From positions 63,961 through 127,960 of the forward strand of contig JACOYI010000002.1 in the NCBI GenBank assembly GCA_016181935.1: a stretch of 64,000 nucleotides of DNA. Direction: 5' to 3'. Below, one piece after another: positions 1-64,000 of the stretch. Each line of letters begins with the position of its first letter. Position 1 is the stretch's first letter. Made by a program: the position numbers and the translations under genes. This DNA is from Candidatus Niyogibacteria bacterium (GTDB lineage Bacteria > Patescibacteriota > Minisyncoccia > HO2-45-28). The notes under the pieces were generated by a model that saw only the letters and a list, made by a program, of their open reading frames with translations, was not told the DNA's origin and searched no databases.

Positions 1-18
1 TTTTGGGCGGGGGTTTTG

Positions 19-414
19 TCAGGGCATTTGTTTTTTAGCGACTGTTTCGCGGATCTTCTTCACAACTTCGTCGATCAACACATTCGCCTTGATGAGATAG
101 CTTTCGGCGCCGAGCTTCAATCCCTTTTCGACTTCCTCGCGGCTACCGAGATTCGAAAGAATAACCACAGGGATCGCCTTGGTCTGTTCGTTTTCTTTGA
201 TCTTTGCCAAAATTTCAAACCCGCTCATTCCGGGGAGGATCAAATCCAGGAGAATGATGTCCGGCATTCCGCCATCTGGCGGATTTTCAAGTTCCTTCAT
301 TCCGGCCTCGCCGTCCACGGCAAGCTGGACTTGAAAATCGGCTTTGGCGAGCTTTTCCGCCAAAAGCCCCGCCATCAGCTGATCGTCCTCAATCACCAGC
401 ACTTTTGTTTGCAT
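19..414 (-). CDS. Stand-alone response regulator receiver (CheY-like) domain protein
   Basis: 131 aa with the acidic pocket (VIEDD), the phospho-acceptor Asp context (ILLDLILPGMSGFE) and a conserved Lys region (KANV). No output domain and no adjacent histidine kinase. Confidence 0.8.
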   Translation of the reverse strand: MQTKVLVIEDDQLMAGLLAEKLAKADFQVQLAVDGEAGMKELENPPDGGMPDIILLDLILPGMSGFEILAKIKENEQTKAIPVVILSNLGSREEVEKGLKLGAESYLIKANVLIDEVVKKIRETVAKKQMP

Positions 415-430
415 GAATGTATTCTACCCC

Positions 431-1087
431 CTAGAAATTCTTTAGCCAATCCGCAAGCTCATCCATGAACTCCGGATGCGCTACAAGCATGTCTGTTCCA
501 TGGCCGCCGGTATCGAAGATTTTAAGCTCTTTGCGGCATGTAAGCGCGCCGAAAATGCGCGCCGCCCGTTCGTGTGCGGCACCGCCCGCGCGCACGTTGT
601 CTTTGGCCGCCACGATATAAACGCCCTGCTCGTTCCGAACCTTTGCGATGACCGGAAGCGTTTCAACTCCTCGATAATTGATGCCAGGCGACAACAGAAT
701 CGCGGCGGATACGCGCTCGGATTCCGCCAACATCTGTAATGCGAGATTCGCGCCGATGGATGCGCCAACGATAAAAAACTTCGAATGCCCTTCGGCTTCT
801 TGAAATGCGAGCGCCGCGCGAACATCGGCGATCGATGCCTGATGCTCCCCGTCCGTAAAATCTTGGTATCCGTCCGGCCCGCCCTGCGATTCGCCGTGTC
901 CTCGCAAATCAATGGCGAGCGCGCCGAATCCCGCGGCATTCAGTTTTCCGGCAAATGCGTTCCACGATGCGCGGGTTGCGGGCATCATATGCAGCAAAAG
1001 AACCGCGGGAGAGCCCTGCGGTCCTTTGTAGTGGTCGCCGACGATCGCAACGCCGTCCTCGGTTTCAAGCGTTATTCGTTCAACCAT
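431..1087 (-). CDS. Alpha/beta hydrolase (dienelactone-hydrolase-like)
   Basis: 218 aa with a GxSxG nucleophile elbow (GASIG) and a His near the C-terminus (GGHG). The stop lies adjacent to the response regulator start. Confidence 0.65.
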   Translation of the reverse strand: MVERITLETEDGVAIVGDHYKGPQGSPAVLLLHMMPATRASWNAFAGKLNAAGFGALAIDLRGHGESQGGPDGYQDFTDGEHQASIADVRAALAFQEAEGHSKFFIVGASIGANLALQMLAESERVSAAILLSPGINYRGVETLPVIAKVRNEQGVYIVAAKDNVRAGGAAHERAARIFGALTCRKELKIFDTGGHGTDMLVAHPEFMDELADWLKNF

Positions 1088-1106
1088 TGCTTCATTAATT
1101 GCTTCA

Positions 1107-1925
1107 TTAATCGTCGATCTCGAATCCGAGATAAACCGTTACCGTAATTTCATTTTCTCCTGCGGGCGTTTGCGGCGGTTGAAAACCGTCGCCGCCTACG
1201 CCAAATTCCAAGCTCCTCGCATAAATCGGAATCGCGCCGCCGCCGGATTCGCTATACGAAACGATGTCATCAAGATCAACACGCAAATCGCGGGCAAGTT
1301 GTTTTGCTTTTGCTTTTGCGTCCGCGATGGCTTTCGCGCGCGCCTCGGCGCGAAGCGCTTCGATATTGTCCACATCGAACCGGAGCGAACCCACTTCATT
1401 CGCGCCGAGCCCTGCGATCTTCGTCAAATGAGAACCGACTTTCGCGAGGTCGCGGATTTTCAATTCAAAGGATTGTCGTATTTGATACCCGCGAAAAACG
1501 CTCCCGCTCCGTGTGTAATCATACATCGGTGTGATGTTGTACGAGGTCGTTTTCAGGTCCTTTTCCTCCACGCCCGCGCCCTTCAAATAATCCACAATGG
1601 CGTTGGTCGCCTTGGTCGCCTGTTCCTGCGCCGTTCCTACGTCCTTCGATTCGCGCCACACCGAGAACGTGACAATGCCGATATCCGGTTTTGCCAAAAC
1701 CTTGCCCTCGCCCGTCACCGTGATGGTCGGAACATTGGGATATACGCCCTTCAAGCCCTTGGCCTCACTCACGAACTTTGCGCCGATCCAGAGCGTCAAA
1801 ACCGCAAGGAGCGCAAGCATCAGCCAGCGCTTTCCCTGATGGCCGCACATGTGCATCCCCGCTCCGCCTTCGTGCTTCCCGTCCTCACACTTCCCGCAAC
1901 ACCCCTTGAATAGATGATGAAACAT
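1107..1925 (-). CDS. SIMPL/DUF541-family periplasmic protein with a Cys/His-rich N-terminal leader
   Basis: Single TM or signal segment followed by a SIMPL-like body (ITVTGEGKV...AKAKAIADAKAKAKQLA). The N-terminus (CCGKCEDGKHEGGAGMHMCGHQG) is Cys/His-rich; the true start could be an internal Met. Confidence 0.6.
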   Translation of the reverse strand: MFHHLFKGCCGKCEDGKHEGGAGMHMCGHQGKRWLMLALLAVLTLWIGAKFVSEAKGLKGVYPNVPTITVTGEGKVLAKPDIGIVTFSVWRESKDVGTAQEQATKATNAIVDYLKGAGVEEKDLKTTSYNITPMYDYTRSGSVFRGYQIRQSFELKIRDLAKVGSHLTKIAGLGANEVGSLRFDVDNIEALRAEARAKAIADAKAKAKQLARDLRVDLDDIVSYSESGGGAIPIYARSLEFGVGGDGFQPPQTPAGENEITVTVYLGFEIDD

Positions 1926-1974
1926 AGGTTTTTATACTATGCGCTTTTCCGCTGTTCCGCAAGCCGAACCACCC

Positions 1975-2472
1975 TCACGACCCATGACATTTCTTAAATT
2001 TTTTGCCGGAGCCGCACGGGCAATCGGCGGCGTTTTGAATATATGCCTTGAGCAACCACGAACTGGATTGGACCTTGCCGCCCTTGCCGATGTTGAAGAC
2101 CATTTTGCATCCGATCTGATTGCAAACCGCTACTTCGGGAATGTTGCCGAGCTTTCGGTCGCCGCCATTCACGAAAATATCGGGTTTTAAATGCGCGAGT
2201 TCGGCATTCACGCTCATGTCGGTCGGGTTCGCCGTATGGCGCGTCAGCACCACCTTATCAACGCCCGTGATGGATTCAAGCAATTCTTTCCGCTCATGCT
2301 GGGGCATGAACACGAATCCTTTTTTCTTCTGCAGCCAATTATCGTTATTCAAAATGACGATGAGCTTGTCGCCCAGTTTCTTGGCATTCTGGAACATCCG
2401 CACATGCCCCACGTGCACCGGATCGAATCCGCCGCTTACCGCGACCACGATATGCTTTCTGTCCGATTTCAT
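1975..2472 (-). CDS. Cytidylyltransferase-like nucleotidyltransferase fused to a C-terminal SEC-C metal-binding motif
   Basis: N-terminal HxGH motif (GGFDPVHVGHVRMF) typical of glycerol-3-P / heptose-1-P cytidylyl- or adenylyltransferases. The C-terminus ends CPCGSGKKFKKCHG, a SEC-C-type zinc motif. Confidence 0.65.
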   Translation of the reverse strand: MKSDRKHIVVAVSGGFDPVHVGHVRMFQNAKKLGDKLIVILNNDNWLQKKKGFVFMPQHERKELLESITGVDKVVLTRHTANPTDMSVNAELAHLKPDIFVNGGDRKLGNIPEVAVCNQIGCKMVFNIGKGGKVQSSSWLLKAYIQNAADCPCGSGKKFKKCHGS

Positions 2473-2481
2473 TCTTTTATT

Positions 2482-3759
2482 CTATACCGATTTGAGCGCC
2501 TTTCGCACAACTTCGCGGTCGTCCCATGCGGTGCGGGAGCCATGCGGACCCATGATCCACGGCTCGCATCCCTTGCCCGTGATGATGACGACATCTCCCG
2601 CTTTTGCGTCATGAATCGCGCGCTCGATTGCCGTGCCGCGATCTAAAATTTTCACCGCCTTCGTCCCCGCGCCGACGCCCGTTTCAATTTCAAGTAAGAT
2701 TTTTTGCGGGTCTTCATCGTAAGGGTCTTCGTTCGTCAAAATCACTTCCGAGCAAAATTCGGATGCGATCTTCCCGAATTCGGGGCGCTTCCATTTGTCT
2801 CTGCCGCCGCCCGCCGCACCGAGCACGCAAATCAATTTTTTGCCTTTGAGCGCCTCGTATACTTTGTGGAGTGCGTCAGGCGTATGTGCATAATCCACGA
2901 TGACCGCGAACGGCTCCTTCTGAATGTATTCCATCCGTCCCGCGACCACATCCACTTTTTCAATGCCGCGCTTGATCTCGTCCCAGCCAATATTCATCGC
3001 GCGCGCGAGCGCGACGGCCGCTGCGATGTTGGCGAGATTGAATGCGCCTACGAGTTTGGAGCGGATTTCCATCCCTTGCGGGGTCAGAATCCGCATCCCA
3101 TCGTCCTCGAACGCAACCTCGTATTCCTTTGCGGAGTAGGTGATTTTTTTGTCGGCGTCGTAGCGCAGGAACCGGTCGCGCGATGCGTCATCCGCATTCA
3201 CCACCATCACTTTCGGGATTTCGTTTTTGCGATAGGTTTTTGAAAGCAATTTAAAAAGTTTTTCCTTCGCTCGGCGATATTTTTCAAACGAGCCGTGCGA
3301 TTCGATGTGTTCGGGCGTCACGTTCGTGAGCACGAGCGCATCCCACGCGATGGCGCGGTGGCGCGATTGGCGGATGCCCTCGGAGGTCGCTTCGAGCACC
3401 GCATGCGTCGCGTGTTCGCGCTTGGCATCGCGCAAAAACTTCTGGAGCGCTCCGCGGCCGGGCATCGTCATTTTGAGCGTGTTCGGCCATTCCTTATCAC
3501 CGATTTTGAACCGCACGGACGACACGGACGCGACTTTGAACCCCGCCTCCTCCAAAATTTTCACGATGAGCTCCACGGTCGTGGATTTCCCATTCGTCCC
3601 CGTGACGCCGATCACCGTCATCCCCCGCGAGGGATGCCCGTACCAAGCGGCGGCGAGCGCCGAAAGCGCTCCGTGGTAAAACGGCTGGGCAAAACGGAAA
3701 AGGGGCGCGGGAATGACCGGCCGGATGAGATCCCGAACCCTTGACATAAATCCATTCAC
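2482..3759 (-). CDS. murE: Mur ligase family protein (MurE-like UDP-MurNAc-tripeptide synthetase)
   Basis: P-loop GVTGTNGKSTT, DYAHTPDAL motif and Mur ligase middle/C-terminal architecture. At 425 aa it is shorter than canonical MurE, which may be lineage-specific. Confidence 0.7.
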   Translation of the reverse strand: MNGFMSRVRDLIRPVIPAPLFRFAQPFYHGALSALAAAWYGHPSRGMTVIGVTGTNGKSTTVELIVKILEEAGFKVASVSSVRFKIGDKEWPNTLKMTMPGRGALQKFLRDAKREHATHAVLEATSEGIRQSRHRAIAWDALVLTNVTPEHIESHGSFEKYRRAKEKLFKLLSKTYRKNEIPKVMVVNADDASRDRFLRYDADKKITYSAKEYEVAFEDDGMRILTPQGMEIRSKLVGAFNLANIAAAVALARAMNIGWDEIKRGIEKVDVVAGRMEYIQKEPFAVIVDYAHTPDALHKVYEALKGKKLICVLGAAGGGRDKWKRPEFGKIASEFCSEVILTNEDPYDEDPQKILLEIETGVGAGTKAVKILDRGTAIERAIHDAKAGDVVIITGKGCEPWIMGPHGSRTAWDDREVVRKALKSV

Positions 3760-3822
3760 AGCGTAAAAATTAGCACAGCATTGGTTCGTTCACAATGAAA
3801 TGGCTCAAACCAAGGAGAAGCC

Positions 3823-4512
3823 ATGAAGCGACCGCTCACAATTCTTTTCGCGTTCGTGCTTATCGGATTTCCGATGACGGGGTTTGGGGATGGATATGCG
3901 CCGAAAGGTCCGTGGCGCGTAGTGGTGGCGGAACGAATTTCCTACGACGATTTGGGAAATTGGGAATACGAAGTGCCCGCGGAACTATGCGAGGAGGTCA
4001 TCCAGACAAACGTGCTGGAAAATTACCGTCGATGGTCTCATTCCTACGGTCCGTATGGCCCCTACACCGGAAGTTACAAATCATTTGCCGATTTTCTTTC
4101 GGACAAGATCTGGGGCCTCGACTATGATCATCTTCAAAGTCAAAATAGTCGGTATTACCACGTGGAAATGGTGGTGATCCTTGAAAACGCCGTGGTCAAT
4201 TCCGAGACCACCACCATCACATTGCCCATCGCCAATCCGGAAGAAGACGCGGAGATCCATCTATCGGTTTACTACGATGACCGGCGGTTTCCGATGCGGC
4301 TCGACATTACGGAAGGGGAGGTCCGTGGCGATGCTGCTTCCTCATCGACAGAAGCAAACCTGCTTGTCTGGGCGACCATGGAACAAAAGCCGGTCCTCAT
4401 TAAGGGGGTCGTTCGCATTCCCGAGAGCTACAACGGCATGGTCGAGCTCTTGGACGACATCCGCCATTCCCAGATCAAAATCTGCGCCGTAAGCGCGGTT
4501 TATTCCGAGTAG
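3823..4512 (+). CDS. Hypothetical secreted protein
   Basis: N-terminal signal peptide (MKRPLTILFAFVLIGFPMTGFG). An RBS-like GGAGAAGCC lies upstream. No recognizable domain. Confidence 0.5.
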   Translation: MKRPLTILFAFVLIGFPMTGFGDGYAPKGPWRVVVAERISYDDLGNWEYEVPAELCEEVIQTNVLENYRRWSHSYGPYGPYTGSYKSFADFLSDKIWGLDYDHLQSQNSRYYHVEMVVILENAVVNSETTTITLPIANPEEDAEIHLSVYYDDRRFPMRLDITEGEVRGDAASSSTEANLLVWATMEQKPVLIKGVVRIPESYNGMVELLDDIRHSQIKICAVSAVYSE

Positions 4513-4523
4513 CGCGACAGCTG

Positions 4524-4553
4524 AGGACGTAAGTCCTCGGCTTTTTTATTTTG
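4524..4553 (+). terminator. Rho-independent terminator
   Basis: GAGGAC-GTAA-GTCCTC hairpin followed by GGCTTTTTTATTTT. Confidence 0.6.
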
Positions 4554-4573
4554 ATAACACTGCGAGGGCGGCT

Positions 4574-4822
4574 TTAATAGGCCTTGCTCCGATGTTTTAT
4601 TCTATAAATTTTCACTTCCCTCCGCTTGTCGTCGATTTCGTAAATAACACGCAAATCGCCGATCCGAATCCGCCACGCATTCGGAGACCCGTGTAATTTC
4701 TTAGCGTTTGCGCGCGGGTTGTCGCGTAATTTCAAACAATAACGAATAACCCTCGAGCGCATCGACTTCTCGAGGGCATTCAAATCGCGCTCCGCGCGCC
4801 GCTCGATCAAAACTTTATACAC
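4574..4822 (-). CDS. Type II toxin, RelE/ParE family
   Basis: 82 aa basic protein (…KKLHGSPNAWRIRIGDLRVIYEIDD…) with RelE/ParE-like architecture. It overlaps the upstream antitoxin ORF by 8 nt. Confidence 0.65.
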   Translation of the reverse strand: MYKVLIERRAERDLNALEKSMRSRVIRYCLKLRDNPRANAKKLHGSPNAWRIRIGDLRVIYEIDDKRREVKIYRIKHRSKAY

Positions 4823-5027
4823 GCTCCCGGAGATACTCGCCTAGCGCGCGAAAAGAGGTTTTACCTCTCCGAATGCGGTGCAATTCCTGAAGGTCGCTTT
4901 TTTCTTCTGCCGCTCCTAACAACCGTTCATATTCTTTGATATCCAAAATGACGGATTTCGGCTTTCCGCCGCGAAGCACAATTTTAGGTTTTGCAATGAC
5001 ATTGGGCATAAACCAGTATGCTGGCAT
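4815..5027 (-). CDS. Type II antitoxin (Phd/YefM- or RelB-like)
   Basis: 70 aa ORF immediately upstream of and overlapping the RelE-like ORF. The KSVILDIKEYERLL segment resembles Phd/YefM antitoxins. Confidence 0.5.
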   Translation of the reverse strand: MPAYWFMPNVIAKPKIVLRGGKPKSVILDIKEYERLLGAAEEKSDLQELHRIRRGKTSFRALGEYLRERV

Positions 5028-5061
5028 TTCGACTAAAAATCAATCGTTTTTTAATTCCCGC

Positions 5062-5119
5062 CCACCGTCATCCCACGCGAGGGGTGGCCGTACCAATCCG
5101 CCAAGAGCTCGGCGAGAAG
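5062..5119 (-). pseudogene. Orphan duplicated fragment of the murE 5' coding end
   Basis: About 40 bp nearly identical to murE 3616-3659. On the minus strand it translates to LLAELLADWYGHPSRGMTVGGN*, compared with murE LSALAAAWYGHPSRGMTVIG. It is truncated by a stop and has no start. Confidence 0.55.
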
Positions 5120-5148
5120 GAGATGTGATGTCGATTTTAAAAACAAAA

Positions 5149-5439
5149 TCAAAAAGAATCGCTCCATCCTGTTGGCAAGGTCACTGGCGAAAGATTTATT
5201 GGGGGTTGAGGTAATACCGGAGTAGAAGGCGGCAACTTTGGTAATCTTGGGACCGGAGATACGGCAAACTGATTAAAGATGATGTATTTGCTGTTCCAAA
5301 TCTGGCCGCGAAAGTTTCCTCTCGAATCCCATACATAATTATTTTCAACCCACCCCCAATATTCGCCATCCCTCGAAAATAATGAGCCAGTAGAAATAAA
5401 GCCGATATAAACTCCGTTTGACTTAAAAATAAAATTCAT
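5149..5439 (-). CDS. Hypothetical small protein in a low-GC islet
   Basis: 96 aa ORF directly downstream of the protease gene on the same strand. It has a Pro-rich middle (PVPRLPKLPPSTPVLPQPP) and no homology I recognize. Confidence 0.3.
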   Translation of the reverse strand: MNFIFKSNGVYIGFISTGSLFSRDGEYWGWVENNYVWDSRGNFRGQIWNSKYIIFNQFAVSPVPRLPKLPPSTPVLPQPPINLSPVTLPTGWSDSF

Positions 5440-5446
5440 ATTGCTT

Positions 5447-6151
5447 TTATTTTTTACTTAACTCCGAATTTTCGGGTAATTCTGAAATTTCTTTGTGCTC
5501 TGGTATATAAGAGGCAGGTACGGCATAGCCAACACCCAACTGCATATTTTTCGTCAACGCCTGATACATTTCCACAAGATCAATACCGTGCAATGAAATT
5601 GCGCCGAGCGACATTTTTTCAACCTTGCTTAAAAGATCGGAGCGCTCTCGTCGAGTTGCATTCACTACCCCAATAACCTCGCCATGGGAGTTCATAAGCG
5701 GACAACCACTATTCCCAGGATTTACTGTTCCATCAATAAGATAAGTTGTAGTTCCAACGGCATCCTTTGTAATCGCTGACAAAATACCTTGATGGGTTGT
5801 CAGAGTTTCCAAATTGAGAGGAAATCCCGAAAAAATAACGGGTACTCCCGGTTTAATTTTTTCTCTTGCCCCAATTGGCAAAATAGACCGATCTCCGCTT
5901 TCTAATTTTAACAAGGCTAAATCGTGTTCGGAGTCGCGTATTGCAACTTTTGCGGCTATAAAATTTTCATCATCAGAAAATCGACACAATAACGACTGAC
6001 TGCCTTCGATAACATGATCACAGGTCACAAGAATCCCTTTTTTTGAAAACAAAAATCCGGATCCGGTGCTATCGACCTTATTTTTGGCATTGAGACAATA
6101 TATTTTAGCAATGCTCGGTGTAATTTTTTCGACTATATTCGCGTAATCCAT
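5447..6151 (-). CDS. Trypsin-like serine peptidase (S1 family, HtrA-like core without a PDZ domain)
   Basis: Catalytic triad context TCDHVI (His), DLALLKL (Asp) and GNSGCPL (Ser). Local GC is markedly lower than the flanking DNA. Confidence 0.7.
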   Translation of the reverse strand: MDYANIVEKITPSIAKIYCLNAKNKVDSTGSGFLFSKKGILVTCDHVIEGSQSLLCRFSDDENFIAAKVAIRDSEHDLALLKLESGDRSILPIGAREKIKPGVPVIFSGFPLNLETLTTHQGILSAITKDAVGTTTYLIDGTVNPGNSGCPLMNSHGEVIGVVNATRRERSDLLSKVEKMSLGAISLHGIDLVEMYQALTKNMQLGVGYAVPASYIPEHKEISELPENSELSKK

Positions 6152-6194
6152 AGGATAGGCGCATTTAACGTCCGTTTGTCTTTAGTTGATGAAA

Positions 6195-6761
6195 CTACCT
6201 CCCCAACACTGCGAGAGCGGCTTTGATGCGGGCTTCGGCGCCTACGACATCCGACGACACTTTCGCGAGCGCATCTCTAGCTTCACGCAAAGAATACCCC
6301 AGTGCAGCGAGCGCTTCAAGCGCGTCCTCCTCATGGCGGAACTCGTCGGACGCCATCGTTTTGCCCATTTTTTCGCGAAGTTCAATGATGATTTTCTCCG
6401 CGGTTTTCCTCCCGATGCCAGATACCTTCGTGAGATAGCTCGTCTCCCCTCCCGCGATGGCTTTTTTCAACATATCGAGCGATGCCACGCCGAGCACGGA
6501 GAGGGCTGTGCGCGGCCCCACGCCCGATACGCTGTTCAACAAATCGAACAGATCAAGCTCGCCGTAGGTCAAAAACCCATACAATTCCTGCGCGTCCTCC
6601 CGCTGGCGGTGTGCCGTGTAGATTTTGACGGTGTCCCTGTTGTGTGGTATGGTTCGGAGCGTTTCGGGTCCTACGAACACTTTGTAGCCCACGCCGCCCG
6701 CCTCCAATATCAGGAAGCGCTCTCCTCGGAAGACGATTTTACCCTCCAAGCTGGCTATCAT
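6195..6761 (-). CDS. ruvA: Holliday junction DNA helicase RuvA
   Basis: N-terminal OB fold (MIASLEGKIVF...GVGYKVFV), HhH motifs and a C-terminal RuvB-interaction domain. Confidence 0.85.
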   Translation of the reverse strand: MIASLEGKIVFRGERFLILEAGGVGYKVFVGPETLRTIPHNRDTVKIYTAHRQREDAQELYGFLTYGELDLFDLLNSVSGVGPRTALSVLGVASLDMLKKAIAGGETSYLTKVSGIGRKTAEKIIIELREKMGKTMASDEFRHEEDALEALAALGYSLREARDALAKVSSDVVGAEARIKAALAVLGR

Positions 6762-6807
6762 CTTACTATTATAGTATATGTATATTCAATTTGTAATCAA
6801 AATGTAC

Positions 6808-6849
6808 TTCTAACACATTCCTGACGGCCGTCAGGAATGTGTTAGAAGA
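6808..6849. promoter_or_regulatory. 42-bp perfect palindrome in the ruvA/uvrB divergent promoter region
   Basis: CTTCTAACACATTCCTGACGG|CCGTCAGGAATGTGTTAGAAG lies between divergent DNA-repair genes. It is a candidate operator. Confidence 0.4.
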
Positions 6850-6863
6850 CAAAACGCCATTTC

Positions 6864-8852
6864 ATGAACCGATTTAAACTCCACTCACCCTACCAGCCGA
6901 CCGGAGACCAGCCCGCCGCCATCGAAAAGCTCGCGGCGGGTATTCGCGCGGGCAAAAAGCACCAAACACTCTTGGGCGTGACGGGCTCCGGTAAGACCTT
7001 CACAATGGCCAATGTCATCGAGAAGCTCAATCGCCCTGCGCTCGTCATTTCGCATAACAAAACGCTCGCCCTCCAGCTGTATCAGGAGTTCAAGGAATTT
7101 TTCCCACTAAACGGCGTCCACTATTTCGTCTCGTATTACGACTACTACCAGCCCGAGGCCTACCTCCCCACCACCGACACCTATATCGAAAAAGACGCGA
7201 AAATCAACGACTTCATCGACCGCCTGCGCCACGCGACCACCGCCTCCGCGCTCACGCGGCGCGATTTTGTGATTTGCGCATCCGTGTCCTGCATTTACGG
7301 CTTGGGCGATCCGGAGGAATACGAAAATGTCGCGCTCGAATTGCGCGTCGGGCAAACGATGAAACGAAAGGATTTAACCGAGCGCCTCGCCGACCTGTAT
7401 TACGAACGCAATGACACCGAATCGCCTGCCTCGCCGTTTGGCGGGCGCTACGGCACCTTCAGCGCCAAAGGTGATGTGATTTCCATTGCGTCCCCCGACG
7501 GCGCCACCATCACCGAAATTGAACTCCTTGGCGACAAAATCGACGCGATGCGGGAATACAAAAACGACATCCACCGCTCGGGTGAACGCGCCATTGAATC
7601 CAAACACTTCTTCCCCGCCAAACATTTCGTCACGCCGAAGGATAAATTGAAAGTCGCGATGGCGAATATCCGCACCGAGCTCGCCACGCGCCTCACCGCG
7701 CTCAAAAAAGCGGGCAAAATCCTCGAGGCCGCGCGGTTGGAACAGCGCGTGAATTTTGACCTCGAAATGCTCGAGACCACGGGCTATGTGTCGGGCATCG
7801 AAAATTATTCGCGCCAGTTGTCGTTCCGCAACGCGGGCGAGCCGCCGTTCACATTATTGGATTATCTCCCCGACGATACGCTCGTCATCATCGACGAATC
7901 CCACATGACCGTCCCGCAGATCGGCGGAATGTACGCGGGCGACCAAGCGCGCAAAAATGTTCTTGTGGATTACGGGTTCCGTTTGCCCTCTGCGCTCGAC
8001 AACCGGCCGCTCAAATTCGCGGAGTTCGATGAAAAAGCGGGACAGCGCGTGTATGTGTCCGCCACGCCCGCGCAGTATGAAATTGACGCGTCAGGTCCGG
8101 ATGGAATCGCGGAACAGCTCATCCGCCCCACCGGACTCCTCGACCCCGTCATCGAAATCCGCCCCGCGCGAAATCAATTAAAAGATGTGGAACAGGAAAT
8201 CGCAAAATGCGTCGCCGCGGGCGAGCGCGCGCTCGTCGTGACGCTCACCAAGCGCCTCGCCGAGGATATCGCCGCGCATTTCAAGGACGCCGGCATCAAA
8301 GCCGAATACATGCACTCGGAAATCAAAACGCTTGAGCGCGGCAAAATTTTGGAAAAATTGCGCCGCGGCGAAATTGACGTCCTCATCGGCATCAACCTGC
8401 TCCGCGAAGGGCTCGATTTGCCGGAAGTGGCGCTCATCGCCATTCTCGACGCGGACAAAGAAGGATTTTTGCGCAATGAAACTTCATTGATTCAAACCAT
8501 CGGCCGCGGCGCGCGCCATCCGAAAGGCCGCGCGATTCTCTATGCCGATATTGTGACGGGCTCGATACAGCGCGCGCTCGATGAAACCAACCGTCGCCGC
8601 AAAATTCAGGAGGACTATAACCGCGAGCACGGCATCACGCCGACCGCGGTCATCAAGCCCATCCGCGCACCGTTGTTGGAAGAGGAAAAAGACAAGCGCG
8701 ACCCCGTCGGCGCGCTCGTGAAAGATTTGTACGAAACGCTTAAGGACCATGACGCGGTCAAAGCCGAACTCGAACGTCAAATGCTCATCGCCGCCGACGA
8801 ACTCCGCTTCGAAGACGCCGCGCGATTGCGGGATGTGCTGGGAACGCTATAA
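6864..8852 (+). CDS. uvrB: Excinuclease ABC subunit B
   Basis: 662 aa with Walker A GVTGSGKT, helicase motifs and the C-terminal UvrB/UvrC interaction helix (...ADELRFEDAARLRDVLGTL). Confidence 0.95.
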   Translation: MNRFKLHSPYQPTGDQPAAIEKLAAGIRAGKKHQTLLGVTGSGKTFTMANVIEKLNRPALVISHNKTLALQLYQEFKEFFPLNGVHYFVSYYDYYQPEAYLPTTDTYIEKDAKINDFIDRLRHATTASALTRRDFVICASVSCIYGLGDPEEYENVALELRVGQTMKRKDLTERLADLYYERNDTESPASPFGGRYGTFSAKGDVISIASPDGATITEIELLGDKIDAMREYKNDIHRSGERAIESKHFFPAKHFVTPKDKLKVAMANIRTELATRLTALKKAGKILEAARLEQRVNFDLEMLETTGYVSGIENYSRQLSFRNAGEPPFTLLDYLPDDTLVIIDESHMTVPQIGGMYAGDQARKNVLVDYGFRLPSALDNRPLKFAEFDEKAGQRVYVSATPAQYEIDASGPDGIAEQLIRPTGLLDPVIEIRPARNQLKDVEQEIAKCVAAGERALVVTLTKRLAEDIAAHFKDAGIKAEYMHSEIKTLERGKILEKLRRGEIDVLIGINLLREGLDLPEVALIAILDADKEGFLRNETSLIQTIGRGARHPKGRAILYADIVTGSIQRALDETNRRRKIQEDYNREHGITPTAVIKPIRAPLLEEEKDKRDPVGALVKDLYETLKDHDAVKAELERQMLIAADELRFEDAARLRDVLGTL

Positions 8853-8940
8853 TCCCGCCGCCAGCTTGACAATCCATCTCATCTTTGGTATTCACAAACA
8901 AGCAGCTCGTTAAAAATCGCCACGGAATAAGGAGATAAGC

Positions 8941-9513
8941 GTGGACCGGCAAAAAGCCCAAGAGATCGTGGATGCGGCTATTCGGTTGCCGCTGTCGGAA
9001 CTTCTATATACGGCGGAGGAGATCGAGGAGGCGGTCCGAGCGAACACGACGGAAGTTTTCAATCGAATTCCGGAAATTGAAAATGCGCAAAAAGAATACA
9101 GGGAATCACTTCTTCGCGAGGCAACAATACAGCACAAAATAAAGAGGCTTTTGCTACGGGCAGGATTTCGCCCCTATAACGGCTGGACTCTAAATGGTCT
9201 GGAAGTGATGTGTACCAAGACCGCGAGCGTAGGCGAAGACCCCAGATACGACAAACCAAAACACATAGCAATCGTAAGGCCGAGGCGCTTTGTTACAAGA
9301 CCTCGGGATAAATGGATTGGATTGATTCATCTCTCCGAAAAATCGAATGAAATTCTTATAGAAATATTCGGGTCAAGAAATATTGCCGCGATCGCCGATA
9401 TATCAGAAAAAATCAGGCAGCAAATGAACCTTTCGGTTCGTTGTGATCTGGTGCTGAGAAAAGAGAAGGAGCTCGATGGAGATTGGATTGATGTTTGTAA
9501 AACAGGCCCCTAA
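8941..9513 (+). CDS. Hypothetical protein, paralog A (shares an N-terminal ~40 aa module with the 10706 gene)
   Basis: GTG start after an AGGAGA RBS. The N-terminus MDRQKAQEIVDAAIRLPLSELLYTAEEIEEAVRANTTEVF is about 85% identical at the DNA level to the start of 10706..11050. The remainder is low-GC. Confidence 0.5.
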   Translation: MDRQKAQEIVDAAIRLPLSELLYTAEEIEEAVRANTTEVFNRIPEIENAQKEYRESLLREATIQHKIKRLLLRAGFRPYNGWTLNGLEVMCTKTASVGEDPRYDKPKHIAIVRPRRFVTRPRDKWIGLIHLSEKSNEILIEIFGSRNIAAIADISEKIRQQMNLSVRCDLVLRKEKELDGDWIDVCKTGP

Positions 9514-9540
9514 AAACAAGGCTTAGCCTGCGGAGCGCAC

Positions 9541-9834
9541 ATGAAAAAAGCTCTAAAATGGGCGACGATTTTCTTTGTTGCGGCAACGTTTTCGATCTGG
9601 CTTGCCGGATTCGTTGATCCACAGATCAGCGATTTCTACTCGCGTCATATAACAAAATTCGGTTTCCTGTTTAAATTCGAACTCTACGGCACGCGCCGTG
9701 ACGGCCGCGGGAAAGCAAAAGCGCAAAAATCACTACACCGCCGGAAGAACGATCGCCAGCATACGCCCTCTCACGATAGAGAGGGTATTTTTATTGGGCG
9801 ACACCGAAACATCGCACGCGCGCTTGACACATAG
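9541..9834 (+). CDS. Hypothetical small membrane protein
   Basis: 97 aa with one TM (WATIFFVAATFSIWLAGFV) between paralog A and pspA. Weak evidence. Confidence 0.25.
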   Translation: MKKALKWATIFFVAATFSIWLAGFVDPQISDFYSRHITKFGFLFKFELYGTRRDGRGKAKAQKSLHRRKNDRQHTPSHDREGIFIGRHRNIARALDT

Positions 9835-9975
9835 CGAGCCAATATGTTATTCAAGCGGTGTCCCTTAAAAACCATTCGGTCCAACCTTCCTAAAAGGAGT
9901 GCAGACGTGCTTACCACCATTCTGGTCATCGCCGGTCTCGCCCTATTCTTGGGCAGTACGTATCGGACCCGATTC

Positions 9976-10695
9976 ATGCGAGTCGTGCGTTCGCATATCG
10001 GCGCCTTGATACGCCGGGCGGAAAATCCGGAGAAAATGATCGAGCATGCGTTGACAGAGATGACCGGCGCCTATCACCAAGCGCGAGAGCAAACGGCGCT
10101 TGCGATCGCCGCACAGAAGAAGATGGCGCGCCAGCTCGAGGAAGAGCAAACCGAAACCCAGCGCTGGATGGAGCGGGCGCGTCTGGCTGTGAACAAAAAT
10201 GATGACGACCTGGCCCGCGAAGCGCTCCGGCGCAAGCAGGAACATGCGACCGTGGCCCTGCAAATCGAGAGCCAACTTGTGCATTACAGCGCCCACGTCG
10301 AAAGCTTGAAGAGCGCGCTGGACGATCTCGAGCGAAAGATCGAGGAAGCGAGGCGGCGGAAAAATCTTCTCGTCGCGAAACAACGGCGAGCCGAGGCGCA
10401 GGATCGGATCTACGCCACCATGAACGGCATCCAGAACGAAGGCGGCCTCGAGCTGATCGAACGGATGGAACAGAAGATCGATGAAATATGCGATGCCGCG
10501 GATGCGCGCATCGATCTGAAATCCGAAAAAGAAAAACTGGAGATCCGATTCCAGCAGCTCGAATCCGTGGATGTCGAAACGGAACTCTCCCTGCTCAAGA
10601 ACCGGCGCGCGATCGAGTACAAGCCGGTGGAATCGCCCGTTCCCGAGCTCGACATGATTCGGGAAAAGTCGCCGCTCGCGGTAAAGCCCGCCTAA
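9976..10695 (+). CDS. pspA: PspA/IM30 family protein
   Basis: Starts ...RRAENPEKMIEHALTEM, the canonical PspA N-terminus, and has a long coiled coil. The ORF could extend upstream to 9844 with an added TM segment, but the canonical start fits 9976. Confidence 0.75.
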   Translation: MRVVRSHIGALIRRAENPEKMIEHALTEMTGAYHQAREQTALAIAAQKKMARQLEEEQTETQRWMERARLAVNKNDDDLAREALRRKQEHATVALQIESQLVHYSAHVESLKSALDDLERKIEEARRRKNLLVAKQRRAEAQDRIYATMNGIQNEGGLELIERMEQKIDEICDAADARIDLKSEKEKLEIRFQQLESVDVETELSLLKNRRAIEYKPVESPVPELDMIREKSPLAVKPA

Positions 10696-10705
10696 GGAGA
10701 CCCTG

Positions 10706-11050
10706 ATGGACCTGCAAAAAGCCCAAGAGATTGTGGATGCGTGCGTCACGCTTCCGTTGTCGGAACTTCCGTATACGGCGGAGGAGATCGAGGCGGCGGT
10801 ACGAACAAACGCAACCAACAGTATCACCCGGAATACGCCGAAGAAAATAGGAGTTTTTGAATCCATGTTGGCACATATAATGCCAAAATTTCCGAAAATA
10901 TTTTTAGTCTGCGGTTTATTGGCCGGTTTCGGAGCTTTTTTGTCGCCAATCTCACCGCTCTTTTTTCTCGCGTTTGCTTTACCATACGTAGGGCTCATGG
11001 TGACAGTCATACTTCTTGGAATCTGTGAGGAAATGCTGCGCTGGTGGTAA
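10706..11050 (+). CDS. Hypothetical membrane protein, paralog B (shared N-terminal module)
   Basis: N-terminus MDLQKAQEIVDACVTLPLSELPYTAEEIEAAVRTN followed by 2-3 TM helices. It sits immediately after pspA and is a possible PspA membrane partner. Confidence 0.5.
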   Translation: MDLQKAQEIVDACVTLPLSELPYTAEEIEAAVRTNATNSITRNTPKKIGVFESMLAHIMPKFPKIFLVCGLLAGFGAFLSPISPLFFLAFALPYVGLMVTVILLGICEEMLRWW

Positions 11051-11123
11051 AACCAGGTATGAAATAATGCGATCATTCTTAACATAAAAACTGCGCAATG
11101 CCTATTGCGTGGTTTTTTAATTG

Positions 11124-11168
11124 TTCGGCCTCGAGGACGCCGCGCGGTTGAGGAATGTGCTGGGGACG
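11124..11168 (+). pseudogene. Orphan duplicated fragment of the uvrB 3' end
   Basis: Translates to EDAARLRNVLGTL*, compared with uvrB C-terminus EDAARLRDVLGTL*. It is about 85% identical to 8808-8852 and has no upstream ORF. Confidence 0.55.
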
Positions 11169-11184
11169 CTGTAAAAAAAGAAAA

Positions 11185-11219
11185 ACCGCCAAGCCGTTTT
11201 TTATTTTTGGCTTGGCGGT
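11185..11219. terminator. Stem-loop terminator after the orphan uvrB tail
   Basis: ACCGCCAAGCC-(T-rich loop)-GGCTTGGCGGT with an upstream A-tract. This is probably the ancestral uvrB terminator. The U-tract geometry fits minus-strand or bidirectional use. Confidence 0.45.
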
Positions 11220-11440
11220 ACTGTTGTGTCGCCCGCTTTGTTCTTTCCGGAGCTGTGGCGCGCCGCGTGCCCGGAAATATCCCTGTCGCTCATTCCCTAG
11301 ACCGGGAAACGTCTTTGGGAATGCCGGCTGTCTCGCCTTCCGCCAGGTTCCGCCGGAACGAACTCTGACAAGGGCAGTATAGCGCGTATCTGTAAACCCA
11401 AGGGCTTCGGTGATGACCCCAAAAGCGCCTTCAAAAGGCC

Positions 11441-11469
11441 TTGTGTTTAAATAAAAACTACCCTATAGT
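11441..11469 (+). promoter_or_regulatory. Sigma70-like promoter for rpsT (near-leaderless)
   Basis: TTGTGT, a 17 nt spacer, then TATAGT, ending about 9 nt before the rpsT ATG. Confidence 0.4.
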
Positions 11470-11478
11470 ACTGGAAAC

Positions 11479-11733
11479 ATGCCGATTACCACTTCAGCCA
11501 AAAAAGCCCTGCGACAGGCGGAGCGCCGCCGCGTCCGAAACCTTAAACGCAAGGATGCGATCGTTTCCGTTGTCCGCAAAATCAAAAAGTTCGTGATAGC
11601 CGGCAAAAAAGAGGAGGCACGCTCACTCCTCCCGCAGGCCTACAAAGCCCTCGACAAGGCGGCCCAGCGCAATGTCATCCACAAAAACGCCGCGGCCCGC
11701 AAAAAATCCCGCCTGACCCAGTTCGTCGGTTGA
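11479..11733 (+). CDS. rpsT: 30S ribosomal protein S20
   Basis: 84 aa basic protein MPITTSAKKALRQAERRRVRNLKRK..., typical bS20. Confidence 0.85.
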   Translation: MPITTSAKKALRQAERRRVRNLKRKDAIVSVVRKIKKFVIAGKKEEARSLLPQAYKALDKAAQRNVIHKNAAARKKSRLTQFVG

Positions 11734-11807
11734 CCCCATTGCTACCTTGACAAATACACCATCCGGTGTATTTTTATTTTGTCAGTGAACCTTGAAAAGG
11801 AGATGCC

Positions 11808-12083
11808 ATGAAATACGCGAACAGAAACCTGACCGCGGATTTCTCGGTCGCGACCGAAAATCCCCGCGTTCGAGAACACGCGGAAAAAATCACCCGCAGT
11901 TTTTTTGATCTGCTTGAGACCATCACGATGCCGCTCAACGGCACCATCGAGATCCTTCTTCTGGAAACGCTTCGTGAAAATCTCACATCAGCGGCCCTCG
12001 AGATGAATTCCATCGTCGAGAAAGAAATGGTCCGAATCGCAAAAGAATCGGCTGAACACGTTCCACCGCCGACGCTCAACTAG
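11808..12083 (+). CDS. Hypothetical small protein
   Basis: 91 aa with a good RBS (AAAGGAGATGCC ATG). No recognizable domain. Confidence 0.4.
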   Translation: MKYANRNLTADFSVATENPRVREHAEKITRSFFDLLETITMPLNGTIEILLLETLRENLTSAALEMNSIVEKEMVRIAKESAEHVPPPTLN

Positions 12084-12108
12084 CGCCCCCTTATGCAAGG
12101 GGGTGTTT

Positions 12109-12987
12109 TTACTGGCGGCCGAGCAAAATTTTTTCAAGGTGGAGCGATAGATCGCTGCCGCTCTCGGCGCGCGCGTCGCGCCATGCGGCGAACAGCGAAT
12201 CGAACAGGAGCTCGACTTTGTCCGCACCGAGAAGCGTTACGCCGCGAAGCGCTTTTCCGATAACAAACGGGTGCAAACCCGTTTTTTCTTTTATTTCGGC
12301 GGGTGATGCGCCGTTGAACGATGCAACCTGAACCAATGTTTTTGCCTGCCACCAGAGTTTCCAAAATAATTCCTGTGCCGAAACTCCGGCGGCCAAATGC
12401 CGGTGATAGACCGCGTATGCGCGCCGCAGATCCCCACTCGAAAGCGCATCCGCCAGTTCGAACGGACTCAGCTCGGCGTCCTTATCCGCAATCGAACCGC
12501 CGAGAGAGCGCGTCTCGAGCGCGCTATCGATCGCCCACGGGTCCCCCAATACCGCGAGCCCCTCGATCTCATTCGCGGAGAGCGCAAGATTCCGTGTAAG
12601 CGCCTCTTTTGCGATCCACCGCTGGAGCGCCGCGCCATCTTCCGGCAATTCAAATTTCCGGAGCGTTGCCGTCTTTTCAAATTTCCTCACCGTCGCCACA
12701 TCCAATTTTTTCTCAAAAAGAATATAAAGATTTTTGGATTCAGCGAGCGTCTCGCGATAGGTAAGAACAGTTTTTTCGAAATCGCCGCCCAGTAATCCGT
12801 CCAAAACGACAACGAGTTTTGTGCCGAACAGGTCGCGCTCGGACGCCAATAAATTCGCGAGCGTTTCTTCGGTCGCGCTGTCCGGCGTCAGGCGGTGCAG
12901 AGCGGCGCCCTCCTTTTTGGCCGCGACAATGGCGCGGAGGTTCCTCCGCGACAGGAAATCGTTCTCGCCATAGAGCACATACAGCAT
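12109..12987 (-). CDS. holA: DNA polymerase III delta subunit
   Basis: Starts MLYVLYGENDFLS..., the canonical HolA N-terminus. The start was chosen at the internal Met, 2 nt after the upstream gene's stop. Confidence 0.7.
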   Translation of the reverse strand: MLYVLYGENDFLSRRNLRAIVAAKKEGAALHRLTPDSATEETLANLLASERDLFGTKLVVVLDGLLGGDFEKTVLTYRETLAESKNLYILFEKKLDVATVRKFEKTATLRKFELPEDGAALQRWIAKEALTRNLALSANEIEGLAVLGDPWAIDSALETRSLGGSIADKDAELSPFELADALSSGDLRRAYAVYHRHLAAGVSAQELFWKLWWQAKTLVQVASFNGASPAEIKEKTGLHPFVIGKALRGVTLLGADKVELLFDSLFAAWRDARAESGSDLSLHLEKILLGRQ

Positions 12988-12989
12988 AC

Positions 12990-13553
12990 TTAAAAATTCT
13001 CCGTCAGATTTTTTAATGTTTCTGTGTGACCGTCCCGGTCTAAAATTTCCCATGCGCGAATATAGTGCGGATCACGAACTCTTTTCCTTACCTTTTCTAA
13101 CCGCTCCTTATCAAATAATTTTTCCAAAACGGCAACCTGAACAGCATAAACTGGAATATGGGCTTTGGTCATTTGTGGCTCTCCTCGATATCGCGCCATA
13201 AATTTCATCCATCCTTCTTTGATTTGACCCCAATTCTCGGTAAAAATTCGGTGAATCAATTCATGCGTGAGCGTATCAATGTCGCTTTTCAATGTAAGCG
13301 TGACCGGATCAGAAAAGTTAACGCTTCCGGCGATGATATAACAAACAATTTCTTTTTCCTGCCATTGCAGTTTCGTTGCTTCCGCAATTTCCTGAAGAAT
13401 TTCTTCGCCATCCTTCGCCCATCCCCCCTCTATCTCCTGAATTTTTTCGGCGAAAATATCCTCTGGCGGCATTTCAAAACCCTCTTTTTTTATAAGAGCG
13501 CGGTCATAGAGCAGCGATCTTCGAAAAAACAACACGGGTAAATTTTTTTTCAT
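12990..13553 (-). CDS. Hypothetical protein with an HExxH motif
   Basis: 187 aa containing LTHELIHRIF, a putative zinc-metallopeptidase-like motif. It lies in an operon between polA and holA. Confidence 0.45.
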   Translation of the reverse strand: MKKNLPVLFFRRSLLYDRALIKKEGFEMPPEDIFAEKIQEIEGGWAKDGEEILQEIAEATKLQWQEKEIVCYIIAGSVNFSDPVTLTLKSDIDTLTHELIHRIFTENWGQIKEGWMKFMARYRGEPQMTKAHIPVYAVQVAVLEKLFDKERLEKVRKRVRDPHYIRAWEILDRDGHTETLKNLTENF

Positions 13554-13562
13554 ATCTACTTA

Positions 13563-15962
13563 TTAGACGATCTTTTTTAATTCCGCCCAGTTCGGGCCCG
13601 CGCTCACCTCCACCGCGAGCGGAATATCGTCTTTGTAAACGCCTTCCATTTCCTGCTTAATGAGCGTCGCCGCCTCTTTTACGGCAGAATCCTCGATCTC
13701 GAACAAGAGTTCGTCGTGGATCTGCAGAACCATCCGCACTTTTTTACCAAGCCCCGCTTTCGCGAGCGCCGGATGCAGTCGTACCATCGCTTTTTTTATC
13801 ATATCCGCCGCACTCCCCTGAATGGGCGCATTGATGGCCATGCGCAGATATTCGTGATGCATGTATTCGGGCATGGTCTGCAATTCCGGAAAATACCGCC
13901 GCCGCCCGAAAAGCGTGGTCGTATATCCGTTTTCGGCCGCCTCGCGCTTCACCTCCTCGATATATTCTTTCACGCGCCCAAAATCGTGGAAATATTTATC
14001 ATAGAATTCGCGCGCCTTTTCCTGCGTCACACCCAAGCTCTCGGCAAGCGCGCGTACGCCCATACCGTACAAAATCCCGAAATTGATGGTCTTGGCGGCA
14101 TAGCGCATATCCTTGGTAACGTTTTTGATATCGACATGGAACATCGCGGCGGCGGTTGCCGTATGAATATCGCGCCCCGCGAGAAACGCCTCTTTCAGAA
14201 TCGGATCATCCGACAAAATCGCGGCGATGCGCAATTCGATCTGCGAATAATCCGCGGCAACGAGTGTCCAACCAATAGGGGCGACAAATGCCTTGCGGAC
14301 CTCGCGACCGAGCTCGGTTCGGATGGGAATATTTTGCAGATTCGGATTCTCGGACGAAAAACGGCCGGTCACGGTCCCCGCCTGATTGAGCGTCGTGTGC
14401 ACCCGTCCTTCCGCATCCGCAAGCGCGGGAAGCGCATCGATATAGGTGGATTTCAGTTTTGCGAGCTCGCGGTATTGCAATATCAGCTCCACAATCGGAT
14501 GCGCGCTCTTCAGTTTTTCAAGCTCTGAGGCATTCGTCGAGAGCGCGCCCTTGCCGGTTTTGCGGATGCCTTTCGCGCTCAACTTCAATTGATTGAACAA
14601 AATATCGGACAATTGCTTGGGCGAATTGATGGTGAATTCCGTCCCTGCGAGTTCCCAGATCTTTTTCTCGAGCTCCGCGATTTTCTTTTCGTAGATTTTC
14701 GACATCCCTCCGAGATAGTCGCGATCGATCATCGTGCCGGCGCGGTGCATCTCATCCAAAATACCGATGAGCGGCAATTCGGTTTTTTCAAAAAATTCCA
14801 GCAGGCCTTCTTTTGCGAGTTCCGCGCGAAAATGCCCGAGCGCCGCCTCCGGTGTACTCGCCCCGGCGATGCGCATCGCTTCGTCCGGCGCGATGCCGAC
14901 GCGCCGCGAATCGAGGAGCCATGCCGCAACGGCAAGCTCCCGCGCAATTTTAGGATCATGCGCTTCCGAAGGCGCGAATAATTCCTGTGTTCCGCTTTCC
15001 GGCCTGCCCGCCGACCCGCGCTCCGCCGTAGGCTCTGGCGAGGCGAGAGCTCCAGCGAAGGAGGGCAAACGTGCGATCAAACTCGTGAATCCAAGCGCGC
15101 GAAAAAGCGGCTCGACAGCGCCGCGCTCGAATTGCTTCCACTCGGCGTCTTTTAGATCGAATTCGACGGGCGCGTCGCGGCGGATGGTGCTAAGTGTTTT
15201 GGAAAATAGTGCATCCTCCGATCTCTCGCGGAGCAATCCCGCCATCCGGTCTTTGATGCCCGCCGCCTTCAGTTTTTCCGGTTTTGTTTTCGCGAGCTTT
15301 ACAATATCCTCCACCGAACCGAATTTTTGAACGAGGATTTCCGCGGTTTTTTCGCCAATGCCCTTCACCCCCGGAATGTTGTCCGACGGGTCGCCGCGCA
15401 ACCCTTTGTAATCCGGCAATAATTCGGGGCCGAATCCGAACCGTTCGCGCACCGCTTTTTCATCATAAATAAAACTTTCGTTCCCCTTTTTGAGCGTCCA
15501 GACGCGCACGCGCGTCGAATCCACCAATTGCAATGCATCGAGGTCGCCCGATGCGATGATGATGGAAAGATTTTTCTCTTTTTTCAGCTTTTCAACGATG
15601 GTGCCGACGATGTCATCCGCCTCGAATCCGGCCTTTTCCAGCAACGGAATATGGAATGTTTCGACGATCTCGCGCGAACGCGCGAATTGTGAAATGAGCG
15701 CGGGTTCGGCCTCCGGCCGCTGGGCTTTGTATTTTTCGTAAGCCGCATGGCGGAACGTGGGCTCCGGAAGATCGTTCGCCGCGACCAAATAGTCGGGTTT
15801 GAATTCCTTCGCGATGCGAAGGATCGTCGTCGTCAATCCGTAGAGCGCGCCGGTCGGCTCGCCCGACGGCGACGTGAACGGCGGCAATGCGTGATACGCG
15901 CGATGTAGGATCGCGTGCAGATCGAGAATGACGAGCGTTTTGTTTTTAGATTTAGAACTCAT
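13563..15962 (-). CDS. polA: DNA polymerase I
   Basis: 799 aa with an N-terminal 5'-3' exonuclease/FEN domain and C-terminal family A polymerase motifs (…RRYAAKTINFGILYGMG…, QIHDELLFE). Confidence 0.95.
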   Translation of the reverse strand: MSSKSKNKTLVILDLHAILHRAYHALPPFTSPSGEPTGALYGLTTTILRIAKEFKPDYLVAANDLPEPTFRHAAYEKYKAQRPEAEPALISQFARSREIVETFHIPLLEKAGFEADDIVGTIVEKLKKEKNLSIIIASGDLDALQLVDSTRVRVWTLKKGNESFIYDEKAVRERFGFGPELLPDYKGLRGDPSDNIPGVKGIGEKTAEILVQKFGSVEDIVKLAKTKPEKLKAAGIKDRMAGLLRERSEDALFSKTLSTIRRDAPVEFDLKDAEWKQFERGAVEPLFRALGFTSLIARLPSFAGALASPEPTAERGSAGRPESGTQELFAPSEAHDPKIARELAVAAWLLDSRRVGIAPDEAMRIAGASTPEAALGHFRAELAKEGLLEFFEKTELPLIGILDEMHRAGTMIDRDYLGGMSKIYEKKIAELEKKIWELAGTEFTINSPKQLSDILFNQLKLSAKGIRKTGKGALSTNASELEKLKSAHPIVELILQYRELAKLKSTYIDALPALADAEGRVHTTLNQAGTVTGRFSSENPNLQNIPIRTELGREVRKAFVAPIGWTLVAADYSQIELRIAAILSDDPILKEAFLAGRDIHTATAAAMFHVDIKNVTKDMRYAAKTINFGILYGMGVRALAESLGVTQEKAREFYDKYFHDFGRVKEYIEEVKREAAENGYTTTLFGRRRYFPELQTMPEYMHHEYLRMAINAPIQGSAADMIKKAMVRLHPALAKAGLGKKVRMVLQIHDELLFEIEDSAVKEAATLIKQEMEGVYKDDIPLAVEVSAGPNWAELKKIV

Positions 15963-16078
15963 TTCAAAAATGTTATGAACCGAGCGCGTGCCGTTAAAAA
16001 GGGCTTTCGGAGCGCGACGGCGCGAGAACGAGCCGATTTTTCAGCAGAAGCGGCATGCGGGAGGGTAATTTTTGAAAT
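15955..16078. repeat. IR-flanked intergenic repeat element, copy 1 (core shared with 35088-35150)
   Basis: 17-bp terminal inverted repeats GAACTCATTTCAAAAAT / ATTTTTGAAATGAGTTC. The core TCGGAGCGCGACGGCGCGAGA…GATTTTTCAGCAGAA…CGGCATGCG recurs at 35088-35150. Confidence 0.5.
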
Positions 16079-16083
16079 GAGTT

Positions 16084-16581
16084 CTAGATACCTTCAACAT
16101 GAATCGTGATGTCGCGTTCCGTATCCGAAATAAATTCAAAATGAATATCAAAATGGACCTTGGGCAATAATTTTTCGATGTTTTTCGCCCACTCGACGAG
16201 AATAACTGCGTGGCGGTCCTCTACCCATTCGTTCCAGCCCACGGTTTCGATCTCGCGCGCTCCGCCGGCTGGCGGACCAAGACGATACGCGTCCACATGA
16301 ATGAGTTTGGTGTATCCGCCGCGCGTAAACGCATAATTGCGCGCGATAAGAAAGGTGGGGCTCTGAACCGCATCGCGGATACCGAGTCCTTTCGCGAATC
16401 CCTGCACGAATGTAGTCTTGCCGCCGCCCAAGTCCCCCGAGAGCGCGACAACGAGCGCGTGGTCATGAAAAGAAACAGCCGCGAGGTCCTTGGCGAGAAG
16501 TCCGGCGATCCGCTGGGTTTCGCCGGCGCTTTTCGTTCGGAAACGCACTTGCCTCGCGGACGGGCGGGTGCGGCTGTCCAT
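16084..16581 (-). CDS. tsaE: tRNA t6A biosynthesis ATPase TsaE (YjeE)
   Basis: P-loop LSGDLGGGKTTFVQG and TsaE size and architecture. Confidence 0.8.
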   Translation of the reverse strand: MDSRTRPSARQVRFRTKSAGETQRIAGLLAKDLAAVSFHDHALVVALSGDLGGGKTTFVQGFAKGLGIRDAVQSPTFLIARNYAFTRGGYTKLIHVDAYRLGPPAGGAREIETVGWNEWVEDRHAVILVEWAKNIEKLLPKVHFDIHFEFISDTERDITIHVEGI

Positions 16582-16659
16582 AGCGCCATTCTATCGAAAA
16601 ATCAAGCAAAATGAAAGCCCCGGAACGGTTTTACCCGTCCCGGGGTTTTGCTGAAACTA

Positions 16660-17535
16660 TCAGTGAGCGCCGACTCCGGACGCAGGGGCGCCTGCGCGCG
16701 GCACGCCTCCCATTGAGCGCATGTTGTGGTACATGGCCCGGTAAGCGGCCTGCCGGAATGCCGTGTCCGCGTTGTCGATGCACGACCCGCCCTTCGCGAT
16801 ATATCTGTCTTGGTACCAACATGCCCGCGAACCGCGATAGTACCGCTGTTCGCCGGTTCCGGTGGCCACCAGACGCCCGCTGCCGATGAGCTCGACATTC
16901 ACGCGAGCGACATACTCGTCCACATATCCCTTGTTGTTCGGGAGTTCGATCGAGCCGTTCCGAACGTTGGACAAGCAGACGATGGCGATAAGATCCGCCT
17001 TGGGGTCCAATGAGATGCGGGCGCCGTGGTAATCAAACCCCCGCGCGACCGTCATTTTGACGGCCTCTTCTGCGCGGTAGTCCGGCCAATCCGAGCGCAG
17101 ACAGCCGCGCGAATTGTAATCGAACACCACGGTTTTGCCTCCGAGTCCGAGCGTCTGGGCCGCCGAAACCACCCGTTTCTTGGCCGCTGGCGGCTCCGAA
17201 GCCACGCTGGGCCGCTCGAAGAACTTCGCGAGCTCATCGTACAGAACGATGGGCTCGTGCGCGTTTTCCGGCCGATACGGCCGATTTTCCTGCGGCCACG
17301 GCTCGCCGTTGACGCTGACGTTGACTTCCACATTGACCGGCGGGTTCTGCGGTGGCTGTGACGGCTGCTGCGGAGCGCAGCCCGCGAACAGCAGGATAGC
17401 GATCATTCCGAGAATCCCCAGAAGCCGGATCGCGATCAGTTGCGGCGCCGCCTTTTCGATGAGCTCGCAAAACTTCACAGAACCCAACTGCCTCAAAAGA
17501 CGTTGGTGCATTTCACACCTCCTTGATGTATTCAC
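16660..17535 (-). CDS. Hypothetical lipoprotein/secreted protein
   Basis: N-terminal TM or signal with a lipobox-like LLFAGC and a Pro/Gln-rich linker. The C-terminal domain is unknown. Confidence 0.45.
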   Translation of the reverse strand: MNTSRRCEMHQRLLRQLGSVKFCELIEKAAPQLIAIRLLGILGMIAILLFAGCAPQQPSQPPQNPPVNVEVNVSVNGEPWPQENRPYRPENAHEPIVLYDELAKFFERPSVASEPPAAKKRVVSAAQTLGLGGKTVVFDYNSRGCLRSDWPDYRAEEAVKMTVARGFDYHGARISLDPKADLIAIVCLSNVRNGSIELPNNKGYVDEYVARVNVELIGSGRLVATGTGEQRYYRGSRACWYQDRYIAKGGSCIDNADTAFRQAAYRAMYHNMRSMGGVPRAGAPASGVGAH

Positions 17536-17674
17536 TTCTCGCTTTCAGGGTTCAGAATCTGCGAGTATTATATATCAAAACGATGAAAAAGTCAAGCTAA
17601 GCACGGTCTGAAGATCTTGACAAATCCGACGATCTAAAGTAAAAAAGGCTATCGCTCATTAAAAATCGGAGGCA

Positions 17675-18385
17675 TTGATGCTTTCAAATCAGGAGGCGTT
17701 TCCGCGCTCATCGTCGGCACATGTGGACGGCTGGACATTGACCGCATATTTCAGTGGCGTTTTTCCAGAATTTGTTCTTTGCCGCGCCCAAGCCGGAGAT
17801 CCGGCGGGATCCATCGTCCTTAAGGGCCCAAATAAGATCGCTATCGAAGTCACTAAAATGACGGATTCGCTCGGCACCGAGAAACCCAAGTCGCCGCTCA
17901 ATCTCGCGAAATGGGAGAAGCTTGCGAGGATTCTTCACAATGAGGTGATCAATCACGCAAATATCAAATTGAATCTATACGGGCTTTTCTGGCTGACACA
18001 CCAAGTCCTCAAACCCTACCTTCTTTCGTATAAACAAGGTTTTCAGGATCCCCCGCTAAAACCGATGATCGAAAAACAAGAGGCGTTTCCTATTGTTCAC
18101 AACGCAGAAAGCGACGGATATCGTGTCACGGTTCATTGTTCCGGCGTTTTTCCAGAATTTCGATTTGCTCTGGCATACCCCGGCAACCCCAAAGGTTGGG
18201 TTGAACTCAGGGGACCGGGCGTGAGGGTTGCCGCCAAAAAGTGGTGGCGCGACCTCGATTTACGCAAAGCAGACGAAATCATGTCGCTTCTTGCGAACGA
18301 GCTTCTCAATAAATACAATCGGCAACCGGACATGTCGGCGCTCGTCCCACTGGTTCACACCGCCTTGAAGCCGTATCGACTCTAA
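17675..18385 (+). CDS. Hypothetical protein made of two tandem ~115-aa repeats
   Basis: Repeat 1 (QEAFPRSS…SGVFPEFVLCRAQAGDP…ALKPYLL) and repeat 2 (QEAFPIVH…SGVFPEFRFALAYPGNP…ALKPYRL) align throughout. Confidence 0.5.
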   Translation: MMLSNQEAFPRSSSAHVDGWTLTAYFSGVFPEFVLCRAQAGDPAGSIVLKGPNKIAIEVTKMTDSLGTEKPKSPLNLAKWEKLARILHNEVINHANIKLNLYGLFWLTHQVLKPYLLSYKQGFQDPPLKPMIEKQEAFPIVHNAESDGYRVTVHCSGVFPEFRFALAYPGNPKGWVELRGPGVRVAAKKWWRDLDLRKADEIMSLLANELLNKYNRQPDMSALVPLVHTALKPYRL

Positions 18386-18386
18386 A

Positions 18387-18415
18387 AGGCACGCTCTGCG
18401 TGCTTTTTTTATTTT
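18387..18415 (+). terminator. Rho-independent terminator
   Basis: GCACGC-TCTG-CGTGC hairpin followed by TTTTTTTATTTT. Confidence 0.6.
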
Positions 18416-18480
18416 GACCACAATATTTTCCTTTGGTCACCATTGAATGTGGATAAGAAAATTGCTAGGAATGAGTCACT

Positions 18481-19554
18481 ATGCCGGACGCAAAAGAAAC
18501 CATCAAGGAATTCATTGCGGCGGGAAAACGATTTTTCATCGGGTCCGATCCCTCATTTGATGAAGCCGCGCTCTTTGCGTCATGCGCTCTTAAAAAAATC
18601 CTTGAGTCCGCCGGCAAAGAGGTTTTTTTCTGGCCGCCCGTTTCCGAAGCCCTTGCGGAGCGTTATGCGCCGCTCATCACCGCGAATCCCAATCCCGCGA
18701 TCCCGCGCAAAATAAAGATCAAGATCCCCAAATCCGTCTCTCTCGAGGAAATGCGTTACGACGACGAGCCCGATGCGGTTTCCATCGTCATCTCGCCCAA
18801 AACCCACCTCGATATCAAAGACCTCCTGATCGAACGCGTGCCCTACGAAATGGATGCGGCATTTTGCTTTTTCGATGACGAGGCGCGATTCGAAAAAATG
18901 GAGGCGCCGATCCTGCGCCCGCCCCGCGAAAAAACCATTTATCTCGTGCGTAATGTGCGCACGCTCGCGGAAAAAATTTCAGATATCGCGCAAAGCGTGG
19001 GCGTCTCCATCGCCGATCCGGATACCGCGACCCTTCTTTTTGTCTCGCTTCTTGCCGAAACCGATCATCTTCGCGCCGCCGAAAACGCAGCGGCATTTCA
19101 TTTGGCCGGCCGCCTGCTCGAAAGCGGCGCGCGCGCAACCGATGCACGACGACTGTTCGAGCGGGTACTCACGCTCCCCCAGCTGCAGCTCGCGGGCCGC
19201 GCGCTTGCGCGCACCACCGTCGACCTGCCGCTCAATGCAAGCTGGACATTTTTGGCGGGCCGCGATTTTGAAAAAACGGCTCTCACGCCGTCGCCGGAGA
19301 TATTTCGGATCCTTTTTAAACACGTTGCGTCCACCATCGGCCGGCAACCGCTTTTTATTTTTTGCTATGAGCATCACGGAATCCGGACGCTCTTTGCCGG
19401 AGATGCTAAGGCGCTTCGCCGGACAGCGGAACGGCTCAGCGTTCCCGTATCCGGACAATTTTTAACCGGACCTGTTTTTTCGACATTTTCCGAAGCCGAA
19501 ACCGCGATTCGCCGATTGTTAAAAGAGTCGGGCGACGTTAAAATGCAGTCATAG
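18481..19554 (+). CDS. NrnA-like DHH/DHHA1 family protein with degenerate catalytic motifs
   Basis: Size and linker region (LLAETDHLRAAENAAAFHLAGRLLESGA) resemble NrnA. The DHH motif I is degenerate (FFIGSDPSFDEAAL) and no GGGH motif is evident. Confidence 0.4.
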   Translation: MPDAKETIKEFIAAGKRFFIGSDPSFDEAALFASCALKKILESAGKEVFFWPPVSEALAERYAPLITANPNPAIPRKIKIKIPKSVSLEEMRYDDEPDAVSIVISPKTHLDIKDLLIERVPYEMDAAFCFFDDEARFEKMEAPILRPPREKTIYLVRNVRTLAEKISDIAQSVGVSIADPDTATLLFVSLLAETDHLRAAENAAAFHLAGRLLESGARATDARRLFERVLTLPQLQLAGRALARTTVDLPLNASWTFLAGRDFEKTALTPSPEIFRILFKHVASTIGRQPLFIFCYEHHGIRTLFAGDAKALRRTAERLSVPVSGQFLTGPVFSTFSEAETAIRRLLKESGDVKMQS

Positions 19555-19557
19555 TCC

Positions 19558-19719
19558 ATGCGGGTTATGAAATCTATTTTAGAAACCCCGCAGGCGCTTT
19601 GCATGGTGTTTTTTGGCTATCATGTACGCGAAGCGAGCCAAAAAACAAAGCGCCAAGGACGGAGTCAGAACATCGCTGGATGTTCTGATGTGTTCTAAAA
19701 TAGATTTCATAACCCGCAT
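19558..19719. repeat. Intergenic element bounded by a 27-bp perfect inverted repeat
   Basis: ATGCGGGTTATGAAATCTATTTTAGAA … TTCTAAAATAGATTTCATAACCCGCAT flanks about 107 bp that contain an internal hairpin (CAGAACATC-GCTG-GATGTTCTG). Confidence 0.5.
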
Positions 19720-19724
19720 TAATC

Positions 19725-21398
19725 GTGGCGAAAAATAACGACATCGAAAAAAAGCTCGAAGAATTTCGCGCCAAAGAGGCGGAGGATTTCGCCGAACTCA
19801 TGGCGCAGAAATACGGCGTTCCGTATCTCGACCTGTCGCGCACCACGATCGACCTCGACGCCTTAAAACTCGTGAGCCAGCCGGATGCCGAAGCCGGCAA
19901 AATGGCGGTCTTTCAAAAAACCGCGCGTCGGCTGCGCGTCGGCGCTTTCAATCCGACGCTCCCGAAAGCCAAAGAGATCCTTGAGAGCCTTGAACGCAAG
20001 GGGTATCAACTAGAACTTTCCGTTGTTTCCGAACCGAGCCTGAAACGCGCATGGTCGCGCTACGCCGAAATAGCGGCATTCGAGGAAATGACCGCGGGCA
20101 CGCTCGATATTTCCGCCTCTCGGCTTGAGGAATCCATTGCCAAGATCAAAGCCATCGCGGATTTTCAAGAACTGATACTCCCGTTTACGGGAGCGTCCAA
20201 GATCAAGAACGTGAGCGAGGTGCTGGAGTTCATTCTTGCGGGCGCATTGGCGCTGGACGCGTCGGATGTTCACCTGGAACCGCAGGAAAAAGCGGTTGCC
20301 ATGCGATTTCGTCTGGACGGCGTCCTTTCCGAGGTCGCCACATTCACTGCCGCGGCCTATGCGCTCCTGTTATCGCGCGTCAAATTGACGGCGGGGATGA
20401 AGCTCAACGTGAAAGACCGCGCGCAGGACGGCCGTTTTACGATCCGCACGACGCAAACGGAGATCGAGGTTCGCGTCTCATCGCTCCCCGGCCCGTACGG
20501 CGAGACCATCGTGATGCGCGTGTTGAATCCGAAAACCATCGCGCTGACGCTCGAGGATCTCGGACTGCATCCCGAACTCCAAAAAATCGTTAAAAAAGAA
20601 TTGAAAAAGCCGAACGGCATGATCCTGACCACCGGTCCCACGGGTTCGGGAAAAACCACGACGCTCTACGCGTTCGTCAAAGCCGTGAACGAACCGGGCG
20701 TCAAGATCATCACCATCGAGGACCCCATCGAATATCACATCCCGGGCATCAGCCAAACGCAGGTGGACGCATCCAAAGGATATACGTTCGCGAACGGCCT
20801 GCGCAGTATCTTGCGCCAAGACCCCGACACGATCTTGGTGGGCGAGATCCGAGACCTCGAAACCGCCGAGATCGCGATGCATGCGGCGCTGACCGGCCAT
20901 TTGGTATTTTCGACGCTCCACACCAACAGTGCGGCGGGCACCATCCCGCGGCTCATTGACCTTAAGGCCGATCCCGCGATCATCGCGCCCGCCATCAATA
21001 TCGCGATGGCCCAGCGCCTCGTGCGCAGACTTTGTCCGCATTGCAAAAAAGAAACTGCGCCGACAGCAGACGAAAAAAAACTGATCGAGGATGCGCTCAA
21101 AAAAATGCCGTCCAAATACAAAAAAGACGTGAAAACCAAAGATCTTCGCGTTTGGAAAGCCGGAGGATGCCCAAAATGCAGCACATTGGGCTACAAGGGC
21201 CGGATCGGCATCTATGAGGCGTTTTTGGTGGACGACGCGGTGGAACGGCTGATTCTGAAAAAGCCGGCGGAAGGCGACCTGCGCGAAGCCATGGAACGCC
21301 AAGAAATGATGACCATGATGCAGGACGGCATTCTGAAGGCGCTTGATGGATTGACTTCGATGGATGAGCTGATCCGCGTGGCCGGTTTACCCACCTAA
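19725..21398 (+). CDS. pilB: Type IV pilus / type II secretion assembly ATPase (PilB/GspE family)
   Basis: GTG start. N-terminal GSPII_E_N domain, Walker A LTTGPTGSGKTTTLYA, Asp/His boxes and a C-terminal CxxC…CxxC zinc motif (CPHC…CPKC). Confidence 0.9.
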   Translation: MAKNNDIEKKLEEFRAKEAEDFAELMAQKYGVPYLDLSRTTIDLDALKLVSQPDAEAGKMAVFQKTARRLRVGAFNPTLPKAKEILESLERKGYQLELSVVSEPSLKRAWSRYAEIAAFEEMTAGTLDISASRLEESIAKIKAIADFQELILPFTGASKIKNVSEVLEFILAGALALDASDVHLEPQEKAVAMRFRLDGVLSEVATFTAAAYALLLSRVKLTAGMKLNVKDRAQDGRFTIRTTQTEIEVRVSSLPGPYGETIVMRVLNPKTIALTLEDLGLHPELQKIVKKELKKPNGMILTTGPTGSGKTTTLYAFVKAVNEPGVKIITIEDPIEYHIPGISQTQVDASKGYTFANGLRSILRQDPDTILVGEIRDLETAEIAMHAALTGHLVFSTLHTNSAAGTIPRLIDLKADPAIIAPAINIAMAQRLVRRLCPHCKKETAPTADEKKLIEDALKKMPSKYKKDVKTKDLRVWKAGGCPKCSTLGYKGRIGIYEAFLVDDAVERLILKKPAEGDLREAMERQEMMTMMQDGILKALDGLTSMDELIRVAGLPT

Positions 21399-21501
21399 AT
21401 TTTGGCGGGCGGGGAGATTTAAGCTGGAGAGCTGGAGACTGGATTGCTGGAGGCTGGATTTCCCAGATTCCGGCTCTCTAGTCTCTAGAGCTCCAAGATT
21501 A

Positions 21502-21670
21502 AACGTCTTGCTGTCTCTAGGCAATTGCTTGCGGCATGGGAACCGCAAGAATAAGACGTTCCTTTAGCAACGGCTGCGTTTGGTCCTCAACAGGGAAGGA
21601 ACCCAACCGCCCTGAAAGAACGTCCCGATGAGAATAAATTCCCTTAATTGCCTAGAGACAAAAAGACGTT
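21502..21670. ncRNA. Candidate structured RNA (long closing helix around a ~115-nt interior)
   Basis: AAACGTCTTGCTGTCTCTAGGCAATTG (21502-21529) is complementary to CAATTGCCTAGAGACAAAAAGACGTTT (21645-21670). Internal hairpins include CTTGCGG-CATGGGAA-CCGCAAG. The RNA class is undetermined. Confidence 0.25.
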
Positions 21671-21785
21671 TACCCGTCCGTAGTTTCGCGAAGTAAAACG
21701 AAGGAGGGTTTCCGTGCCAGATAATAGCAAAATAATGTTCGCCTGTCAAGCGCGCGTGAAAGCAAGTTCCGATACTCATTTAGTG

Positions 21786-21826
21786 TAAAAAATCTAGCCC
21801 CATTCCGATCTTTCGGAATGGGGCTC
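21786..21826 (-). terminator. Minus-strand intrinsic terminator with no annotated upstream gene
   Basis: On the minus strand, AGCCCCATTCCGA-AAGA-TCGGAATGGGGCT is followed by AGATTTTTT. The upstream minus-strand region 21840-21990 is very GC-rich and hairpin-dense. Confidence 0.45.
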
Positions 21827-22062
21827 AGAACTATTGGGGCGACACGGCAAACGCGAACCCGCAGCCGCGAGTCCACCTGTTGCCAGGCTCGTCGCTGCAC
21901 GCGCTGAGCCAGCGACCATCGGCGCTACGGTCCGCGTAGAGCAAGCGCGGATCGCCGACGCTCCGGCCGTCTTGACGAATTCTAGAAAAAGTTGTAATTT
22001 CTACGAAGATTGACGGCGCTAAATAGCGCATCAGCGGCCGAGCAACCAAAGGAGACCAGAAT

Positions 22063-23247
22063 ATGCTTTTGCGGTTCTTTAAAAATTTATGGGGACGCAA
22101 ATCACCGAATCGCTTTCTGTCTACCCCTGCCAAGTCCGATGATCTGGAACAATGGATCCGAAAAGCGCTTCCAACGGCTCATCCGAACCGAAGGGATATT
22201 TTTCGGGCGTTAACTTCATGTATGCTTTGGCGCATCGGAAACCAAATCCGCGGACGGCCAACACCTCCTTGGGTGGTGTTATTGGGAAACACCCTTCTTG
22301 GATGGTTCCTCGCTTTTAGCCTAGTAGGATTTTTTGATGCGGTATTTGGTCTCATTGGTGGTTTCGTTTGTGGTCTTATAACACTCATACCCCTTGATCG
22401 ATATACGTACTGCTACGGAAAAAAAACTGGGGTGGAACGACACGCGGTTTTTTGCGATTTCCTCCTGAAAAGTTTCTTGATTGCGATCACCGGTTTTTGG
22501 TTTGGATGGCCGCTTATCTGGCCACTTATCTTTCCGCTTCTTTTTGCAGTAGGGTGGTGGATTACAGAAACAACGGTTGCTCACATTAGACAATCGCGCA
22601 AAACGCCTGCGAACACTGAAGGCTTTTCACCAAGCAACCAAAAAAGTCGGCTTATTCTCTATTTTCAAACCCTCATCGAATCTCACCGGGGGCGGATTTT
22701 AGGAGATCAATCGGAATTCAATCGGCTGCGGGTACGGCTGGAACAACTTCGGGAACAGACAAAAACAGAGCGGGAAATACAGGAAAACAAACATCACGCC
22801 GAAAATCCTATAACAATCGACCGGTTGCGCCTTCTGGATGAAATTGAAGAGGATTTGAAAGGCGCGCTTGCGTCGCTCGCCCAGCAAAAAGAATATGTCT
22901 TGAACTTTTTCCGCACATGCGAGGCCCAGCTCGCGCGGATTGATATGAGTATGAATGAGTTCCTTGCCGACCAACGACTGCAAAAGCTCTCGCGGGAAGC
23001 GGAAGAGTTGACACGGAAAACCCGATCGCTTGCGCTTTCTATTGCCGCCTCATTCATGGAAGACGCGGCGCATCTGCAATCCGCGCTCGAGCGTCTCCAC
23101 GAGAAAATTGTGTTTTCCGTGCCGTATGAAATTGAGGATGTCCCGGCGATCGCGACCGAAATTGCGAATTTTGAACTCGAGAATATTGCCGCATTGCAAG
23201 AGCTCGAGCAGGGACTCGTGCGGGAAGCGATTCCGGCACTAAACTAA
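22063..23247 (+). CDS. Hypothetical polytopic membrane protein with a C-terminal coiled-coil domain
   Basis: Promoter-like TTGACG-17-TAATTT at about 21975. Multiple TM helices, then a long charged coiled coil. It is downstream of pilB. Confidence 0.5.
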   Translation: MLLRFFKNLWGRKSPNRFLSTPAKSDDLEQWIRKALPTAHPNRRDIFRALTSCMLWRIGNQIRGRPTPPWVVLLGNTLLGWFLAFSLVGFFDAVFGLIGGFVCGLITLIPLDRYTYCYGKKTGVERHAVFCDFLLKSFLIAITGFWFGWPLIWPLIFPLLFAVGWWITETTVAHIRQSRKTPANTEGFSPSNQKSRLILYFQTLIESHRGRILGDQSEFNRLRVRLEQLREQTKTEREIQENKHHAENPITIDRLRLLDEIEEDLKGALASLAQQKEYVLNFFRTCEAQLARIDMSMNEFLADQRLQKLSREAEELTRKTRSLALSIAASFMEDAAHLQSALERLHEKIVFSVPYEIEDVPAIATEIANFELENIAALQELEQGLVREAIPALN

Positions 23248-23340
23248 CCATCGAACCAATACCAACTCAACAAATATGGGTTGGTGTTTTTTATGCGCCC
23301 GGAAATTGCCAAGCCCAAACCCATATGAAAAGATAACCCC

Positions 23341-24348
23341 ATGGATGCAACTGTGCGCAAACAAAAGAGTGACGATAAAAACCTGGAACTCACGCTCCGA
23401 CCCTCCGTGTGGGGCGAATATATCGGGCAGGAAGCCATCAAAAAGAATCTCTCGATCCTCATTCAGGCGGCCCAAGAGCGCAAGGACCCTCTGGAGCATA
23501 TTCTCTTGCATGGTCCGGCGGGCCTCGGTAAGACCACGCTCGCGTATCTGGTCGCCAAAGAGATGAGCGCGAACATCAAGATAACATCGGGCCCCGCCAT
23601 CGAGCGCGTCGGCGACCTCGCGTCGCTACTGACAAATCTTGCTTCGGGCGACGTCCTCTTCATCGACGAGATCCACCGGCTGAATAAAACCATCGAAGAG
23701 GTGCTCTACCCCGCTATGGAATCGCGCTCGCTCGATATCATCATCGGCAAGGGGCCGGGTGCGCGTTCGATCCAACTCGAACTCCCGCCATTCACGCTCG
23801 TTGCCGCCACGACCCGTATCGCGCTTCTGTCGAGTCCCTTGCGCAGCCGGTTTTCCGGCGGCACATTCAAGCTCGAATATTATACAATAGAGGAGATCGA
23901 AAAGATCCTCAGGCGTTCCGCCGCCATTTTGGGATTCGCGATAACGCCCGACGCGCTCCGCATGACCGCGTCGAGGGCGCGCTTTACGCCGCGCATCGCC
24001 AACCGCCTGCTCAAACGCGCGCGCGATTACGCCCAAGTGCACAAACAAGACACGATCGACGAGAATGTGGCGGAAAAAACATTGGAATTATTGGGTGTCG
24101 ATCATGAGGGGTTGGAAGAGGTTGACCGGCAGATCCTGAACGTACTGATCACCAAATTCGGAGGAGGGCCGGTCGGGTTGAATACGCTTGCGGCTGCGGC
24201 ATCCGAAGATATCCAAACCATCGAGGATGTGTATGAGCCCTATCTTCTGCGTCTCGGTTTTTTGGAGCGTACGCCGCGGGGGCGCGTAGCGACGCCGCGG
24301 GCATGGCAGCACTTCGGGAAAACCCCGCCGCAAATAAAACTTTTGTAA
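23341..24348 (+). CDS. ruvB: Holliday junction branch migration ATPase RuvB
   Basis: AAA+ Walker A GPAGLGKTTLA, Walker B DVLFIDEIHRL and a winged-helix C-terminal domain. Confidence 0.95.
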   Translation: MDATVRKQKSDDKNLELTLRPSVWGEYIGQEAIKKNLSILIQAAQERKDPLEHILLHGPAGLGKTTLAYLVAKEMSANIKITSGPAIERVGDLASLLTNLASGDVLFIDEIHRLNKTIEEVLYPAMESRSLDIIIGKGPGARSIQLELPPFTLVAATTRIALLSSPLRSRFSGGTFKLEYYTIEEIEKILRRSAAILGFAITPDALRMTASRARFTPRIANRLLKRARDYAQVHKQDTIDENVAEKTLELLGVDHEGLEEVDRQILNVLITKFGGGPVGLNTLAAAASEDIQTIEDVYEPYLLRLGFLERTPRGRVATPRAWQHFGKTPPQIKLL

Positions 24349-24375
24349 TACTAATCAACGTCCGTCAAAAAAATC

Positions 24376-24618
24376 ATGATCGCACTCCCGTTTCTTTTTC
24401 ACTTCGTATTTCTCAGCGTTTATGCGCTTCTGGTCTTCGCACTCTTGTGGCACTACCGCCGTTACAGTCTGCTGCACGATCCCGCGCGCTTCGTGATCGG
24501 GCCGTTCCTTTTCTTCTCTGTGATTTTTGCGCTCGGCGCATCGGCTCTTCTTTTCTATGCGCCGTGGGACGCGCTGGTGTCCGGTGCGCTGTTACAGCTA
24601 TCGGTTCCCTCGTATTGA
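24376..24618 (+). CDS. Hypothetical small membrane protein (2 TM)
   Basis: 80 aa hydrophobic ORF directly upstream of the bPH_2 gene. Confidence 0.35.
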   Translation: MIALPFLFHFVFLSVYALLVFALLWHYRRYSLLHDPARFVIGPFLFFSVIFALGASALLFYAPWDALVSGALLQLSVPSY

Positions 24619-24622
24619 TCGT

Positions 24623-25123
24623 ATGATCACGCTTCACGCCGACGAACGGGTCTTATGCGCTGTCCACCGTCATTGGATCGTGGTCGCGCAAAAAATGACC
24701 ATGGTGGTGTTTTTGCTTCTGGGTGCGCTTATATTTTTTTTGCTCCTGCCGTCCTTCAGCATTGGCCCCTCGCTTCTCCCCTTCATTTTTTATCTTTTCT
24801 TGATTTATCTTCTCATCGTCCTGCTCGTTGCCTTTGTTTTGTGGATGGACTACTATCTCGATGTTTGGATCGTGACAACGGAACGCGTCATCGACGTCGA
24901 ACAAATCGGCATGTTCCGCCGCGAAGCGTCTGAATTTCCGCTTTCAAACATTCAGGATGTCACGGTGGAAATCCCGGGGTTCATTGCAACGCTGTTACAT
25001 TACGGGACAATCCGGATCCAGACGGCAGGCAACCAGAGTTTTGTGGCGCATGAGATCCCGGATGTCGATCGCGTGAAAAACATCATTTTGGAGGAGGCGC
25101 GTAAACATCGAACTTTAAAATAA
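24623..25123 (+). CDS. Membrane-anchored bacterial PH domain (bPH_2/YdbT-like) protein
   Basis: Two TM helices followed by a domain resembling bPH_2/DUF304 (…YYLDVWIVTTERVIDVEQIGMFRREASEFPLSNIQDVTVEIPGFIATLLHYGTIRIQTAG…). Confidence 0.55.
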   Translation: MITLHADERVLCAVHRHWIVVAQKMTMVVFLLLGALIFFLLLPSFSIGPSLLPFIFYLFLIYLLIVLLVAFVLWMDYYLDVWIVTTERVIDVEQIGMFRREASEFPLSNIQDVTVEIPGFIATLLHYGTIRIQTAGNQSFVAHEIPDVDRVKNIILEEARKHRTLK

Positions 25124-25285
25124 TGTTGCTGCGATTGATTCTCGACACGCTCACCCCGCCCCGCGAGCAGGATTCGCTCTATCCTCGGCTCGCTCGTTTC
25201 GTTTAGCGCTTCGCGCAATTATAAACGAAACGCCGTGCCCGCTCGCCTGTGGACGGTCTCGAATTCAATCGCAGCAACATCATTT
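25124..25285. repeat. Inverted-repeat-bounded intergenic element with an internal hairpin
   Basis: AATGTTGCTGCGATTGATTCTCGAC … GTCTCGAATTCAATCGCAGCAACAT (about 25 bp IR). Internal hairpin CGTTTCGTTT…AAACGAAACG. Confidence 0.45.
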
Positions 25286-25439
25286 TAAGCGAAACGCGAA
25301 AATTAAAATAATAATCGCGAGCGGCGCCGAATTTGCTTCGCGCCGCGAGCACTAATGGATGGGGAGGCAGCGAGCGAAGCGAGCGTCGGAAGGGGAAACC
25401 CTTAAAGGCGCGAAGCGCGAGGGTTTCCCCTCCGAGATT

Positions 25440-25976
25440 ATGGCCGGACACTCCAAATGGGCGCAGATCAAACGCCAAAAGGCGGTGACGGACGCCCAAA
25501 AATCCAAAGAATTCGCAAAACTCCTCCGTAAAATAACGGTGGCGGTAAAAGAGGCGGGTAAAGATCCGAACGCGAACCGAGCGCTCTCCTCTGCGGTCGA
25601 AAAAGCGCGCGATGCGAATGTCCCCTCGTCCAACATCGAGCGCGCGATCGAGCGCGCTGGGGGTGCGGGCGCTCATACGTTGGAAAATGTTTTGTTTGAG
25701 GCCTACGGCCCCGCAGGGGCGGCGCTCCTCATCGAGGGCGTGACTGATAGTAAAAACAGGACGTCACAGGAGGTAAAACACATTCTTGCGGAGCATGGCG
25801 GGAAACTCGCCTCTCCGGGTTCGGCGCGTTTTCTTTTTCAAAAGACCGCGCGGGGCTGGGAACCGGTGACCCCGCTTCCGGTCGACGATGGAACAAAAGA
25901 AACGCTTACGAAGCTTTTTGAAGCGCTCGACGCGCATGATGACATCACCGACATCTATACGAATGCCGACCTCTGA
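25440..25976 (+). CDS. yebC: YebC/PmpR (TACO1) family regulator, short form
   Basis: Starts MAGHSKWAQIKRQKA, the canonical N-terminus, and ends …DAHDDITDIYTNADL. It is shorter than typical YebC. A GGGGAAACCC/GGGTTTCCCC hairpin lies in the leader. Confidence 0.8.
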   Translation: MAGHSKWAQIKRQKAVTDAQKSKEFAKLLRKITVAVKEAGKDPNANRALSSAVEKARDANVPSSNIERAIERAGGAGAHTLENVLFEAYGPAGAALLIEGVTDSKNRTSQEVKHILAEHGGKLASPGSARFLFQKTARGWEPVTPLPVDDGTKETLTKLFEALDAHDDITDIYTNADL

Positions 25977-25986
25977 ACCGTTCCGG

Positions 25987-26445
25987 ATGCTGGGCATCGA
26001 TCCGGGATACGGCCGTATGGGTTTTGCGGTGCTTGAACGCAGCAATAAAAAAGAAACGCTCATCGAGGCAGGCTGCATCGAAACCTCCGCGGCGTCGCCC
26101 CATGATGAACGCCTCGAGATCATCGGCGATTCTTTGAAAAAACTCATCTCCAAACACCGGCCGCACGGATTCGCCATTGAAAAACTTTTTTTAAGCGCGA
26201 ATCAAAAAACCGCGATGCGCGTCGCCGAAACCCGCGGCGTGGCGTTGTATCTCGCGTCAGGACTCCCGATCTATGAATTTTCGCCGCCGGAGATCAAATT
26301 GGCGGTTTGCGGCTACGGCAAGGCGGACAAAAAACAAGTCGAGGCCATGGTGCGCCTGATCTTTAAGCCCACCGGACCCTTGCTCGATGACGCAATGGAT
26401 GCGATCGCTGTTGCATTTACCGCATTAGGACGGATTTCGCATTAG
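25987..26445 (+). CDS. ruvC: Crossover junction endodeoxyribonuclease RuvC
   Basis: MLGIDPGYGRMGFAV… has the RuvC N-terminus with catalytic Asp; the ORF ends …DDAMDAIAVAFT. The start may lie upstream at 25963 and overlap yebC. Confidence 0.8.
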   Translation: MLGIDPGYGRMGFAVLERSNKKETLIEAGCIETSAASPHDERLEIIGDSLKKLISKHRPHGFAIEKLFLSANQKTAMRVAETRGVALYLASGLPIYEFSPPEIKLAVCGYGKADKKQVEAMVRLIFKPTGPLLDDAMDAIAVAFTALGRISH

Positions 26446-26568
26446 TCCAAACCTCCAGTCTCTAGCCTCTAGTTTCCAGTCTCTAGAAGTTATCCACACC
26501 GGCCTTTACAAAAATTATCGTTCGGGTATGAAAGAGAGAGGTCGCCCGCTTATCACTAACTTTTTAGT

Positions 26569-26706
26569 ATGACGTACGAAGAAGTCAACTTCACTGCCCG
26601 CCCCGGAGAAACGGGCGACGGCGAAGAGGAGCTGGAAGGGGGAAGCGAGGGGTACGAATCGGGGGATCCTTTTACCGAAGAAGACGCGGACGAAGCTAAG
26701 TATTAA
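26569..26706 (+). CDS. Possible small acidic protein (45 aa)
   Basis: ATG…TAA ORF MTYEEVNFTARPGETGDGEEELEGGSEGYESGDPFTEEDADEAKY, followed directly by a terminator hairpin. Weak evidence. Confidence 0.2.
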   Translation: MTYEEVNFTARPGETGDGEEELEGGSEGYESGDPFTEEDADEAKY

Positions 26707-26715
26707 ACGAATCAA

Positions 26716-26739
26716 CAACCCCGCCGCCGGCGGGGTTGT
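26716..26739. terminator. Bidirectional GC-rich terminator hairpin
   Basis: AACCCCGCCG-CCGG-CGGCGGGGTT flanked by a T-run. It lies 2 nt from the tyrS stop on the minus strand. Confidence 0.5.
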
Positions 26740-26741
26740 TT

Positions 26742-27908
26742 TCATTCGAGTTCGAGTTTTGCGAATTTCTTCTTGCCGACAATTAAAATGCCTGATTTAC
26801 GGACGCTAAAATTTGGATCACGAATCGTCTCACCATCAAACTCAACAGCATCTCCCCAAATCAGGCGCCGCGCTTCCATTCTCGATAAAGCAAAATTGAG
26901 ATCCATCATTACATCGATGACCTGCGGGAAACCGGAAATTTTTTTGATAGGCGCGTTTTCAAAATCTCTTTTTGAAAACATTTTTATAAAATTCGCTTTG
27001 GCTTTTTTTGCTTTTGCCTCCCCATGGCATTGTGCAACCACCTCGAACGCGAGACGTAATTTTGCGTCGCGCGGATTCTTTAAAATCTCCGCTTCATATT
27101 CGCCCCGCGGGATATCCGTTAACAACGGGTAATAAAAGTCTTGCATTGCGGCATCCGATATCGACATGATCTTTCCGAACACGTCGTCGGACGCATCCTC
27201 AAGACCGATGAAATTACCGAAGCTCTTGGACATTTTTTTTACGCCATCGGTTCCCACAAGTAATTTAATCGTCATGATATCCTGCTCTTTTTTCCCGAAT
27301 TTCCGTTGGATGCGCCGCCCCGCGAGCAGATTGAACTCTTGGTCCGAGCCCCCAACCTCAATATCCGCGTTGACCGCCACCGAATCATATCCCTGCAATA
27401 CCGGATACAGCGCTTCGAGCAGCGCGATCTCTTGCCCCGCATCCATGCGTTTTTTGAAATCCTGCCGTTCGAGCATTTGCTGAATCGATGCCAGCGACAT
27501 CAATTCCAGTAAAAGCTTGGCCCCGCCTTTTTTCAGCCATTCGCTGTTATGACGGATCTCCGCCTTTTTGATATCAATAAACTTCCCCGCCTGCTTTAGA
27601 TACCGTTTTTCATTCGCCCCCGCCTCTTTTTCCGAGAGCATCTTCCGTGTTTCCGAGCGTCCGGACGGATCGCCGATCTGGGCCGTAAAATCGCCGATGA
27701 TCAAAACAATGATATGCCCCGTATCCTGAAGCTTTTTTAAAATACGAAAAATAGCGGCGTGCCCCAAGTGTAGCTCGGGGGCCGTCGGGTCAATGCCGAA
27801 TTTTATCCTCTGCGGCCCGGAAGTTAAAGCGCGCAACAGATGATTTTTTTCTTCGAGGCGCGCAATAATGCCCCGCTCGCTCCATGATTCAAGAAATCCC
27901 GATTCCAT
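26742..27908 (-). CDS. tyrS: Tyrosine--tRNA ligase
   Basis: HIGH motif (HLGHAA), KMSKS motif (KKMSKSFGN) and a C-terminal S4 RNA-binding domain. Confidence 0.95.
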   Translation of the reverse strand: MESGFLESWSERGIIARLEEKNHLLRALTSGPQRIKFGIDPTAPELHLGHAAIFRILKKLQDTGHIIVLIIGDFTAQIGDPSGRSETRKMLSEKEAGANEKRYLKQAGKFIDIKKAEIRHNSEWLKKGGAKLLLELMSLASIQQMLERQDFKKRMDAGQEIALLEALYPVLQGYDSVAVNADIEVGGSDQEFNLLAGRRIQRKFGKKEQDIMTIKLLVGTDGVKKMSKSFGNFIGLEDASDDVFGKIMSISDAAMQDFYYPLLTDIPRGEYEAEILKNPRDAKLRLAFEVVAQCHGEAKAKKAKANFIKMFSKRDFENAPIKKISGFPQVIDVMMDLNFALSRMEARRLIWGDAVEFDGETIRDPNFSVRKSGILIVGKKKFAKLELE

Positions 27909-27950
27909 TGCTTCACCCTATCACGCGCATATCCGCGCTTCAACAAAGCC

Positions 27951-30551
27951 TTGAAAAAGCGGGGAAATGTGACATTATCAACCCTAATGACCAAAAAACT
28001 CCTGCGGCTCAAAAAAATAGGGCTGCGCGCCGGAATTGCCGCTATTGTTTTGGGCGGGATCCTTGCGCTTTGGATCCTGACCCTCGATATCCCGAATTTC
28101 GAGGGGTTTTCCGAGCGAAAGATCGTTGAATCCACCAAGATCTACGATCGGACGGGTTCGATCCTTCTCTACGATGTTCACCGCGACGTGCAAAGGACCG
28201 TCGTTCCTTTTGAAGAGATCCCGCGCCACGTAAAAAACGCGACCGTCATCATCGAGGACGCGAATTTCTACAATCACGGCGGTTTTGATGTTTCGGGATT
28301 TTTCAGAGCCGTTCTTGTGAATGTCCTTTCAGGCAACTTCACGCAGGGCGGCTCGACCATCACCCAGCAACTCGTCAAAAACGCGCTCTTAACACCCGAA
28401 AAAACCTTTGACCGCAAGCTGAAAGAGTTGATCCTTGCATTGCGGGTTGAACGCACGTATTCCAAGGAGCAGATCCTTGAATTTTATTTAAACGAGATCC
28501 CTTATGGGTCTTCGGCATACGGCGTTGCGGCGGCCGCCGAAATTTATTTCGGGAAGAAGCTTCCGGATATCACCCTTGCCGAATCGGCGTATCTAGCCGC
28601 GCTCCCCCGCGCACCGACCTATTATTCCCCCTATGGCGCGCATCGCGACACATTGGATAAGCGCAAGGATCTGGTTCTTTCGCGCCTTTTGAAAAATGAT
28701 TTTGTCACGCAAGAGGAATACGATGCCGCCGCCAAGGAAGAAGTGAAATTCGTCACGCGCGGCAATGAAACGCTCAAAGCGCCGCACTTCGTGCTCTACG
28801 TCAAAGAATACCTTGCCCAAAAATACGGCGAGGAAATGGTGGAGCGCGGCGGACTTAAAGTGACGACCACGCTCGATTGGGAATTGCAGCAAAAAGCCGA
28901 GGAGCTTACGAAAAAATTCGTCGAGGAGGAACAGGAAAAATTCAACGTGCATAATGCGGGCCTCGTTGCGGTTGATCCGCAAACCGGCGGTATTCGCGTG
29001 ATGGTCGGGTCGCGCGATTTTTTCGGCGAACCCCTGCCTGCGGGATGCACGCCGGGCGCAACGTGCCGGTTCGAGCCGCAAGTGAATGTGACGGCGTACT
29101 CTTTTGGCCGCCAGCCGGGTTCGGCGTTCAAGCCTTTTGTGTACGCAACCGCGTTCAAAAAAGGCTACGCTCCCGAGACCGCCATCTTCGATCTTCCTAC
29201 GGAATTCAATCCCGACTGCGACCCTGATGTCGCGAAACAGGAGCTTGAGCCGGAAGACGAAAACCGCCCCGATTCCCAAAATCCGTGCTACCATCCGAAA
29301 AACTATGACGAGGTCTTCCGCGGACCCATCACGTTCCGCGAAGCGCTCGCACAATCCATCAACGTACCCGCCGTTAAGGTTCTCTATCTTGCGGGCCTTA
29401 TTGATTCCTTGAAAACCGCGCGCGACCTCGGCATCACCACGCTCGCCGATCCCGCGCGATACGGTTTGACGCTGGTGCTGGGCGGCGGTGAAGTGAAGCT
29501 TTTGGAAATGGTTGCGGCCTACGGCGTTTTCGCGAACGACGGCCTTCGTAATCCCGTGACATCGATTGTGAAAGTCGAGGATGCGCGGGGAAACATTCTG
29601 GAAGAATGGAAATCGGGGCCAGTTCAGGTTTTGGACACCCAAGTCGCGCGCCAGATTTCAAGCGTGCTCGCCGACAACAAAGCGCGTTCTCCCGCATTCG
29701 GCGAACAATCCTATCTAGTGATCCCCGGACACACGGTCGCCGCCAAAACCGGAACGACCAATGACTATCGCGACGCATGGGTCATTGGATATGTCCCCAA
29801 TCTCGCGGTCGGCGTGTGGTTCGGCAACAACGACAACACCGCGATGGAAAAACGCGTTGCGGGGTTCATTGCCGCGCCGTTATGGAATGCGTTTTTTCAA
29901 ACGGCGCTTCTCAGTATCGAAAAAAAAGACCTGATCCCGCCGACGCCCGAAACCATCGAAAAACCGGTTCTCCGCGGCGATTGGAGGGGCGGCATCACCT
30001 ACACGATCGATACGATCTCCGGAAAACGCGCGACCGAATATACACCGCCGCAATACCGCAAAAATGTGCCTCTGACCCAGATCCACACAATTCTTCATTG
30101 GGTGGATAAAAATAATCCGTTGGGACCGAATCCCGCAGACCCCGGACGCGACCCTCAATATGAACAATGGGAATTCGCCGTTCGCCGATGGATTTCGTTT
30201 CAAGGGATCCGCGAGGAGACAGAAGCCGACATTCCGCAGGAATTCGATGATGTCCACCGGCCGGAATATGCGCCATCGATCTCTTTCAAACCCGCCCCTT
30301 CGGATTCCTTTCCCCGGACCGGTACACTGAGTTTCGGGCTTACGGTTTCCACAAGCCGCTATCCGGTGCAGGAGATCGCGGTGACGCTGGGCGGGCGCTT
30401 ATTGGGAACGATCAAAAGCGCGCCGTATACGTTCGTCTACAATCTCGGCACGCTCGCGAATTTGAATCCTACAGAAACCGTCGCGGTCATCGCGTATGAC
30501 AGCGTCGGCAACAGCACAACGATCGAACGCGTCATCCGGATCACGGATTAA
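27951..30551 (+). CDS. Class A penicillin-binding protein (PBP1A family)
   Basis: N-terminal TM, GT51 motifs (EDANFYNHGG, GGSTITQQLVKN) and transpeptidase SxxK (SAFKP), SxN and KTGTT motifs. It also has a ~180-aa C-terminal extension. Confidence 0.9.
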   Translation: MKKRGNVTLSTLMTKKLLRLKKIGLRAGIAAIVLGGILALWILTLDIPNFEGFSERKIVESTKIYDRTGSILLYDVHRDVQRTVVPFEEIPRHVKNATVIIEDANFYNHGGFDVSGFFRAVLVNVLSGNFTQGGSTITQQLVKNALLTPEKTFDRKLKELILALRVERTYSKEQILEFYLNEIPYGSSAYGVAAAAEIYFGKKLPDITLAESAYLAALPRAPTYYSPYGAHRDTLDKRKDLVLSRLLKNDFVTQEEYDAAAKEEVKFVTRGNETLKAPHFVLYVKEYLAQKYGEEMVERGGLKVTTTLDWELQQKAEELTKKFVEEEQEKFNVHNAGLVAVDPQTGGIRVMVGSRDFFGEPLPAGCTPGATCRFEPQVNVTAYSFGRQPGSAFKPFVYATAFKKGYAPETAIFDLPTEFNPDCDPDVAKQELEPEDENRPDSQNPCYHPKNYDEVFRGPITFREALAQSINVPAVKVLYLAGLIDSLKTARDLGITTLADPARYGLTLVLGGGEVKLLEMVAAYGVFANDGLRNPVTSIVKVEDARGNILEEWKSGPVQVLDTQVARQISSVLADNKARSPAFGEQSYLVIPGHTVAAKTGTTNDYRDAWVIGYVPNLAVGVWFGNNDNTAMEKRVAGFIAAPLWNAFFQTALLSIEKKDLIPPTPETIEKPVLRGDWRGGITYTIDTISGKRATEYTPPQYRKNVPLTQIHTILHWVDKNNPLGPNPADPGRDPQYEQWEFAVRRWISFQGIREETEADIPQEFDDVHRPEYAPSISFKPAPSDSFPRTGTLSFGLTVSTSRYPVQEIAVTLGGRLLGTIKSAPYTFVYNLGTLANLNPTETVAVIAYDSVGNSTTIERVIRITD

Positions 30552-31651
30552 ACGCTCTTCATCGGCATTACCAAGTAGATATACGAAACGTCTTGCGGAT
30601 TTTGGATGACGAGCGGCCGGCCGGAACCCGAAAAACGCAACAGAACGGTCTCCGACAAAAGAGGGTCCAGCCCCTCAACGACATACCGCTGGTTGAACGA
30701 CATTTCGAGCCCCGAGCCTGTGATATCCGCCTTCATGCGGCTCGAATGTTCCCCAATCTCGCTATCCGTTGTCCGGATCTCCAGCAACCCATCGGCTGGA
30801 TACACTTTAAAACGCATTTCTTTCATCTGCCCTGAAAAAATGCCGGCGAGTTTCGCGTGCTCCAAAAATTCCGTGCGGTTCGCCGTCACTTCCGTCGTGA
30901 ACGACCGGGGAATCACTTGTTCGTAATCCGGGAATTTTCCTTCAGTGAGACGCGTAAAATAAGAAAAGTTTTGGTGATCCACGAAAAATTGCTGGCTGTC
31001 AAAAACACAATCTAATGATCCGGAAAAATTCTCAAGGATCCGAATAAACTCTCCAAGCCTACGCCACGGAAAAAGAAAAGAGAATTGTTTTGCTGTTTTG
31101 TTTGTGAACGCGCGCTCCGCAAGCCGAAAAGAATCCGTTGCGGCGATCTTAATAAGTCCGTCGGAAAATCCCCGAATAAGGACACTTGCGATCTCCGGAC
31201 GGATATCGGAGCGCGCCGCCGCAAAAAGAACGGAGTGCGCCGCTTTTAAAAAACTTTCGATAGGGACCGATATATGTTCTCCGTTTTTTATTTTCGGCAT
31301 CGTCGGAAAATCATCTTTTGGATACCCTTTCAGTGTGGAGGTTGTCGTATGTGTTGCGAAGTGAACAATAGAATCCTCCGCTTCCACATGAACCGTGTCG
31401 CCTCCCGCCGACGAAACCAGCTGGATGGTTGGACGCACCGGGATCACCGCGCTTCCTTCGCGGCGCATTTCACGGACAGGAACGGTCATTTGAAATCCAG
31501 TATTCAAATCGGTCGATCGGATAATAACCGTGTTTTTATTGGTTTCCAATAGAATCCCTTGAAGAGCCGGAATGGTCGAAACGCGATCTGCCAGATGTTC
31601 GGCGAGTTTAAGTCCTTTAGCGAATTCTATACGTGAACAGATGAAATCCAT
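30548..31651 (-). CDS. dnaN: DNA polymerase III beta sliding clamp
   Basis: 367 aa with a three-domain clamp pattern. It is positioned directly downstream of dnaA. Confidence 0.9.
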   Translation of the reverse strand: MDFICSRIEFAKGLKLAEHLADRVSTIPALQGILLETNKNTVIIRSTDLNTGFQMTVPVREMRREGSAVIPVRPTIQLVSSAGGDTVHVEAEDSIVHFATHTTTSTLKGYPKDDFPTMPKIKNGEHISVPIESFLKAAHSVLFAAARSDIRPEIASVLIRGFSDGLIKIAATDSFRLAERAFTNKTAKQFSFLFPWRRLGEFIRILENFSGSLDCVFDSQQFFVDHQNFSYFTRLTEGKFPDYEQVIPRSFTTEVTANRTEFLEHAKLAGIFSGQMKEMRFKVYPADGLLEIRTTDSEIGEHSSRMKADITGSGLEMSFNQRYVVEGLDPLLSETVLLRFSGSGRPLVIQNPQDVSYIYLVMPMKSV

Positions 31652-31884
31652 GCTTCTTTTTATGTATTAGTTCAATAAATAAGTTGTAGTAAGTGTGTGT
31701 GAATAAGGGGATAAACAGAATTTTTCGAAATATATTCAAAAATTTTACACCCTAGTTTTTGTGTTTTATGTGGATATTGTTTGGATGAAAACAAGCGCGG
31801 AAAAAATTTTTTCCAAAATCCCATTGTTATCATCAGTAAATCCACAATGTTTTACACCCGATATCCCGTCCGTTATCTGTCCGG
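31652..31884. promoter_or_regulatory. Candidate oriC segment (AT-rich dnaA-dnaN intergenic region with DnaA-box-like 9-mers)
   Basis: TGTGGATAT at 31769-31777 and AAATCCACA at 31838-31846 are near-consensus TTATCCACA boxes. The region is AT-rich and sits in a conserved origin gene context. Confidence 0.4.
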
Positions 31885-33246
31885 TCAGGATTTATCGTCT
31901 TCATAAAGGTGTGACCGAATGGTTTTCATTTCCTCCCGAAGCCGCTCATCTTTTTTCAAATCATTCGAAATTTTCAAATATGCATGGATGGCGGTTGTAT
32001 GGTCGCGGCCGCCGAATTTCTGGCCGATATAGGGATATGAGCCGCTGAAATCCTCCCGAAGCAGATACATGGCGATCTGCCGCGGACGCACAACTTCTTT
32101 GCGCCGCGTTTTTTCGAACAAAAACCGCTCCGGAACATCATAGAATTGGGCGACCGATTTGATGATGTGCTGAGCGGAAAGGGATTTTCGGGGTTTTGTG
32201 TTTTTGGAGAGGATCTCCTTGACTTCTTCCGCGGAGAGCGGGCGGCGGCGTATCTTGGAGTTGGCGACGATCGTATTGAGCGCCCCCTCCAGTTCCCGGA
32301 TATTGGTTTGAATGACCGACGCGATGTACTCCAAAATATCGGCTGCCGGCCGATATTCCTCCTTTCCGGCCGTTTTCGCTTGTAAGATCGCAAGTCGTGT
32401 TTCGTAATCCGGCTCCACAACATCCGCCATCATCCCCCCTTCAAAACGGGAGCGAAGGCGGTCGTCCAGATTAATGATGGATTTTGGCGCCCGATCGGAT
32501 GAAAAAACGATCTGTTTCGAGGCCTCCGACATCGCGTTGAAAATATGGAACATTTCCTCTTGGGAGGCGGTCCGGTTCGCGATGAATTGAACGTCGTCCA
32601 AGATCAGGAGATCGAATGAGCGGTATTTTTCTTTGATCGCCTCTTTTTCAGATGGCGTTCGAATGGCGAACATAATGTCGTTCGCGAAACGTTCCGTGCT
32701 TACATAATAGACCCGCTTTGCAGGAAAAAGAGCGCGCGTTTGATTGCCGATCGATTGCAATAAATGGGTTTTTCCAAGCCCAACCCCCCCATAGATATAG
32801 AGAGGGTTATAGGCGAGCCCGGGTTTTTCGGTAACCGCAAGAGCGGCCGCATGCGCGATCTCATTGAAGCGCCCGACAATGAACGTATCGAATGTGTATC
32901 GAGGATTGAGGTTGGTGTCTTTGTCCACATATAGCTCACGGAAATCCATCTGCTCTTCGTGCGGCTTCGGCGGCGGCGTTTTTGAGGGCGGGAGCATGGA
33001 TTGGGAGAGGATCGAGAATTCGATCGAGCGCACTTCCGGCGCGTGCGTTCGCAGATGCTTCAAAACAAGTTTTAGATATTTATTTTCAAGCCACTCTTTG
33101 ACGAACGCGGACGGCGTTCCAACCATGATCTTGCCGTTCAACTGATCCAAGATCGCGGTTTGTGCGAACCACGTTGCAAAATTTGCGGGCGAAAGCTCGA
33201 TTTCGATGTCGTGGAGAGTTAGTTTCCAAAGCTCTTCATTGGTCAT
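31885..33246 (-). CDS. dnaA: Chromosomal replication initiator DnaA
   Basis: AAA+ Walker A GGVGLGKTHLLQ, DnaA signature and a C-terminal HTH domain. The start was chosen at MTNEELWKL; the ORF could extend to 33291. Confidence 0.9.
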   Translation of the reverse strand: MTNEELWKLTLHDIEIELSPANFATWFAQTAILDQLNGKIMVGTPSAFVKEWLENKYLKLVLKHLRTHAPEVRSIEFSILSQSMLPPSKTPPPKPHEEQMDFRELYVDKDTNLNPRYTFDTFIVGRFNEIAHAAALAVTEKPGLAYNPLYIYGGVGLGKTHLLQSIGNQTRALFPAKRVYYVSTERFANDIMFAIRTPSEKEAIKEKYRSFDLLILDDVQFIANRTASQEEMFHIFNAMSEASKQIVFSSDRAPKSIINLDDRLRSRFEGGMMADVVEPDYETRLAILQAKTAGKEEYRPAADILEYIASVIQTNIRELEGALNTIVANSKIRRRPLSAEEVKEILSKNTKPRKSLSAQHIIKSVAQFYDVPERFLFEKTRRKEVVRPRQIAMYLLREDFSGSYPYIGQKFGGRDHTTAIHAYLKISNDLKKDERLREEMKTIRSHLYEDDKS

Positions 33247-33384
33247 AGCGAGTTTATTATAAATTTTCCGTGTTCTGTTCCGAAATCGCAAAATCCCAAT
33301 TAAACCTTACTATATATGTTAATAACGTGTGGATACGGTGGAAAGATTGTGCAGTGCCCGAGCGTGTTGTAGAATGAAAAAACC

Positions 33385-33522
33385 ATGCCGAAACGAACCT
33401 ATCAGCCTAAAAACCGAAAACGTTCCCGTGTCCACGGTTTTCTTAAACGGACCCGGGTTGCGGGCGGACGGGCCATTCTTCTTCGCCGCCGCCGCAAAGG
33501 ACGCGCCCGTCTGACCGTTTGA
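33385..33522 (+). CDS. rpmH: 50S ribosomal protein L34
   Basis: [45 protein letters not shown]. It was missed by the ORF track because it is under 60 aa. Confidence 0.9.
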
Positions 33523-33526
33523 AAGC

Positions 33527-33865
33527 GTGGCGCTTTCCCGAATTCATCGGTTAAAGGACAGGACGCGCATCGGGCGCGTTCTTCGCTTCGGACGGCGCGC
33601 CTCTATTGCCGGTATGCGGATCTCGATGGCGAAATCCCCCGACATACATTCGCATCTTGCCATTACTGTCCCTAAAACGATCGACAAGCGTTCGACTGTC
33701 CGAAACGCGCTGCGCCGCCGCGCGGCCGAAATCCTGCGTCCGATACTTCCCCGCCTCTCGCCACCCGCCGATATTGTGATAACGTTGTCTCCCGGCGCGA
33801 AAGCGCTCGATTCTCGAGAATTTAAACAAAAACTCGAATCCTTGGTTTATGGCCGGAATTTTTAA
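33527..33865 (+). CDS. rnpA: Ribonuclease P protein component
   Basis: 112 aa basic protein in the conserved rpmH-rnpA-yidC context (…RLKDRTRIGRVLRFGRRA…). Confidence 0.8.
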   Translation: MALSRIHRLKDRTRIGRVLRFGRRASIAGMRISMAKSPDIHSHLAITVPKTIDKRSTVRNALRRRAAEILRPILPRLSPPADIVITLSPGAKALDSREFKQKLESLVYGRNF

Positions 33866-34628
33866 CGAAGTTTTTTATCGTCCCCTTCTGAACGCGCTGG
33901 TTGTGCTGACCGGAGTATTACCGTTCCATGATCTGGGGCTCGCGGTGATCCTTTTGACGATACTCGTCCGGTTCCTTATGTTCCCGTTCAGTCATCGCCC
34001 TATGGTCGCCCAGCATAAGATGAAGATGATCGAGCCCGAACTGCAGAAGATCCGCGAGCGGGTCAAGGAACGCGAAGCGCAGGCAAAAGAGACCATGGCG
34101 CTCTATAAACGCCATGGTATCAACCCGTTCGCCGGGATCGTTTCTGTTATTTTTCAAATCCCCTTATTCCTTGCGTTATACTGGGTTTTTTCAAAAAGCG
34201 GAGCGATCGATCCCCAGTCGCTCTATTCTTTTGTGGCGCTACCGGACGGGATCCATACGGAATTTTTAGGGATCTTCGAACTGACGGAGCGGAGCATTGT
34301 TTGGGCGGCGTTCGCCGGCCTTTCGCAGTTCATTCATATGAAACTGACGAACCACCCCACGAGCGCTACGGGAGCAAAAAGCGATTTTGGAAAAGCGTTC
34401 TCATTTCAGATGACGTATGGGATGCCGTTCATCATTTTTTTCGTTTCCTTGTCGTTTCCGGCCGCGGTGAGCGTCTATTGGACAGTAAGCAATATTTTTA
34501 GTACAGTGCACGAAGGATTTGTGCGGCGCAAACTCCGCACCCAAAACGCACATGAAGCCCGAGATCGAGAAAATCCGTCAAACGATCAAAACCCTGCTGG
34601 AACGGCTGGGATGCCCGGCGTCCATTGA
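33849..34628 (+). CDS. yidC: Membrane protein insertase YidC (short form)
   Basis: Five-TM Oxa1 core (…ILLTILVRFLMFPF…QKIRE…). It overlaps both rnpA and jag. Confidence 0.85.
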   Translation: MAGIFNEVFYRPLLNALVVLTGVLPFHDLGLAVILLTILVRFLMFPFSHRPMVAQHKMKMIEPELQKIRERVKEREAQAKETMALYKRHGINPFAGIVSVIFQIPLFLALYWVFSKSGAIDPQSLYSFVALPDGIHTEFLGIFELTERSIVWAAFAGLSQFIHMKLTNHPTSATGAKSDFGKAFSFQMTYGMPFIIFFVSLSFPAAVSVYWTVSNIFSTVHEGFVRRKLRTQNAHEARDRENPSNDQNPAGTAGMPGVH

Positions 34629-35007
34629 TCACATCGAGTACCCCGACACGATCTATTTCAGTATTCACACTAAAGAAAGCGGCCTCTTGATCGGGGAGGC
34701 GGGCGAACGTCTTCGGGCTCTGAATCACGTCATCCACAAAATGATCGAGCACGAAAATCCCGACGCACCAAAATTTTTCGTTGATGTCAACGACTATCAA
34801 AAGCAAAAAACCGAGGAGTTAAAGGACGCGGCGCGGCTTTCGGCCCAGCGCGTGCGGTATTTCAAAAAAGAGGTGGCGATGGCGCCGATGAGCGCCTACG
34901 AACGGCGGATCGTGCACGCGACCCTTGCCGAATATCCGGATATTGCAACCAAAAGCGAAGGCGAAGGCGGCGCGCGCCGCGTGATCATCCGGCCGCTCTC
35001 GGGATAG
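34552..35007 (+). CDS. jag: Jag/KhpB RNA-binding protein (KH + R3H)
   Basis: …SIHTKESGLLIGEAGERLRALNHV… (KH-like) and a C-terminal R3H domain (…YERRIVHATLAEYPDIATKSEGEG…). The start was chosen at MKPEIEKIR. Confidence 0.7.
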   Translation: MKPEIEKIRQTIKTLLERLGCPASIDHIEYPDTIYFSIHTKESGLLIGEAGERLRALNHVIHKMIEHENPDAPKFFVDVNDYQKQKTEELKDAARLSAQRVRYFKKEVAMAPMSAYERRIVHATLAEYPDIATKSEGEGGARRVIIRPLSG

Positions 35008-35029
35008 CCGGCAGCTTATCAGCTAGAAC

Positions 35030-35170
35030 CCACCCCAAAACCGTTGATCGGAACGAGCGCATGCCGCGAGTAGGATTCTCGGAGCGCGACGGCGCGAGAG
35101 TAAGCAGATTTTTCAGCAGAAAAATACGGCATGCCTACTCGCGGCATGCGCGAGTGAGGTTTTGGGATGG
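35030..35170. repeat. IR-flanked intergenic repeat element, copy 2 (same core as 16005-16070)
   Basis: 19-bp perfect IR GCGCATGCCGCGAGTAGG … CCTACTCGCGGCATGCGC enclosing TCGGAGCGCGACGGCGCGAGA…GATTTTTCAGCAGAA. An outer CCCCAAAACC/GGTTTTGGG pairing is also present. Confidence 0.5.
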
Positions 35171-35232
35171 ATTCTAGTTAGTTTGTAGGCGATAGCAGTT
35201 TTTTTACCAGCTACCGGCTAATCAGCTACAAG

Positions 35233-36411
35233 CTATTCCGTGAGCGCGTAACTCCACAGCGAGTGGTTTTCCTTTTCCATAAAATAAAGAAAAGCGTCGT
35301 CGTCGGAGATCTCGAGTTTTTCAATATCAAAGAACCGGCCGACGGGGAGAATGACGTTCTCCCTTGTTTTCGTATTGATCTTCCATATAAGATCGCGCAA
35401 CTCGATCACCCCTTGCAGCCATTCGTCGGGATAGATCCCGCGCGGCGGATTTGAGTCGTTCGCGCAATAAATGATATCGGCATCGCGTCGCGAAAATGCG
35501 CATTGCGAGGCCATAGCGGCAACGGACAGGTTTTGCGGCGTTCCCGTTTCCGGCGCGAAGAAAAGCTCGGGTTTGCGGTTTTGTTCGTTGTATGAAGAGT
35601 AGACGAATGAACGGCCGGCAGGCGAAAGTTTGATCTCGAGCCCCAAAACGCCGCCCAAACGCTTTATGAGCGCGCCGGTTCGCGTGTTATAGGCAAAGTA
35701 AAATCCTTCCGCGACCCCCGAAGGCCGGTTTACGAGCGCGAATGTGTCGTTTGTGGGCCACAACAGCGCAAAATCCTGAAAGGCGAAGTTCGCGATACGG
35801 CGCTGACCCGTGTTGTCGGCTTTTGCGGTTATGAGGTCGGCTCCATCGCCCGACGGCAGGAGATAAGCGAACTCGGCGCCCGCCGGAGAGAACGCGCTAT
35901 CCAATAGGAGCGACGAGAGTGGGATCGCTTGGGTCGAGCTTGCGGAAAAGGTTGCCGCAACCACGCGCAGCGCGTCGCCCTCGAAGTATTTAAGGATGGC
36001 GCGCGCGGCGCCCTGCGCCCACAACGCATCAAAAACTTTAGGGATCGTGGTATTGGAAATGCGCAATTTCGTTTCCCCCTGCGGACTCACATCGAATACA
36101 TGGCCGGTTTGGCGCTCGATATAGCGAACGCCCGTAGTGCCGGTGATACCGAACCCTGCGACCGCCTCTGCGGACAAAAGCGTAAGCGCCATGCGTGGTA
36201 CTCCTTCCGTTGGTGGAGCCGAGATTCCTCCTTCGGTTGGTGTTACCTCCTCGCCGCCAAGACCGAAGATGTTGAACGGGAATCGGCGCACAATGCCCCG
36301 TTCCGGTTCCGGAATTTCCGCGGGCAGAGGACGAAAAACAAGCCAAAATGCGCCTCCGGCGATCATGAGGATGAAAAAGATGATAAGTCCGAGCGCGAGT
36401 GGTTTATTCAT
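35233..36411 (-). CDS. Hypothetical secreted/membrane-anchored protein (possible beta-propeller, TolB-like)
   Basis: N-terminal TM (LALGLIIFFILMIAGGAFWLV). The C-terminal region is repetitive and beta-rich. It is the last gene of the T4SS-like operon. Confidence 0.4.
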   Translation of the reverse strand: MNKPLALGLIIFFILMIAGGAFWLVFRPLPAEIPEPERGIVRRFPFNIFGLGGEEVTPTEGGISAPPTEGVPRMALTLLSAEAVAGFGITGTTGVRYIERQTGHVFDVSPQGETKLRISNTTIPKVFDALWAQGAARAILKYFEGDALRVVAATFSASSTQAIPLSSLLLDSAFSPAGAEFAYLLPSGDGADLITAKADNTGQRRIANFAFQDFALLWPTNDTFALVNRPSGVAEGFYFAYNTRTGALIKRLGGVLGLEIKLSPAGRSFVYSSYNEQNRKPELFFAPETGTPQNLSVAAMASQCAFSRRDADIIYCANDSNPPRGIYPDEWLQGVIELRDLIWKINTKTRENVILPVGRFFDIEKLEISDDDAFLYFMEKENHSLWSYALTE

Positions 36412-36424
36412 TGATTATTTGTTT

Positions 36425-37072
36425 CTATTTCGGTAATCCGCAACAGCGAAATCCCACCGGTGGTATTGAAGAGCAAGCCCCGGGCGCCGACACCCACCCA
36501 CCGCCGATGCTTTCGCAGGTTTGGGTGCTGGGAACGGCATTCGTTTGTTGATAATTCCCAGGCGGGCTGGTTTCAGCGCATAGGCCCGGCGTTGGAAGGT
36601 CTGGGCTTCCGCAGTAGGAATTACACTCACTTTCTGTTGCAAAGCTTCTTTCCTCCCCCGTAGGGCACACCCATGTTGTTGTGTCTATTCCCAGCGGTTG
36701 CGGCGGGCGCAACGATACGAGTTCCGGATTAATGGTGTTGAGAATAAGGAACGAAAGAAACGCAAGGATCAATCCGCCGACCGCCGCGGTGATGCGCTTT
36801 TTTGCAGCCTCCACTTGCGGAGGAGAAATGGCTCCGGTCATCCATTGAAAGCCCGCAATAACAATGACAAATACGGAAAGCAGGGTCGCGGCCGCAAGCA
36901 TTAAACGGAAAAGCCACGGCAGAAATTCGATAAAATTATCAAATTGGGGAGCTGGGGGTTGGGCGATCTGGGTGATCGGTTGCGCCTGAACAATGGCGGT
37001 CAAGAGCGAAAAAATGCCCATGGCGGCAAGGATCGTAATAGCGATAAAACAGCGATTATTGAACCGCAACAT
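36425..37072 (-). CDS. Putative T4SS pilin-like protein (VirB2/TrbC-like topology) with a Cys-rich C-terminal extension
   Basis: Signal peptide (…AIVQAQP) followed by two hydrophobic helices, as in TrbC/VirB2 pilins. A ~90-aa tail holds 9 Cys (…CPTGEE…CNSYCGSPD…CAETS…CESIGG…CSSIPPVGFRCCGLPK). Confidence 0.4.
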   Translation of the reverse strand: MLRFNNRCFIAITILAAMGIFSLLTAIVQAQPITQIAQPPAPQFDNFIEFLPWLFRLMLAAATLLSVFVIVIAGFQWMTGAISPPQVEAAKKRITAAVGGLILAFLSFLILNTINPELVSLRPPQPLGIDTTTWVCPTGEERSFATESECNSYCGSPDLPTPGLCAETSPPGNYQQTNAVPSTQTCESIGGGWVSAPGACSSIPPVGFRCCGLPK

Positions 37073-38069
37073 AAAATGATGTTTGGATCTGCTGCAAAAT
37101 ATTCACCGTATTTTGGATTTCGGCGCGGACAGAAACCGTTCCTACTGTTCCCCCCCCGCTTTTCAAACGTAACACCCCGCCCGGAGCCGCTGCAGCCGCT
37201 TGCCCGTCCACAGACCACGAGAAATTCAGCGATTCGCGGTTGTTGAATGTTGAGAAGAAAAAAGGAACTGCGCGGAATTCTTTGTCGTCATTCCGATTCA
37301 TGGAGAACGGCCGCGCCGTGCTTAATGCGCGCGCCGCGCGCACCCCTTCGAGCGGGCGCTCTTCATAAAAAAGGACTTTCGGCGATTCGACGTCAATAAA
37401 AGATGTCTTTGCCGCTGTTATGCTGTTTGATGGAGTTGAGACCTCAACCGCCACTTCATGCACGATCGTGCTGGCCTCTCCCGCTTGGAACGCAAATGTC
37501 TGTCTGCCTGCGCCCGAAAGCGCCTTATTGAATTTTCCGTCGAGCGTCCACTCGTAGATAAGCTGGGAGGCGGGAATTTCCCGACCTCCGCTTACGAGAT
37601 GCGGAATGGCGCTCACGATAACACGGGAGCGCGGGGACGCCAAACGCTTTCCTGCGTACCACGGGGGCGCGGTGGTTTGGGCGCGCCAAAGAAGGTCAAT
37701 ATCGCCGATACGGAACGACAGAGAGGCCTCGCGCGTTTTGCCGTCGGGCGCCGTTGCGACCGCGCGAAGGGCCTCTTCCGAGCCAGTGCCGCGCGCGGAG
37801 AATGTATAGGTGCGGAGCCCTGCGCCGTCCGCGACGCGCTGCCCGTTCCGGAACCACTGGATGCGCGCGCTTTGCAGGTCAACGGAAAAGCCGGTGAGCG
37901 TAGCGGTTACGGATTGGTTGGGGCCCGGGTGCTCGGGGAATAGGTTGATCGTGAGCGTGTTGAATCCGGTTTGCTGGGGAAGCGCCAATTGCGCGTGCGC
38001 TGATGCGGCGGCCAACCAGAGACCGGCCATGATCACGACAGCATACAAAATAAATGGAAGACGGTTCAT
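37056..38069 (-). CDS. Hypothetical secreted protein
   Basis: Signal peptide (…LWLAAASAHAQ). 337 aa with no recognizable domain. Start and stop overlap the neighbouring genes. Confidence 0.4.
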   Translation of the reverse strand: MNRLPFILYAVVIMAGLWLAAASAHAQLALPQQTGFNTLTINLFPEHPGPNQSVTATLTGFSVDLQSARIQWFRNGQRVADGAGLRTYTFSARGTGSEEALRAVATAPDGKTREASLSFRIGDIDLLWRAQTTAPPWYAGKRLASPRSRVIVSAIPHLVSGGREIPASQLIYEWTLDGKFNKALSGAGRQTFAFQAGEASTIVHEVAVEVSTPSNSITAAKTSFIDVESPKVLFYEERPLEGVRAARALSTARPFSMNRNDDKEFRAVPFFFSTFNNRESLNFSWSVDGQAAAAAPGGVLRLKSGGGTVGTVSVRAEIQNTVNILQQIQTSFYVAVQ

Positions 38070-38482
38070 GATTTGCGGTTATCGTGAATGATCCAGAGAA
38101 CCATCAGCGTATAGGTGGGGATAAGATCGCCGAAGGGAATGATCTCTATAGCGCCCGTAAGACCCCAGAACGGCGGTCGGCGCAATCCTTGGGAATAGAC
38201 CCAAAGCAGGATGATCCCCCACGTGGCGCCATCCAGAATGTCGCCGACAACGGGAATGGAGCCGATAATAAAATAGTCCAGCGTATCGTTGATCATGGCG
38301 ACCGCGAGCACGAGGTTAGCGATGAACATGTTCATACTTACTTGGCGCGCGGGAGCGGTCTCGTCGCCGGCGTCTTCCGGTCCTTCTTCGGCCTCTTCTT
38401 CATTTGCGAGCTTCGCTTGCCGCGCTTGGGCAAGCTCGAAGGCGCGCATCTCTTCGTCGATCGCTATCGTTCCGTTTGGCAT
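38066..38482 (-). CDS. Hypothetical membrane protein
   Basis: 138 aa with an acidic N-terminus and 3 predicted TM helices. Overlapping stop/start junctions tie it into the operon. Confidence 0.4.
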   Translation of the reverse strand: MPNGTIAIDEEMRAFELAQARQAKLANEEEAEEGPEDAGDETAPARQVSMNMFIANLVLAVAMINDTLDYFIIGSIPVVGDILDGATWGIILLWVYSQGLRRPPFWGLTGAIEIIPFGDLIPTYTLMVLWIIHDNRKS

Positions 38483-38485
38483 GGT

Positions 38486-40306
38486 TTAAGGATTGGTCGC
38501 CGCATATTCTTCTTTTGCCTGCTTGATCGCCGCAAGCTGGCTCGGGTCGGATGTGATGATCTGGTCTTCGGTATACGAACCGATGATCTTGATGGCCACG
38601 TGTTTAAGGCCGGCAAAAAACAACCCCTCTCCCACATCGGATTCCAAGATCAGGAATTTTTCCTCGTCCGTCAGATTGAATGTTTTTTGCACCTCATCAA
38701 TGGTCGCGGGCGACTGTTTGAGCAGGAGTTGGATCGAGGAATTCGTGATGATGGGAATGCCGTAGGGTGATTTCAAAAAATCGCCGACGTCCTGCGTGAT
38801 GGTGCAGACACCCAAGAAATATTTGCGCGCGCGCTTTGCGATGCCAAAAAGGAATGACGCCCCGTCTTCGCGCTTCATGATCCACCATGCCTCGTCGATC
38901 ACCAACAGGCGTTTTTTGATCTCTTTGCGGATCGCCGCCCAGATGTAATTGATGATGAGATACATCGCGACGGGCCGCAGTTCGTCCTCCATGTCGCGCA
39001 CCGAGAATACGATGAATTTTTTATTGATATCCACGTTGGTCGGCTGGTTGATGAATCCGGCCCACGTGCCCGACGTGTATTTATGAAGCCGTCCCGCGAG
39101 CGATTCCCCGCCCTCCATGTTGGCGAGCACCAATTCCAGATCCGAAAGGATGGGCGGTATCTTGCCCGTAAAATCCGTATTCGGCGTGATGTCACGCGAT
39201 GCGTACGTTTCGGTAATGGCGCGGTCCAGAACCGCATCTTCTTCGGGTGTAAGGCCGCCCAACATGATGCGGAAGAGCCCCACCAGATTGATGATGGTGG
39301 AACGAAGCACGTCCGTCGGGTCTTCGTCCTCGCGCGGAACCGGAAGTTCGAACGGGTTGATGTGGTGCGGGGAATTCAACGAGATATTGAAATAGCGGCC
39401 GTCCACGGCTTCCGCCAAGTGTTCATATTCGCGCTCAGGATCAATGACGATGACCTCGGTGTCGAACATCAAACTTCGCAAAATTTCGAGCTTGGTCGTG
39501 TAACTTTTACCCGAACCGCTTTTCGCAAAGATCACCGAATTGTAGTTTTCGAGCGAGAATCTGTCGAACAGGACCAAGCTGTTATTATGGCGGTTGACGC
39601 CGTAGAGAATTCCTTTATTGGACGTGAGATCGAATGAAACGAACGGGAAAATAGAAGAAACCGGTGAGGAATTCAGGCGGTTGGTGACTCCCAAACGATC
39701 CCTGCCCAGCGGGAACACCGTTAAGAGCCCTTCGGATTGCTGAAAAAGCGCGGGTTTTGCATACACGAGTTTGGATTGGAGCATGGAACGGATCTCAGAT
39801 TCCTCGCGGTCGAGTTCTTCGATCGAATCCGAATAAATCGTGATGTAAAAACCGAACGAAAAAAGCCGTTCTTGCGCCTGTTGGAGTTTGTCGCGCAAGT
39901 CCTCCAGATTTTGATAGGCGGCGTCGAGCATCGGGTCGCGGACCAGCCCTTTTTCCTCGCGGTCATGGATCTGCGACTGGACCTCCGCCACCTTCTTTTG
40001 GAGCTGACGCAGGACGGTTGCCGTATCGATCGGGTGGATATAGAGCGAGATATCGAATACCTTATCGAGATTGATGACGGGACTGAACCAATTGATGGAT
40101 AAGAATCGCGGGTAGGAAAAAACAAAAAGCGTTCGCGCGACTTTTTCGCCGAGTTTGACGTGATTGGCCGTGATCTCAAGCGCGGAGGGCGCGATCACGT
40201 CTTTTAATTCAAGGCGCGCGGCCTCGTAAATTTGTTCGGGCTGGATGGAGATGATCTCCTCCTCCGTTCCCGTTTTTTTCTTTTTAAATAGATCGTGTAA
40301 TGCCAT
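38486..40306 (-). CDS. virB4: VirB4/TrbE/CagE-family type IV secretion ATPase (ATPase body)
   Basis: Walker A VIFAKSGSGKSYTTK, Walker B LLVIDEAWWIM and a DUF87/AAA-like fold. The start was chosen at MALHDLFKKKK so that the upstream ORF ends just before it. Confidence 0.8.
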   Translation of the reverse strand: MALHDLFKKKKTGTEEEIISIQPEQIYEAARLELKDVIAPSALEITANHVKLGEKVARTLFVFSYPRFLSINWFSPVINLDKVFDISLYIHPIDTATVLRQLQKKVAEVQSQIHDREEKGLVRDPMLDAAYQNLEDLRDKLQQAQERLFSFGFYITIYSDSIEELDREESEIRSMLQSKLVYAKPALFQQSEGLLTVFPLGRDRLGVTNRLNSSPVSSIFPFVSFDLTSNKGILYGVNRHNNSLVLFDRFSLENYNSVIFAKSGSGKSYTTKLEILRSLMFDTEVIVIDPEREYEHLAEAVDGRYFNISLNSPHHINPFELPVPREDEDPTDVLRSTIINLVGLFRIMLGGLTPEEDAVLDRAITETYASRDITPNTDFTGKIPPILSDLELVLANMEGGESLAGRLHKYTSGTWAGFINQPTNVDINKKFIVFSVRDMEDELRPVAMYLIINYIWAAIRKEIKKRLLVIDEAWWIMKREDGASFLFGIAKRARKYFLGVCTITQDVGDFLKSPYGIPIITNSSIQLLLKQSPATIDEVQKTFNLTDEEKFLILESDVGEGLFFAGLKHVAIKIIGSYTEDQIITSDPSQLAAIKQAKEEYAATNP

Positions 40307-40311
40307 AACGA

Positions 40312-40959
40312 CTATGTTCTCATTTGGGGCGCTCGCCCTTTTTCTAATTCTCCGGGATTGAAATAGCCGTAAAAAAGTTCGACCAATTCCTCGGTATTCA
40401 ACGGCACTGTGCGTACGCCCGTGGACGCGAGCGCACCCGAAACCGTCTCGACTCTCTGCCATAGCTGGGAGCGGTATTCCTCGAATTTTGCATCATCAAA
40501 GCGCTTGGCGTCCGCCGGTTTCCCCCCGAACATTCCGCGCACCCCCTTTCCGATCTCGATCGCCGGCGGCGCGAACGAGACCACGATATAGAAATTTTTC
40601 GTGACGATCTTGGTGGTTTGGACGAATGTGCGGACGAACTCGATATATTCGCGCGTCTGGATCTTTAAGAGATCATTCGACTGCGCCCGCTCGGCTTCGC
40701 GGAGAGTTTCAAGGTAGGGCTCGATGTTCAAGTGGCGCGATTGGATGATGATCTCGACCGAAAAATCAAGCGCGTTCAAAAAGTTCTGGTATTGCGCCGT
40801 GATCGCCTCCTGTTCGTCGGCCGAACGCAGGCCAAAATTGAGCGCAGAGGCCATCAGCACCATGTGCATGTGATGATCGTCCGTGATCATCACGCCGTCG
40901 CGGATCTCGCGAATCGGGACGAATTCCTGCGCCGCTTTTCCTTTGGTGGGATTGGGCAT
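40312..40959 (-). CDS. VirB4 N-terminal-domain-like protein (split VirB4?)
   Basis: EFVPIREIRDGVMITDDHHMHMVLMASALNFGLRSADEQEAITAQYQNFLNAL resembles the N-termini of Gram-positive conjugative VirB4 homologs. Summed with the ATPase ORF the length is about 820 aa. Confidence 0.45.
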   Translation of the reverse strand: MPNPTKGKAAQEFVPIREIRDGVMITDDHHMHMVLMASALNFGLRSADEQEAITAQYQNFLNALDFSVEIIIQSRHLNIEPYLETLREAERAQSNDLLKIQTREYIEFVRTFVQTTKIVTKNFYIVVSFAPPAIEIGKGVRGMFGGKPADAKRFDDAKFEEYRSQLWQRVETVSGALASTGVRTVPLNTEELVELFYGYFNPGELEKGRAPQMRT

Positions 40960-40962
40960 ACC

Positions 40963-41367
40963 CTATTTTACCTTTTCTTTAACATCCAAACTCCATGCCA
41001 GGTCTTTTAATTTGCCTCTCGTAACCTTGGGAACTTCAAGCTTTGGACCTTCGGTCTTCGCGCCCGCCGGTTTCTCCGATTCCGTCTCGCCTCTTTTCCA
41101 AATGTAGAGCCGAGAGCCGAGGTAATAAGAGATCGCATTGCCAACGACTTTGATGAAGGGTTGGTTGTTTATCTTGTAAAAGGCAAGCGCCAATGCGAAT
41201 CCCGCGACCGGAAGTCCGAACAAAATGACGAGAAAAAACGGGAGAAAAACATACAAAATGAATACGGACGCGGCACCCCCCAGCAGATACACGAACTGCT
41301 TGAGCGTAAGCGGCCCGAAAATTTTATCCTCGACATCAATGAATTGGGGAACGTCGAATTGTCTCAT
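40963..41367 (-). CDS. PrgI/VirB3-like small membrane protein
   Basis: MRQFDVPQFIDVEDKIFGPLTLKQFVYLLGG followed by 2 TM helices. This is the PrgI-family pattern and the gene sits immediately upstream of VirB4. Confidence 0.5.
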   Translation of the reverse strand: MRQFDVPQFIDVEDKIFGPLTLKQFVYLLGGAASVFILYVFLPFFLVILFGLPVAGFALALAFYKINNQPFIKVVGNAISYYLGSRLYIWKRGETESEKPAGAKTEGPKLEVPKVTRGKLKDLAWSLDVKEKVK

Positions 41368-41927
41368 GAAATAGGTTCGCGATATGGATCCTTATTGCCC
41401 GGATAGGTTTTTTGCTCGCGCGCTTCGGATAATTCTTTTTGGGCGGAAAACACTTTTTCCTGAAGTTTGGACTCGAAGGGTGATGGCATTGGCGCGGGTG
41501 CCGGTTGTCCCAAAGGGTAGTCCTTAGGAGCGCTCAAAGGACTACCCTTTGGGAGTTCTGCGGCTGGCGGTCTGCTGACCGGCGGAGGCACGGGAATCAC
41601 GTGATCTTCTTCCATTGTGTGGACGCGGCGCAAAGAAGCGCGGATTTTTGAGAAAATGCGAACGTTTAAATCCTCGGTAATACCTTTGGAGATTTCCTCG
41701 GAAACACCGAGATTGCGCTGAAGTTTTCCAATAAAATGTTCCGGCTTAGTAAAACCGAGCATGAAATAACCGGTTTCATCCGCAAGAACCCCAATTTTAT
41801 CAACCGCGAGCCGATGTTTTTTCCCGATCATCCGAATTGCTTCCGCGGTATCCATACTGAAAATGGCATCCTTTAATTCTTGCGGAAGCCGTTGGAAGCG
41901 CTGTTGGATTTCTGTTGGCGTTGGCAT
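41364..41927 (-). CDS. Hypothetical protein (Pro-rich C-terminal half)
   Basis: 187 aa within the operon and overlapping its neighbours. No recognizable domain. Confidence 0.4.
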   Translation of the reverse strand: MPTPTEIQQRFQRLPQELKDAIFSMDTAEAIRMIGKKHRLAVDKIGVLADETGYFMLGFTKPEHFIGKLQRNLGVSEEISKGITEDLNVRIFSKIRASLRRVHTMEEDHVIPVPPPVSRPPAAELPKGSPLSAPKDYPLGQPAPAPMPSPFESKLQEKVFSAQKELSEAREQKTYPGNKDPYREPIS

Positions 41928-41945
41928 GGTTATTTCATTATATCG

Positions 41946-44309
41946 CTATATGGCAGGTCCGCGGGGCGGAATGCGCGTGTACGGCCCCGCAATCTCAATG
42001 GTCGGTTTCTCGAGGGGCTGCTGTGACTCGGTCGAAATGCCGGCCTCTTTTAATTCATCGCGGTAGGCGCCGCCGCGAACGCTGGCCGCAAGCGCTGGAT
42101 TTCCTGCCCTAGCAATGGAATCTGCCAGCTCATCCGTGGTTTTCCCGAGCGTTTTAAACGCCTCAATCATTTTTTCTGCCGCATCCCCTCCTTCCTCAAA
42201 AACACCTTTCACTGTTTTTCGGCTCAACTGTTTTACGACTTCTTCGGCGCGCGCCGGGTTTTTCATATCCGCGACAGTTGCCGAGCTGAAAACAGTTTGT
42301 TTTTCAATAGAGATGCCCGCCGCTTCCAAAATCGGCCGGCCGGCATTGCTGCGGAACCATCCGGCAAGCGTTGTATTGCCGACCTCTTCCAGCCCGTTCG
42401 CAACGTCATCCATGGTTGTTCCCATAGAGCGCAATCCCGCCGCTAATGCTTTAGCCGCATCTCCGCCCTCGTTTATGATATCTACAAGGAGTTTCGGGCT
42501 GGTAACGCCCCTAAAGACCTCCTGCGCGTAGGCTTTGTTTTTCAAGTCTTCCGCCGTCGCGTATTGGAATTCGAGCGCATCTGCGTCTTTTGTGCTGATG
42601 CCGTAATCGCGCATGTATCTCTTGTTTTGTTCGATGGCGCTGCGTGTGAACCCAATGCTTTCATCGAGTTTCAAATCTCTTCGTTTAGCAAGAATGTCCA
42701 TGATAGCCGCTTTTGTGGCGGGATCGAATGACGAGCGAAGCATATCTTTTAATTCATCTGTCGAGCGCTTGTTCAATTTTTCTTCCCGATCCAGAACAGC
42801 TTTTTTGTGTTCATTAAGGACCACATTTGCGCCGCGCTGGACAAGGCCCCCGCCGAGCCATTTTGCTGCGGGCTTGCGAAGTTGTCGCGCGAGCCACGGG
42901 GCCTCGATTTTTTGCCCGCCGAACATCTTTTCCTTGCCAACCGCCTTTTCCGCGAGTAGGCTACTCCCCGCAAGCGTCACGCGGCGCAACCCGTGCCGCC
43001 ACGCAACTCCGGGGGCTGCGCGCGTATATCCGCGCAGGCGCCCGATCGCTTTATCTGCGATGGAAGCGGACACCCCGCCCATTTTTTTGGCAAATCCTAG
43101 GGCAAAGAGGAGCATCATCACGAGCAGGATGTAATACATGACGAGCTGGAAATTCGAAATGAAGGATTTGTTCACGGAAGGATCAGCTCCCATGGTAAGT
43201 CGAACAAAGGGGTTCGCGATCATATTGACGGTGATGGAGAAGAAAAAGAAAAACCCAACGGGCCAGAGCGCGTTCGATACGAGTTTTGAGAGCCATTCGC
43301 GCGCATAGCTCTGGAGCGCGGGCAGGGTCCAGAAGAAAAAGGCGATGGGAGAGGCGATCATCAAAAACCAGAGCATGACAATGCGGACAAGAAGCATGAT
43401 GGCGACCGTAAAGAGAACAAAGGTGGCGACCGCAAGAAAAATAATAACGCCGATCATGGAGACGATGACTTGGGTGAATAGGCCTTCGGCGCCCTTCTCG
43501 AGACCTTGTTGTTGGGCAAGGAGTTGATTTTCCACGCCTTTTAAAGTTTCCAAATAGCCTTGTTGTTCTGGGGTAAGATCTCCTCCAAATGCATGCGTTC
43601 CCGTTGTTTTCCCGATTTCCTCTTGAACCGCTTTTAGGCTCGCATTTACCGCCGCCAATGAATCCGCATTGTTGTTTTCAAACGACGCAAAAAGGATATT
43701 CGGATTGACGCCCGTCACGAATTTTGCGGAAAAGGACGGCGTTGTCGCGCCCGTTCCGATCCCCGGCACAAAAAGCCGCGCGAAAAGATTCGATGATATG
43801 ATGATGTATTGCGTGAGCGCAAAGGAAAAATTAATGAAAAGCGCAACGATGATGAGACGGGCGAGCAGCCGTTTTGCGCCGTATGCTTCGAATTGGAGAA
43901 TGGTCGCGATGGCAATGACCAAAAGAACGAAAATGAAAAAAAGATTGACGGTATCGCGCGCGACAACCCACCCGGCATAGATTGCCGGCACTTGATACAT
44001 ATCGGGATTGAGCGTGAAAGCAATGACCGTATCAATAAGATTGCCGGCCAAGATAAAAAGCTGACTGACGGCCTGAAGAACGAAATAAACGAGCCACGCG
44101 AGCCACGATCCGACGCAGATGCCAAAAATATTCTCGCAGTGCGTGATCTGCGTGATGATGTTCGTGGCATCCGAGCGCGTTCCCTGCGCCAGGGCGTCGG
44201 ATAGCGGCAATAACACAAATATGCCGAGCGCGAGCACGAACACCGCTATATACAGAAACGACAATCGGAGCGGAAAAAGCTTTTTCATGAATATTAGAGC
44301 GCCTGACAT
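41946..44309 (-). CDS. VirB6/TrbL-like polytopic membrane protein with a C-terminal repeat domain
   Basis: About 400 aa of multi-TM region, then a ~350-aa hydrophilic tail with reiterated motifs (EGGDAAKA…, EAAGISIEKQ, KEAGISTESQ, DYGISTKDAD). Confidence 0.5.
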   Translation of the reverse strand: MSGALIFMKKLFPLRLSFLYIAVFVLALGIFVLLPLSDALAQGTRSDATNIITQITHCENIFGICVGSWLAWLVYFVLQAVSQLFILAGNLIDTVIAFTLNPDMYQVPAIYAGWVVARDTVNLFFIFVLLVIAIATILQFEAYGAKRLLARLIIVALFINFSFALTQYIIISSNLFARLFVPGIGTGATTPSFSAKFVTGVNPNILFASFENNNADSLAAVNASLKAVQEEIGKTTGTHAFGGDLTPEQQGYLETLKGVENQLLAQQQGLEKGAEGLFTQVIVSMIGVIIFLAVATFVLFTVAIMLLVRIVMLWFLMIASPIAFFFWTLPALQSYAREWLSKLVSNALWPVGFFFFFSITVNMIANPFVRLTMGADPSVNKSFISNFQLVMYYILLVMMLLFALGFAKKMGGVSASIADKAIGRLRGYTRAAPGVAWRHGLRRVTLAGSSLLAEKAVGKEKMFGGQKIEAPWLARQLRKPAAKWLGGGLVQRGANVVLNEHKKAVLDREEKLNKRSTDELKDMLRSSFDPATKAAIMDILAKRRDLKLDESIGFTRSAIEQNKRYMRDYGISTKDADALEFQYATAEDLKNKAYAQEVFRGVTSPKLLVDIINEGGDAAKALAAGLRSMGTTMDDVANGLEEVGNTTLAGWFRSNAGRPILEAAGISIEKQTVFSSATVADMKNPARAEEVVKQLSRKTVKGVFEEGGDAAEKMIEAFKTLGKTTDELADSIARAGNPALAASVRGGAYRDELKEAGISTESQQPLEKPTIEIAGPYTRIPPRGPAI

Positions 44310-45805
44310 GCGGTAATGGATGCGTTGTAATCCGCAAGCGCCGCCTGTAGCGCTGTCGTTGCATTTTCGGCCTCGGCAAGCGCGTCTTCGCCGATCGAGC
44401 TCGCGATGGTCGTTGCGGTTTCGGCTTCAAGTTCATCCATATTGCTCAACTTGCTTTCCGTAAGGATCCGGCTTTGAAGCACGGTCAGAGCTTGCGTACG
44501 CGTTCGCGAGCGCTGAATATCAGCGACAACAATTTGCAATTGCGCCGTGTAGGTATCGGTATCCGTTTGGAGGTCTTGACCGCTACAGGCCTCGAGCGTC
44601 TCGATCTGCGTAAGGATCGTTTGAATGGTGTTGAGAGAGGTTTGCTTTTCGTTCCTGTAGTCATTTTCACGCGCCAGCACCGGATTGAGATCTGCGAGCA
44701 GAGTCGTGCGGCGCGCCTGTAATTCTTGGAAATTCGCCTGCTCTTCTTCAAAGCTCGGGGAATCGCTCAATCCCTCGATCAGCGGCTTTACGATCAATTG
44801 GCCGACCAAGGCGGATATAATGGCGTTGATGGATTCTGCGAGATACAGCTCATTCATTTGCGCCTGCGTATTCGCGTTAAACATACCGACAATGGCGGCG
44901 CCCGGCGTTTTGTTTTCGTATTTCGCGCAACCGAATTCCTCGCTACGCTCATAAATAGGGATTTGATTGAACGGATTATTGGGGTCGGGTTCCATGCCGA
45001 CGCGTCCCTTGTTGTATTCAACGCACTCTTTGAACGCGAAGAATCCTTGGCTTGCCTGTGCTTCGTCACGATTTGCTTCAAATGTCGAAAGCGCCTGCGC
45101 ATGGAGTTGGTCCCAACGTACAAGAAAACTTCCGAATGCGTTATTGTTCACGTTCGCCGTAATGGTGATAAAAGACGCCCATCCGCCGGTAAGGAAGTTT
45201 TGATACATTTCGGTTACGTTTTCGACGATATCGGAAATCGTACAGCGCGGCCGCGGCACGCGGAATTCAAAAAGGTTGAGAATGATTTCGATCCGGAATG
45301 GACTGCAAACGGCATCCAATTGATCCGGCGTGAGCAAGCTTTCCAAAAAATAGCCGGAGGCGGTGTCAGCCGCATTCAGGGCGGATGTTCGGAAATCCTG
45401 AACAAACAGCGGTCCGCCTTCCGGAAATCCTGAATTGATCCAATTCACAATGTCGCCGGTCATCTCGACAATAATTGCGCGAAGGATGCTTTTGCCAAGA
45501 ACCTCAAAAATGTCCTTTCTCGCGCATTCTTCCCAGTCGAAAAGGTTGTAAACACAAATCGCGAGCAACGCTCCGATCGCTGCGCCCGCGAATTCCTCGG
45601 GATGTTCGGCTATCGCGTCTGCGGCTTCATTGGCGATGGCGAAGGCAATATCCGGACTTCCGCCAAAAGGACTCATAATAGTGATAAGATCGCCGAGTCC
45701 GCCATCCCCGAGCTGCGCATAAGCGGTTTTTGGCGCAAAAGCGCTCGGGATGAGCCCCACGAGCATTGTGATCAAGAGAAGGGCGGCAATAAATTTTCGC
45801 GTCAT
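44294..45805 (-). CDS. Hypothetical secreted protein with a C-terminal coiled coil
   Basis: Signal peptide (…LIPSAFAPKTAYAQ). 503 aa; the C-terminal 150 aa are coiled-coil-like. Second gene of the operon. Confidence 0.4.
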   Translation of the reverse strand: MTRKFIAALLLITMLVGLIPSAFAPKTAYAQLGDGGLGDLITIMSPFGGSPDIAFAIANEAADAIAEHPEEFAGAAIGALLAICVYNLFDWEECARKDIFEVLGKSILRAIIVEMTGDIVNWINSGFPEGGPLFVQDFRTSALNAADTASGYFLESLLTPDQLDAVCSPFRIEIILNLFEFRVPRPRCTISDIVENVTEMYQNFLTGGWASFITITANVNNNAFGSFLVRWDQLHAQALSTFEANRDEAQASQGFFAFKECVEYNKGRVGMEPDPNNPFNQIPIYERSEEFGCAKYENKTPGAAIVGMFNANTQAQMNELYLAESINAIISALVGQLIVKPLIEGLSDSPSFEEEQANFQELQARRTTLLADLNPVLARENDYRNEKQTSLNTIQTILTQIETLEACSGQDLQTDTDTYTAQLQIVVADIQRSRTRTQALTVLQSRILTESKLSNMDELEAETATTIASSIGEDALAEAENATTALQAALADYNASITACQAL

Positions 45806-46776
45806 GGCATTTTGGCGGGTTTTACAGTTTTTGCGATAAAGACATAGGCAGGATCGCCAGATGCAATGGAAATACGGTCGCGCTTCAATTGCGCCGAAAC
45901 ACTTTCAAGCGAATGTTGCAATTGCCGGGCAATTTGAACATGCGCTTCGATCAATGACGGTGCCGCAAAGAAATCATTGGGCAGGGTTTGAAAACCCGCA
46001 TTCGTTTCGGACAAACCCTCGAACGCATTGATGATGGTTAAATGCAGGTCGCGATAGTGCGCGGGAACCGGCGTTTTGAGGAGTTTTTGAGCCGCATTAG
46101 CATACGCATAGCGGTATGCCCCAAAAGCGGAAAAATATTTGACTGTATTTTCGCGGTCCGTGGCGTTTAGGAGTTGAATAAGCAGGGCCAGCTCATTCGA
46201 CTTAAAACCGCTAAAAAAAGATGTCAGAATTGCGCCAAGCTCATTCGCATATTTTTTTACCGCTTCCGAAGAGGCATCCGGAGAAATCACAATATCCGCG
46301 CCTGTCCGCTTGGTTTTTTGGGAAAAAGTCGTTGCGGTCGGAGGCGGCATGGAAACGCTTAAATACTTTCGAATTTCATCATCCGACCACCCCTGTTGCT
46401 TTAGCGTGACGACATTGGTTAAAAAATCCCGCGCGAATGCGTCGGAGGGAGAAAGAGCCGCCGCGCTGCTTTCGGTCAACGATCGGGAAACGGCCGTCGT
46501 ATCTTTTACAGCGCTCTTTTTGATCGCTTCGCCGTCCGGAATCCCGTCGCCATCCGTATCGGGATTATTCGGGTCGGTTTTCCAAAGAAGCTCTTCCCAG
46601 TCCTTCAGGCCGTCGCCATCGGAATCCGACGCTTGCTGACGGGCGGCGGCAGGTACCGCTGTGACAATAGCCGCGGTTTGCGGTGTGGATCTCGAGAGCG
46701 AGCGAACATACCAAATACCGCCTCCGACCACGAAGACGCTCACAATTCCCAAAAGGATGAACTTTGGGTTCCTCAC
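45802..46776 (-). CDS. Membrane-anchored protein with calcium-binding-like Asp-rich repeats
   Basis: N-terminal TM helix, then DSDGDGLKDWEE and DTDGDGIPDGE (thrombospondin type 3 / EF-like motifs). First gene of the operon. Confidence 0.45.
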   Translation of the reverse strand: MRNPKFILLGIVSVFVVGGGIWYVRSLSRSTPQTAAIVTAVPAAARQQASDSDGDGLKDWEELLWKTDPNNPDTDGDGIPDGEAIKKSAVKDTTAVSRSLTESSAAALSPSDAFARDFLTNVVTLKQQGWSDDEIRKYLSVSMPPPTATTFSQKTKRTGADIVISPDASSEAVKKYANELGAILTSFFSGFKSNELALLIQLLNATDRENTVKYFSAFGAYRYAYANAAQKLLKTPVPAHYRDLHLTIINAFEGLSETNAGFQTLPNDFFAAPSLIEAHVQIARQLQHSLESVSAQLKRDRISIASGDPAYVFIAKTVKPAKMP

Positions 46777-46836
46777 TTACCTTATTATAGCGCTTGACTA
46801 TCATGACCTCTTGTGGACAACCCAATAAATGGTGAG

Positions 46837-47688
46837 TTATTTGTGTAAATTTTGGCGGGCAAGGCAGAGCCATTGTTCAAGCGAAATATTTTCTGCGCGG
46901 GCTGTTTTTGATATTTTGCATTTTCCCAAAAAGGAGCCCCAAGGTCCGCCAGTTGGCGGATTAGGAATCAGATAAGGACTACCCTTAAAAGCTCCCTTTT
47001 TGAGAACACTAAGCGCGATTTTCCGCTTTTGGCCGAATGCCGTTTTAATGAGCGCGAAGTAATATCGGGAAGTCGGACTTCCCGAGATCAAAAGTGGCCG
47101 GGAGCGGCGTTCGAGAACGAGAACCGCGGAATCCACTCCAGGAGGCGGCCGGAAATTGCCGCGGGACACCCGGAACGCAATGCGTGCGGTCATGAACGGC
47201 TGAATCGAAAGCCCCAGAAGATTGGTTTTGGATTGTATGAGGCTCGGCCTCGTACGATTAGCGATGCGCTCCGCCACTTCTTTCTGAACCATCAAAACTA
47301 TCAGACTTGGAGGCCTCGCTCTATCGGACACCAAGAGACGGAAAAGCTGACCCGAAAGATAGTATGGGATATTCGCAACCACCTTAATGGACGGCACATT
47401 TGTGTTGAATTTTCTAGGTTTTTTGAGAACGTCGCGGATATCGGCTTCGATAAGGACAAGGTTTTTGTTTTTGTCGAATTTTTCGCGAAGTTTTTCGATG
47501 AGTTCCGTGTCCTTTTCAACCGCAATAACGCGCTTCGCGCGTTTTAAAAGTTCTGCTGTCAGTATGCCGGTTCCGGGACCGATTTCGAGAACGGTATCGT
47601 TCGGCTGAATATCCGCGCTTTTGGCGATGCGCTCGGCGATCCTCGGAGACGTTAGAAAATGTTGCCCTAGGCGTGTTCCCATGATCAA
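46837..47688 (-). CDS. rsmA: 16S rRNA (adenine1518/1519-N6)-dimethyltransferase
   Basis: GQHFL motif and SAM-binding VLEIGPGTGILT, the KsgA signature. Confidence 0.9.
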   Translation of the reverse strand: MIMGTRLGQHFLTSPRIAERIAKSADIQPNDTVLEIGPGTGILTAELLKRAKRVIAVEKDTELIEKLREKFDKNKNLVLIEADIRDVLKKPRKFNTNVPSIKVVANIPYYLSGQLFRLLVSDRARPPSLIVLMVQKEVAERIANRTRPSLIQSKTNLLGLSIQPFMTARIAFRVSRGNFRPPPGVDSAVLVLERRSRPLLISGSPTSRYYFALIKTAFGQKRKIALSVLKKGAFKGSPYLIPNPPTGGPWGSFLGKCKISKTARAENISLEQWLCLARQNLHK

Positions 47689-49631
47689 AGCTCAATAATC
47701 GGTTCGTTATCGGCGGGCTCGATGAGTTCCGGCGGGATTTCATCCAAAAACCGTGATGGCATATTGACCTGACGCTCGCCGAACATGGTCCGGAAGAGCG
47801 CAAGCGAGAGATATGCACGCTTGCGCGCGCGGGTCAGGGCGACATAAAAAAGCCGCCGCTCTTCTTCGATGCGCAGTTTTTCTTCTTCACCGGAAAGCGC
47901 GGTGTGCGGGAACAGGCCGTCTTCGAGGCCCGCAATGAATACATGATCGAATTCAAGGCCTTTGGCCGCATGCACCGTGGAAAGCGGTATACTCGCCTCT
48001 TTTTTGTGGATCGTGTCGTCGCCAGTCATGAGCGCCGCTTCTTCCAAAAGCGCGAGAACTCCTTGGGGCGGCTCCAGCACGTCGAATCGCTTCACAAGGC
48101 CTGCAAGCTCTTTCAGGTTGGCAAGGCGCATGAGATCGTCCTCGACTTCCGGATCAAAAAGCTCGCGGTATCCGGTTGTTTTGAAAACACAATCGAGCGC
48201 AAATGACGCCGGATGCTCATGCGCCGCTTCCCGGATGGCGGCAAGTGTATTTTCAAACGCCGCGATCTTTTGCTGTTCCGAAGCGGAAAGCGGGAGGTTG
48301 CTGAAATACTTGGCGAGGAGCACTTTCCCGATCTCGCGCCTCGGCGTATTGATGACGCGTTTGATACTCAATAGGTCATTCGGGTTCGTTGCGGCGCGGA
48401 GATACGAGAGAATATCTTTGACCTCACGGCGGGCGTAAAATTTGACGCCCACGACGTGATACGGGATCTGATGAAGCAGGAATTTTTCTTCGAGCACGCG
48501 GGACTGGGCGTTCGTGCGGAAGAGGACAGCAATGGAAGCCGGTTTTGCGCCTTCCTCCACTAAGTTTTTGGCCTTTCCTGCGATCCACTCGGCCTCATTC
48601 GCCTCATTTTCCGTCACCCGAAGCTCGATTTTGGCAAAATCGCCGTCCAGCGTCGTATAGAGATTTTTAGGTTTCCGGAAAACATTTTTTGCGATAACGG
48701 CATTCGCCGCATCGAGAATAGGCTTGGTGGAGCGGTAATTTTCCTCGAGCGTTACTACCACAGCTTCGGGCCAGTCGATCTCGAATTGGAGGATGTTGCG
48801 GAAATCCGCACCTCGGAACGAATAAATGGCTTGGTCGATGTCCCCCACCACACAGAGATTGGAATGGGTGCGCGCCAGAAGATTGGCAAGCCGGTACTGG
48901 ACGGAATCCGTATCCTGATATTCGTCGATATGGACGTATTTCCAGAGATTTTGGTATTTCGCGAGTATTTCGGGGTGCTTGTCAAAAAGATCCACGGTCC
49001 GCACCAGCAGGTCATCAAAATCGAGCGTAAGTGATCGCACCTTTTTTGCTTCATAAAGCGCCCAAACCTCGCCGAATGCGCGTGAAAAGCCGTCCTTCGC
49101 ATCCGCCAATTGCCCATCCGGCGTCAAAAGTGAGGTTTTTTTGGAAGAGATCAGATGTTTGATGCGGCGCGGTTCGAATTGTTTGGGGTCGAGCCCGAAC
49201 TCTTTGATGCATTCTTTGATGAGCGCCGTGCGGTCTTCATCGTCCAAGATCGTAAAACGGGGGTCGATTCCCACCGCTTTCCCTTCTCGGCGCAAGATCC
49301 AAGCGCCTAGGGCGTGAAAAGTGCCGATCCATGGGGAGTCCTTTAAGGGGAGTCCTTTTCTGATTCCTATTCCTAAGGACTCCCCTTGGGGATTCCCCGT
49401 AAGGAGCTTGATGATGCGTTCTTTCATCTCACCCGCCGCCTTGTTGGTGAATGTGATGGCGAGAATGGATTCCGGCACTATGCCCGATGCAATGAGATTT
49501 GCGATGCGATAGGTTAAAACGCGGGTTTTGCCTGAGCCAGCTCCCGCCACGATCAAAAGCGGTCCCGAGCGGTGCAAAACCGCCTCTTTTTGGGCGTCAT
49601 TGAGGCCGGCGAGGAGATTGGGGGTTGACAT
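47685..49631 (-). CDS. pcrA: ATP-dependent DNA helicase PcrA/UvrD
   Basis: Walker A AGAGSGKTRVLT and UvrD helicase motifs throughout. 648 aa. Confidence 0.95.
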   Translation of the reverse strand: MSTPNLLAGLNDAQKEAVLHRSGPLLIVAGAGSGKTRVLTYRIANLIASGIVPESILAITFTNKAAGEMKERIIKLLTGNPQGESLGIGIRKGLPLKDSPWIGTFHALGAWILRREGKAVGIDPRFTILDDEDRTALIKECIKEFGLDPKQFEPRRIKHLISSKKTSLLTPDGQLADAKDGFSRAFGEVWALYEAKKVRSLTLDFDDLLVRTVDLFDKHPEILAKYQNLWKYVHIDEYQDTDSVQYRLANLLARTHSNLCVVGDIDQAIYSFRGADFRNILQFEIDWPEAVVVTLEENYRSTKPILDAANAVIAKNVFRKPKNLYTTLDGDFAKIELRVTENEANEAEWIAGKAKNLVEEGAKPASIAVLFRTNAQSRVLEEKFLLHQIPYHVVGVKFYARREVKDILSYLRAATNPNDLLSIKRVINTPRREIGKVLLAKYFSNLPLSASEQQKIAAFENTLAAIREAAHEHPASFALDCVFKTTGYRELFDPEVEDDLMRLANLKELAGLVKRFDVLEPPQGVLALLEEAALMTGDDTIHKKEASIPLSTVHAAKGLEFDHVFIAGLEDGLFPHTALSGEEEKLRIEEERRLFYVALTRARKRAYLSLALFRTMFGERQVNMPSRFLDEIPPELIEPADNEPIIEL

Positions 49632-49737
49632 AGTATACGGAGCGTAGCATTCGCGGCCATTCGTTTCAACGAATCTTTACAAAAGACGCATAGATTTATA
49701 GATTTTATAGAGATTTTTGTCTTGAAATGAGGTTCCG

Positions 49738-50202
49738 ATGATCACGCTGATGCCGCTTAAGGTTTTACGGGTCAATGAACGCCATGTCAGAGATATCCGG
49801 ACGCTCTGTGAAGCGTTGGCAGGGGTTTCGCTGGGCCAGAACTTCCGTACCGTGGAGGCGGTTCAGGTGATCCAGCGCCAGAGCGCTCTGGAGGTTTGGT
49901 GCGCTTTTGATGGGGATGCGCTTGTGGGTATGGCAGGCCTGATCGTCGCCGATCTTTTTATGGGAAAACGGGCGTTCATCGAGGAAGTCGCTGTCCATCC
50001 GGCCTACCAAGGGAAAGGCATTGGCCGCTCCTTGGTCGACCAGTTGATCGCCCTTGCGCGGCATGCAGGGTGCCTGTGTGTTGACCTAACCAGCAACCCT
50101 CAGCGGATAGCTGCAAACGCGCTCTACCAGCGGCTCGGCTTCAGGCGGCGAACGACCAATGTATACCGGCTGGATTTAAGCGAAAAACCCCCTCACTCGT
50201 GA
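49738..50202 (+). CDS. GNAT family N-acetyltransferase
   Basis: Acetyl-CoA binding motif VHPAYQGKGIGRSLV. Confidence 0.8.
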   Translation: MITLMPLKVLRVNERHVRDIRTLCEALAGVSLGQNFRTVEAVQVIQRQSALEVWCAFDGDALVGMAGLIVADLFMGKRAFIEEVAVHPAYQGKGIGRSLVDQLIALARHAGCLCVDLTSNPQRIAANALYQRLGFRRRTTNVYRLDLSEKPPHS

Positions 50203-50213
50203 GGGTTTTTTTG
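50186..50213 (+). terminator. Rho-independent terminator
   Basis: CCCCTCAC-TCG-TGAGGG hairpin followed by TTTTTTTG. It overlaps the GNAT stop codon. Confidence 0.6.
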
Positions 50214-50294
50214 TTCAAAAATTGGCGTTTTTCATGATTCGGCGCCTGTGGATAACTGATTGACTTTTGGCCATTCCGGCGGTAAGCTGGACGT

Positions 50295-50492
50295 GTATCC
50301 GGTAGCAATACCGGACTTTGATTGAAAAGACCGGAAAACGCTGATTTTACGGAGAAAACCGGGCTAACCTGGTTTTGAACTCGTATTATAGAAACCTCAA
50401 AACGCTCATCGGCCGCCCCCGCGAAACAGGACGCCGAGAGCCATAAAAACTCCTCAAAAGGACTTTCCGCGATTGCAAAGTCCTTTTTGGCT
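50295..50492 (+). promoter_or_regulatory. Structured 5' leader ending in an intrinsic terminator upstream of the LysM/M23 peptidase gene
   Basis: Promoter-like TTGACT at about 50260. Several hairpins (CCGGTAGCAATACCGG; AAACCGGGCTAACCTGGTTT). A terminator AAAGGACTTT-(10 nt)-AAAGTCCTTT plus a T-run ends exactly at the TTG start. Confidence 0.35.
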
Positions 50493-51473
50493 TTTTCCGC
50501 CTTTTTACTGCTTTCGCTCCCCTTTTTTGGCGCGGAGGCCGGCATCCTTTCTTTTTTTAAGAATATGTTCAAGGGTGAAACCGAAACCGAAACGGCTGCC
50601 ATTTTCAATTCGCAGACCATACCCCTCCTGGAAGCGCCGACGAACGTGGACCCGTTGGCCGGAACCGGCGGCGGCGACATCACGATCGTTCAGAATAACG
50701 CCCTTTTGGCGGCGACGGGCCCTTTGGGCAGTATCGCGGATATTGAGGAAAGCGCGAAAGCGAACGGGCAGATCTCGATTTACGTTGTCCGTGAAGGCGA
50801 TAGCTTGAGCGCTATTGCGAAAATGTTCGGTGTTTCCGTGAATACGATCGTTTGGGCGAATGATTTGAACCGGACAGACCTGATCAAAACGGGGCAGGTT
50901 TTGGTCATTTTGCCGATATCCGGAGTCCAGTACACCGTGGCGAAGGGAGATACGATCCAATCGATTGCGAAGAAATTCAAAGGCGATGCGGATGAGATCG
51001 CTCAATTCAACGACCTATCGGCTCCGGGAATACTCGCGATTGGTTCTACGGTCATCATCCCGAACGGCGAATCGTATCTGGTTTCGACGCCAACGAGTCG
51101 GTTGCGCTCTGCAGGCGGACCGGAGTATCCGGGGTATTATCTTCGCCCGATCGCTGGCGGCCGCCGGTCGCAAGGACTCCACGGGTATAATGGCATAGAC
51201 CTTGCGGCGAGTTGTGGTACGCCGGTGCTTGCATCGGCGTCCGGCGATGTGATCGTTGATCGTTCTTATGGCTGGAATGGCGGCTACGGCCTTTATACGG
51301 TCGTTCGCCATCCCAACAGCACGCAGACGCTCTACGCGCATTTGAGTTCGGTCATCGTGCAGGCCGGCTGGCCGGTGGTTCAGGGACAGGTCATCGGTTA
51401 TGTCGGAAGCACCGGCAACTCGACCGGATGTCACCTGCACTTTGAGGTCCGCGGAGCAAAGAATCCGTTTTAA
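50487..51473 (+). CDS. LysM-domain M23 family peptidase
   Basis: TTG start. Signal peptide, two LysM repeats (YVVREGDSLSAIAKMF; YTVAKGDTIQSIAKKF) and an M23 domain (HxxxD …GIDLAA… HLHFEV). Confidence 0.85.
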   Translation: MAFSAFLLLSLPFFGAEAGILSFFKNMFKGETETETAAIFNSQTIPLLEAPTNVDPLAGTGGGDITIVQNNALLAATGPLGSIADIEESAKANGQISIYVVREGDSLSAIAKMFGVSVNTIVWANDLNRTDLIKTGQVLVILPISGVQYTVAKGDTIQSIAKKFKGDADEIAQFNDLSAPGILAIGSTVIIPNGESYLVSTPTSRLRSAGGPEYPGYYLRPIAGGRRSQGLHGYNGIDLAASCGTPVLASASGDVIVDRSYGWNGGYGLYTVVRHPNSTQTLYAHLSSVIVQAGWPVVQGQVIGYVGSTGNSTGCHLHFEVRGAKNPF

Positions 51474-51583
51474 TTGGTTGACTTTTTCCGAAAACCGCGC
51501 TATGGTAGGCGCGGTTTTTGTTTTTTTTTGCAGTGCGCCTCGCCGCCAGCAGGCGGCGTTTGCTTACAAGAGGAGGTGTTTGT

Positions 51584-52211
51584 GATCCCCCCAGCATCGT
51601 TTACGCAGCATGCATTCGAACGTATGCGTGCGCGGCTGTCGCTAACGGCAGCCGAAGTGGCGAAACTTTTGGATTCGGATCGCGTTGTCTTAATCGGAAA
51701 GGAAACAGATTCATCCACGATTCATCGGCTCTTTTACAGCGCACCCGACAATTATTGCTTTGTCGCCATTCAGGATGAAATAACCGGCGAAGTCGTGACC
51801 GTCGTGCCCGTGGATTATCGCAAAGCATTCAGGGTGAGCGAAGAGGCGGCAGAAATGGCGAAACGGATCGTGGTGGGATTGCCGGCGCGTTCGGAGCCCA
51901 TCAAAGAGGAACCCAAAGGCGCGATAAAACAAGTTCATTTACATTTCAAGTGCATATTTTCTTATGATGGCATCCGGAAAGAAGTAAAGCTTGGTGTCTG
52001 CGCGATCAGAGCCGAAATATGGGTGGTCGAGAGTGATTTATTCCGTCTTACCCAAAAATCCGAAGTTCTGAATTGGCTAAGCGAAAAACTTGATCTCCGT
52101 GTGCCTGCGGAGGCGAATGAGAAACAATTGTACATTAAGTGGAGCGCGTATGGCGAACGTAAAACGCAGTGGATGTATATAAAAGGTTTTTTTGAAGAGG
52201 AATTTCTGTGA
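51584..52211 (+). CDS. Hypothetical protein (possible DUF4258-like N-terminus)
   Basis: GTG start after AGGAGG. The N-terminus IPPASFTQHAFERMRARLSLTAAEVAKLL resembles the H-A-x-E-R-M-x-x-R motif of DUF4258. The remainder is unknown. Confidence 0.4.
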
Positions 52212-52226
52212 TTCCTCTTTTTGTTT

Positions 52227-53753
52227 TTATAGAAGCACTTCCTTGGGCCGGTACTGGAGGGCTTCTGCGAGATGCTCTTCTTTTATCGGTTCGGAATGCT
52301 CGAGGTCCGCGATGGTGCGCGCGAGCTTGATGACGCGGTGATACGCGCGGGGCGACAGATCGAGGCGCTTGGCGGCGGCATCAAGCAGGAGGCGCGCATC
52401 ACCCGCAAGAGGCGCGAATTTTTCGAGATTCCGGATGCCAAGCTCGCAATTCATGCGGATCCCGATTTTTTTATATCGCCGTTCCTGAATGGCGCGCGCA
52501 GAGACGACGCGCTTTCGGATATCGGCGCCCGACGGAACGGAGCGGTCCACGCGCATGCCGAGCTCTTTATGATCCACCAGCCCGACTTCGGTCCAGAGGT
52601 CAATGCGGTCGGCAATGGGTCCCGAGATTTTGCGCTGATACCGGAAGAGTGCCGACGGCATGCAGACGCAGATCTTGGTTTTGGAGCCGAGGTTGCCGCA
52701 GGGACACGGGTTCATGGCGGCAACGAGCATGAAGCGCGCCGGAAATTGCATCGTACTTTTGGCGCGCGCGACCGTGATGACGCCGTCTTCGAGCGGTTGC
52801 CTCAATGCTTCAATGACGCGGCGGTCGAATTCCGGAAATTCATCGAGAAACAAAACGCCGCGGTGCGCGAGCGTGATCTCGCCCGGACGCGGCGATGTTC
52901 CACCGCCCGTGAGCGCAACATACGACGAGGTGTGGTGCGGACTGCGGAACGGGCGTTCGGTCGCGAGAGGTTCCCGCTTTGCGCCCGCAACGCTATGGAT
53001 CGTGGTCACTTCGAGCGCCTCCTCGCGCGAGAGCGGCGGCAGAATCGTTGGCAGGGCGCGCGCCAGCAGAGTTTTTCCGGTGCCGGGCGGGCCCGACATC
53101 AGCACATTGTGTCCGCCCGCAGCCGCGATTTCGAGCGCGCGCTTGGCAGTTTCCTGTCCGCGGATATCGAAGAAATTGTGGGGCGCCGCCACCGTTCCCC
53201 CTTTCCATGGCGTCGGCGGCAGAGCGGCCAATGGTTTTTCATTTGTGATGTGCAGGAGAACATCGGAAAGATTCGCGGCTTCATAGACGCGGATGCCGCG
53301 AACAAATGCGGCTTCAATGCCGTTGCCCTTGGGGACGATGACGGATTCAAAACGCGCATGTTCGGCGGTTTGGGAGAGGGAGAGCATTCCGGGAACGGGG
53401 CGTAAAGCGCCATCAAGCGCGAGTTCCCCCAAAAATAGCGTGCGTCGAGAATCGAATACGGCTTGTTTCGAAGCGAGAATGTATCCCAATGCGATCGCGA
53501 GATCGAATCCGGACCCCTCTTTTTTAATGTCGGCGGGTGCGAGCGATACGATGACCTTTTGATTCTGCTTGTGGGGCGGTTTCAACCCGATGTTTTTGAT
53601 GGCATAACTGATGCGCTCTTTTGCCTCGTCCACGGCTTTGTCTGCGAGCCCCACAATGGTGAACGAGCGCAGTCCTTTGGAAACATCCACTTCCACATCA
53701 ATGATGCGTCCGTCGAGGCCTACCGTTTCCGCGCTGAATAACCGGACCGCCAT
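52227..53753 (-). CDS. comM: Mg-chelatase-like AAA+ ATPase YifB/ComM
   Basis: N-terminal Lon-protease-like ChlI domain, Walker A MSGPPGTGKT, Walker B VLFLDEFPEF and a C-terminal Mg_chelatase_C domain. Confidence 0.9.
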   Translation of the reverse strand: MAVRLFSAETVGLDGRIIDVEVDVSKGLRSFTIVGLADKAVDEAKERISYAIKNIGLKPPHKQNQKVIVSLAPADIKKEGSGFDLAIALGYILASKQAVFDSRRTLFLGELALDGALRPVPGMLSLSQTAEHARFESVIVPKGNGIEAAFVRGIRVYEAANLSDVLLHITNEKPLAALPPTPWKGGTVAAPHNFFDIRGQETAKRALEIAAAGGHNVLMSGPPGTGKTLLARALPTILPPLSREEALEVTTIHSVAGAKREPLATERPFRSPHHTSSYVALTGGGTSPRPGEITLAHRGVLFLDEFPEFDRRVIEALRQPLEDGVITVARAKSTMQFPARFMLVAAMNPCPCGNLGSKTKICVCMPSALFRYQRKISGPIADRIDLWTEVGLVDHKELGMRVDRSVPSGADIRKRVVSARAIQERRYKKIGIRMNCELGIRNLEKFAPLAGDARLLLDAAAKRLDLSPRAYHRVIKLARTIADLEHSEPIKEEHLAEALQYRPKEVLL

Positions 53754-53865
53754 GATGTCCCTACTCTATCGGAGAGCGGAAGCGTGCTCAATGGATTTCG
53801 GTATTGACGGGAACGCGGCCATGCCGTACTCTGATTTCAGACTTTGATTTTTTCGAGGAGAGCGT

Positions 53866-54090
53866 ATGGCGCTTTACCATCCACCGGTCAAATGTTTCAA
53901 GTGCGGAGGAGTCATTCCGTGGGTCCCCAATCCGATGACCGAGTACCAGCGGATACACGGATTTATGGGAGATACCGGCGGGCATCACGATCACGAAGGG
54001 CACGTGTGTTCCGAAAAAAAGCCCGAGAAGCAACCGCCAGCAACCGGGAAAGCCGCTTTGCGGTCCGCAGAGGGGGAAGGCGACAAATAA
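53866..54090 (+). CDS. Hypothetical small Cys/His-rich protein
   Basis: 74 aa with RBS GAGGAG. Contains CFKCGG and GGHHDHEGHVC, putative metal ligands. Confidence 0.3.
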   Translation: MALYHPPVKCFKCGGVIPWVPNPMTEYQRIHGFMGDTGGHHDHEGHVCSEKKPEKQPPATGKAALRSAEGEGDK

Positions 54091-54123
54091 CAAAACACCG
54101 AGCATAGCGCTCGGTATTTTTTA

Positions 54124-54477
54124 TCAAACCGTATGCTCGACGCATCGCGCGGCCGCGGGATTGGCTTCGAGGCGTTCAGGGTCAATGGGCTTGCCGTCCT
54201 CGATGCATTTTCCGAATGTTCCCTCGTCGATGCGCTTGAGCGCCGCCTTAACCTCATTCAATTGGGTTTCGAGCGCGACCTCGATCGATGCGTCGGTCTG
54301 GAATTCTTCGAATACATCCGCCATTTCGTTTTCATCGGATGTTTGCGCGTTGAATTCGGGGCGCTGGGGTTCCCAGTCATCCGGCGTTCCGGGATGCGTT
54401 TGCCCCACACTTTTGAGCTGCGTTTCAAGCCGCGCCTTTTCCTCCTCCAATTTTTTGCGAAAATGCTCGATGTCCAT
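54124..54477 (-). CDS. DksA/TraR-family C4 zinc-finger protein
   Basis: Coiled-coil N-terminus and a C-terminal zinc finger (…EGTFGKCIEDGKPIDPERLEANPAAARCVEHT). No acidic DxxDxA tip is obvious. Confidence 0.65.
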   Translation of the reverse strand: MDIEHFRKKLEEEKARLETQLKSVGQTHPGTPDDWEPQRPEFNAQTSDENEMADVFEEFQTDASIEVALETQLNEVKAALKRIDEGTFGKCIEDGKPIDPERLEANPAAARCVEHTV

Positions 54478-54489
54478 GTTGAAACCGTA

Positions 54490-55464
54490 TCACGATGAGG
54501 GGAAAAACGAAAGCTGTCGAAGAACGACTTCAAGCGCCTCCTGCGATTGAACGATGATCAGGGTTTGGCGGTTAAAGATCGTATAAAGAAAGATCGGCTC
54601 CCCGGCCATATTTTTTAACAGTCGTACGTCATGATTGGAAATGATGCGATCTGTGAACGTCTCCGAACCCCGCTCGAGCGCAATATCGGGAGCAAGGAGG
54701 GGTGATAATGCATTCGGCAAACTGCGTTCCCATTCAAGCATGCCGGCAAGCGCCTCGCTGAATGAGCGCACGGCGACGATCACGACGGTTTCAATGCCGC
54801 GCGCCGTGCGGATCGTGCCCAAGGTCGCAGTGCCGCGGAGGCCATTGGTCAAAAGGGATGGCGCAGGAAGCTGAAGGAGCGAAAAAAGTTCCTGCGCGCT
54901 CAAAAATGCGGAGGTTTGAGTGTTTAGAACGCTGACGGCGCGGAATTCCGCCGGCAAGAGGGGCTTTTTGTAAAGCGCATTCCATTCGGTAAGAAATGCG
55001 GAGCGACTGGATTCCGCAAGCCGGACGATCTCGGATTGCGTTGCCGGAATTGCGGGCTTGGGCGCCGTGACAGCTGGCGCGCCCGGCGCGCTTTGAATGG
55101 TGAACCAAAAAAAGAGACCGCCGCCGATGATGACGAATGCCCCGACGCTAATAGAAAGCCACAAAGTCCAATGCCGCGTCCGCCAGCTGGCGGATTCGCC
55201 CGCGTATCCGCCTACGCGCCGCGCGGTTCCTTCGCGCGTGAGCATGCCGATCTCGGACACTCCGCCCGATTTCAATGTACGTTCCGTATCCCCCACCATC
55301 GTGCGGATGGACGAAGGTTTTTGCGCGCTCGCCGGCCCCGACGGCGTCATCAGAACCGGTCCCGAAGGCGCCGGCGGAGCCGGCGGAGGGGTCTGCGGTG
55401 GTTGGGGCGCAGGCGGTTGCGGTCGTGACGGTTCGCCCGTAGGCAAAATAATTTCGCCGTTCAT
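54490..55464 (-). CDS. Hypothetical membrane-anchored protein with a Pro-rich N-terminus
   Basis: PQPPAPQPPQTPPPAPPAP low-complexity region followed by a TM helix and a ~200-aa extracytoplasmic domain. Confidence 0.4.
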   Translation of the reverse strand: MNGEIILPTGEPSRPQPPAPQPPQTPPPAPPAPSGPVLMTPSGPASAQKPSSIRTMVGDTERTLKSGGVSEIGMLTREGTARRVGGYAGESASWRTRHWTLWLSISVGAFVIIGGGLFFWFTIQSAPGAPAVTAPKPAIPATQSEIVRLAESSRSAFLTEWNALYKKPLLPAEFRAVSVLNTQTSAFLSAQELFSLLQLPAPSLLTNGLRGTATLGTIRTARGIETVVIVAVRSFSEALAGMLEWERSLPNALSPLLAPDIALERGSETFTDRIISNHDVRLLKNMAGEPIFLYTIFNRQTLIIVQSQEALEVVLRQLSFFPSS

Positions 55465-55605
55465 TCATTCATTATACGGCGATATTCGGAGATTTGACAA
55501 AAAAAGCAATTCATTCTATTATGGCGACTTGTACTTTGAACTGGCCCGCCGAATATCCAAATGGTTTGGAATGCGACGACGCCGCAATTCAACCGAGGAC
55601 TTGCT

Positions 55606-56214
55606 ATGAAAACGGCAACCCAAGGGCAAGAGGATAAACTCCTCTCGATTTTCAAAAGAGTATCCAGCGAACGAGTTCAAAAACTTATTGAATCGGGGCT
55701 TCTTCTCGATCTTCGTGATTCCGATGTTTCTGATATCAATCGCGGCGAATTTCAGAAATTTGTCGGTCTTAAATTTCGAATCCCAACCCTTGCGATTTCG
55801 TTTATGGATTCGGCGTCGATGTCCCTCCGGCTACCGCGTGAAACAATGAGGATCGTGAGAAATGTTGACGGTTCGTCCGCGGTAGCAACCCTTGAACTGG
55901 CCGCGCTTCCGGATAGTGAATATTACGAGGAAGAGCGCTGGCAAAACGAAAAACACGTGATGGAAATAATCGAATGCGCACAAGAAATGGGGGGTCTCGG
56001 CGAGCATTCTCTTTGTGTGCTTTTGGAAAAGCAACACATGATTCCGGAAGCGTGGCGGGATTTTTATCTCATTTTTCCCGGATTCGTTTTGGAAGAAGGC
56101 GCTTATTACGTTCCTTATCTTTACTGGAATGGAGCGAAATGGGTTTATGATTTCTATTATCTTTCTATCCATGGTTGGCGATCGCGCGATCGTCTCGTTC
56201 GCAATCTGATTTAG
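55606..56214 (+). CDS. Hypothetical protein
   Basis: Start chosen at MKTATQGQE. About 200 aa, AT-richer than the surroundings, no recognizable domain. Confidence 0.4.
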   Translation: MKTATQGQEDKLLSIFKRVSSERVQKLIESGLLLDLRDSDVSDINRGEFQKFVGLKFRIPTLAISFMDSASMSLRLPRETMRIVRNVDGSSAVATLELAALPDSEYYEEERWQNEKHVMEIIECAQEMGGLGEHSLCVLLEKQHMIPEAWRDFYLIFPGFVLEEGAYYVPYLYWNGAKWVYDFYYLSIHGWRSRDRLVRNLI

Positions 56215-56245
56215 CAGTAAATCGCTGGTCACAAAAAAGCGTAAA

Positions 56246-56268
56246 CCCCACAGAGAATATCTGTGGGG
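56246..56268. terminator. Bidirectional terminator hairpin
   Basis: CCCCACAGAG-AATAT-CTGTGGGG with T-runs on both strands. It lies between the convergent hypothetical gene and pnp. Confidence 0.55.
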
Positions 56269-56287
56269 ATTTCATTTAATTTTCCAG

Positions 56288-58492
56288 TTACCGGCGGTCG
56301 TGGCGGGGACGGAAATGGTTGCCTTCTCCGGTGTCGGCAGGCGGCGGTCCGCCTCGGCTCGCATTCGGCGAGACGGGAGGATATTTCATATTCGCAGCGC
56401 CCGAGGATTGTTTGATGGAAAGATTCACGCGGCCCATTTCGTCAATCTCGATGATCTTGACCGGAACTTTGTCGCCGATATTGACGATGTCGCGCACTTT
56501 GCCCACGCGAAACGGAGCAAGCTCCGAAATATGCACGAGCCCTTCCTGTTTGGGCGCGATCTCCACCATGGCCCCGAATTCAAAAAGGCGCGATACCGTT
56601 CCGATGATTTCCTCCCCCACCTTGAATTCGCGGGTGATGGATTTGATGATCTCTTGCGCCTTTTCCGCCGCCTCTTTGGAGCGCGCGGTAATGAACACTT
56701 CGCCGGTCTGCTCGATGTCGATCTCGGCGCCCGTGTCCTCGATGATCTTGTTGATAACCTTGCCGCCGGGGCCGATGACATCGCGGATCTTGTCCGGATG
56801 GATCTGCATGGAAATGATACGCGGGGCGTAGATGGAAATGGAATCTCGATGTCGCGGAATGGCTTCGAGCATCACACTCATGATCTTCGTGCGCGCGGCG
56901 AGAGCATCTTTCAGTGTCGAGGCGAGCATTTTGAGCGTAATGCCCTCGACTTTCACATCCATTTGAATTGCCGTGATACCGTTTTTGGTTCCGGCGGCCT
57001 TGAAATCCATATCGCCGTGGTGGTCTTCCGGCCCCTGAATGTCGGTCAGCACCTTGAAATTATTTTCTCCGCCGGATTCCATCATCAAGCCCATGGCAAT
57101 TCCCGCAACGGGCTCTTTAATGGGTACGCCCGCGTCCATCAAGGCGAGCGTGGAGGCGCAGGTTGAACTCATGGATGTCGAACCGTTCGATGACATAGCC
57201 TCCGAAACCAACCGGATGGTGTACGGGAAAATTTCTTTCGGCGGTATTACCGGCAAAAGCGCGCGTTCCGCGAGAGCCCCATGCCCGATTTCACGCCGCC
57301 CCGGAGCGCCCATCCGGCCGGTCTCGCCGGTCGAGAACGGCGGGAAATTGTAATGGTGCATGAAGCGCTTTTTCATCTGCACTTCCATGCCTTCGATGAG
57401 CAGCACGTCCGACGGCGCGCCCAAGGTCGCAACCGTCAAAATGTGCGTTTCGCCGCGGTAAAAAATACCGGAGCCGTGCGTGCGCTCGATGGCGCCGGCT
57501 TTTGCATACAATGGACGAACCTCATTCATTTTGCGGCCATCCGGACGGCGGTCTCGCTCCAAGATATTTTTGTGGACGATCACGTCCACCGCGTCTTCAA
57601 AATAGGGTTCGGCCAGTCCGCCAGCTGGCGGACCAAATTGCTCTTCCACGGATTTTTTCCATTCTTTCAATAACTCGCCCACGCCACTACGCTCTTCGGA
57701 TTTGTCGCGAGCCCCGTAGATCGCGTCTTCCAAATGCGGCGCGATATGCTTTTTGAAAAGTTCCTCGGCTGCATCCGGGAGTTCGGGAACGGCAATTTCC
57801 ATTTTTGATTTCCCGACCTCCGCAATGATGTCTTTTTGAAAGCGTTCGAGCCGTTCGAATTCCGGCATCGCTTTTTCGATAGCGCGCACGATATCGTTTT
57901 CCGGAACTTCGGAAGCTCCCGCTTCGATCATATTGATCTTGCCGGATTTTACGCAGGCAATGAGGTCGAGTGTCGTGGTTTTGCGGTCTTCGTAGGCGGG
58001 GTTCAAAATGACCTCTCCGTCCTTGAGCGCGACGCGGAACGGGCTTACTGGTCCGTCCCACGGGATGGGCGAAGTCGCGACCGCAAGAGAGGCCGCAAGG
58101 ATCGCGGGAACATCCGGATCATTGTCGCCGTCGATCGCGAGCGTCATTACGACGACTTGGACGTCGTGGCGTATTTTATGGTTGAACAGCGGCCGCAGCG
58201 TGCGGTCGATGAGCCGTCCCGTAAGCACCGCTTCTTCGGATGGACGGCCTTCGCGGCGCATGAACCGCGAGCCCAAAATCTGGCCGGCCGCGTAAAATTT
58301 CTCTTCGTAATCAACGGAGAGCGGAAAATAGGATGCGGTTGATTTGGGCTCCCGCGCGATGGTCGCGGTCGCGAAAACAACCGTGCCGCCGTAGCGCACG
58401 AGTACCGAACCGGATGCTTGGGATGCCAAGTCCGAGAATTCCACATCGAGCGCCCGTCCGGCAACCTCTGTTTCGTACTTTTTGACTTTCAT
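56288..58492 (-). CDS. pnp: Polyribonucleotide nucleotidyltransferase (PNPase)
   Basis: Two RNase PH domains followed by KH and S1 domains (…GDKVPVKIIEIDEMGRVNLS). 734 aa. Confidence 0.95.
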   Translation of the reverse strand: MKVKKYETEVAGRALDVEFSDLASQASGSVLVRYGGTVVFATATIAREPKSTASYFPLSVDYEEKFYAAGQILGSRFMRREGRPSEEAVLTGRLIDRTLRPLFNHKIRHDVQVVVMTLAIDGDNDPDVPAILAASLAVATSPIPWDGPVSPFRVALKDGEVILNPAYEDRKTTTLDLIACVKSGKINMIEAGASEVPENDIVRAIEKAMPEFERLERFQKDIIAEVGKSKMEIAVPELPDAAEELFKKHIAPHLEDAIYGARDKSEERSGVGELLKEWKKSVEEQFGPPAGGLAEPYFEDAVDVIVHKNILERDRRPDGRKMNEVRPLYAKAGAIERTHGSGIFYRGETHILTVATLGAPSDVLLIEGMEVQMKKRFMHHYNFPPFSTGETGRMGAPGRREIGHGALAERALLPVIPPKEIFPYTIRLVSEAMSSNGSTSMSSTCASTLALMDAGVPIKEPVAGIAMGLMMESGGENNFKVLTDIQGPEDHHGDMDFKAAGTKNGITAIQMDVKVEGITLKMLASTLKDALAARTKIMSVMLEAIPRHRDSISIYAPRIISMQIHPDKIRDVIGPGGKVINKIIEDTGAEIDIEQTGEVFITARSKEAAEKAQEIIKSITREFKVGEEIIGTVSRLFEFGAMVEIAPKQEGLVHISELAPFRVGKVRDIVNIGDKVPVKIIEIDEMGRVNLSIKQSSGAANMKYPPVSPNASRGGPPPADTGEGNHFRPRHDRR

Positions 58493-58494
58493 GA

Positions 58495-59043
58495 TTATTC
58501 GTTCTCCGCGTCCCGTCCATCCCGTTTTCCGTGCGGAATACCGAGCAGGAATTTTGGATTTTCATCCAGATCCGTGAACGAATCCGTATGTTCGCGGAGT
58601 TTGGCGGATGCCGAACGGCCGAATGCCATCACTTCGACCTGAATGCCGAATTGGCCCTCTTTCAGATATTCCACGAGCGGCACGAAGTCGCCATCGCCCG
58701 TGACGAGTACGATCGTGTCCACGCGGGGCGCCAAACGCACCGCATCAATGGTAAGACCCACATCCCAATCCGCTTTTTTTACGCCGCCCGCAAAGATCTG
58801 GATGTCCTTGTTTTTGGGTTCGATCCCGATCTTTTCGAGCGCCTCAAAAAACGCCGCTTCCTCTCCGGAGGGCGTTTTGATCACATAACCGATCGCGCGC
58901 ACCAATTTCCGGTTCGCGACCGCCTGCTTCAGGATTTCTTTGAAATTGACGCGCTTTCCGTAGAGGTTGCGCGCCGAGTGGTACATGTTTTGAACGTCGA
59001 TCAAAACCGCAACTCGCTGTTCTTTGTGTCGGATGACGGGCAT
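58495..59043 (-). CDS. NYN-domain (LabA/PIN-like) protein
   Basis: VAVLIDVQNMYHS…VLVTGDGDFVPLV has the acidic residue pattern of NYN/LabA nucleases. It is inserted between rpsO and pnp. Confidence 0.7.
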   Translation of the reverse strand: MPVIRHKEQRVAVLIDVQNMYHSARNLYGKRVNFKEILKQAVANRKLVRAIGYVIKTPSGEEAAFFEALEKIGIEPKNKDIQIFAGGVKKADWDVGLTIDAVRLAPRVDTIVLVTGDGDFVPLVEYLKEGQFGIQVEVMAFGRSASAKLREHTDSFTDLDENPKFLLGIPHGKRDGRDAENE

Positions 59044-59044
59044 T

Positions 59045-59308
59045 TTATGATTTTAAACCGATTTTTTTGGCAATATCCGAATAGCGCTTCTCGTCTTCTT
59101 TTTTCAGATAGTTCAGGAGCGATTTTCGCTTGGCCACCATGCGCAAAAGCCCGCGGCGAGAGTGGGTGTCTTTCGGGTTTGTCTTCAAATGCTGGGTCAG
59201 GGACTTCATTTCCTCGGTCAGGAGCGCGATCTGAACCTCGGATGAGCCGGTATCGCGCTCGTCCAGCTTGAATTTTTCGATGACTTTTTGCTTGGTTTTA
59301 GTGCTTAA
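59045..59308 (-). CDS. rpsO: 30S ribosomal protein S15
   Basis: MLSTKTKQKVIEKFKLDERDTGSSEVQIALLTEEMKSLTQHLKTNPKDTHSRRGLL…, canonical uS15. Confidence 0.9.
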   Translation of the reverse strand, partial: LSTKTKQKVIEKFKLDERDTGSSEVQIALLTEEMKSLTQHLKTNPKDTHSRRGLLRMVAKRKSLLNYLKKEDEKRYSDIAKKIGLKS

Positions 59309-59410
59309 CATCGCTTCCAGCGTAGCACGGGGGCTTGATTTAAGCAAGGCTTTATGCTATCCTGTCGTGGGGTTCTTCTAATCATTCCTTTAACCATGAG
59401 AGGAAACATA

Positions 59411-59626
59411 ATGCCGCGCAACAAGAAGATGGAGAGAAAAAAAATAAGAGGGAAAATATCCTCCCTGAACCTAGAAATAGGAAATTTAAGGAGGATGGCT
59501 GCATATTGGGGGTCTGATTTTGCGGTGTATGCTCCGGAAAGGGCCATAAAATGTCGTGATGAACGAATTCAGCTTGAACATAAGCGAGAACAATTGAGCA
59601 TGAAGCTGAAATCTCTTCCTTCGTAG
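59411..59626 (+). CDS. Hypothetical small basic protein
   Basis: 71 aa (MPRNKKMERKKIRGK…) with RBS AGGAAAC and a following terminator. Weak evidence. Confidence 0.3.
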   Translation: MPRNKKMERKKIRGKISSLNLEIGNLRRMAAYWGSDFAVYAPERAIKCRDERIQLEHKREQLSMKLKSLPS

Positions 59627-59648
59627 CACGGCTGCAGGATTTGTTCAA

Positions 59649-59675
59649 CCCCGGCTTCGGCCGGGGATTTTTTTA
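59649..59675. terminator. Bidirectional terminator
   Basis: CCCCGGC-TTCG-GCCGGGG followed by ATTTTTTTA. It overlaps the stop of the Cys-rich gene on the opposite strand. Confidence 0.55.
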
Positions 59676-61430
59676 TCCGACCGATTCGAGATAACACTTT
59701 TCGCAATAGACAATACGCGGATCGGATGGCGGGTAAACGGTTTGGAACGAGCAGCCGCACTTCGGGCAGGTGCGGGTATAAAATTGCGTCCGGATCGAAC
59801 CGAATGCCTTCCGCATTTTTTCAATGAGAGTGATCGGGTTTTCCTGCGGCAACGGGAGCGAATGCATCCGATAAAAATCAAGCTCCGTTTTCGTGACGCG
59901 GAATTTTTTGTTATCCCGACCGAGAATGATCGTTCGCAGAATATCATCATGAATATCGCGTATATCGTCCGGAAGGGTATCGGCGCGGACGATTTCGCCG
60001 TCCGCTGATCCGTCGGTTTCCGGAATGATTTCCACGGGGTAGCCGAGTTTTCGCGCTTCTTCCACATTGTCATAGCCGATATACGATGTTGCGAAAGAAA
60101 TATTATATGGGAAGGGCGACAGATGCGGCGGATAGAATTCGCCGTATTCCCCGCGCTCGAGCATCGCGGTTTTAAGCGTGTCCACGAGCGGCCAATACTC
60201 ATCTTCCATATATTGTTTGTTGAAAATGCAGAATTTTTTCTTAGACAATGCGACACAGCCGAAACAGTCTTCACACGCATTGCAATCCCACGAGTATTCG
60301 AGATTTTGCCCGTTCTTATCGAAGTAGCAGAATTTGCAATTTGCCGAGTTGAGCGATGTTAAGCTTTCGTAGCACCGTTCAACATTGAGGCCGCCAAAGT
60401 TATGATAGGAGTCGCGGGCGTTGAATCCGCCCATGGAGTACGCGACATTTTGGGCGCCTTCCATGAAGGACGACTCGTAGCAATTTGTTGAATTGACCAG
60501 CCGGTCGCCGATACTGTCTTTGGTGTTTTCATTATGGTTCGGGCGGTGAATTGCGCGTTTTTTCAATTCCTCGAATTGCTTTTTGTAGCGCTCCACGACG
60601 TCGCGGCTTCCGAAATTGATTTCCTTGATGCGCGCCGCATACGCTTCTTTACTTAACGGTTCGTTCAAAAAATAGTGTTTTTTATGGCGGAGATTTACAG
60701 AACCGAAACAGGAGTCGCAGCTGCGGCAGTCGTAAAGGAAATAAGAATCTTGGCAGTCGCGCGACTGTTCGCACCAAAACGAGCGATACATATTCTTGCA
60801 ATCCAAAAGGCCGTAGCAGGAATCGCTCGAATATAATCCGCAGGAATTCCCGGAATTCGTTGAATAAATATAGCCCGCGCCGTTCCAGCAGTTTTCCGCT
60901 CCCACGGAATCGAAAATGAGATAGCAGTTTTTTACGCCGAGGACGACATTCGCATATTCCGTACCAACGCTCGCGGGATCGATGAACAAGTTGAAGCGCG
61001 GAACATCGAGCGTGAGTTTTTTGAACTGCTCGAAAAAGGGCGCGTTCATGTCTATGGCGCGGCCATAATCCATCGGGTTCCATTGGTCGCCGAACCACGC
61101 CTTGTGTTCGTAAATTTTGTAGGGCGTATTCGGCGGATACATCGCTACGATGGTTTTACCAGAAAATGCGGATTTGACTTTGAAAAGATTGTAAATGTTG
61201 GTGAACGCAAATTTTTGCCGGTGGCGTTCGTCCGGTGAAACGGTCGGCAAAGGCACGCGGATGTTCTTGTAAAATGCAATGTCTTCGGGACGGATATAGA
61301 AGGGCTCTCCCGAAATACGGCAGGTGCGCGTTTGCCCGCCTTTTTCGTCGAGTTCGAGCTTTGAGTAGTAGGCATCGAGCGCGGCGTCGAACCGCGGGGT
61401 TTTGGATTTCATATCGCCATCATGCCCCAT
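59673..61430 (-). CDS. Large cysteine-rich repeat protein with a C-terminal zinc ribbon (unknown function)
   Basis: 585 aa with about 40 Cys. Reiterated short units (NCYLIFDS…NCWNGAG…NSCGLYSSDSCYGLLDCKN…DCQDSYFLYDCRSCDSCFG…; later CKFCYFDKNG…DCNACEDCFGC). The C-terminus has TCPKCGC…CEKC. Confidence 0.5.
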   Translation of the reverse strand: MGHDGDMKSKTPRFDAALDAYYSKLELDEKGGQTRTCRISGEPFYIRPEDIAFYKNIRVPLPTVSPDERHRQKFAFTNIYNLFKVKSAFSGKTIVAMYPPNTPYKIYEHKAWFGDQWNPMDYGRAIDMNAPFFEQFKKLTLDVPRFNLFIDPASVGTEYANVVLGVKNCYLIFDSVGAENCWNGAGYIYSTNSGNSCGLYSSDSCYGLLDCKNMYRSFWCEQSRDCQDSYFLYDCRSCDSCFGSVNLRHKKHYFLNEPLSKEAYAARIKEINFGSRDVVERYKKQFEELKKRAIHRPNHNENTKDSIGDRLVNSTNCYESSFMEGAQNVAYSMGGFNARDSYHNFGGLNVERCYESLTSLNSANCKFCYFDKNGQNLEYSWDCNACEDCFGCVALSKKKFCIFNKQYMEDEYWPLVDTLKTAMLERGEYGEFYPPHLSPFPYNISFATSYIGYDNVEEARKLGYPVEIIPETDGSADGEIVRADTLPDDIRDIHDDILRTIILGRDNKKFRVTKTELDFYRMHSLPLPQENPITLIEKMRKAFGSIRTQFYTRTCPKCGCSFQTVYPPSDPRIVYCEKCYLESVG

Positions 61431-61456
61431 TTATGGATGTTTGATAAGATAAGATT

Positions 61457-62368
61457 GTGCGACGCATAGATATACAAGCCCTCTATAGAAATTACCTCGA
61501 ATACTTGGAGATCGAGCGGGGGCGGAGCTTGAAAACGCTCGATAATTACGGGCACTATATTTCGGCGTTTCTTGAATTTGCGAAGGCGAAGACGCCAGAC
61601 GATATCACCGAGGACGGCGTGCGGGAGTTTCGGATGCGGCTCAACCGCGCGAATCTCAAGCGCCGGACGCAAAACTACTATCTTATAGCACTCCGCGGAT
61701 TCCTGAAGTATCTGGCCAAGCGCGGGGTTCCGAGTTTGGCGCCCGAAAAGATCGAACTGGCCAAGGTGCCGGAGCGCGAATTCGACTTGATTAGTGACGA
61801 CGAATTGGGGCGTCTGCTCGCCTCCCCCAACGGGTCGGACGCGAAAAGCATGCGCGACCGCGCACTCTTTGAATTGTTGTTTTCGACGGGATTACGGGTT
61901 TCGGAGCTCTGTTCGCTCAATCGGGATTCGATCAATCTCTCGCGCGGCGAGTTCAGTGTGCGCGGAAAAGGCGAAAAAGTGCGCGTGGTATTTTTGTCGG
62001 ACAGCGCGCGCGATGCTCTTAAGGGGTGGCTCGATAAGCGGAAGGATATGAGCGAAGCATTGTTTACGAATTTCCGGCGCGGCGCAAAAGACGAACTGGA
62101 TGAAAAAGCGCGGCTTACCTCCCGCTCGGTGGAGCGCATCATCAAGTTTTATGCGGTAAAGGCGGGCATCTCGAAAAAGGTCACGCCGCACGTATTGCGG
62201 CATTGTTTTGCGACCGATCTTTTGCAAAACGGCGCGGATTTGCGTTCGGTGCAGATGCTCTTGGGCCATGCGAATGTGGCGACGACGCAAATTTATACGC
62301 ACATCACGAACCGGCAGTTAAAAGATATTCATCAAGCGTTCCATGGGAAAAAAAGAAGGGCGAATTGA
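61457..62368 (+). CDS. Tyrosine recombinase (XerC/XerD family)
   Basis: GTG start. N-terminal core-binding domain and catalytic R…HxxR…Y pattern (VLRHCFATDLL…LLGHANVATTQIYTH). It is divergent from the Cys-rich gene across about 26 bp. Confidence 0.85.
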   Translation: MRRIDIQALYRNYLEYLEIERGRSLKTLDNYGHYISAFLEFAKAKTPDDITEDGVREFRMRLNRANLKRRTQNYYLIALRGFLKYLAKRGVPSLAPEKIELAKVPEREFDLISDDELGRLLASPNGSDAKSMRDRALFELLFSTGLRVSELCSLNRDSINLSRGEFSVRGKGEKVRVVFLSDSARDALKGWLDKRKDMSEALFTNFRRGAKDELDEKARLTSRSVERIIKFYAVKAGISKKVTPHVLRHCFATDLLQNGADLRSVQMLLGHANVATTQIYTHITNRQLKDIHQAFHGKKRRAN

Positions 62369-62386
62369 ATTCGCCCCCCAAATGTA

Positions 62387-62677
62387 TTAAGCATATGCGC
62401 CTGATTTCATTTGCTCGATAATCTCCTCAACCGCTTCGATGTCTCCTCGTTCGATGCGCTCTCGGGGCGTATCGCCGCCCAATAGTTTGTTGGGCAAACT
62501 GATCCATCGTAACGCTTCTTCCCTTGAATATAGCTTGTTGAGTAGCCACAAGATCCGTTCCACATCAGACGACACGGCGTTCTTTCTCCGCGGAAATCCG
62601 CGCCTTTTCTTCCGTTGTCGGGAGCCAGATGAAGGGCATGGCGAATAGTGCGATGGCGACGATAATCTTTGCGACAA
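62387..62677 (-). pseudogene. Possible remnant of a DUF2384 (Xre/MbcA/ParS-type) antitoxin C-terminal domain
   Basis: The C-terminal 55 aa (…EALRWISLPNKLLGGDTPRERIERGDIEAVEEIIEQM) match the DUF2384 pattern. The N-terminal part is low-complexity and there is no HTH and no RES/ART toxin partner. It overlaps a 71-aa membrane ORF (62565..62780). Confidence 0.3.
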
Positions 62678-62780
62678 AAAATCCTACCTCTTCTCCCACG
62701 CCGACCGCGGCGAGTGCAAAAACGGCGGAGATTCCCGCGATCTCGAGCGAGCGCCTGACCTTGTCATTCCGGTTTTTCAT
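62565..62780 (-). CDS. Hypothetical small membrane protein
   Basis: 71 aa with a strong RBS (GGGAGAGAAAA ATG) and one or two TM helices. It conflicts with the DUF2384-like reading frame. Confidence 0.3.
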   Translation of the reverse strand: MKNRNDKVRRSLEIAGISAVFALAAVGVGEEVGFFVAKIIVAIALFAMPFIWLPTTEEKARISAEKERRVV

Positions 62781-62905
62781 TTTTCTCTCCCGATGAAGTT
62801 GTCAAACCGTTGTTTGCGAGTTGTTCAAAACTACGGCCATATTACATACAAACACCAACTATGTCAAGCGCGAAAGAGAATCCCGATGCCAAGCATCGGG
62901 TTTTG

Positions 62906-63529
62906 TTAGAATCGTTCGATTGCGTCCTCACATTTTTCAATGCCGGTTTGGGTGCAGTCATACCAGCAGGTTTTGCCGCCCTGCGCCGCAAATGCGTCGA
63001 GATAGGGGCGGACGTCATCAATGTACAGGATGTTTGATGGGTGGGCGCCGGAGCGCGCAATAGCCGTAAGAAAGATTTTTTCCTCGGGTTTGCGGGCGCC
63101 GACCTCAAAAGACAGGATGCGGCGTTCGGGATTTGAAAAATATTTTTGAATCACCGGAAGCCGCTGAACGTATTCCCATTGGATCTCATCGATGTTGGAC
63201 AGGAGAAACATCGAAATATCCATTTCGTGAATGATTTCGAGAGTGTTGGCGATGCCGTGGTTTTCCCGAAAAATATCACCCCACAGGCGCCGGAATGCCG
63301 CAAAGGATATTTTTTTGTTGAGAGAAAAGCGGTTTCGAAATTCTTCGAAAAATTCTTTTGCGCTCACTTCCCCCCGTTCGCGCCGATCCAGAGAGGAATC
63401 CGAAAAGGTCGCTTGCATGATTTCTTCCGGCGCTGCCGCAGAAAGCAGGGCGAGTTTTTTACACGCCATTTCGCGGTCAAATGTCACGAGCACATTTCCG
63501 ACATCTAACAACACGGCTTTGGGGACTGT
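62906..63529 (-). CDS. HAD-superfamily hydrolase
   Basis: Motif I LLDVGNVLV (DxG/DxV); the ORF ends …ILYIDDVRPYLDAFAAQG… (motif IV Asp). The start was chosen at MTVPKAV. Confidence 0.7.
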   Translation of the reverse strand, partial: TVPKAVLLDVGNVLVTFDREMACKKLALLSAAAPEEIMQATFSDSSLDRRERGEVSAKEFFEEFRNRFSLNKKISFAAFRRLWGDIFRENHGIANTLEIIHEMDISMFLLSNIDEIQWEYVQRLPVIQKYFSNPERRILSFEVGARKPEEKIFLTAIARSGAHPSNILYIDDVRPYLDAFAAQGGKTCWYDCTQTGIEKCEDAIERF

Positions 63530-63654
63530 CATTCCCGTACCCCTCGCGAAAGAGTTTTGCTTGTTTTTTAAGAGAGCAGGTGAGAACTTCACAGAAAATA
63601 ACGTATTTTTTTATATTTGTCAAGTGGGCGGAATGATGGTATTTTTAATGCGTT

Positions 63655-63726
63655 GCTCTCGTGGTGAAATGGATATCACGGCTGCCTTCGAAGCAGTTAT
63701 TGGGGGTTCGAATCCCTCCGAGAGCA
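63655..63726 (+). tRNA. tRNA-Arg (anticodon TCG)
   Basis: Cloverleaf: acceptor GCTCTCG/CGAGAGC, D-arm GTGA…TCAC with a GG loop, anticodon stem GCTGC/GCAGT with loop CTTCGAA, T-arm GGGGG-TTCGAAT-CCCTC. Discriminator A; CCA is not encoded. Confidence 0.85.
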
Positions 63727-63840
63727 CAAAATTGCTATAGTAATTTTGTGCTCGAAGAGCGAGCCAACTGCTTGGCTCGCGCGAGGATTCGAAGGGTTGA
63801 GCGATGCGCGAGGCGCCGCGAAACTCCGGATTTTGCGTAG

Positions 63841-63868
63841 GGGGCAAAATCGAATCCTGGCGAGAGCA
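63841..63868 (+). repeat. Partial direct repeat of the tRNA-Arg 3' end (att-like)
   Basis: GGGGCAAAATCGAATCCTGGCGAGAGCACA compared with the tRNA 3' end GGGGGTTCGAATCCCTCCGAGAGCACA. A 12-bp inverted repeat (GAGCACAAAATT…AATTTTGTGCTC) directly abuts the tRNA. Confidence 0.4.
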
Positions 63869-63876
63869 CATAAAAA

Positions 63877-64000
63877 TGGAGCAACTTATCTTTAGAGAAA
63901 CAAGCGGACCATTGCCGACATCCGAGTACGATTTTGTTGTGGATGGAGAGAAAGTAGGGTTTTTGCAAATTCGGCATAAGCTATCTCATGCTCCCGATGT
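63877..64000 (+). CDS. Start of a hypothetical CDS running off the window
   Basis: ATG at 63877 opens MEQLIFRETSGPLPTSEYDFVVDGEKVGFLQIRHKLSHAPD…, which reaches the window edge. Confidence 0.3.

What the first reader, a model, noticed from the sequence alone, without database searches (positions are those of the whole stretch)
8925..10830. Two paralogous small genes with a conserved ~40-aa N-terminal module flank pspA
MDRQKAQEIVDAAIRLPLSELLYTAEEIEEAVRANTTEVF (8941 gene) and MDLQKAQEIVDACVTLPLSELPYTAEEIEAAVRTNATNSI (10706 gene) are near-identical, and even the RBS region is conserved. Their C-termini differ completely: one is soluble, about 150 aa and low-GC; the other has 2-3 TM helices. This is a shared N-terminal handle with variable C-terminal modules. 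The TM paralog directly after pspA may act as a LiaI-like membrane anchor for PspA.
Basis: partly seen in the sequence, partly recalled or inferred. Interest (0 to 1): 0.6.

Follow-up and report, generated by a model that had tools for sequence, protein, structure and literature searches.

The report
Duplicated gene start beside pspA
Two small genes next to the membrane-stress gene pspA in a Candidatus Niyogibacteria genome share an old, still-selected copy of the same 37-residue start but have unrelated ends; the family has only three known genes worldwide, so this is a real but local curiosity of unknown function.

Summary
geneA (8941-9513, 190 aa) and geneB (10706-11050, 114 aa) share a 123-nt direct repeat covering the ribosome-binding site and codons 1-37. 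Identity is 79% at nucleotide level and 29 of 37 residues, so "near-identical" overstates it. It is not an assembly artefact: dS between the copies is about 0.54, and an independent assembly reproduces the arrangement.

- **Rarity:** Searches of billions of proteins find the module in three genes only: these two and one gene (P0002) in a co-occurring sister population, "R".
- **Position:** In R the geneA homologue lies directly after pspA, where geneB lies here. geneB therefore looks like the copy left in place, now fused to an unrelated low-GC tail with two predicted transmembrane helices.
- **Selection:** geneB's module shows 6 synonymous and 2 non-synonymous changes on its own branch, so it appears translated and constrained.
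- **Composition:** The module matches pspA in GC content; both C-terminal parts are low-GC.
- **Context:** The block 8853-11124 lies between two copies of the uvrB 3' end. R has three copies, one pair bracketing a HicAB-like pair.

A PspA-docking role for the module, and a LiaI-like anchor role for geneB, are plausible but untested. geneB matches no LiaI model. Interest is modest.

The parts
8803..8852 (+). Last 50 nt of the functional uvrB gene (6864-8852), including its stop codon. Left copy of the 50-nt direct repeat.
   Evidence: Repeat family D2 (84% identity to 11125-11174). A pattern search finds only these two copies in the window, with 0 expected by chance.
8853..8927 (+). Intergenic leader upstream of geneA. 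It is homologous to the leader that precedes pspA in sister genome R.
   Evidence: blastn: L001 1-132 matches window 8783-8919 at 78% identity.
8928..9050 (+). Repeat copy 1: ribosome-binding site TAAGGAGA plus codons 1-37 of geneA (the N-module).
   Evidence: GC 0.59, GC3 0.70, host-like codon score 0.43.
8941..9513 (+). geneA, 190 aa. It consists of the N-module, a long helix (about residues 43-73) and a low-GC alpha/beta C-terminal domain of unknown fold.
   Evidence: ORF. Its homologue P0002 is 77% identical. For the C-terminal part, window versus R gives omega 0.195. P0125 is a distant homologue of the C-terminal domain only. AlphaFold2 gives pLDDT 64. No family or fold match was found.
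9541..9834 (+). ORF97, an uncertain gene. Its N-terminus has one hydrophobic helix (residues 7-26), and its 3' part contains a terminator-like hairpin.
   Evidence: Codon score about 0. No family match. No counterpart in R.
9765..9796 (+). Terminator-like hairpin followed by a U-run, between geneA and pspA.
   Evidence: Folding energy -14.5 kcal/mol, z-score -3.2.
9907..10695 (+). pspA (PspA/IM30 family), 262 aa from GTG 9907, with AAGGAG 8 nt upstream. It carries an extra N-terminal hydrophobic helix, MLTTILVIAGLALFLGS.
   Evidence: PF04012, E = 2.3e-36. TIGR02977, 1.2e-33, below that model's equivalog cutoff. The same 262-aa gene call appears. Hydropathy. R's PspA (248 aa, 57% identity) lacks the helix.
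10693..10815 (+). Repeat copy 2: the pspA stop codon and ribosome-binding site (TAAGGAGA) plus codons 1-37 of geneB (the N-module).
   Evidence: It is the positional counterpart of R's module: the alignment L001 180-1035 to window 9968-10812 is continuous. On its own branch there are 6 synonymous and 2 non-synonymous changes.
10706..11050 (+). geneB, 114 aa. The N-module is fused to a low-GC tail found nowhere else, with two predicted transmembrane helices (about residues 63-80 and 85-107). A possible internal start exists (AGGAG at 10850, ATG at 10866).
   Evidence: The chance of an open 77-codon frame in shuffled tail sequence is 0.013. Tail codon score is -0.11. The internal start was read directly from the sequence.
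11086..11120 (+). Terminator-like hairpin followed by a U-run, after geneB.
   Evidence: Folding energy -14.7 kcal/mol, z-score -4.05.
11125..11174 (+). Remnant copy of the uvrB 3' end, in frame and with its stop codon (LFGLEDAARLRNVLGTL*). It is followed by a strong hairpin at 11185-11219.

Best explanation
**What it is (well supported, about 0.8)**
- The repeat is an old partial duplication of the 5' end of a lineage-specific gene linked to pspA. The duplicated piece is the ribosome-binding site plus 37 codons.
- The simple form of the locus is seen in sister population R: uvrB end, leader, pspA, then geneA (N-module plus alpha/beta domain), then a remnant of the uvrB end.
- In this genome at least two rearrangement steps have occurred. 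A complete geneA now sits behind the leader that drives pspA in R. The site directly after pspA keeps only the N-module, fused in frame to an unrelated low-GC segment that encodes a two-helix membrane hairpin. That fusion is geneB.
- The whole 2.3-kb block lies between two copies of the last 50 nt of uvrB. It is therefore an accessory cassette inserted into the 3' end of uvrB.

**How it probably works (inferred, about 0.3)**
- The N-module is a short acidic helix-loop-helix. It is translated and kept by selection, most tightly in the copy that is translationally coupled to pspA.
- I think it most likely docks onto PspA. On that reading, geneA brings a soluble domain to PspA and geneB ties the module to the membrane. 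This would make geneB a functional analogue, not a homologue, of small PspA partners such as PspM or LiaI.
For: **Shown by tool results**
- The repeat, its limits and its divergence.
- Only three module-bearing genes exist in public data.
- In R the geneA homologue P0002 starts 15 nt after pspA. The alignment of R to the window runs unbroken from pspA into geneB's module (L001 180-1035 to window 9968-10812). R's geneA aligns to window 8929-9481, and R's pspA leader aligns to the leader of geneA.
- Selection: geneA's C-terminal part has omega 0.195. The modules have omega 0.18-0.27. By parsimony the branches show geneB module 6 synonymous / 2 non-synonymous (binomial P = 0.004 against neutrality), window geneA module 3/8, and R 4/6.
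- Composition mosaic in both genomes: pspA plus module have GC3 0.65-0.77, while both C-terminal parts have GC3 0.42-0.48. P0125 carries the C-terminal domain without a convincing module, in a low-GC contig that is not next to pspA.
- geneB's tail stays open for 77 codons (P = 0.013 in shuffles) and has a clean two-helix hydropathy profile. Its own terminator follows.
- The uvrB-end copies are described.
- AlphaFold2 models the module as helices 3-15 and 25-34, with pLDDT 69-84.

**From the literature**
- Small lineage-restricted membrane or soluble proteins encoded beside pspA are typical PspA partners: LiaI anchors LiaH; PspM is a 2-TM protein; PspAA forms a dyad with pspA (PMC11237479; PMC9239133).
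Against: - No direct evidence exists for a module-PspA contact. Complex prediction was not possible with these tools.
- The family is tiny, two sister populations from one sample series, so co-occurrence with pspA rests on effectively one or two independent observations.
- The selection test uses 36 codons and 8-11 changes per branch.
- geneB's tail has no homologue anywhere. Its codon score (-0.11) is below the 5th percentile of real gene windows. geneA's selected C-terminal part scores just as low (-0.05), so this argument is weak.
- A terminator-like hairpin separates geneA from pspA, so geneA may no longer be co-expressed with it.
- geneA in this genome has a GTG start, and its module evolves almost neutrally (3 synonymous / 8 non-synonymous).
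- This genome's PspA has its own N-terminal hydrophobic helix.
- The path of the rearrangement cannot be reconstructed from two genomes.
Confidence: 0.5

Rival explanations
1. geneB is a rearrangement scar. When geneA's body was moved or replaced, its ribosome-binding site and first 37 codons stayed behind pspA and now read into unrelated AT-rich DNA. The resulting chimeric ORF is made, or not, without any function, and the hydrophobic tail is just what AT-rich sequence encodes.
For: - The tail has no homologue in 5.8 billion or 1.84 billion proteins.
- Its GC is 0.44, and its codon score of -0.11 ties with an antisense frame.
- It occurs in one population only.
- R has no geneB-like sequence.
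- An internal AGGAG-ATG at 10850/10866 suggests the tail might once have been a separate small ORF.
Against: - The module in geneB is the most constrained of the three copies: 6 synonymous against 2 non-synonymous changes, P = 0.004. That is unexpected for a scar as old as dS 0.5.
- Start codon, ribosome-binding site and a 114-codon frame are all intact. An open 77-codon tail has P = 0.013 by chance.
- A dedicated terminator follows.
- A low codon score is not diagnostic here, because geneA's clearly selected C-terminal part scores the same.
Confidence: 0.3
2. The shared 123 nt act mainly as a DNA-level recombination joint. On this reading they are a constant 5' segment that lets alternative C-terminal cassettes be swapped behind pspA by homologous recombination. 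This would resemble the orphan C-terminal modules of polymorphic toxin loci.
For: - Two different low-GC C-terminal parts are joined to the same high-GC module at the same codon, 36-37.
- The locus lies in a cassette-accreting hot spot marked by repeated uvrB ends.
Against: - The two copies are 21% diverged, with many synonymous differences and no sign of recent conversion.
- Conservation is at the amino-acid level, not the nucleotide level.
- There are only two C-terminal variants, no array of orphan modules, and no toxin or immunity signatures.
Confidence: 0.1
3. The repeat is an artefact or non-coding: either a mis-assembled duplicate or a conserved regulatory element rather than protein-coding sequence.
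For: The window comes from a metagenome-assembled genome, and the ribosome-binding region is part of the repeat.
Against: - The copies differ at 21% of bases.
- Three independent Logan assemblies match the window at 100%, and one of them spans both copies.
- The substitution pattern is biased toward synonymous changes.
- No Rfam family matches there.
Confidence: 0.02

Closest known systems
PspM (Rv2743c) of the mycobacterial clgR-pspA-pspM-pspN operon
   Same: Like geneB, it is a small protein with two transmembrane helices, encoded directly downstream of pspA, with a very narrow phyletic spread (PMC11237479).
   Different: No sequence relation could be tested. geneB has a soluble 37-residue N-module shared with a second gene. 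No ClgR-like regulator or PspN is present. The organism is a Candidate Phyla Radiation (CPR) bacterium.
LiaI, the membrane anchor of the PspA homologue LiaH in Bacillus subtilis
   Same: It is a small membrane protein in the same operon as a PspA homologue, and it recruits that homologue to the membrane (PMC9239133).
   Different: LiaI carries the 4-TM LiaI-LiaF-TM domain, lies upstream of liaH, and is controlled by LiaRS. geneB has two transmembrane helices, lies downstream of pspA, and matches no Pfam or NCBIfam model. No two-component system lies within the inserted block.
PspAA (PspA-associated domain A), which forms a two-gene dyad with pspA
   Same: In sister genome R, geneA forms the same kind of tight pspA-then-small-soluble-protein dyad. 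PspAA is described as helical, with three helices plus a four-stranded sheet (PMC11237479). The geneA model also mixes helices and strands.
   Different: No PspAA sequence or model was available for comparison. geneA matches nothing in Pfam or NCBIfam. geneA is larger (190 aa) and compositionally a two-part mosaic.
Integrase-less elements flanked by att repeats at the 3' end of a housekeeping gene (CIME-like accretion beside integrative elements; from my own knowledge)
   Same: The block is bounded by direct repeats of the target gene's 3' end. The functional gene stays intact. Tandem accretion is seen in R, with three repeats and a toxin-antitoxin-like pair as one unit.
   Different: No integrase lies in or next to the block; the nearest tyrosine recombinase is 50 kb away and looks Xer-like. 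The units are very small (0.7-2.3 kb). There is no evidence of excision. No matching element was found in viral contigs.

Membership tests
PspA/IM30 (the gene between the two paralogues) | Match to PF04012 above the gathering score, covering the coiled-coil core | tested here: met
   PF04012: E = 2.3e-36, 125.9 bits against a cutoff of 33.9, profile positions 5-216 of 220. The E. coli-type PspA and LiaH equivalog models are hit only below their cutoffs, so this is a family member and not an equivalog.
LiaI / LiaI-LiaF-TM | Sequence match to the LiaI-LiaF-TM (DUF2157-type) 4-TM domain | tested here: not met
   geneB has no Pfam family at E <= 1 and no NCBIfam family at E <= 5. Hydropathy shows one hydrophobic stretch consistent with two helices, not four.
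LiaI / LiaI-LiaF-TM | Recruits the PspA homologue to the membrane by direct binding | not testable with these tools
   This needs complex prediction or experiment.
PspB / PspC | Match to the PspB or PspC domain models | tested here: not met
   No Pfam or NCBIfam hit for geneA, ORF97 or geneB.
PspM (Rv2743c) | Two-TM integral membrane protein encoded immediately downstream of pspA | tested here: met
   geneB starts 10 nt after the pspA stop. Two hydrophobic helices are predicted. This is an architectural likeness only.
PspM (Rv2743c) | Sequence homology to actinobacterial PspM | not testable with these tools
   No PspM sequence or model was at hand. The family is reported as restricted to mycobacteria and corynebacteria.
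PspAA | Stand-alone gene forming a dyad directly after pspA | tested here: met
   This holds in sister genome R: pspA 167-913, geneA homologue 929-1513. In the window the post-pspA position is held by geneB instead.
PspAA | PspAA domain (trihelical, with invariant R and D; three helices plus a four-stranded sheet) | tested here: inconclusive
   No PspAA model or sequence was available. No Pfam or NCBIfam hit. The AlphaFold2 model is of low confidence (pLDDT 64) and has no fold match.
Site-specifically integrated cassette (CIME- or integron-cassette-like) | Direct repeats of the target site bounding the inserted DNA, with the target gene kept intact | tested here: met
   8803-8852 and 11125-11174 are 84% identical, in frame and each with a stop codon. 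R has three copies.
Site-specifically integrated cassette (CIME- or integron-cassette-like) | Cognate integrase, and evidence of excision or an empty site | tested here: not met
   No recombinase lies in 8853-11124. The only one found among the 20 window ORFs scanned is a Xer-like protein at 61457-62368. No empty site or element was found in the viral or metagenome scans.

The most novel reading that the evidence does not exclude
The 37-residue module is a previously unknown PspA-docking handle that arose in CPR bacteria. By fusing it to different C-terminal parts (a soluble alpha/beta domain, a membrane hairpin), the cell couples different partners to its horizontally acquired ESCRT-III-like PspA. 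The whole unit travels as an integrase-less cassette that accretes at the 3' end of uvrB.
Probability: 0.2. Interest if true: 0.5.

Novelty: new variant of a known kind. Interest (0 to 1): 0.3.

Why it matters
If the module binds PspA, it would be a new minimal adaptor for a bacterial ESCRT-III-like membrane-repair protein, in a Candidate Phyla Radiation (CPR) lineage where Psp systems are unstudied. It would also be a clean natural example of one docking peptide fused to two different effectors.

The locus also shows how a small CPR genome gains accessory genes. Small cassettes (pspA with its partner, and a HicAB-like pair) pile up between repeated copies of the uvrB 3' end.

The evidence base is only two sister populations and no functional data, so the finding is of local rather than general interest for now.

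Tried and rejected
**Wider family for the module: none found**
- The 5.8-billion-protein search with geneA and geneB returned only the query itself plus P0002.
- An exhaustive HMMER profile search of 1.84 billion representatives added only P0125, which matches the C-terminal domain alone, and a junk tandem-repeat protein, P0124.
- A JGI metagenome scan with module peptides found nothing. A viral-contig scan with module DNA also found nothing.
- Phage and plasmid tblastn searches with geneA gave no match.

**Function by homology or fold: nothing**
- Pfam, PHROGs, PADLOC and NCBIfam gave no credible hit for geneA, ORF97 or geneB.
- PDB sequence searches gave nothing.
- Two AlphaFold2 runs gave pLDDT 56 and 64.

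**Specific ideas tested and dropped**
- geneB's tail as a relative of R's 76-aa membrane protein: 23% identity, E = 0.06 in a tiny database, so rejected.
- The tail or ORF97 region as a decayed or frameshifted copy of geneA, or as a copy of anything else in the window or in R: no similarity.
- The module as something derived from DNA downstream of pspA in the nearest outgroup PspA loci: nothing found.
- P0125's N-terminus as a module relative: 63 of 2000 shuffles score as well, so not convincing.

**Scans that led nowhere**
- A uvrB-end DNA pattern gave 0 hits in viral and in metagenome contigs.
- I looked for an annotated PspAA next to actinobacterial plasmid PspAs, to obtain a sequence for comparison. 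None was present.
- A literature search for integration at the end of uvrB found nothing relevant.
Full report
**1. The observation**

The window holds two ORFs on the + strand. geneA is 8941-9513 (GTG start, 190 aa) and geneB is 10706-11050 (ATG start, 114 aa). The repeat finder reports a 123-nt direct repeat, 8928-9050 and 10693-10815, at 79% identity, and the alignment is. Read in 15-nt bins, similarity begins 13 nt before the start codon (TAAGGAGA in both copies) and stops at codon 36-37. After that it falls to 40-47% for about 60 nt and then to background.

At protein level 29 of the first 37 residues are identical. tblastn gives E = 5e-15 and 2e-14 between the copies and finds no third copy in the 64 kb. 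The C-terminal parts are unrelated. geneA 38-190 is soluble with GC 0.44. geneB 38-114 has GC 0.44 and one long hydrophobic stretch (62-108), broken at SPISP, which I read as two transmembrane helices.

The gene between them is a PspA/IM30 protein (PF04012, E = 2.3e-36). Its best start is GTG 9907, with AAGGAG 8 nt upstream. geneB starts 10 nt after the pspA stop codon. geneA ends 394 nt upstream of pspA, and that gap holds ORF97 (9541-9834) and a terminator-like hairpin at 9765-9786.

**2. Not an artefact, and it is coding**

The window comes from a Candidatus Niyogibacteria metagenome-assembled genome (locus tags HYT22_00645 and HYT22_00660). Three Logan assemblies from three sequencing runs match the window at 100% identity, and one of them (L003) spans 8798-11306 with both copies.

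The copies differ at 21% of bases. Nei-Gojobori estimates between them are dS 0.54 and dN 0.14. That is as deep as the divergence between this genome and its sister population: rpsT has dS 0.71 and geneA's C-terminal part has dS 0.68. The excess of synonymous change shows that a protein is being conserved, not a DNA or RNA motif. No Rfam family matches the region.

**3. How rare the module is**

- geneA has exactly one homologue among 5.8 billion proteins: P0002, 194 aa, 77% identical.
- geneB has none apart from the module match to P0002.
- An exhaustive HMMER profile search of 1.84 billion cluster representatives found only geneA, geneB (module only, 70 bits), a junk tandem-repeat protein, and P0125.
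- P0125 (168 aa) matches geneA residues about 66-176 (37% identity over 76 aa). Its N-terminus does not convincingly resemble the module (63 of 2000 shuffles score as well). It lies on a 992-nt low-GC contig and is not next to pspA.
- Scans of JGI metagenome contigs and of viral contigs found no further module.

The module is therefore known from three genes in two populations. Both populations are present in the same runs, SRR12113383 and SRR12113384.

**4. The sister locus explains the arrangement**

In sister population R (contig L001, 4008 nt) the order is as follows:

- uvrB end;
- a 97-nt leader;
- pspA (167-913);
- 15 nt later, the geneA homologue (929-1513);
- a remnant of the uvrB end;
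- two minus-strand genes;
- another uvrB-end remnant;
- 1.4 kb of low-GC DNA;
- rpsT.

blastn shows three relationships:

- R's pspA aligns to the window's pspA, and the alignment runs on without a break into geneB's module (L001 180-1035 to window 9968-10812).
- R's geneA aligns along its whole length to the window's geneA (L001 917-1466 to window 8929-9481, 82%).
- The leader that precedes pspA in R is the leader that precedes geneA in the window (L001 1-132 to window 8783-8919).

So geneB's module is the positional counterpart of R's geneA start. The window's complete geneA sits where R has the pspA start.

Two window segments have no counterpart in R or elsewhere in the window. One is 9482-9967, covering the end of geneA, ORF97, the hairpin and a new hydrophobic N-terminus for PspA. 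The other is 10813-11124, covering geneB's tail and its terminator. Getting from one arrangement to the other takes at least two steps, a duplication or relocation and a replacement. Two genomes do not allow me to order those steps.

**5. Selection and composition**

geneA's C-terminal part is under purifying selection between the two genomes (omega 0.195), so geneA is a real gene.

For the module I assigned each change to a branch by three-way parsimony:

| Branch | Synonymous | Non-synonymous | Note |
|---|---|---|---|
| geneB module | 6 | 2 | binomial P = 0.004 against neutral expectation |
| window geneA module | 3 | 8 | about neutral |
| R module | 4 | 6 | |

The numbers are small. Even so, the copy that stayed behind pspA is the most constrained, which a dead remnant of this age would not be.

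Composition is a mosaic in both genomes. pspA and the module have GC 0.56-0.59 and GC3 0.65-0.77, like the host's genes. geneA's C-terminal part (GC3 0.42-0.44) and geneB's tail (GC3 0.48) are low-GC and score poorly with the host codon model (-0.05 and -0.11, against a mean of 0.33 for real gene windows). geneA's C-terminal part is clearly selected despite that score, so the low score marks foreign or different origin, not non-coding DNA.

The module therefore looks native to the pspA unit, with two different low-GC pieces joined to it at the same codon. geneB's tail stays open for 77 codons, which happens in 1.3% of shuffles of the same sequence. An AGGAG at 10850 and an ATG at 10866 could mark an older independent small membrane ORF now read through from the module.

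**6. Structure and function**

AlphaFold2, using the tiny alignments available, models the module as two helices (3-15 and 25-34) joined by the conserved LPLSELPYT loop, at pLDDT 69-84. A long helix (43-73) follows, then a poorly defined alpha/beta domain. Overall pLDDT was 56 and 64 in the two runs.

Nothing identifies the fold or family:

- Foldseek against PDB and against viral models gave nothing below E = 0.04.
- PDB sequence searches gave nothing.
- Pfam, PHROGs, PADLOC and NCBIfam gave nothing credible for geneA, ORF97 or geneB.

Function therefore rests on context alone. The one constant neighbour of the module is pspA, with a 10-15-nt gap that suggests coupled translation. Small, lineage-restricted proteins encoded beside pspA are the usual PspA partners. 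LiaI anchors LiaH at the membrane (PMC9239133). PspM is a 2-TM protein after mycobacterial pspA, and PspAA forms a two-gene dyad with pspA (PMC11237479).

My best guess is that the module docks on PspA, that geneA brings a soluble domain to it, and that geneB is a membrane-tethered version. I put this at about 0.3. Three points weigh against it:

- This genome's PspA has gained its own N-terminal hydrophobic helix (MLTTILVIAGLALFLGS). R's PspA lacks it (R's protein is 248 aa; the 48-52% relatives are mostly 226-233 aa).
- A terminator-like hairpin now separates geneA from pspA.
- geneA's module is drifting: it has a GTG start and a 3/8 synonymous to non-synonymous ratio.

**7. The wider setting**

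The last 50 nt of uvrB (8803-8852) recur at 11125-11174 at 84% identity, in frame and with the stop codon. A strong hairpin follows, then rpsT. R has three such copies. The segment between its second and third copies holds a HicA-like and a HicB-like gene, supported only weakly (PHROG toxin E = 5e-4; HicB-like E = 9e-7; below the Pfam cutoff). Every remnant ends exactly at the stop codon and keeps the lineage's own last codons: GTL* in the window and K[T/M][L/F]* in R.

This is the signature expected from repeated insertion into the 3' end of a gene, where the incoming DNA supplies a replacement gene end. However, there is no integrase in the block. The only recombinase found among the 20 window ORFs I scanned is a Xer-like protein 50 kb away. 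No matching element turned up in viral or metagenome scans either. I treat the insertion reading as likely (about 0.5-0.6) but unproven.

The PspA itself is only 57% identical to R's. Its next relatives (48-52% identical) include ones named as non-CPR (a Lambdaproteobacteria MAG), in contexts with an EIIA-man gene upstream and/or a convergent Rce1-like gene downstream, and without any module gene. This suggests that pspA entered the Niyogibacteria lineage by horizontal transfer and that the module gene was added afterwards.

**8. Verdict**

- The "handle with variable C-terminal modules" picture fits the composition and selection data, but it describes one rearranged locus, not a family.
- The LiaI-like anchor role is an untested analogy, and membership of LiaI, PspB or PspC is excluded by sequence.
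- The rival that geneB is a mere scar keeps about 0.3.
- The finding is a new, very narrow variant of the known theme of lineage-specific PspA-operon partners, set in a small cassette hot spot at the end of uvrB. Interest is modest (0.3).

Noticed in passing
window 8803-8852 and 11125-11174; L001 about 5-70, 1591-1645 and 2329-2391: The last 50-65 nt of uvrB, in frame and with the stop codon, are repeated downstream of uvrB: once in the window and twice in sister genome R. These copies bracket small gene cassettes. The remnants keep lineage-specific final codons. This looks like repeated insertion into the uvrB 3' end, with no integrase nearby.
   Followed up: partly
L001 1642-1905 (-) and 1919-2260 (-): A HicA-like and a HicB-like gene pair lies exactly between two uvrB-end remnants in the sister genome. 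Support is weak: PHROG toxin E = 5e-4, HicB-like E = 9e-7, and the Pfam HicB_lk_antitox hit is below its cutoff.
   Followed up: partly
window 9907-9975: The PspA of this genome starts with an extra hydrophobic helix (MLTTILVIAGLALFLGS) ahead of the usual amphipathic first helix. The sister genome's PspA lacks it. That is unusual for a normally peripheral membrane protein.
   Followed up: partly
window 9907-10695; loci L008, L009, L011, L017, L018: After the sister genome's PspA, the closest relatives are 48-52% identical, and some are named as non-CPR (for example a Lambdaproteobacteria MAG from the same samples). Their contexts have an EIIA-man gene upstream and/or a convergent Rce1-like gene downstream of pspA. 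This suggests pspA reached this lineage by horizontal transfer.
   Followed up: partly
window 9541-9834: ORF97 has an N-terminal hydrophobic helix, a neutral codon score and no homologue-based support. A terminator-like hairpin (9765-9786, -14.5 kcal/mol) lies inside its 3' part, so the annotated 97-aa gene may be shorter or not real.
   Followed up: partly
window 11185-11219: A strong hairpin (-22.7 kcal/mol) lies just after the uvrB remnant. It has an A-run before it and a U-run only on the minus strand, so it may be a bidirectional or minus-strand terminator.
   Followed up: no
window 61457-62368 (+): A Xer-like tyrosine recombinase (Phage_integrase E = 2.6e-46, plus an N-terminal SAM-like domain). 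It is the only recombinase found among the 20 window ORFs scanned.
   Followed up: no
window 12990-13553 (-): A 187-aa ORF with low GC (0.41) and no Pfam match overlaps the start of the probable holA gene (12109-13053) by 64 nt. It may be another foreign insertion.
   Followed up: no
window 30548-31651 (-) and 31885-33291 (-): dnaN (all three beta-clamp domains) lies next to a 468-aa ORF that could be dnaA, so the window may include the replication origin region. The possible dnaA ORF was not checked.
   Followed up: no
L014 242-748: P0125 (168 aa) is the only distant homologue of geneA's C-terminal domain. It sits on a low-GC 992-nt contig, without the N-module and not beside pspA. This shows the domain exists independently of the module.
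   Followed up: partly

Follow-up and report, generated by a model that had tools for sequence, protein, structure and literature searches.

An origin-proximal type IV secretion locus of Candidatus Niyogibacteria, best read as a pilus-forming host-interaction machine

What kind of machine is encoded by eleven tightly packed genes on the chromosome of a Candidatus Niyogibacteria bacterium? The open reading frames g1 to g11 fill positions 35233-46776 on the minus strand of the window (the whole stretch of DNA analyzed, 64 kb), at the boundaries given by an earlier note, and their junctions vary between overlaps of up to 17 nt and gaps of up to 18 nt (ORF coordinates; Table 1). They comprise a two-piece VirB4, PrgI/VirB3, an extended VirB6/TrbL and a VirB2-type pilin, plus six accessory envelope or cytoplasmic proteins. 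The cluster is the origin-proximal type IV secretion system (T4SS) carried by nearly all ultrasmall Patescibacteria, and is best interpreted as a pilus-building machine for interaction with the host and not for conjugation. The locus is probably (at roughly 80%) a vertically inherited chromosomal Patescibacteria T4SS, derived from monoderm conjugation machinery (MPF_FATA, CD1110-type) and serving epibiotic contact and transfer instead of conjugation.

Table 1. Features of the locus and of the window, with positions in the window.
Feature	Positions	Strand	Size	Description	Basis
g1	45802..46776	(-)	324 aa	Membrane-anchored Ca-binding-repeat protein	PF18884
g1 repeats	46519-46632			Residues ~49-86
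g2	44294..45805	(-)	503 aa	Sec-signal protein (AYA↓Q), eight cysteines	Sequence
g3	41946..44309	(-)	787 aa	Extended VirB6/TrbL-like polytopic membrane protein	PF04610
g3 C-terminal domain	41949-43079		~375 aa	Hydrophilic
g4	41364..41927	(-)	187 aa	No TM segment	Sequence, orthologue alignment
g4 tail	41373-41390			DPYREP
g5	40963..41367	(-)	134 aa	PrgI/VirB3-like membrane protein	PF12666
g6	40312..40959	(-)	215 aa	TrsD-like, free-standing VirB4 N-terminal-domain homologue	NCBIfam matches
g7	38486..40306	(-)	606 aa	VirB4-family ATPase lacking the N-terminal domain	Profile and structure matches
g7 Walker A	39503-39526			AKSGSGKS
g7 Walker B	38885-38908			LLVIDEAW
g8	38066..38482	(-)	138 aa	Small membrane protein	Positional-equivalent profile
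g9	37056..38069	(-)	337 aa	Sec-signal protein (AHA↓Q)	hhalign, orthologue profiles
g10	36425..37072	(-)	215 aa	VirB2/TrbC-type T4SS pilin	Pfam/NCBIfam, orthologues
g10 core	36725-36979			Two-helix pilin core, residues 32-116
g10 extension	36428-36724		99 aa	C-terminal, eight cysteines
g11	35233..36411	(-)	392 aa	TolB-like beta-propeller, N-terminally membrane-anchored	Orthologue profile
Hairpin then T-run	35129..35149	(-)		Terminator-like, 84 nt 3' of the g11 stop	Consensus scan only
ksgA-g1 spacer	46777..46836	(-)	60 nt		Read from sequence
TATAAT	46784-46789			In the spacer, 7 nt ahead of the g1 GTG start
DnaA-box-like site	46812-46820			Putative, in the spacer	9-mer match
PilB-type ATPase	19725-21398			Type IV pilus ATPase, T2SSE family

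The cytoplasmic-membrane translocon is supplied by g6 and g7, g5 and g3. The ATPase g7 scores 374 bits against the CD1110-family equivalog (NCBIfam NF045971, cutoff 325, model positions 172-732) and matches the TraG P-loop family (PF19044, E 6e-29) and TrwK (E 7e-8); its nearest solved structure is 4AG5, the VirB4 of a monoderm (E 1.7e-42). Both Walker motifs are intact. The closest plasmid VirB4s, from Firmicutes and Actinobacteria, are 29-35% identical, and homologues across Paceibacteria (~600-610 aa) 72-97%. The true start is at 40306 (MALHD...), not at the mechanical ORF start, 40462. Many homologues are named only "DUF87 domain-containing protein" by NCBI. The product of g6 aligns to the VirB4 models CD1110 (positions 2-121) and Mbov_0397 (positions 103-233) and to TrsD (E 1.4e-3); all 51 of its orthologues match VirB4 N-terminal models and 46 of the 51 match TrsD (best E 1.3e-10). 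In the junction sequence 5 nt separate its stop from the start of g7, and the two genes are fused in 0 of 80 loci.

The g5 protein matches PrgI (PF12666, E 2.5e-10, 41.2 bits, GA 27) and is present in 78 of 80 loci, with 44-57% identity when the three closest relatives are left out. The VirB6-like g3 consists of a signal-like first helix, about seven transmembrane (TM) segments (residues 1-410) and a hydrophilic C-terminal domain that is probably cytoplasmic; a K/R-rich stretch follows the last TM segment. It matches TrbL at 28.9 bits (GA 25.9) and a CD3337/EF1877 mobilome membrane protein at E 1.3e-3; TrbL is also matched by 8 of 42 orthologues (best E 3.5e-10), and in 2 of the 42 the tail contains MgtE_N. 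The gene is found in 35/35 complete loci, with conservation confined to the TM core. Other gene callers start g3 at ~44288 instead of 44309.

The g10 protein is a VirB2-type pilin: a signal peptide (residues 1-31, VQA↓Q) precedes the two-helix core and the Cys-rich extension. The copy in the window is itself sub-cutoff (PF18895, E 5.6e-4; TrbC, E 2e-3; Mbov_0395 pilin-like, E 1.3e-4), but 36 of 44 syntenic orthologues match PF18895 (best E 2.4e-10). Judging from the alignment, extension lengths and Cys counts, the core is conserved and the C-terminal module hypervariable. The earlier note had proposed a T4SS-type apparatus with VirB4, PrgI/VirB3, VirB6 and a VirB2/TrbC pilin candidate. Profile searches of the eleven proteins bear this out, with VirB4 above its equivalog cutoff, PrgI and TrbL above GA and the pilin recognized through its orthologues, though below Pfam thresholds in the window copy; the VirB4 that had been counted as one gene keeps its family and becomes two genes, TrsD-like g6 and ATPase g7.

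Around these genes the order pcrA-ksgA-g1..g11-jag/yidC/rnpA-dnaA (pcrA being assigned by sequence and position only) is unchanged across 80 Paceibacteria loci, which makes the cluster part of the core chromosome and not an ICE. VirB6, PrgI, TrsD, VirB4, g9 and g11 all occur in 35/35 loci spanning the whole interval. Positional orthologues exist elsewhere in Paceibacteria for 11/11 genes, which argues for a full lineage-specific apparatus, not a stripped remnant. The earlier guess of a small-genome lineage and of something other than a classical ICE fits, the lineage being Patescibacteria (Paceibacteria), and its description of the apparatus as minimal or stripped-down becomes questionable. 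Median identity is 73% for VirB4, a figure inflated by the choice of loci by VirB4 similarity, 50% for PrgI and for TrsD, and 27-37% for g1, g2, g9, g11 and the pilin. This gradient fits a motor that is conserved and a surface that diversifies, and the surface candidates carry Sec signals or membrane anchors, as read from sequences and hydrophobic segments.

Six further genes co-occur with the translocon and pilin genes at conserved positions. The Ca-binding-repeat protein of the earlier note is g1, with an N-terminal anchor (one hydrophobic segment, residues 6-24), bacterial thrombospondin-type-3 repeats (TSP3_bac, E 2.7e-8) and a C-terminal domain without family match. Its orthologue profile matches biofilm-associated surface protein 7c7u (E 1e-6, repeats only); D51, D53, D55, W60, E62, D73, D81, Y176 and H245 are invariant in 29 orthologues and N250 and D268 nearly so, and tblastn finds the gene in 17/35 complete syntenic loci. 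In g2, a conserved Cys-containing N-terminal domain is joined to a C-terminal helical bundle (residues ~353-503). The family is large and carries no annotation; some orthologues have adhesin-type domains, and g2 is a candidate surface or pilus-associated adhesin. Its bundle is weakly similar to the VirB5/TraC minor pilin of Gram-negative T4SS (1r8i), in a search where designed and unrelated bundles score equal or better; g2 differs in being more than twice as long, with its large conserved N-domain, and profile searches of g2 and its orthologues give no sequence-level similarity.

The g4 protein has a helical N-domain of ~100 aa, a Pro-rich linker and the conserved tail, with zero matches in Pfam, NCBIfam and PDB. 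Residues L40, D180, P181, Y182 and E184 are invariant across 38 orthologues; DPYRE stands in the final ~10 residues of ~45/50, and the g4 copy is the sole such motif in the window. The g8 protein, with an acidic N-terminus and the motif E-x-I-P...(L/I)P-x-(W/Y)-T, has no family in the Pfam and NCBIfam libraries, and a profile of positional equivalents from other loci matches it alone among the query proteins (E 1e-9, 28.5 bits). It belongs to a divergent family of small polytopic membrane proteins at the VirB4-to-g9 position in many loci; in the ~1/4 of loci without it, the VirB4-to-g9 gap is <50 nt. Three homologous Ig-like beta-sandwich domains of ~100 aa make up g9 (pairwise hhalign probability 94-98%), with W72, W174 and W285 invariant; the profile matches Hoc, an Ig-like protein of phage (E 8e-4), orthologues match BiPBP_C (13/46) or PKD-like domains (5/46), and the gene occurs in 77/80 loci and 35/35 complete ones. 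The orthologue profile of g11 matches TolB structures at E 2.5e-6 to 7e-6, and its orthologues give weak PD40, DPPIV_N and other beta-propeller matches; its TM segment is residues 7-25.

The ATPase g7, docked at the membrane through g6 and g5, would drive extraction and polymerization of the pilin, giving a pilus or conduit across the monoderm wall. The pilin extension together with g1, g2 (possibly a VirB5-like tip or adhesin), g9 and g11 may make up a fast-evolving extracellular portion in contact with the host cell, and the VirB6 cytoplasmic tail and DPYREP-tailed g4 may be docking parts that replace the coupling protein. Such a machine would support an epibiotic lifestyle through contact between symbiont and host and the passage of proteins or other molecules from one to the other.

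The subunit set, which the earlier note took to be uncharacterized, has already been published (Wang et al., 2023, PMC10633639; Quinonero-Coronel et al., 2025, PMC12102498), and is reviewed in PMC12857230. PMC12102498, which covers 2,417 of 3,035 Patescibacteria genomes, describes Patescibacteria VirB4 as a monophyletic clade within MPF_FATA, related to monoderm conjugation systems, and places TrsD, VirB3, VirB6 and VirB2-like pilins near virB4 and the Paceibacteria T4SS near dnaA/dnaN/rnpA/ksgA. Compared with that arrangement (a ~600-aa VirB4 with adjacent TrsD homologue, no relaxase or T4CP nearby, monoderm MPF_FATA as nearest outside relatives), the present locus shows no essential difference; what it adds to the sections consulted, from which the words "TolB", "propeller" and "extension" are absent, is provisional fold and feature calls for g1, g2, g4, g8, g9 and g11 and the pilin extension. 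The new leads are thus the Cys-rich hypervariable pilin modules, the g2 family with its weakly VirB5/TraC-like bundle, the three Ig-like domains of g9, the TolB-like propeller of g11 and the DPYREP tail of g4.

In Saccharibacteria the T4SS is Gram-positive-like, with pilins and no recognizable relaxase or T4CP, and nearly all genes of the cluster SEML1_0006-0019 are essential for epibiotic growth (PMC10633639). The Southlakia epibionticum ML1 cluster shares with the niyogibacterial locus its origin-proximal position, the order VirB6-like, PrgI, TrsD-like (0009), VirB4 (0008, 612 aa), VirB6-like proteins with large helical (ARM-repeat) C-terminal domains, PF18895 pilins and the lack of a recognizable coupling or relaxase protein; an Ig-like exported protein, SEML1_0005, adjoins it, recalling g9. 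It differs in an array of six short pilins, where one extended pilin is found here, and in encoding lysozyme-like hydrolases (0006) as well as an NTF2-like, VirB8-like protein (0012), neither recognized here; conversely, Table S2 assigns a TSP3-repeat or TolB-like fold, as in g1 and g11, to none of the SEML1_0004-0019 genes that it shows. Gram-positive MPF_FATA systems (pGO1/pSK41 trs, pIP501 tra, pCF10 prg, the CTn2 CD1110 family) share a CD1110-family VirB4, a PrgI-type VirB3, a VirB6/TrbL-type channel protein and the absence of outer-membrane core subunits, and pGO1 has a separate TrsD protein like g6. Unlike them, this locus has no relaxase, T4CP, VirB1-type hydrolase or VirB8-like protein recognizable with Pfam and NCBIfam, has a VirB2-type pilin, which Gram-positive systems lack (PMC12857230), and holds a fixed core-genome position instead of lying on a mobile element; VirB4 identity is only 29-35%.

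The host attachment or DNA/protein uptake suggested earlier is the same speculation as in the literature, where the role of the Saccharibacteria system has been called completely unknown (PMC11665869). Uptake is put forward as a possible role in PMC11665869 and PMC12857230, and the same apparatus could work inward, like H. pylori ComB or archaeal Ced, to take up host DNA, nucleotides and building blocks that a reduced genome cannot make. No result fixes the direction of transport, relaxase and T4CP are absent from the window as in ComB-type systems, and VirB4 is weakly similar to CedB (E 1e-12) and CedD. Import is nevertheless the unlikely option: the CedB match, at 47.6 bits, falls far short of both its own cutoff (700) and the score reached with CD1110 (374), and the operon has no DNA-binding or nuclease domain found with Pfam and NCBIfam. 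In S. epibionticum the T4SS is essential and comEC-dependent competence dispensable (PMC12857230), so that classical DNA uptake does not explain essentiality, though a ComEC-independent route could.

A true conjugation system, whose relaxase, oriT and coupling protein would lie outside the window or have diverged beyond recognition, is far less probable. The VirB4 family is named for conjugal transfer, the view is limited to 64 kb of the genome, and PMC12102498 reports that t4cp genes often lie far from virB4 and that VirD4 homologues number in the thousands across Patescibacteria genomes. The same paper, however, finds relaxases in just 103/3,035 genomes and rare VirB4 exchange between classes and, for S. 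epibionticum, gives the t4cp homologue as non-essential and the T4SS genes as essential. Here the cluster occupies a fixed core-genome site beside oriC across the whole class, its GC content does not differ from that of the flanks and shows no compositional anomaly, and the sole integrase-family gene is a XerC/D-like ORF 15 kb away. As the earlier note had seen, relaxase, VirD4 (T4CP) and VirB11 families are missing among 31 scanned window proteins, which include all ORFs of at least 500 aa except pcrA; the sole T2SSE-family ATPase is of PilB type. Finally, a HerA/FtsK-type P-loop protein or decayed remnant among unrelated envelope genes, suggested by DUF87/HerA and AAA_10 Pfam matches on g7 and the NCBI DUF87 names, is effectively refuted by the VirB4 (equivalog match over 560 residues, intact Walker motifs), PrgI, TrbL, pilin and g6-orthologue profile matches within one operon, and extreme conservation is incompatible with decay.

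The hairpin beyond g11 is a candidate terminator, hairpin and T-run sites in the region being in total not above shuffled expectation. In the ksgA-g1 spacer the promoter scan calls no two-hexamer promoter; the spacer holds a perfect TATAAT and a DnaA-box-like TTGTCCACA.

The ATPase of the operon, g7, is a VirB4 protein. It scores 374 bits, against a cutoff of 325, on NF045971, the NCBIfam equivalog for VirB4-like conjugal transfer ATPases of the CD1110 family, and both of its Walker motifs, A and B, are intact. The nearest solved structure in a PDB search is the C-terminal domain of Thermoanaerobacter VirB4 (4AG5, E 1.7e-42); TrwK of R388 is matched at E 7e-8. g7 aligns to positions 172-732 only of the CD1110 model, and the protein encoded directly before it, g6 (215 aa), aligns to positions 2-121 and also matches the TrsD family. 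Judged by these alignments, g6 supplies the N-terminal part missing from g7. Its orthologues match VirB4 N-terminal models in 51/51 cases and TrsD in 46/51, and a g6 profile finds no match in the PDB. The g6 stop codon and 5 nt form the junction with g7. Because fusion of the two genes is seen in 0/80 related loci and the length of g7 homologues is constant at about 600-610 aa, the split is a conserved feature and not a frameshift. The best 120 of 8,000 scored g7 homologues are 75-97% identical to it, with all named sources being Patescibacteria or MAGs of unclassified bacteria; the VirB4 proteins of the best 80 loci (72-97% identity) have their sources in these groups too. The best relatives outside the CPR are CD1110-type proteins of Firmicutes and Actinobacteria, at 29-35% identity.

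Membrane partners of VirB3 type (g5) and VirB6 type (g3) are encoded beside virB4. The former is a PrgI protein (41.2 bits, Pfam GA 27). The latter belongs to TrbL (28.9 bits, GA 25.9), a family matched by 8/42 VirB6 orthologues (best E 3.5e-10), and bears a hydrophilic C-terminal tail of about 375 aa. The profile searches thus place VirB4, PrgI and TrbL above their cutoffs, in agreement with the earlier note, which had recognized a type IV secretion system (T4SS). No sequence-level match to an NTF2-like VirB8 or a peptidoglycan hydrolase is found among the 11 operon proteins, structure prediction covering g2 only. A protein with two LysM plus Peptidase_M23 domains is encoded beyond the operon, and M23/LysM proteins are listed in the literature as possible VirB1 stand-ins in Patescibacteria.

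The eleven ORFs have the boundaries that the earlier note had assigned to the operon. From g1 to g11, neighbouring genes overlap by up to 17 nt or are separated by up to 18 nt, a spacing in keeping with one transcription unit. The last gene is followed by a terminator-like hairpin; since promoter and terminator sites across the region are at or below the counts expected from shuffled sequence, the operon boundaries rest on gene spacing. The ksgA-g1 spacer holds a perfect TATAAT that ends 7 nt short of the GTG start codon of g1, a position that suggests a leaderless-type start. The DnaA-box-like TTGTCCACA lies in the same spacer, 22 nt upstream of the TATAAT. The operon is flanked by dnaN, dnaA, rnpA, yidC and jag on one side and by ksgA and pcrA on the other, and its GC content (0.51-0.57) is the same as that of the flanks. 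The remainder of the window belongs to the core chromosome and encodes UvrB, PolA, PBP1, RuvB, a class I (Trp/Tyr-type) tRNA synthetase, ComM, PNPase and a Mur ligase. The sign switch in GC skew and an AT-rich dip predict oriC at about 31-32 kb. With the origin placed there, the operon, ksgA and pcrA would lie on the lagging strand, head-on to replication; this orientation is conserved in related loci.

Positions of the operon, its neighbours and other features of the window
Feature	Position	Strand	Remark
PilB-type type IV pilus assembly ATPase	19725-21398	+	T2SSE and MshEN domains
Predicted oriC region, with skew sign change	31000-32000		GC falls to 0.43 at dnaN-dnaA spacer, which has two DnaA-box-like 9-mers
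dnaA	31885-33291		
Terminator-like hairpin	35129-35149		Consensus scan; 84 nt past last gene
T4SS operon (g1-g11)	35233-46776	-	Eleven ORFs
T4SS operon, ksgA and pcrA	35233-49631		3.5-18 kb from predicted origin
C-terminal extension of pilin g10	36428-36724	-	99 aa, eight cysteines
g8	38066-38482	-	
g7 (VirB4 ATPase)	38486-40306	-	
DPYREP tail of g4	41373-41390	-	Sole such motif in window
ksgA-g1 spacer	46777-46836		60 nt
LysM/Peptidase_M23 protein	50487-51473	+	3.7 kb past operon
Cys-rich protein	59673-61430	-	585 aa
XerC/D-like tyrosine recombinase	61457-62368	+	15 kb from operon

A VirB4 scan with one genome per species yields 534 relatives, of which the best 80 loci were compared. They come from Niyogi-, Giovannoni-, Kaiser-, Zambryski-, Nomura-, Adler-, Wolfe-, Taylor- and Campbell-bacteria, and the order pcrA-ksgA-g1-g2-VirB6-g4-PrgI-TrsD-VirB4-(g8)-g9-pilin-g11, convergent with jag-yidC, recurs in them with few exceptions. 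Both the gene block and its order thus recur across the class Paceibacteria. Where a locus spans the whole interval, VirB6, PrgI, TrsD, VirB4, g9 and g11 are present in 35/35 cases and g2 in 32/35, and the flanking genes are the same ones in all 35. Median identity is 73% for VirB4 (a figure inflated by the choice of loci by VirB4 similarity), 50% for PrgI and for TrsD, and 27-37% for g1, g2, g9, g11 and the pilin; in the same loci (L004-L080) it is 47% for DnaA, 46% for PcrA, and 38% for YidC and KsgA. VirB4 is thus far more conserved than DnaA, which, allowing for the bias, would indirectly favour an essential role in epibiotic growth like that shown in Saccharibacteria. A strongly conserved motor with fast-evolving surface parts would fit host-specific contact.

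The system has published counterparts, so the subunit set can no longer be called uncharacterized, as the earlier note had it (Wang et al., 2023; Quinonero-Coronel et al., 2025). The Saccharibacterium Southlakia epibionticum carries an origin-proximal, Gram-positive-like T4SS cluster with pilins, which is essential for epibiotic growth and has no recognizable coupling or relaxase proteins (Wang et al., 2023, PMC10633639). It comprises a 612-aa VirB4, PrgI, two VirB6-like proteins with ARM-repeat tails and six pilins, and adjoins an Ig-like exported protein, SEML1_0005 (PMC10633639); according to PMC12102498, the hypothetical protein adjoining its VirB4 is a TrsD homologue. The same paper reports VirB4 in 2,417/3,035 Patescibacteria genomes, as a monophyletic clade nested in MPF_FATA, and relaxases in only 103/3,035; TrsD is given as the commonest VirB4 partner, with VirB3, VirB6 and VirB2-like pilins near virB4, and the Paceibacteria cluster as adjoining dnaA/dnaN, rnpA and ksgA (Quinonero-Coronel et al., 2025, PMC12102498). 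The window locus is like this clade in its TrsD homologue with virB4, its VirB2-like pilin near virB4, its chromosomal and origin-proximal position and the lack of a relaxase or T4CP nearby. Unlike the multi-pilin arrays of Saccharibacteria, it has one pilin. A 2025 review repeats the points of both studies (PMC12857230), and a 2024 perspective calls the function of the T4SS "completely unknown" (PMC11665869). Since the locus is the published system, its identification in the earlier note was right; it is real and already known, and no new kind of system. The Patescibacteria T4SS is biologically important, being one of the few conserved machines likely behind the life of a large fraction of uncultivated bacteria on other cells, and the single species examined in this respect cannot do without it; what the present instance contributes is limited to a provisional annotation of accessory genes.

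Over conjugation we favour a pilus or conduit for host interaction, whichever way it may transport. An import machine of ComB/Ced type is less likely; g7 scores 47.6 bits on CedB, far below the cutoff of 700, and 26 bits on CedD (cutoff 600). A conjugative element would have a relaxase and a VirD4/T4CP; neither of these, nor VirB11, is found among the proteins scanned in the 64-kb window, as had been read from the sequence, and the only T2SSE-family ATPase among them is the PilB-type one. The only integrase-family ORF, the XerC/D-like recombinase, is probably the resolvase of chromosome dimers and not the integrase of a mobile element. Signatures of a mobile element are absent (the insertion site is fixed, the borders carry no integrase and GC is like that of the flanks), and synteny and composition rule out an origin of the operon as an ICE or plasmid. 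HerA/FtsK identity of g7 is ruled out by family scores.

For the favoured pilus or conduit, a mechanism can be drawn from the observed parts and their conservation by analogy with established T4SS architecture. The detached N-domain protein and VirB3 would hold VirB4 at the membrane, where it would power extraction of the pilin and its assembly by way of a VirB6 channel. In a cell with neither an outer membrane nor core-complex genes, g1, g2, g9 and g11 together with the pilin tail would form the part that crosses the wall and contacts the host.

The previously grey accessory genes gain provisional fold or feature assignments here. g1 combines a membrane anchor with bacterial thrombospondin-type-3 Ca-binding repeats, g9 consists of three homologous Ig-like domains, and g11 is a TolB-like beta-propeller protein anchored in the membrane. 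g8 is one of a divergent family of small membrane proteins, members of which fill this position in many loci. The VirB4-g9 interval (loci L004-L078) often encodes a small polytopic membrane protein of 110-250 aa with 3-5 TM segments and an E-x-I-P...LPxWT motif. A profile links these proteins to g8 (E 1e-9), but tblastn misses them; about a quarter of loci lack them. g4 has no TM segment and ends in a Pro-rich linker followed by DPYREP, a tail common to about 45/50 orthologues that looks like a docking tail. It matches no known family, and its profile finds nothing in the PDB.

g2 carries a Sec signal and belongs to a very large family (5802 cluster representatives) with no Pfam, NCBIfam or PDB sequence match, profile search against the PDB included. 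An annotated protein of a Candidatus Niyogibacteria MAG is 100% identical to it. Word-indexed homologue searches with the single sequence and with an alignment return the same 8 proteins, and a first AF2 model from these 8 sequences is poor (pLDDT 52.8). With 112 sequences the pLDDT of the model rises to 71, and its C-terminal helical bundle is very confident; Foldseek against the PDB gives nothing significant. Some orthologues carry bacterial surface Ig-like (E 1e-19), F5/8 type C discoidin or SdrD B-like (E 6.5e-15) domains, and such adhesin-type domains point to a surface-binding role for the family. On the question of a g1-g2 fusion, the N-terminal extensions of long g2 homologues contain no Pfam domains. 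g2 is put forward as a VirB5-like candidate only, the resemblance of its helical bundle to VirB5/TraC being weak.

The pilin candidate of the earlier note, g10, is below threshold by itself for T4SS_pilin (E 5.6e-4) and TrbC in Pfam, and is upheld by its position, which makes it the orthologue of a pilin family with 36/44 members matching PF18895. Against the PDB, the pilin profile finds VirB2 at E 1.7 and 3.5 only. Paceibacteria pilins (loci L003-L080) almost always continue beyond the second helix in an extension of 9-283 aa (median 124), and 43/47 extensions contain at least two cysteines. Read by eye in the alignment, some extensions resemble long coiled coils. One pilin orthologue only has a Pfam VanY peptidase domain, and LAS/M15-like H..D...HxH motifs are seen by eye in 4-5 further C-termini; single-sequence and 4-sequence profile searches of the PDB do not confirm this metallopeptidase motif. 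In known conjugative pili (F- and T-pilus structures), both pilin termini point outward, so C-terminal modules would decorate the pilus surface. The available portion of PMC12102498 does not mention a pilin extension, TolB or a propeller, and its sole "C-terminal" concerns VirB1. The hypervariable Cys-rich extensions may be new, and are offered as a lead only.

The hypotheses raised by the locus (variable modules displayed on the pilin C-terminus, a VirB5-like g2 and the conserved docking tail of g4) can be joined in one speculative scheme, to which we give roughly one chance in five. The Paceibacteria T4SS would build a pilus from a single VirB2-type pilin bearing a hypervariable, disulfide-rich C-terminal module (a peptidoglycan metallopeptidase or long coiled coil in some lineages), its surface serving as host-specific adhesin or wall-cutting tool; g2 would form a VirB5-like tip, and the place of the coupling protein would be taken by g4, with its DPYREP tail, and the tail of VirB6. 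If true, the result would be a modular pilus for feeding or attachment, unlike the multi-pilin arrays of Saccharibacteria.

Elsewhere in the window, the Cys-rich protein outside any Pfam family has repeated C-x-x-C-like motifs. The PilB-type ATPase shows that the genome possesses, in addition, the type IV pilus system characteristic of the phylum.

What the first reader, a model, noticed from the sequence alone, without database searches (positions are those of the whole stretch)
36425..37072. Pilin-topology protein with a nine-cysteine C-terminal extension
A signal peptide plus two hydrophobic helices matches VirB2/TrbC pilin topology. A ~90-aa Cys-rich tail (CPTGEE…CNSYCGSPD…CAETS…CESIGG…CSSIPPVGFRCCGLPK) is not a usual pilin feature. 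It could form a disulfide-knotted tip or adhesin module displayed on a pilus.
Basis: inference. Interest (0 to 1): 0.55.

Follow-up and report, generated by a model that had tools for sequence, protein, structure and literature searches.

The report
Patescibacterial T4SS pilin with cysteine-rich tail

Summary
The ORF at 36425-37072 (minus strand, 215 aa) is real. It is identical to a hypothetical protein of a Candidatus Niyogibacteria MAG. It has a signal peptide (cleavage predicted after VQA30), two hydrophobic helices joined by a KKR loop, and a roughly 95-aa tail. The tail holds eight cysteines, not nine; the ninth is Cys8 in the signal peptide.

The helical hairpin belongs to the VirB2-like PF18895 "T4SS_pilin" family. 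The gene sits in the known chromosomal Patescibacterial T4SS cluster (VirB6-like, PrgI, TrsD/TraC-like, VirB4), about 3 kb from dnaA.

The tail matches no Pfam, PDB-sequence or fold-library entry. In 1.84 billion representative proteins it has one real homologue, which keeps all eight cysteines.

Among the 73 complete genes from the 80 closest species-representative loci, 69 also carry tails (median 206 aa). These fall into 48 unrelated sequence groups. Their cysteine counts are overwhelmingly even (39 even, 5 odd), and some tails are peptidoglycan hydrolases.

So the tail is very likely extracellular and disulfide-bonded. It is a hypervariable cassette on a conserved pilin scaffold. A role in host adhesion is inferred, not shown. 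I rate it a new variant of a known kind and moderately interesting.

The parts
36425..37072 (-). Whole gene: VirB2-like T4SS pilin with a Cys-rich C-terminal tail (215 aa plus stop)
36983..37072 (-). Residues 1-30: Sec-type signal peptide (n-region with R3 and R7, hydrophobic core 8-28 including Cys8, predicted cleavage VQA|QP)
   Evidence: Hydropathy. A small-x-small site is conserved at the aligned position in homologues. Cleavage is predicted, not shown.
36827..36922 (-). Residues 51-82: first pilin helix / TM1 (includes the invariant AGFQW motif)
   Evidence: AF2 helix 47-79 with pLDDT 74-87.
36794..36826 (-). Residues 83-93: short loop SPPQVEAAKKR. It is positively charged, predicted cytoplasmic in the membrane form, and would face the lumen in a pilus.
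   Evidence: Sequence. Positive-inside rule. A positively charged lumen-facing loop is reported for conjugative pili (PMC11722321).
36725..36793 (-). Residues 94-116: second pilin helix / TM2, ending in the invariant LNTINP motif
   Evidence: AF2 helix 84-114 with pLDDT 86-90.
36674..36724 (-). Residues 117-133: Pro-rich linker (ELVSLRPPQPLGIDTTT)
   Evidence: Sequence; low pLDDT
36578..36673 (-). Residues 134-165: 4-Cys module A (WxC-x13-C-x3-C-x10-C). The same module occurs once in P0002 and L005 and four times in tandem in L010.
   Evidence: A helix is predicted over ESECNSYC.
36518..36577 (-). Residues 166-185: S/T/P/Q-rich linker with no cysteine
   Evidence: Sequence
36428..36517 (-). 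Residues 186-215: 4-Cys module B (C-x13-C-x9-CC-GLPK). It is shared only with P0002.
37056..38069 (-). Upstream neighbour g337: secreted protein (signal peptide AHA|Q) of unknown function, translationally overlapped with the pilin gene. Homologues occur in 36 of 80 related loci.
35233..36411 (-). Downstream neighbour g392: N-terminally membrane-anchored beta-propeller-like protein. Homologues occur in 38 of 80 related loci.
   Evidence: Matches to designed 'Cake' propellers.
38066..38482 (-). g138: small membrane protein, conserved in the six Niyogibacteria-type loci checked (L001, L005, L006, L008-L010) and in 7 of the 80 related loci
38486..40306 (-). VirB4-type ATPase. The likely start is Met53 of the 658-aa ORF, which gives about 606 aa.
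   Evidence: NF045971 at 374 bits against a cut-off of 325. PF19044. 78-86% identity to Niyogibacteria-type orthologues.
40312..40959 (-). TrsD/TraC-like protein (a VirB4 N-terminal domain encoded as a separate gene)
   Evidence: It is also a separate gene in relatives (PF26593).
40963..41367 (-). PrgI / VirB3-like protein
   Evidence: PF12666 at 41.2 bits against a cut-off of 27
41946..44309 (-). Extended VirB6/TrbL-like polytopic membrane protein
   Evidence: PF04610 at 28.9 bits against a cut-off of 25.9
31885..33291 (-). dnaA, which marks the origin-proximal chromosomal position of the cluster
   Evidence: The same synteny is seen in L001 and is described in PMC12102498.

Best explanation
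The gene encodes the single VirB2-like (PF18895-type) pilin of the chromosomal, origin-proximal type IV secretion system of a Candidatus Niyogibacteria (Patescibacteria/CPR) bacterium.

Proposed mechanism, step by step:
1. The precursor is inserted by Sec/YidC, and the signal peptide is cut after Ala30.
2. The two helices form a membrane hairpin. The KKR loop lies in the cytoplasm, and both the mature N-terminus and the C-terminal tail lie outside.
3. The roughly 95-residue tail folds outside the cell into two small 4-Cys modules joined by flexible Pro/Ser/Thr linkers. Each module is probably locked by two disulfides made by the MdbA/VKOR-type oxidoreductases that are common in CPR.
4. The VirB4 ATPase extracts pilin from the membrane and polymerises it, as in conjugative pili. 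The loop then faces the lumen and the termini face outward, so each subunit displays its tail on the filament surface. The tail is not confined to the tip.
5. The tail is a lineage-specific, rapidly replaced cassette. It most likely mediates contact with the host or partner cell surface (adhesion or specificity). In relatives the same position carries cell-wall hydrolases.

Steps 1-3 rest on sequence and comparative evidence. Steps 4-5 are inferred.
For: Identity and context:
- Sub-threshold but concordant hits to PF18895, PF04956 and NF045849.
- A profile of the hairpin retrieves PF18895-annotated proteins at E about 1e-30, and 68 of 79 relatives hit PF18895.
- AF2 models a helical hairpin with pLDDT 74-90.
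- The cluster contains VirB4 (above the NCBIfam cut-off), TrsD, PrgI and VirB6-like genes next to jag-yidC-dnaA-dnaN.
- The same arrangement occurs in a complete Niyogibacteria genome and is described for Patescibacteria in PMC12102498.

Tail outside the cell:
- The positive-inside rule places the tail outside.
- Relatives carry SLT, VanY, M15, NlpC/P60, YkuD and lysozyme-like domains at the same position. These must reach peptidoglycan.

Disulfides:
- The tail has 8 Cys against a 0.4% background (P about 5e-9).
- All eight are kept in P0002 at 46% identity.
- Across 48 unrelated tail clusters, cysteine counts are even in 39, odd in 5 and zero in 4 (p=1.4e-7).
- CPR are enriched in MdbA-like oxidoreductase and VKOR (10.1101/335083).

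Hypervariability:
- VirB4 is 78-86% identical, the pilin domain 48-71%, and the neighbours 32-60%. The tail has no tblastn hit in any related locus.
- It has one true homologue among 1.84e9 representatives.

Single pilin gene:
- Only one pilin-domain gene is present in the window and in the orthologous clusters.

Biological relevance:
- T4SS pilins are essential for epibiotic growth in a cultivated Saccharibacterium (PMC10633639; PMC12857230).
Against: - No pilus has been seen for any Niyogibacteria, and polymerisation is assumed by homology.
- The Pfam hits of this protein itself are below the gathering thresholds.
- The tail could not be modelled with confidence (pLDDT below 50 in the full-length run and 60 for the tail alone), so the disulfide pattern and fold are unknown.
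- No thiol-oxidoreductase gene was found within this 64-kb window by a simple CxxC scan.
- A roughly 10-kDa head on every subunit would pack tightly on a tube 74-87 A wide (diameters from PMC9905601; the packing estimate is my own).
- Relatives with tails of 400-770 aa cannot plausibly be major shaft subunits. This weakens the generalisation 'tail = pilus decoration'.
- C-terminal processing of VirB2-type propilins is known (PMC11722321).
Confidence: 0.6

Rival explanations
1. Membrane-anchor reading. The pilin-like hairpin never polymerises. It acts as a two-helix membrane anchor, or as a fixed structural subunit of the T4SS channel, and tethers the Cys-rich domain at the cell surface next to the secretion machine. 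In relatives it would tether cell-wall hydrolases in the same way.
For: - Many relatives carry large tails (up to 771 aa) or enzymes (SLT, VanY, NlpC/P60, YkuD) that seem incompatible with being a shaft subunit.
- T4SSs of monoderm bacteria generally lack pili (PMC12102498; PMC10633639).
- The conserved neighbours g337 (secreted) and g392 (membrane-anchored beta-propeller) suggest a surface complex.
Against: - The hairpin keeps the conserved pilin motifs (AGFQW, LNTINP) and the basic loop typical of polymerising VirB2-type pilins.
- It is the only pilin-like gene in the cluster, so if a pilus exists it must be built from this protein.
- Reviews regard Patescibacterial T4SSs as potentially piliated (PMC12857230).
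Confidence: 0.22
2. Propeptide or released-cargo reading. The tail is cleaved off during maturation, as happens at the C-terminus of RP4 TrbC (27 residues) and R27 TrhA (5 residues). It is then either discarded or released as a small disulfide-rich secreted peptide (effector, toxin or signal).
For: - C-terminal processing is documented for VirB2-family propilins (PMC11722321).
- A Pro-rich linker (residues 117-133) separates the hairpin from the tail.
- The tail is compact, Cys-rich and evolves fast, like many secreted effectors.
Against: - No TraF-like or S26-type maturation peptidase and no other protease was detected among the cluster proteins scanned.
- Known propeptides are 4-27 residues, not 95-770.
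- Enzyme domains fused at this position in relatives argue for a functional attached domain.
Confidence: 0.12
3. Metal-site reading. The four-cysteine modules bind a metal (a zinc-ribbon-like site) instead of forming disulfides.
For: - The tail-only search picked up RanBP2-type zinc-finger repeat proteins (P0013, P0014), which share W-x-C-P...F-A-S...C-x-x-C-G-x-P with residues 133-158.
- Each module has exactly four cysteines.
Against: - The first knuckle lacks its second cysteine in all seven module copies, and the second knuckle is C-x3-C rather than C-x2-C.
- Pfam zf-RanBP does not score even at E<=10.
- The domain is predicted to be extracellular.
- The family-wide even-number rule fits disulfides, although counts that are multiples of four would also be even.
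Confidence: 0.05
4. The ORF is not a real gene, or the tail is an artefact of a frameshift or misassembly.
For: None was found.
Against: - The identical protein occurs on three independent contigs.
- The position between g337 and g392 is conserved in orthologous loci.
- A homologue conserves all eight tail cysteines.
Confidence: 0.01

Closest known systems
Patescibacterial (CPR) T4SS VirB2-like pilins, Pfam PF18895 T4SS_pilin (Wang et al. 2023, PMC10633639; Quinonero-Coronel et al. 2025, PMC12102498)
   Same: - Signal peptide plus helical hairpin with a basic loop and the LNTINP end motif.
- Encoded next to VirB4, TrsD, PrgI and VirB6-like genes near dnaA in a monoderm, ultrasmall bacterium.
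- No relaxase or coupling protein was found among the cluster genes scanned.
   Different: - The described pilins are treated as small proteins, often in arrays of 2-11 paralogues. The papers I could read do not mention C-terminal extensions.
- Here there is a single pilin gene with a 95-aa, 8-Cys orphan tail.
Classical conjugative pilins VirB2 / TrbC / TraA (Pfam PF04956)
   Same: - Long signal peptide and two hydrophobic helices.
- A positively charged inter-helix loop that lines the pilus lumen, with the termini outside.
- Dependence on a VirB4 ATPase.
   Different: - Classical mature pilins are about 7-8 kDa (TrhA is 7.1 kDa) and have no extra domain.
- Some lose 4-27 C-terminal residues or are cyclised.
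- They act in diderm envelopes with an outer-membrane core complex, which is absent here.
- The match to PF04956 is only 18.6 bits against a cut-off of 27.9.
Mbov_0395 family pilin-like conjugal transfer protein of Mycoplasma ICEs (NCBIfam NF045849)
   Same: A small two-helix pilin-like protein of a monoderm MPF-FATA-type T4SS. It gives a weak hit over residues 51-114 (E=1.3e-4).
   Different: - The score of 21.6 bits is well below the cut-off of 40.
- That family belongs to mobile elements and has about 80 residues with no tail.
RanBP2-type zinc finger / zinc ribbon
   Same: Local motif resemblance of module A (W-x-C-P ... F-A-[ST] ... C ... C-G-x-P).
   Different: - One zinc ligand is missing, and the spacing is C-x3-C.
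- There is no Pfam hit.
- The predicted location is extracellular.
- I treat this as resemblance only.

Membership tests
VirB2/TrbC-type T4SS pilin superfamily (PF04956 / PF18895) | N-terminal signal peptide followed by two hydrophobic helices separated by a short basic loop | tested here: met
   - Hydropathy segments at 8-30, 52-82 and 93-115, with a KKR loop.
- AF2 helices 47-79 and 84-114 with pLDDT 74-90.
- An AxA-type site is conserved in homologues.
VirB2/TrbC-type T4SS pilin superfamily (PF04956 / PF18895) | Profile match above the curated threshold | tested here: not met
   - PF18895 scores 20.4 bits against a cut-off of 26.6. PF04956 scores 18.6 bits against 27.9.
- The link is transitive only. 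A profile of this hairpin retrieves PF18895-annotated proteins at E 1e-30 to 1e-20 with 48-53% identity, and 68 of 79 relatives hit PF18895 at E<=1e-3.
VirB2/TrbC-type T4SS pilin superfamily (PF04956 / PF18895) | Encoded together with a VirB4 ATPase and other mating-pair-formation genes | tested here: met
   - VirB4 lies 1.4 kb upstream. TrsD, PrgI and a VirB6-like gene are in the same operon.
- VirB4 is within 6 kb in 49 of 80 related loci.
VirB2/TrbC-type T4SS pilin superfamily (PF04956 / PF18895) | Small mature subunit with no additional globular domain | tested here: not met
   The mature protein is predicted to be 185 aa, of which about 95 aa form a Cys-rich tail after LNTINP.
VirB2/TrbC-type T4SS pilin superfamily (PF04956 / PF18895) | Polymerises with lipid into an extracellular tubular filament | not testable with these tools
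   This needs microscopy or biochemistry. No Niyogibacteria culture is known to me.
Patescibacterial chromosomal T4SS (MPF-FATA-related; PMC12102498) | VirB4 of the monoderm type, with a separate TrsD/TraC-like N-terminal protein and PrgI | tested here: met
   - NF045971 (CD1110 family) at 374 bits against a cut-off of 325.
- PF12666 PrgI.
- The TraC-like protein is also a separate gene in relatives.
Patescibacterial chromosomal T4SS (MPF-FATA-related; PMC12102498) | Chromosomal location near dnaA/dnaN/rnpA/ksgA, with no relaxase or coupling protein in the cluster | tested here: met
   - DnaA, DnaN, YidC, Jag and RsmA/KsgA flank the cluster.
- No relaxase or T4CP family was detected among the cluster proteins scanned.
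- The rest of the genome was not available.
RanBP2-type zinc finger (considered for tail module A) | Two zinc knuckles, C-x2-4-C ... C-x2-C | tested here: not met
   All seven module copies have one Cys in the first knuckle and C-x3-C in the second. There is no Pfam hit at E<=10.
   - Pfam: 0 families at E<=10.
- PDB sequences: nothing below E 0.6.
- Foldseek against PDB: nothing at E<=0.001 for either model. The best E-values were 0.1 for the full-length model, from generic helical-hairpin matches, and 4.4 for the tail-only model.
Diversity-generating retroelement target (considered as a cause of hypervariability) | A template repeat about 90% identical to the 3' variable region, plus a reverse transcriptase nearby | tested here: not met
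   The tail DNA has no second copy in the 64-kb window beyond chance 11-12-mers, and there are no tandem repeats.

The most novel reading that the evidence does not exclude
In Patescibacteria the PF18895 pilin hairpin is a general display scaffold. T4SS filaments, or the T4SS surface apparatus, are built from subunits that each carry an exchangeable extracellular head. The heads are disulfide-rich binding modules such as the one here, or peptidoglycan hydrolases in other lineages. The heads determine which host cell is recognised and breached, and they diversify by cassette replacement. This would be a decorated conjugative-type pilus in a monoderm, a type of filament not described so far.
Probability: 0.2. 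Interest if true: 0.8.

Novelty: new variant of a known kind. Interest (0 to 1): 0.55.

Why it matters
The Patescibacterial T4SS and its pilins are essential for epibiotic growth in the one system tested (PMC10633639). What the machine transports and how it recognises a host are open questions (PMC12857230).

The pilin scaffold is conserved. Its outward-facing C-terminus carries a hypervariable, disulfide-rich or cell-wall-degrading domain in most close relatives. If that holds, the tail is the obvious candidate for the host-specificity determinant. It also gives a concrete handle for testing:
- tail swaps;
- binding assays with recombinant tails;
- correlating tail type with host in metagenomes.

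It would also extend the structural repertoire of VirB2-type pilins, which are otherwise bare helical hairpins.

Tried and rejected
1. Known domain in the tail. Pfam at E<=10, PDB sequence search, and Foldseek against PDB with two AF2 models gave nothing usable. Both tail models were low confidence, so the fold searches have little weight.

2. Wider family for the tail.
- phmmer of the tail against 1.84e9 representatives found only itself, P0002, two RanBP2-finger repeat proteins and one spurious repeat protein.
- A profile of the 4-Cys module against the 5.8e9-protein collection found nothing significant. A 45-residue profile cannot reach significance at that database size, so this is uninformative rather than negative.

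3. Zinc-ribbon interpretation. Rejected because the defining ligands are missing.

4. DGR or repeat-driven variation. There is no template repeat and no tandem repeat.

5. Disulfide-forming enzymes in the window. A CxxC scan found only a PilB-type ATPase zinc motif and non-genic frames. This is uninformative, because the window is a small fraction of the genome.

6. Using to estimate how common tails are. That search returned only proteins of 142 aa or less, apparently because of a length or coverage bias with the 81-aa query. It shows that short pilins exist but cannot give a frequency. The genome scan is the better sample. It is still biased, because it takes the 80 best matches to this particular hairpin.

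7. Mobile-element origin. Rejected because of the housekeeping synteny.

Full report

The minus strand of 36425-37072 carries a 215-codon ORF. Its product is identical to a protein annotated only as hypothetical in a Candidatus Niyogibacteria MAG, and it is seen on three contigs.

Kyte-Doolittle scanning gives three hydrophobic stretches, at residues 8-30, 52-82 and 93-115.
- The first follows two arginines and ends in VQA|QP. The aligned homologues have VLA|Q, VFA|A, VFA|E, ALA|E and LWA|S at the same place. I therefore predict a cleaved Sec signal peptide. This is a prediction, because no dedicated predictor was available.
- The loop between the other two helices is SPPQVEAAKKR.

The tail after the invariant LNTINP motif is 99 residues long. 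It contains eight cysteines (136, 150, 154, 165, 186, 200, 210, 211).

Eight Cys in 94 residues compares with 18 in 4552 residues in the twelve neighbouring proteins. This gives P of about 5e-9. The hairpin itself has no cysteine.

**2. What is the hairpin?**

Direct Pfam and NCBIfam hits are weak and below the curated cut-offs:
- PF18895 T4SS_pilin, 20.4 bits
- PF04956 TrbC, 18.6 bits
- NF045849 Mbov_0395 pilin-like, 21.6 bits

They all cover the same hairpin. A profile built from the hairpins of the first homologues (A2) retrieves 86 proteins, most carrying a precomputed PF18895 annotation, at E down to 1e-32. It finds only this ORF in the window. Of 79 relatives, 68 hit PF18895. AlphaFold2 models residues 47-79 and 84-114 as a helical hairpin with pLDDT 74-90.

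**3. Context**

The gene is the second-to-last in a minus-strand operon. In order, the genes are:
- PcrA
- RsmA/KsgA
- a TSP3-repeat protein
- a secreted 503-aa protein
- an extended VirB6-like protein
- a 187-aa protein
- PrgI
- a TrsD/TraC-like protein
- VirB4 (above the NCBIfam cut-off for the CD1110 family)
- a 138-aa membrane protein
- a secreted 337-aa protein
- the pilin
- a membrane-anchored 392-aa beta-propeller-like protein

On the other strand, jag and yidC follow, and then come dnaA and dnaN.

A complete Niyogibacteria chromosome has the same order (L001), and a Paceibacterota MAG has a looser version (L003). This is the chromosomal, origin-proximal T4SS of Patescibacteria described in PMC12102498. 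In Southlakia epibionticum its pilins and core genes are essential for epibiotic growth (PMC10633639; review PMC12857230). The rest of the window holds housekeeping genes, so this is not a mobile element.

**4. What is the tail?**

It matches nothing curated. Pfam gives 0 families at E<=10. The PDB sequence search gives nothing.

A full HMMER scan of the tail against 1.84 billion cluster representatives finds one true homologue, P0002. It is 46% identical over the tail, and all eight cysteines are conserved. The same scan also returns two RanBP2-finger repeat proteins, whose repeats resemble residues 133-158, and one spurious hit.

The zinc-finger resemblance fails the defining test. One ligand is missing, and the spacing is C-x3-C instead of C-x2-C.

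Inspection and a small HMM show that residues 134-165 form a four-cysteine module, [WY]-x-C-x(11-17)-C-x3-C-x(8-16)-C. It occurs once in P0002 and in another Niyogibacteria pilin (L005/P0003). It occurs four times in tandem in a third (L010). The second half (C-x13-C-x9-CC-GLP) is shared only with P0002.

The tail-only AF2 model has a mean pLDDT of 60 and places a helix over the C-x3-C segment. Fold searches with it are empty.

**5. The family picture changes the interpretation**

I scanned one genome per species (GTDB) with the hairpin profile. This gave 488 loci, of which the best 80 were retrieved.
- Of the 73 complete genes in which the motif was found, 69 have tails longer than 25 residues. 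The median is 206 aa and the longest is 771 aa.
- 58 of those 69 tails have four or more cysteines.
- The 69 tails fall into 48 groups with no detectable similarity to each other. The parity of their cysteine counts is 39 even, 5 odd and 4 zero (p=1.4e-7).
- Some tails are recognisable peptidoglycan enzymes: SLT, VanY, Peptidase_M15, NlpC/P60, YkuD and lysozyme-like.

Three conclusions follow.
- (a) The C-terminus after the second helix is extracytoplasmic.
- (b) The cysteines pair as disulfides. This is feasible because CPR genomes are enriched in MdbA-like oxidoreductases and VKOR (10.1101/335083).
- (c) A tail on this pilin scaffold is the rule among this protein's closest relatives, not an oddity. 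The particular tail here is nearly unique.

Short, tail-less PF18895 pilins also exist in numbers. I could not determine the true proportion.

**6. Hypervariability**

Conservation within the orthologous clusters is as follows.

| Segment | Identity to orthologues |
|---|---|
| VirB4 | 78-86% |
| TrsD | 56-77% |
| Pilin hairpin | 48-71% |
| g337 | 41-60% |
| g392 | 32-59% |
| Tail | no tblastn hit in any of the related loci |

The tail is therefore the fastest-changing segment of the operon. No DGR-type template repeat or tandem repeat explains this.

**7. Mechanism**

The topology (N-terminus out, basic loop in, tail out) holds whether or not the signal peptide is cleaved.

In solved conjugative pili, the positively charged inter-helix loop lines the lumen and the termini lie at the exterior surface (PMC11722321). 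I add from memory, not re-read here, the F-pilus structure of Costa et al. 2016. By homology, a filament made of this protein would display one tail per subunit along its whole length.

This is the only pilin-domain gene in the window and in the orthologous clusters. A tip-only role is therefore not supported.

My rough packing estimate uses pilus diameters of 74-87 A (PMC9905601) and an axial rise of about 2.4 A per subunit, recalled from memory. It gives about 660 A2 of surface per subunit at the tube wall and about 870 A2 one domain radius further out. A 10-kDa domain has a cross-section of about 640 A2. That is tight but possible for this tail. It is implausible for the tails of 400-770 aa in other lineages.

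So some family members are likely minor subunits or non-polymerising anchors. The anchor reading remains a serious rival for this protein too. A third rival is C-terminal processing, as in RP4 TrbC and R27 TrhA.

A function in host contact fits three things: surface exposure, rapid turnover, and hydrolase fusions at the same position. It is nevertheless inference.

**8. Verdict**

The protein is a member of a known kind, the Patescibacterial T4SS VirB2-like pilin. It has an orphan, probably disulfide-bonded, extracellular tail.

The broader pattern is a conserved pilin scaffold with exchangeable heads, either cysteine-rich or cell-wall-lytic. I did not find it described in the papers I could search. 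I could not consult domain-architecture databases.

I rate it a new variant of a known kind, with moderate interest.

Noticed in passing
Related loci L011, L022, L027, L029, L032, L056, L059, L073, L082 (one tail cluster); L034, L041, L060, L062 and others: In other Patescibacteria, PF18895 pilin hairpins are fused at the C-terminus to peptidoglycan-acting domains. The Pfam hits are SLT x3, VanY x2, Peptidase_M15, NlpC/P60, YkuD, Lysozyme_like and Phage_lysozyme2, plus LTD and TIG. The largest tail cluster (9 species) shares an ITGGTE-x-GH motif, and I read it as likely M15/VanY-like. I did not map the Pfam hits to individual loci. Pilin-hydrolase fusions were not mentioned in the T4SS survey I read.
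   Followed up: partly
window 37056-38069 (-) and 35233-36411 (-): The pilin gene is flanked by a secreted 337-aa protein and a membrane-anchored 392-aa beta-propeller-like protein, which matches designed 'Cake' propellers. Homologues of both accompany the pilin in 36 and 38 of 80 related loci. This conserved triad of unknown function could be pilus assembly or tip factors.
   Followed up: partly
window 38486-40462 (-) versus 40312-40959 (-): The mechanical VirB4 ORF (658 aa) overlaps the TrsD/TraC-like gene by 150 nt and looks like a frameshifted VirB4. Comparison with relatives shows two separate genes are normal. The likely VirB4 start is Met53 (about coordinate 40306), 6 nt after the TrsD stop.
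   Followed up: yes
window 44294-45805 (-): The 503-aa protein upstream of the VirB6-like gene has a signal peptide (AYA|QLG) and also contains exactly eight cysteines, in an operon that otherwise almost lacks cysteine. It has no Pfam hit, and none of the 80 related loci has a homologue at E<=1e-5 (L001 does, at E=8e-36).
   Followed up: no
window 59673-61430 (-): A 585-aa ORF has many CxxC and CxxCxxC motifs (for example CRSCDSCFGS and CNACEDCFGC) and no Pfam family at E<=1e-5. It may be a repeat-containing Cys-rich protein of unknown function.
   Followed up: no
window 19725-21398 (+): A T2SSE/PilB-type ATPase (PF00437, E=1.6e-117) lies about 15 kb from the T4SS cluster. The window therefore also carries part of a type IV pilus or T2SS-like system, the other surface machine implicated in the epibiotic lifestyle.
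   Followed up: partly
L010 5869-6825 (+) (Candidatus Niyogibacteria JACQLG010000072.1): This orthologous pilin has a 205-aa tail made of four tandem copies of the same 4-Cys module that occurs once in the window protein (16 Cys in total). Module number therefore varies between close lineages.
   Followed up: yes
Loci L015, L018, L026, L039, L046, L069, L074: Several contigs carrying Patescibacteria-type pilin genes are labelled 'uncultured Gammaproteobacteria' or 'Bdellovibrionales' in their record titles. Several of these (for example L015, L039, L046) also carry a VirB4 homologue within 6 kb. This is probably mis-binning or mis-labelling of the MAGs rather than real occurrence in those phyla.
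   Followed up: no
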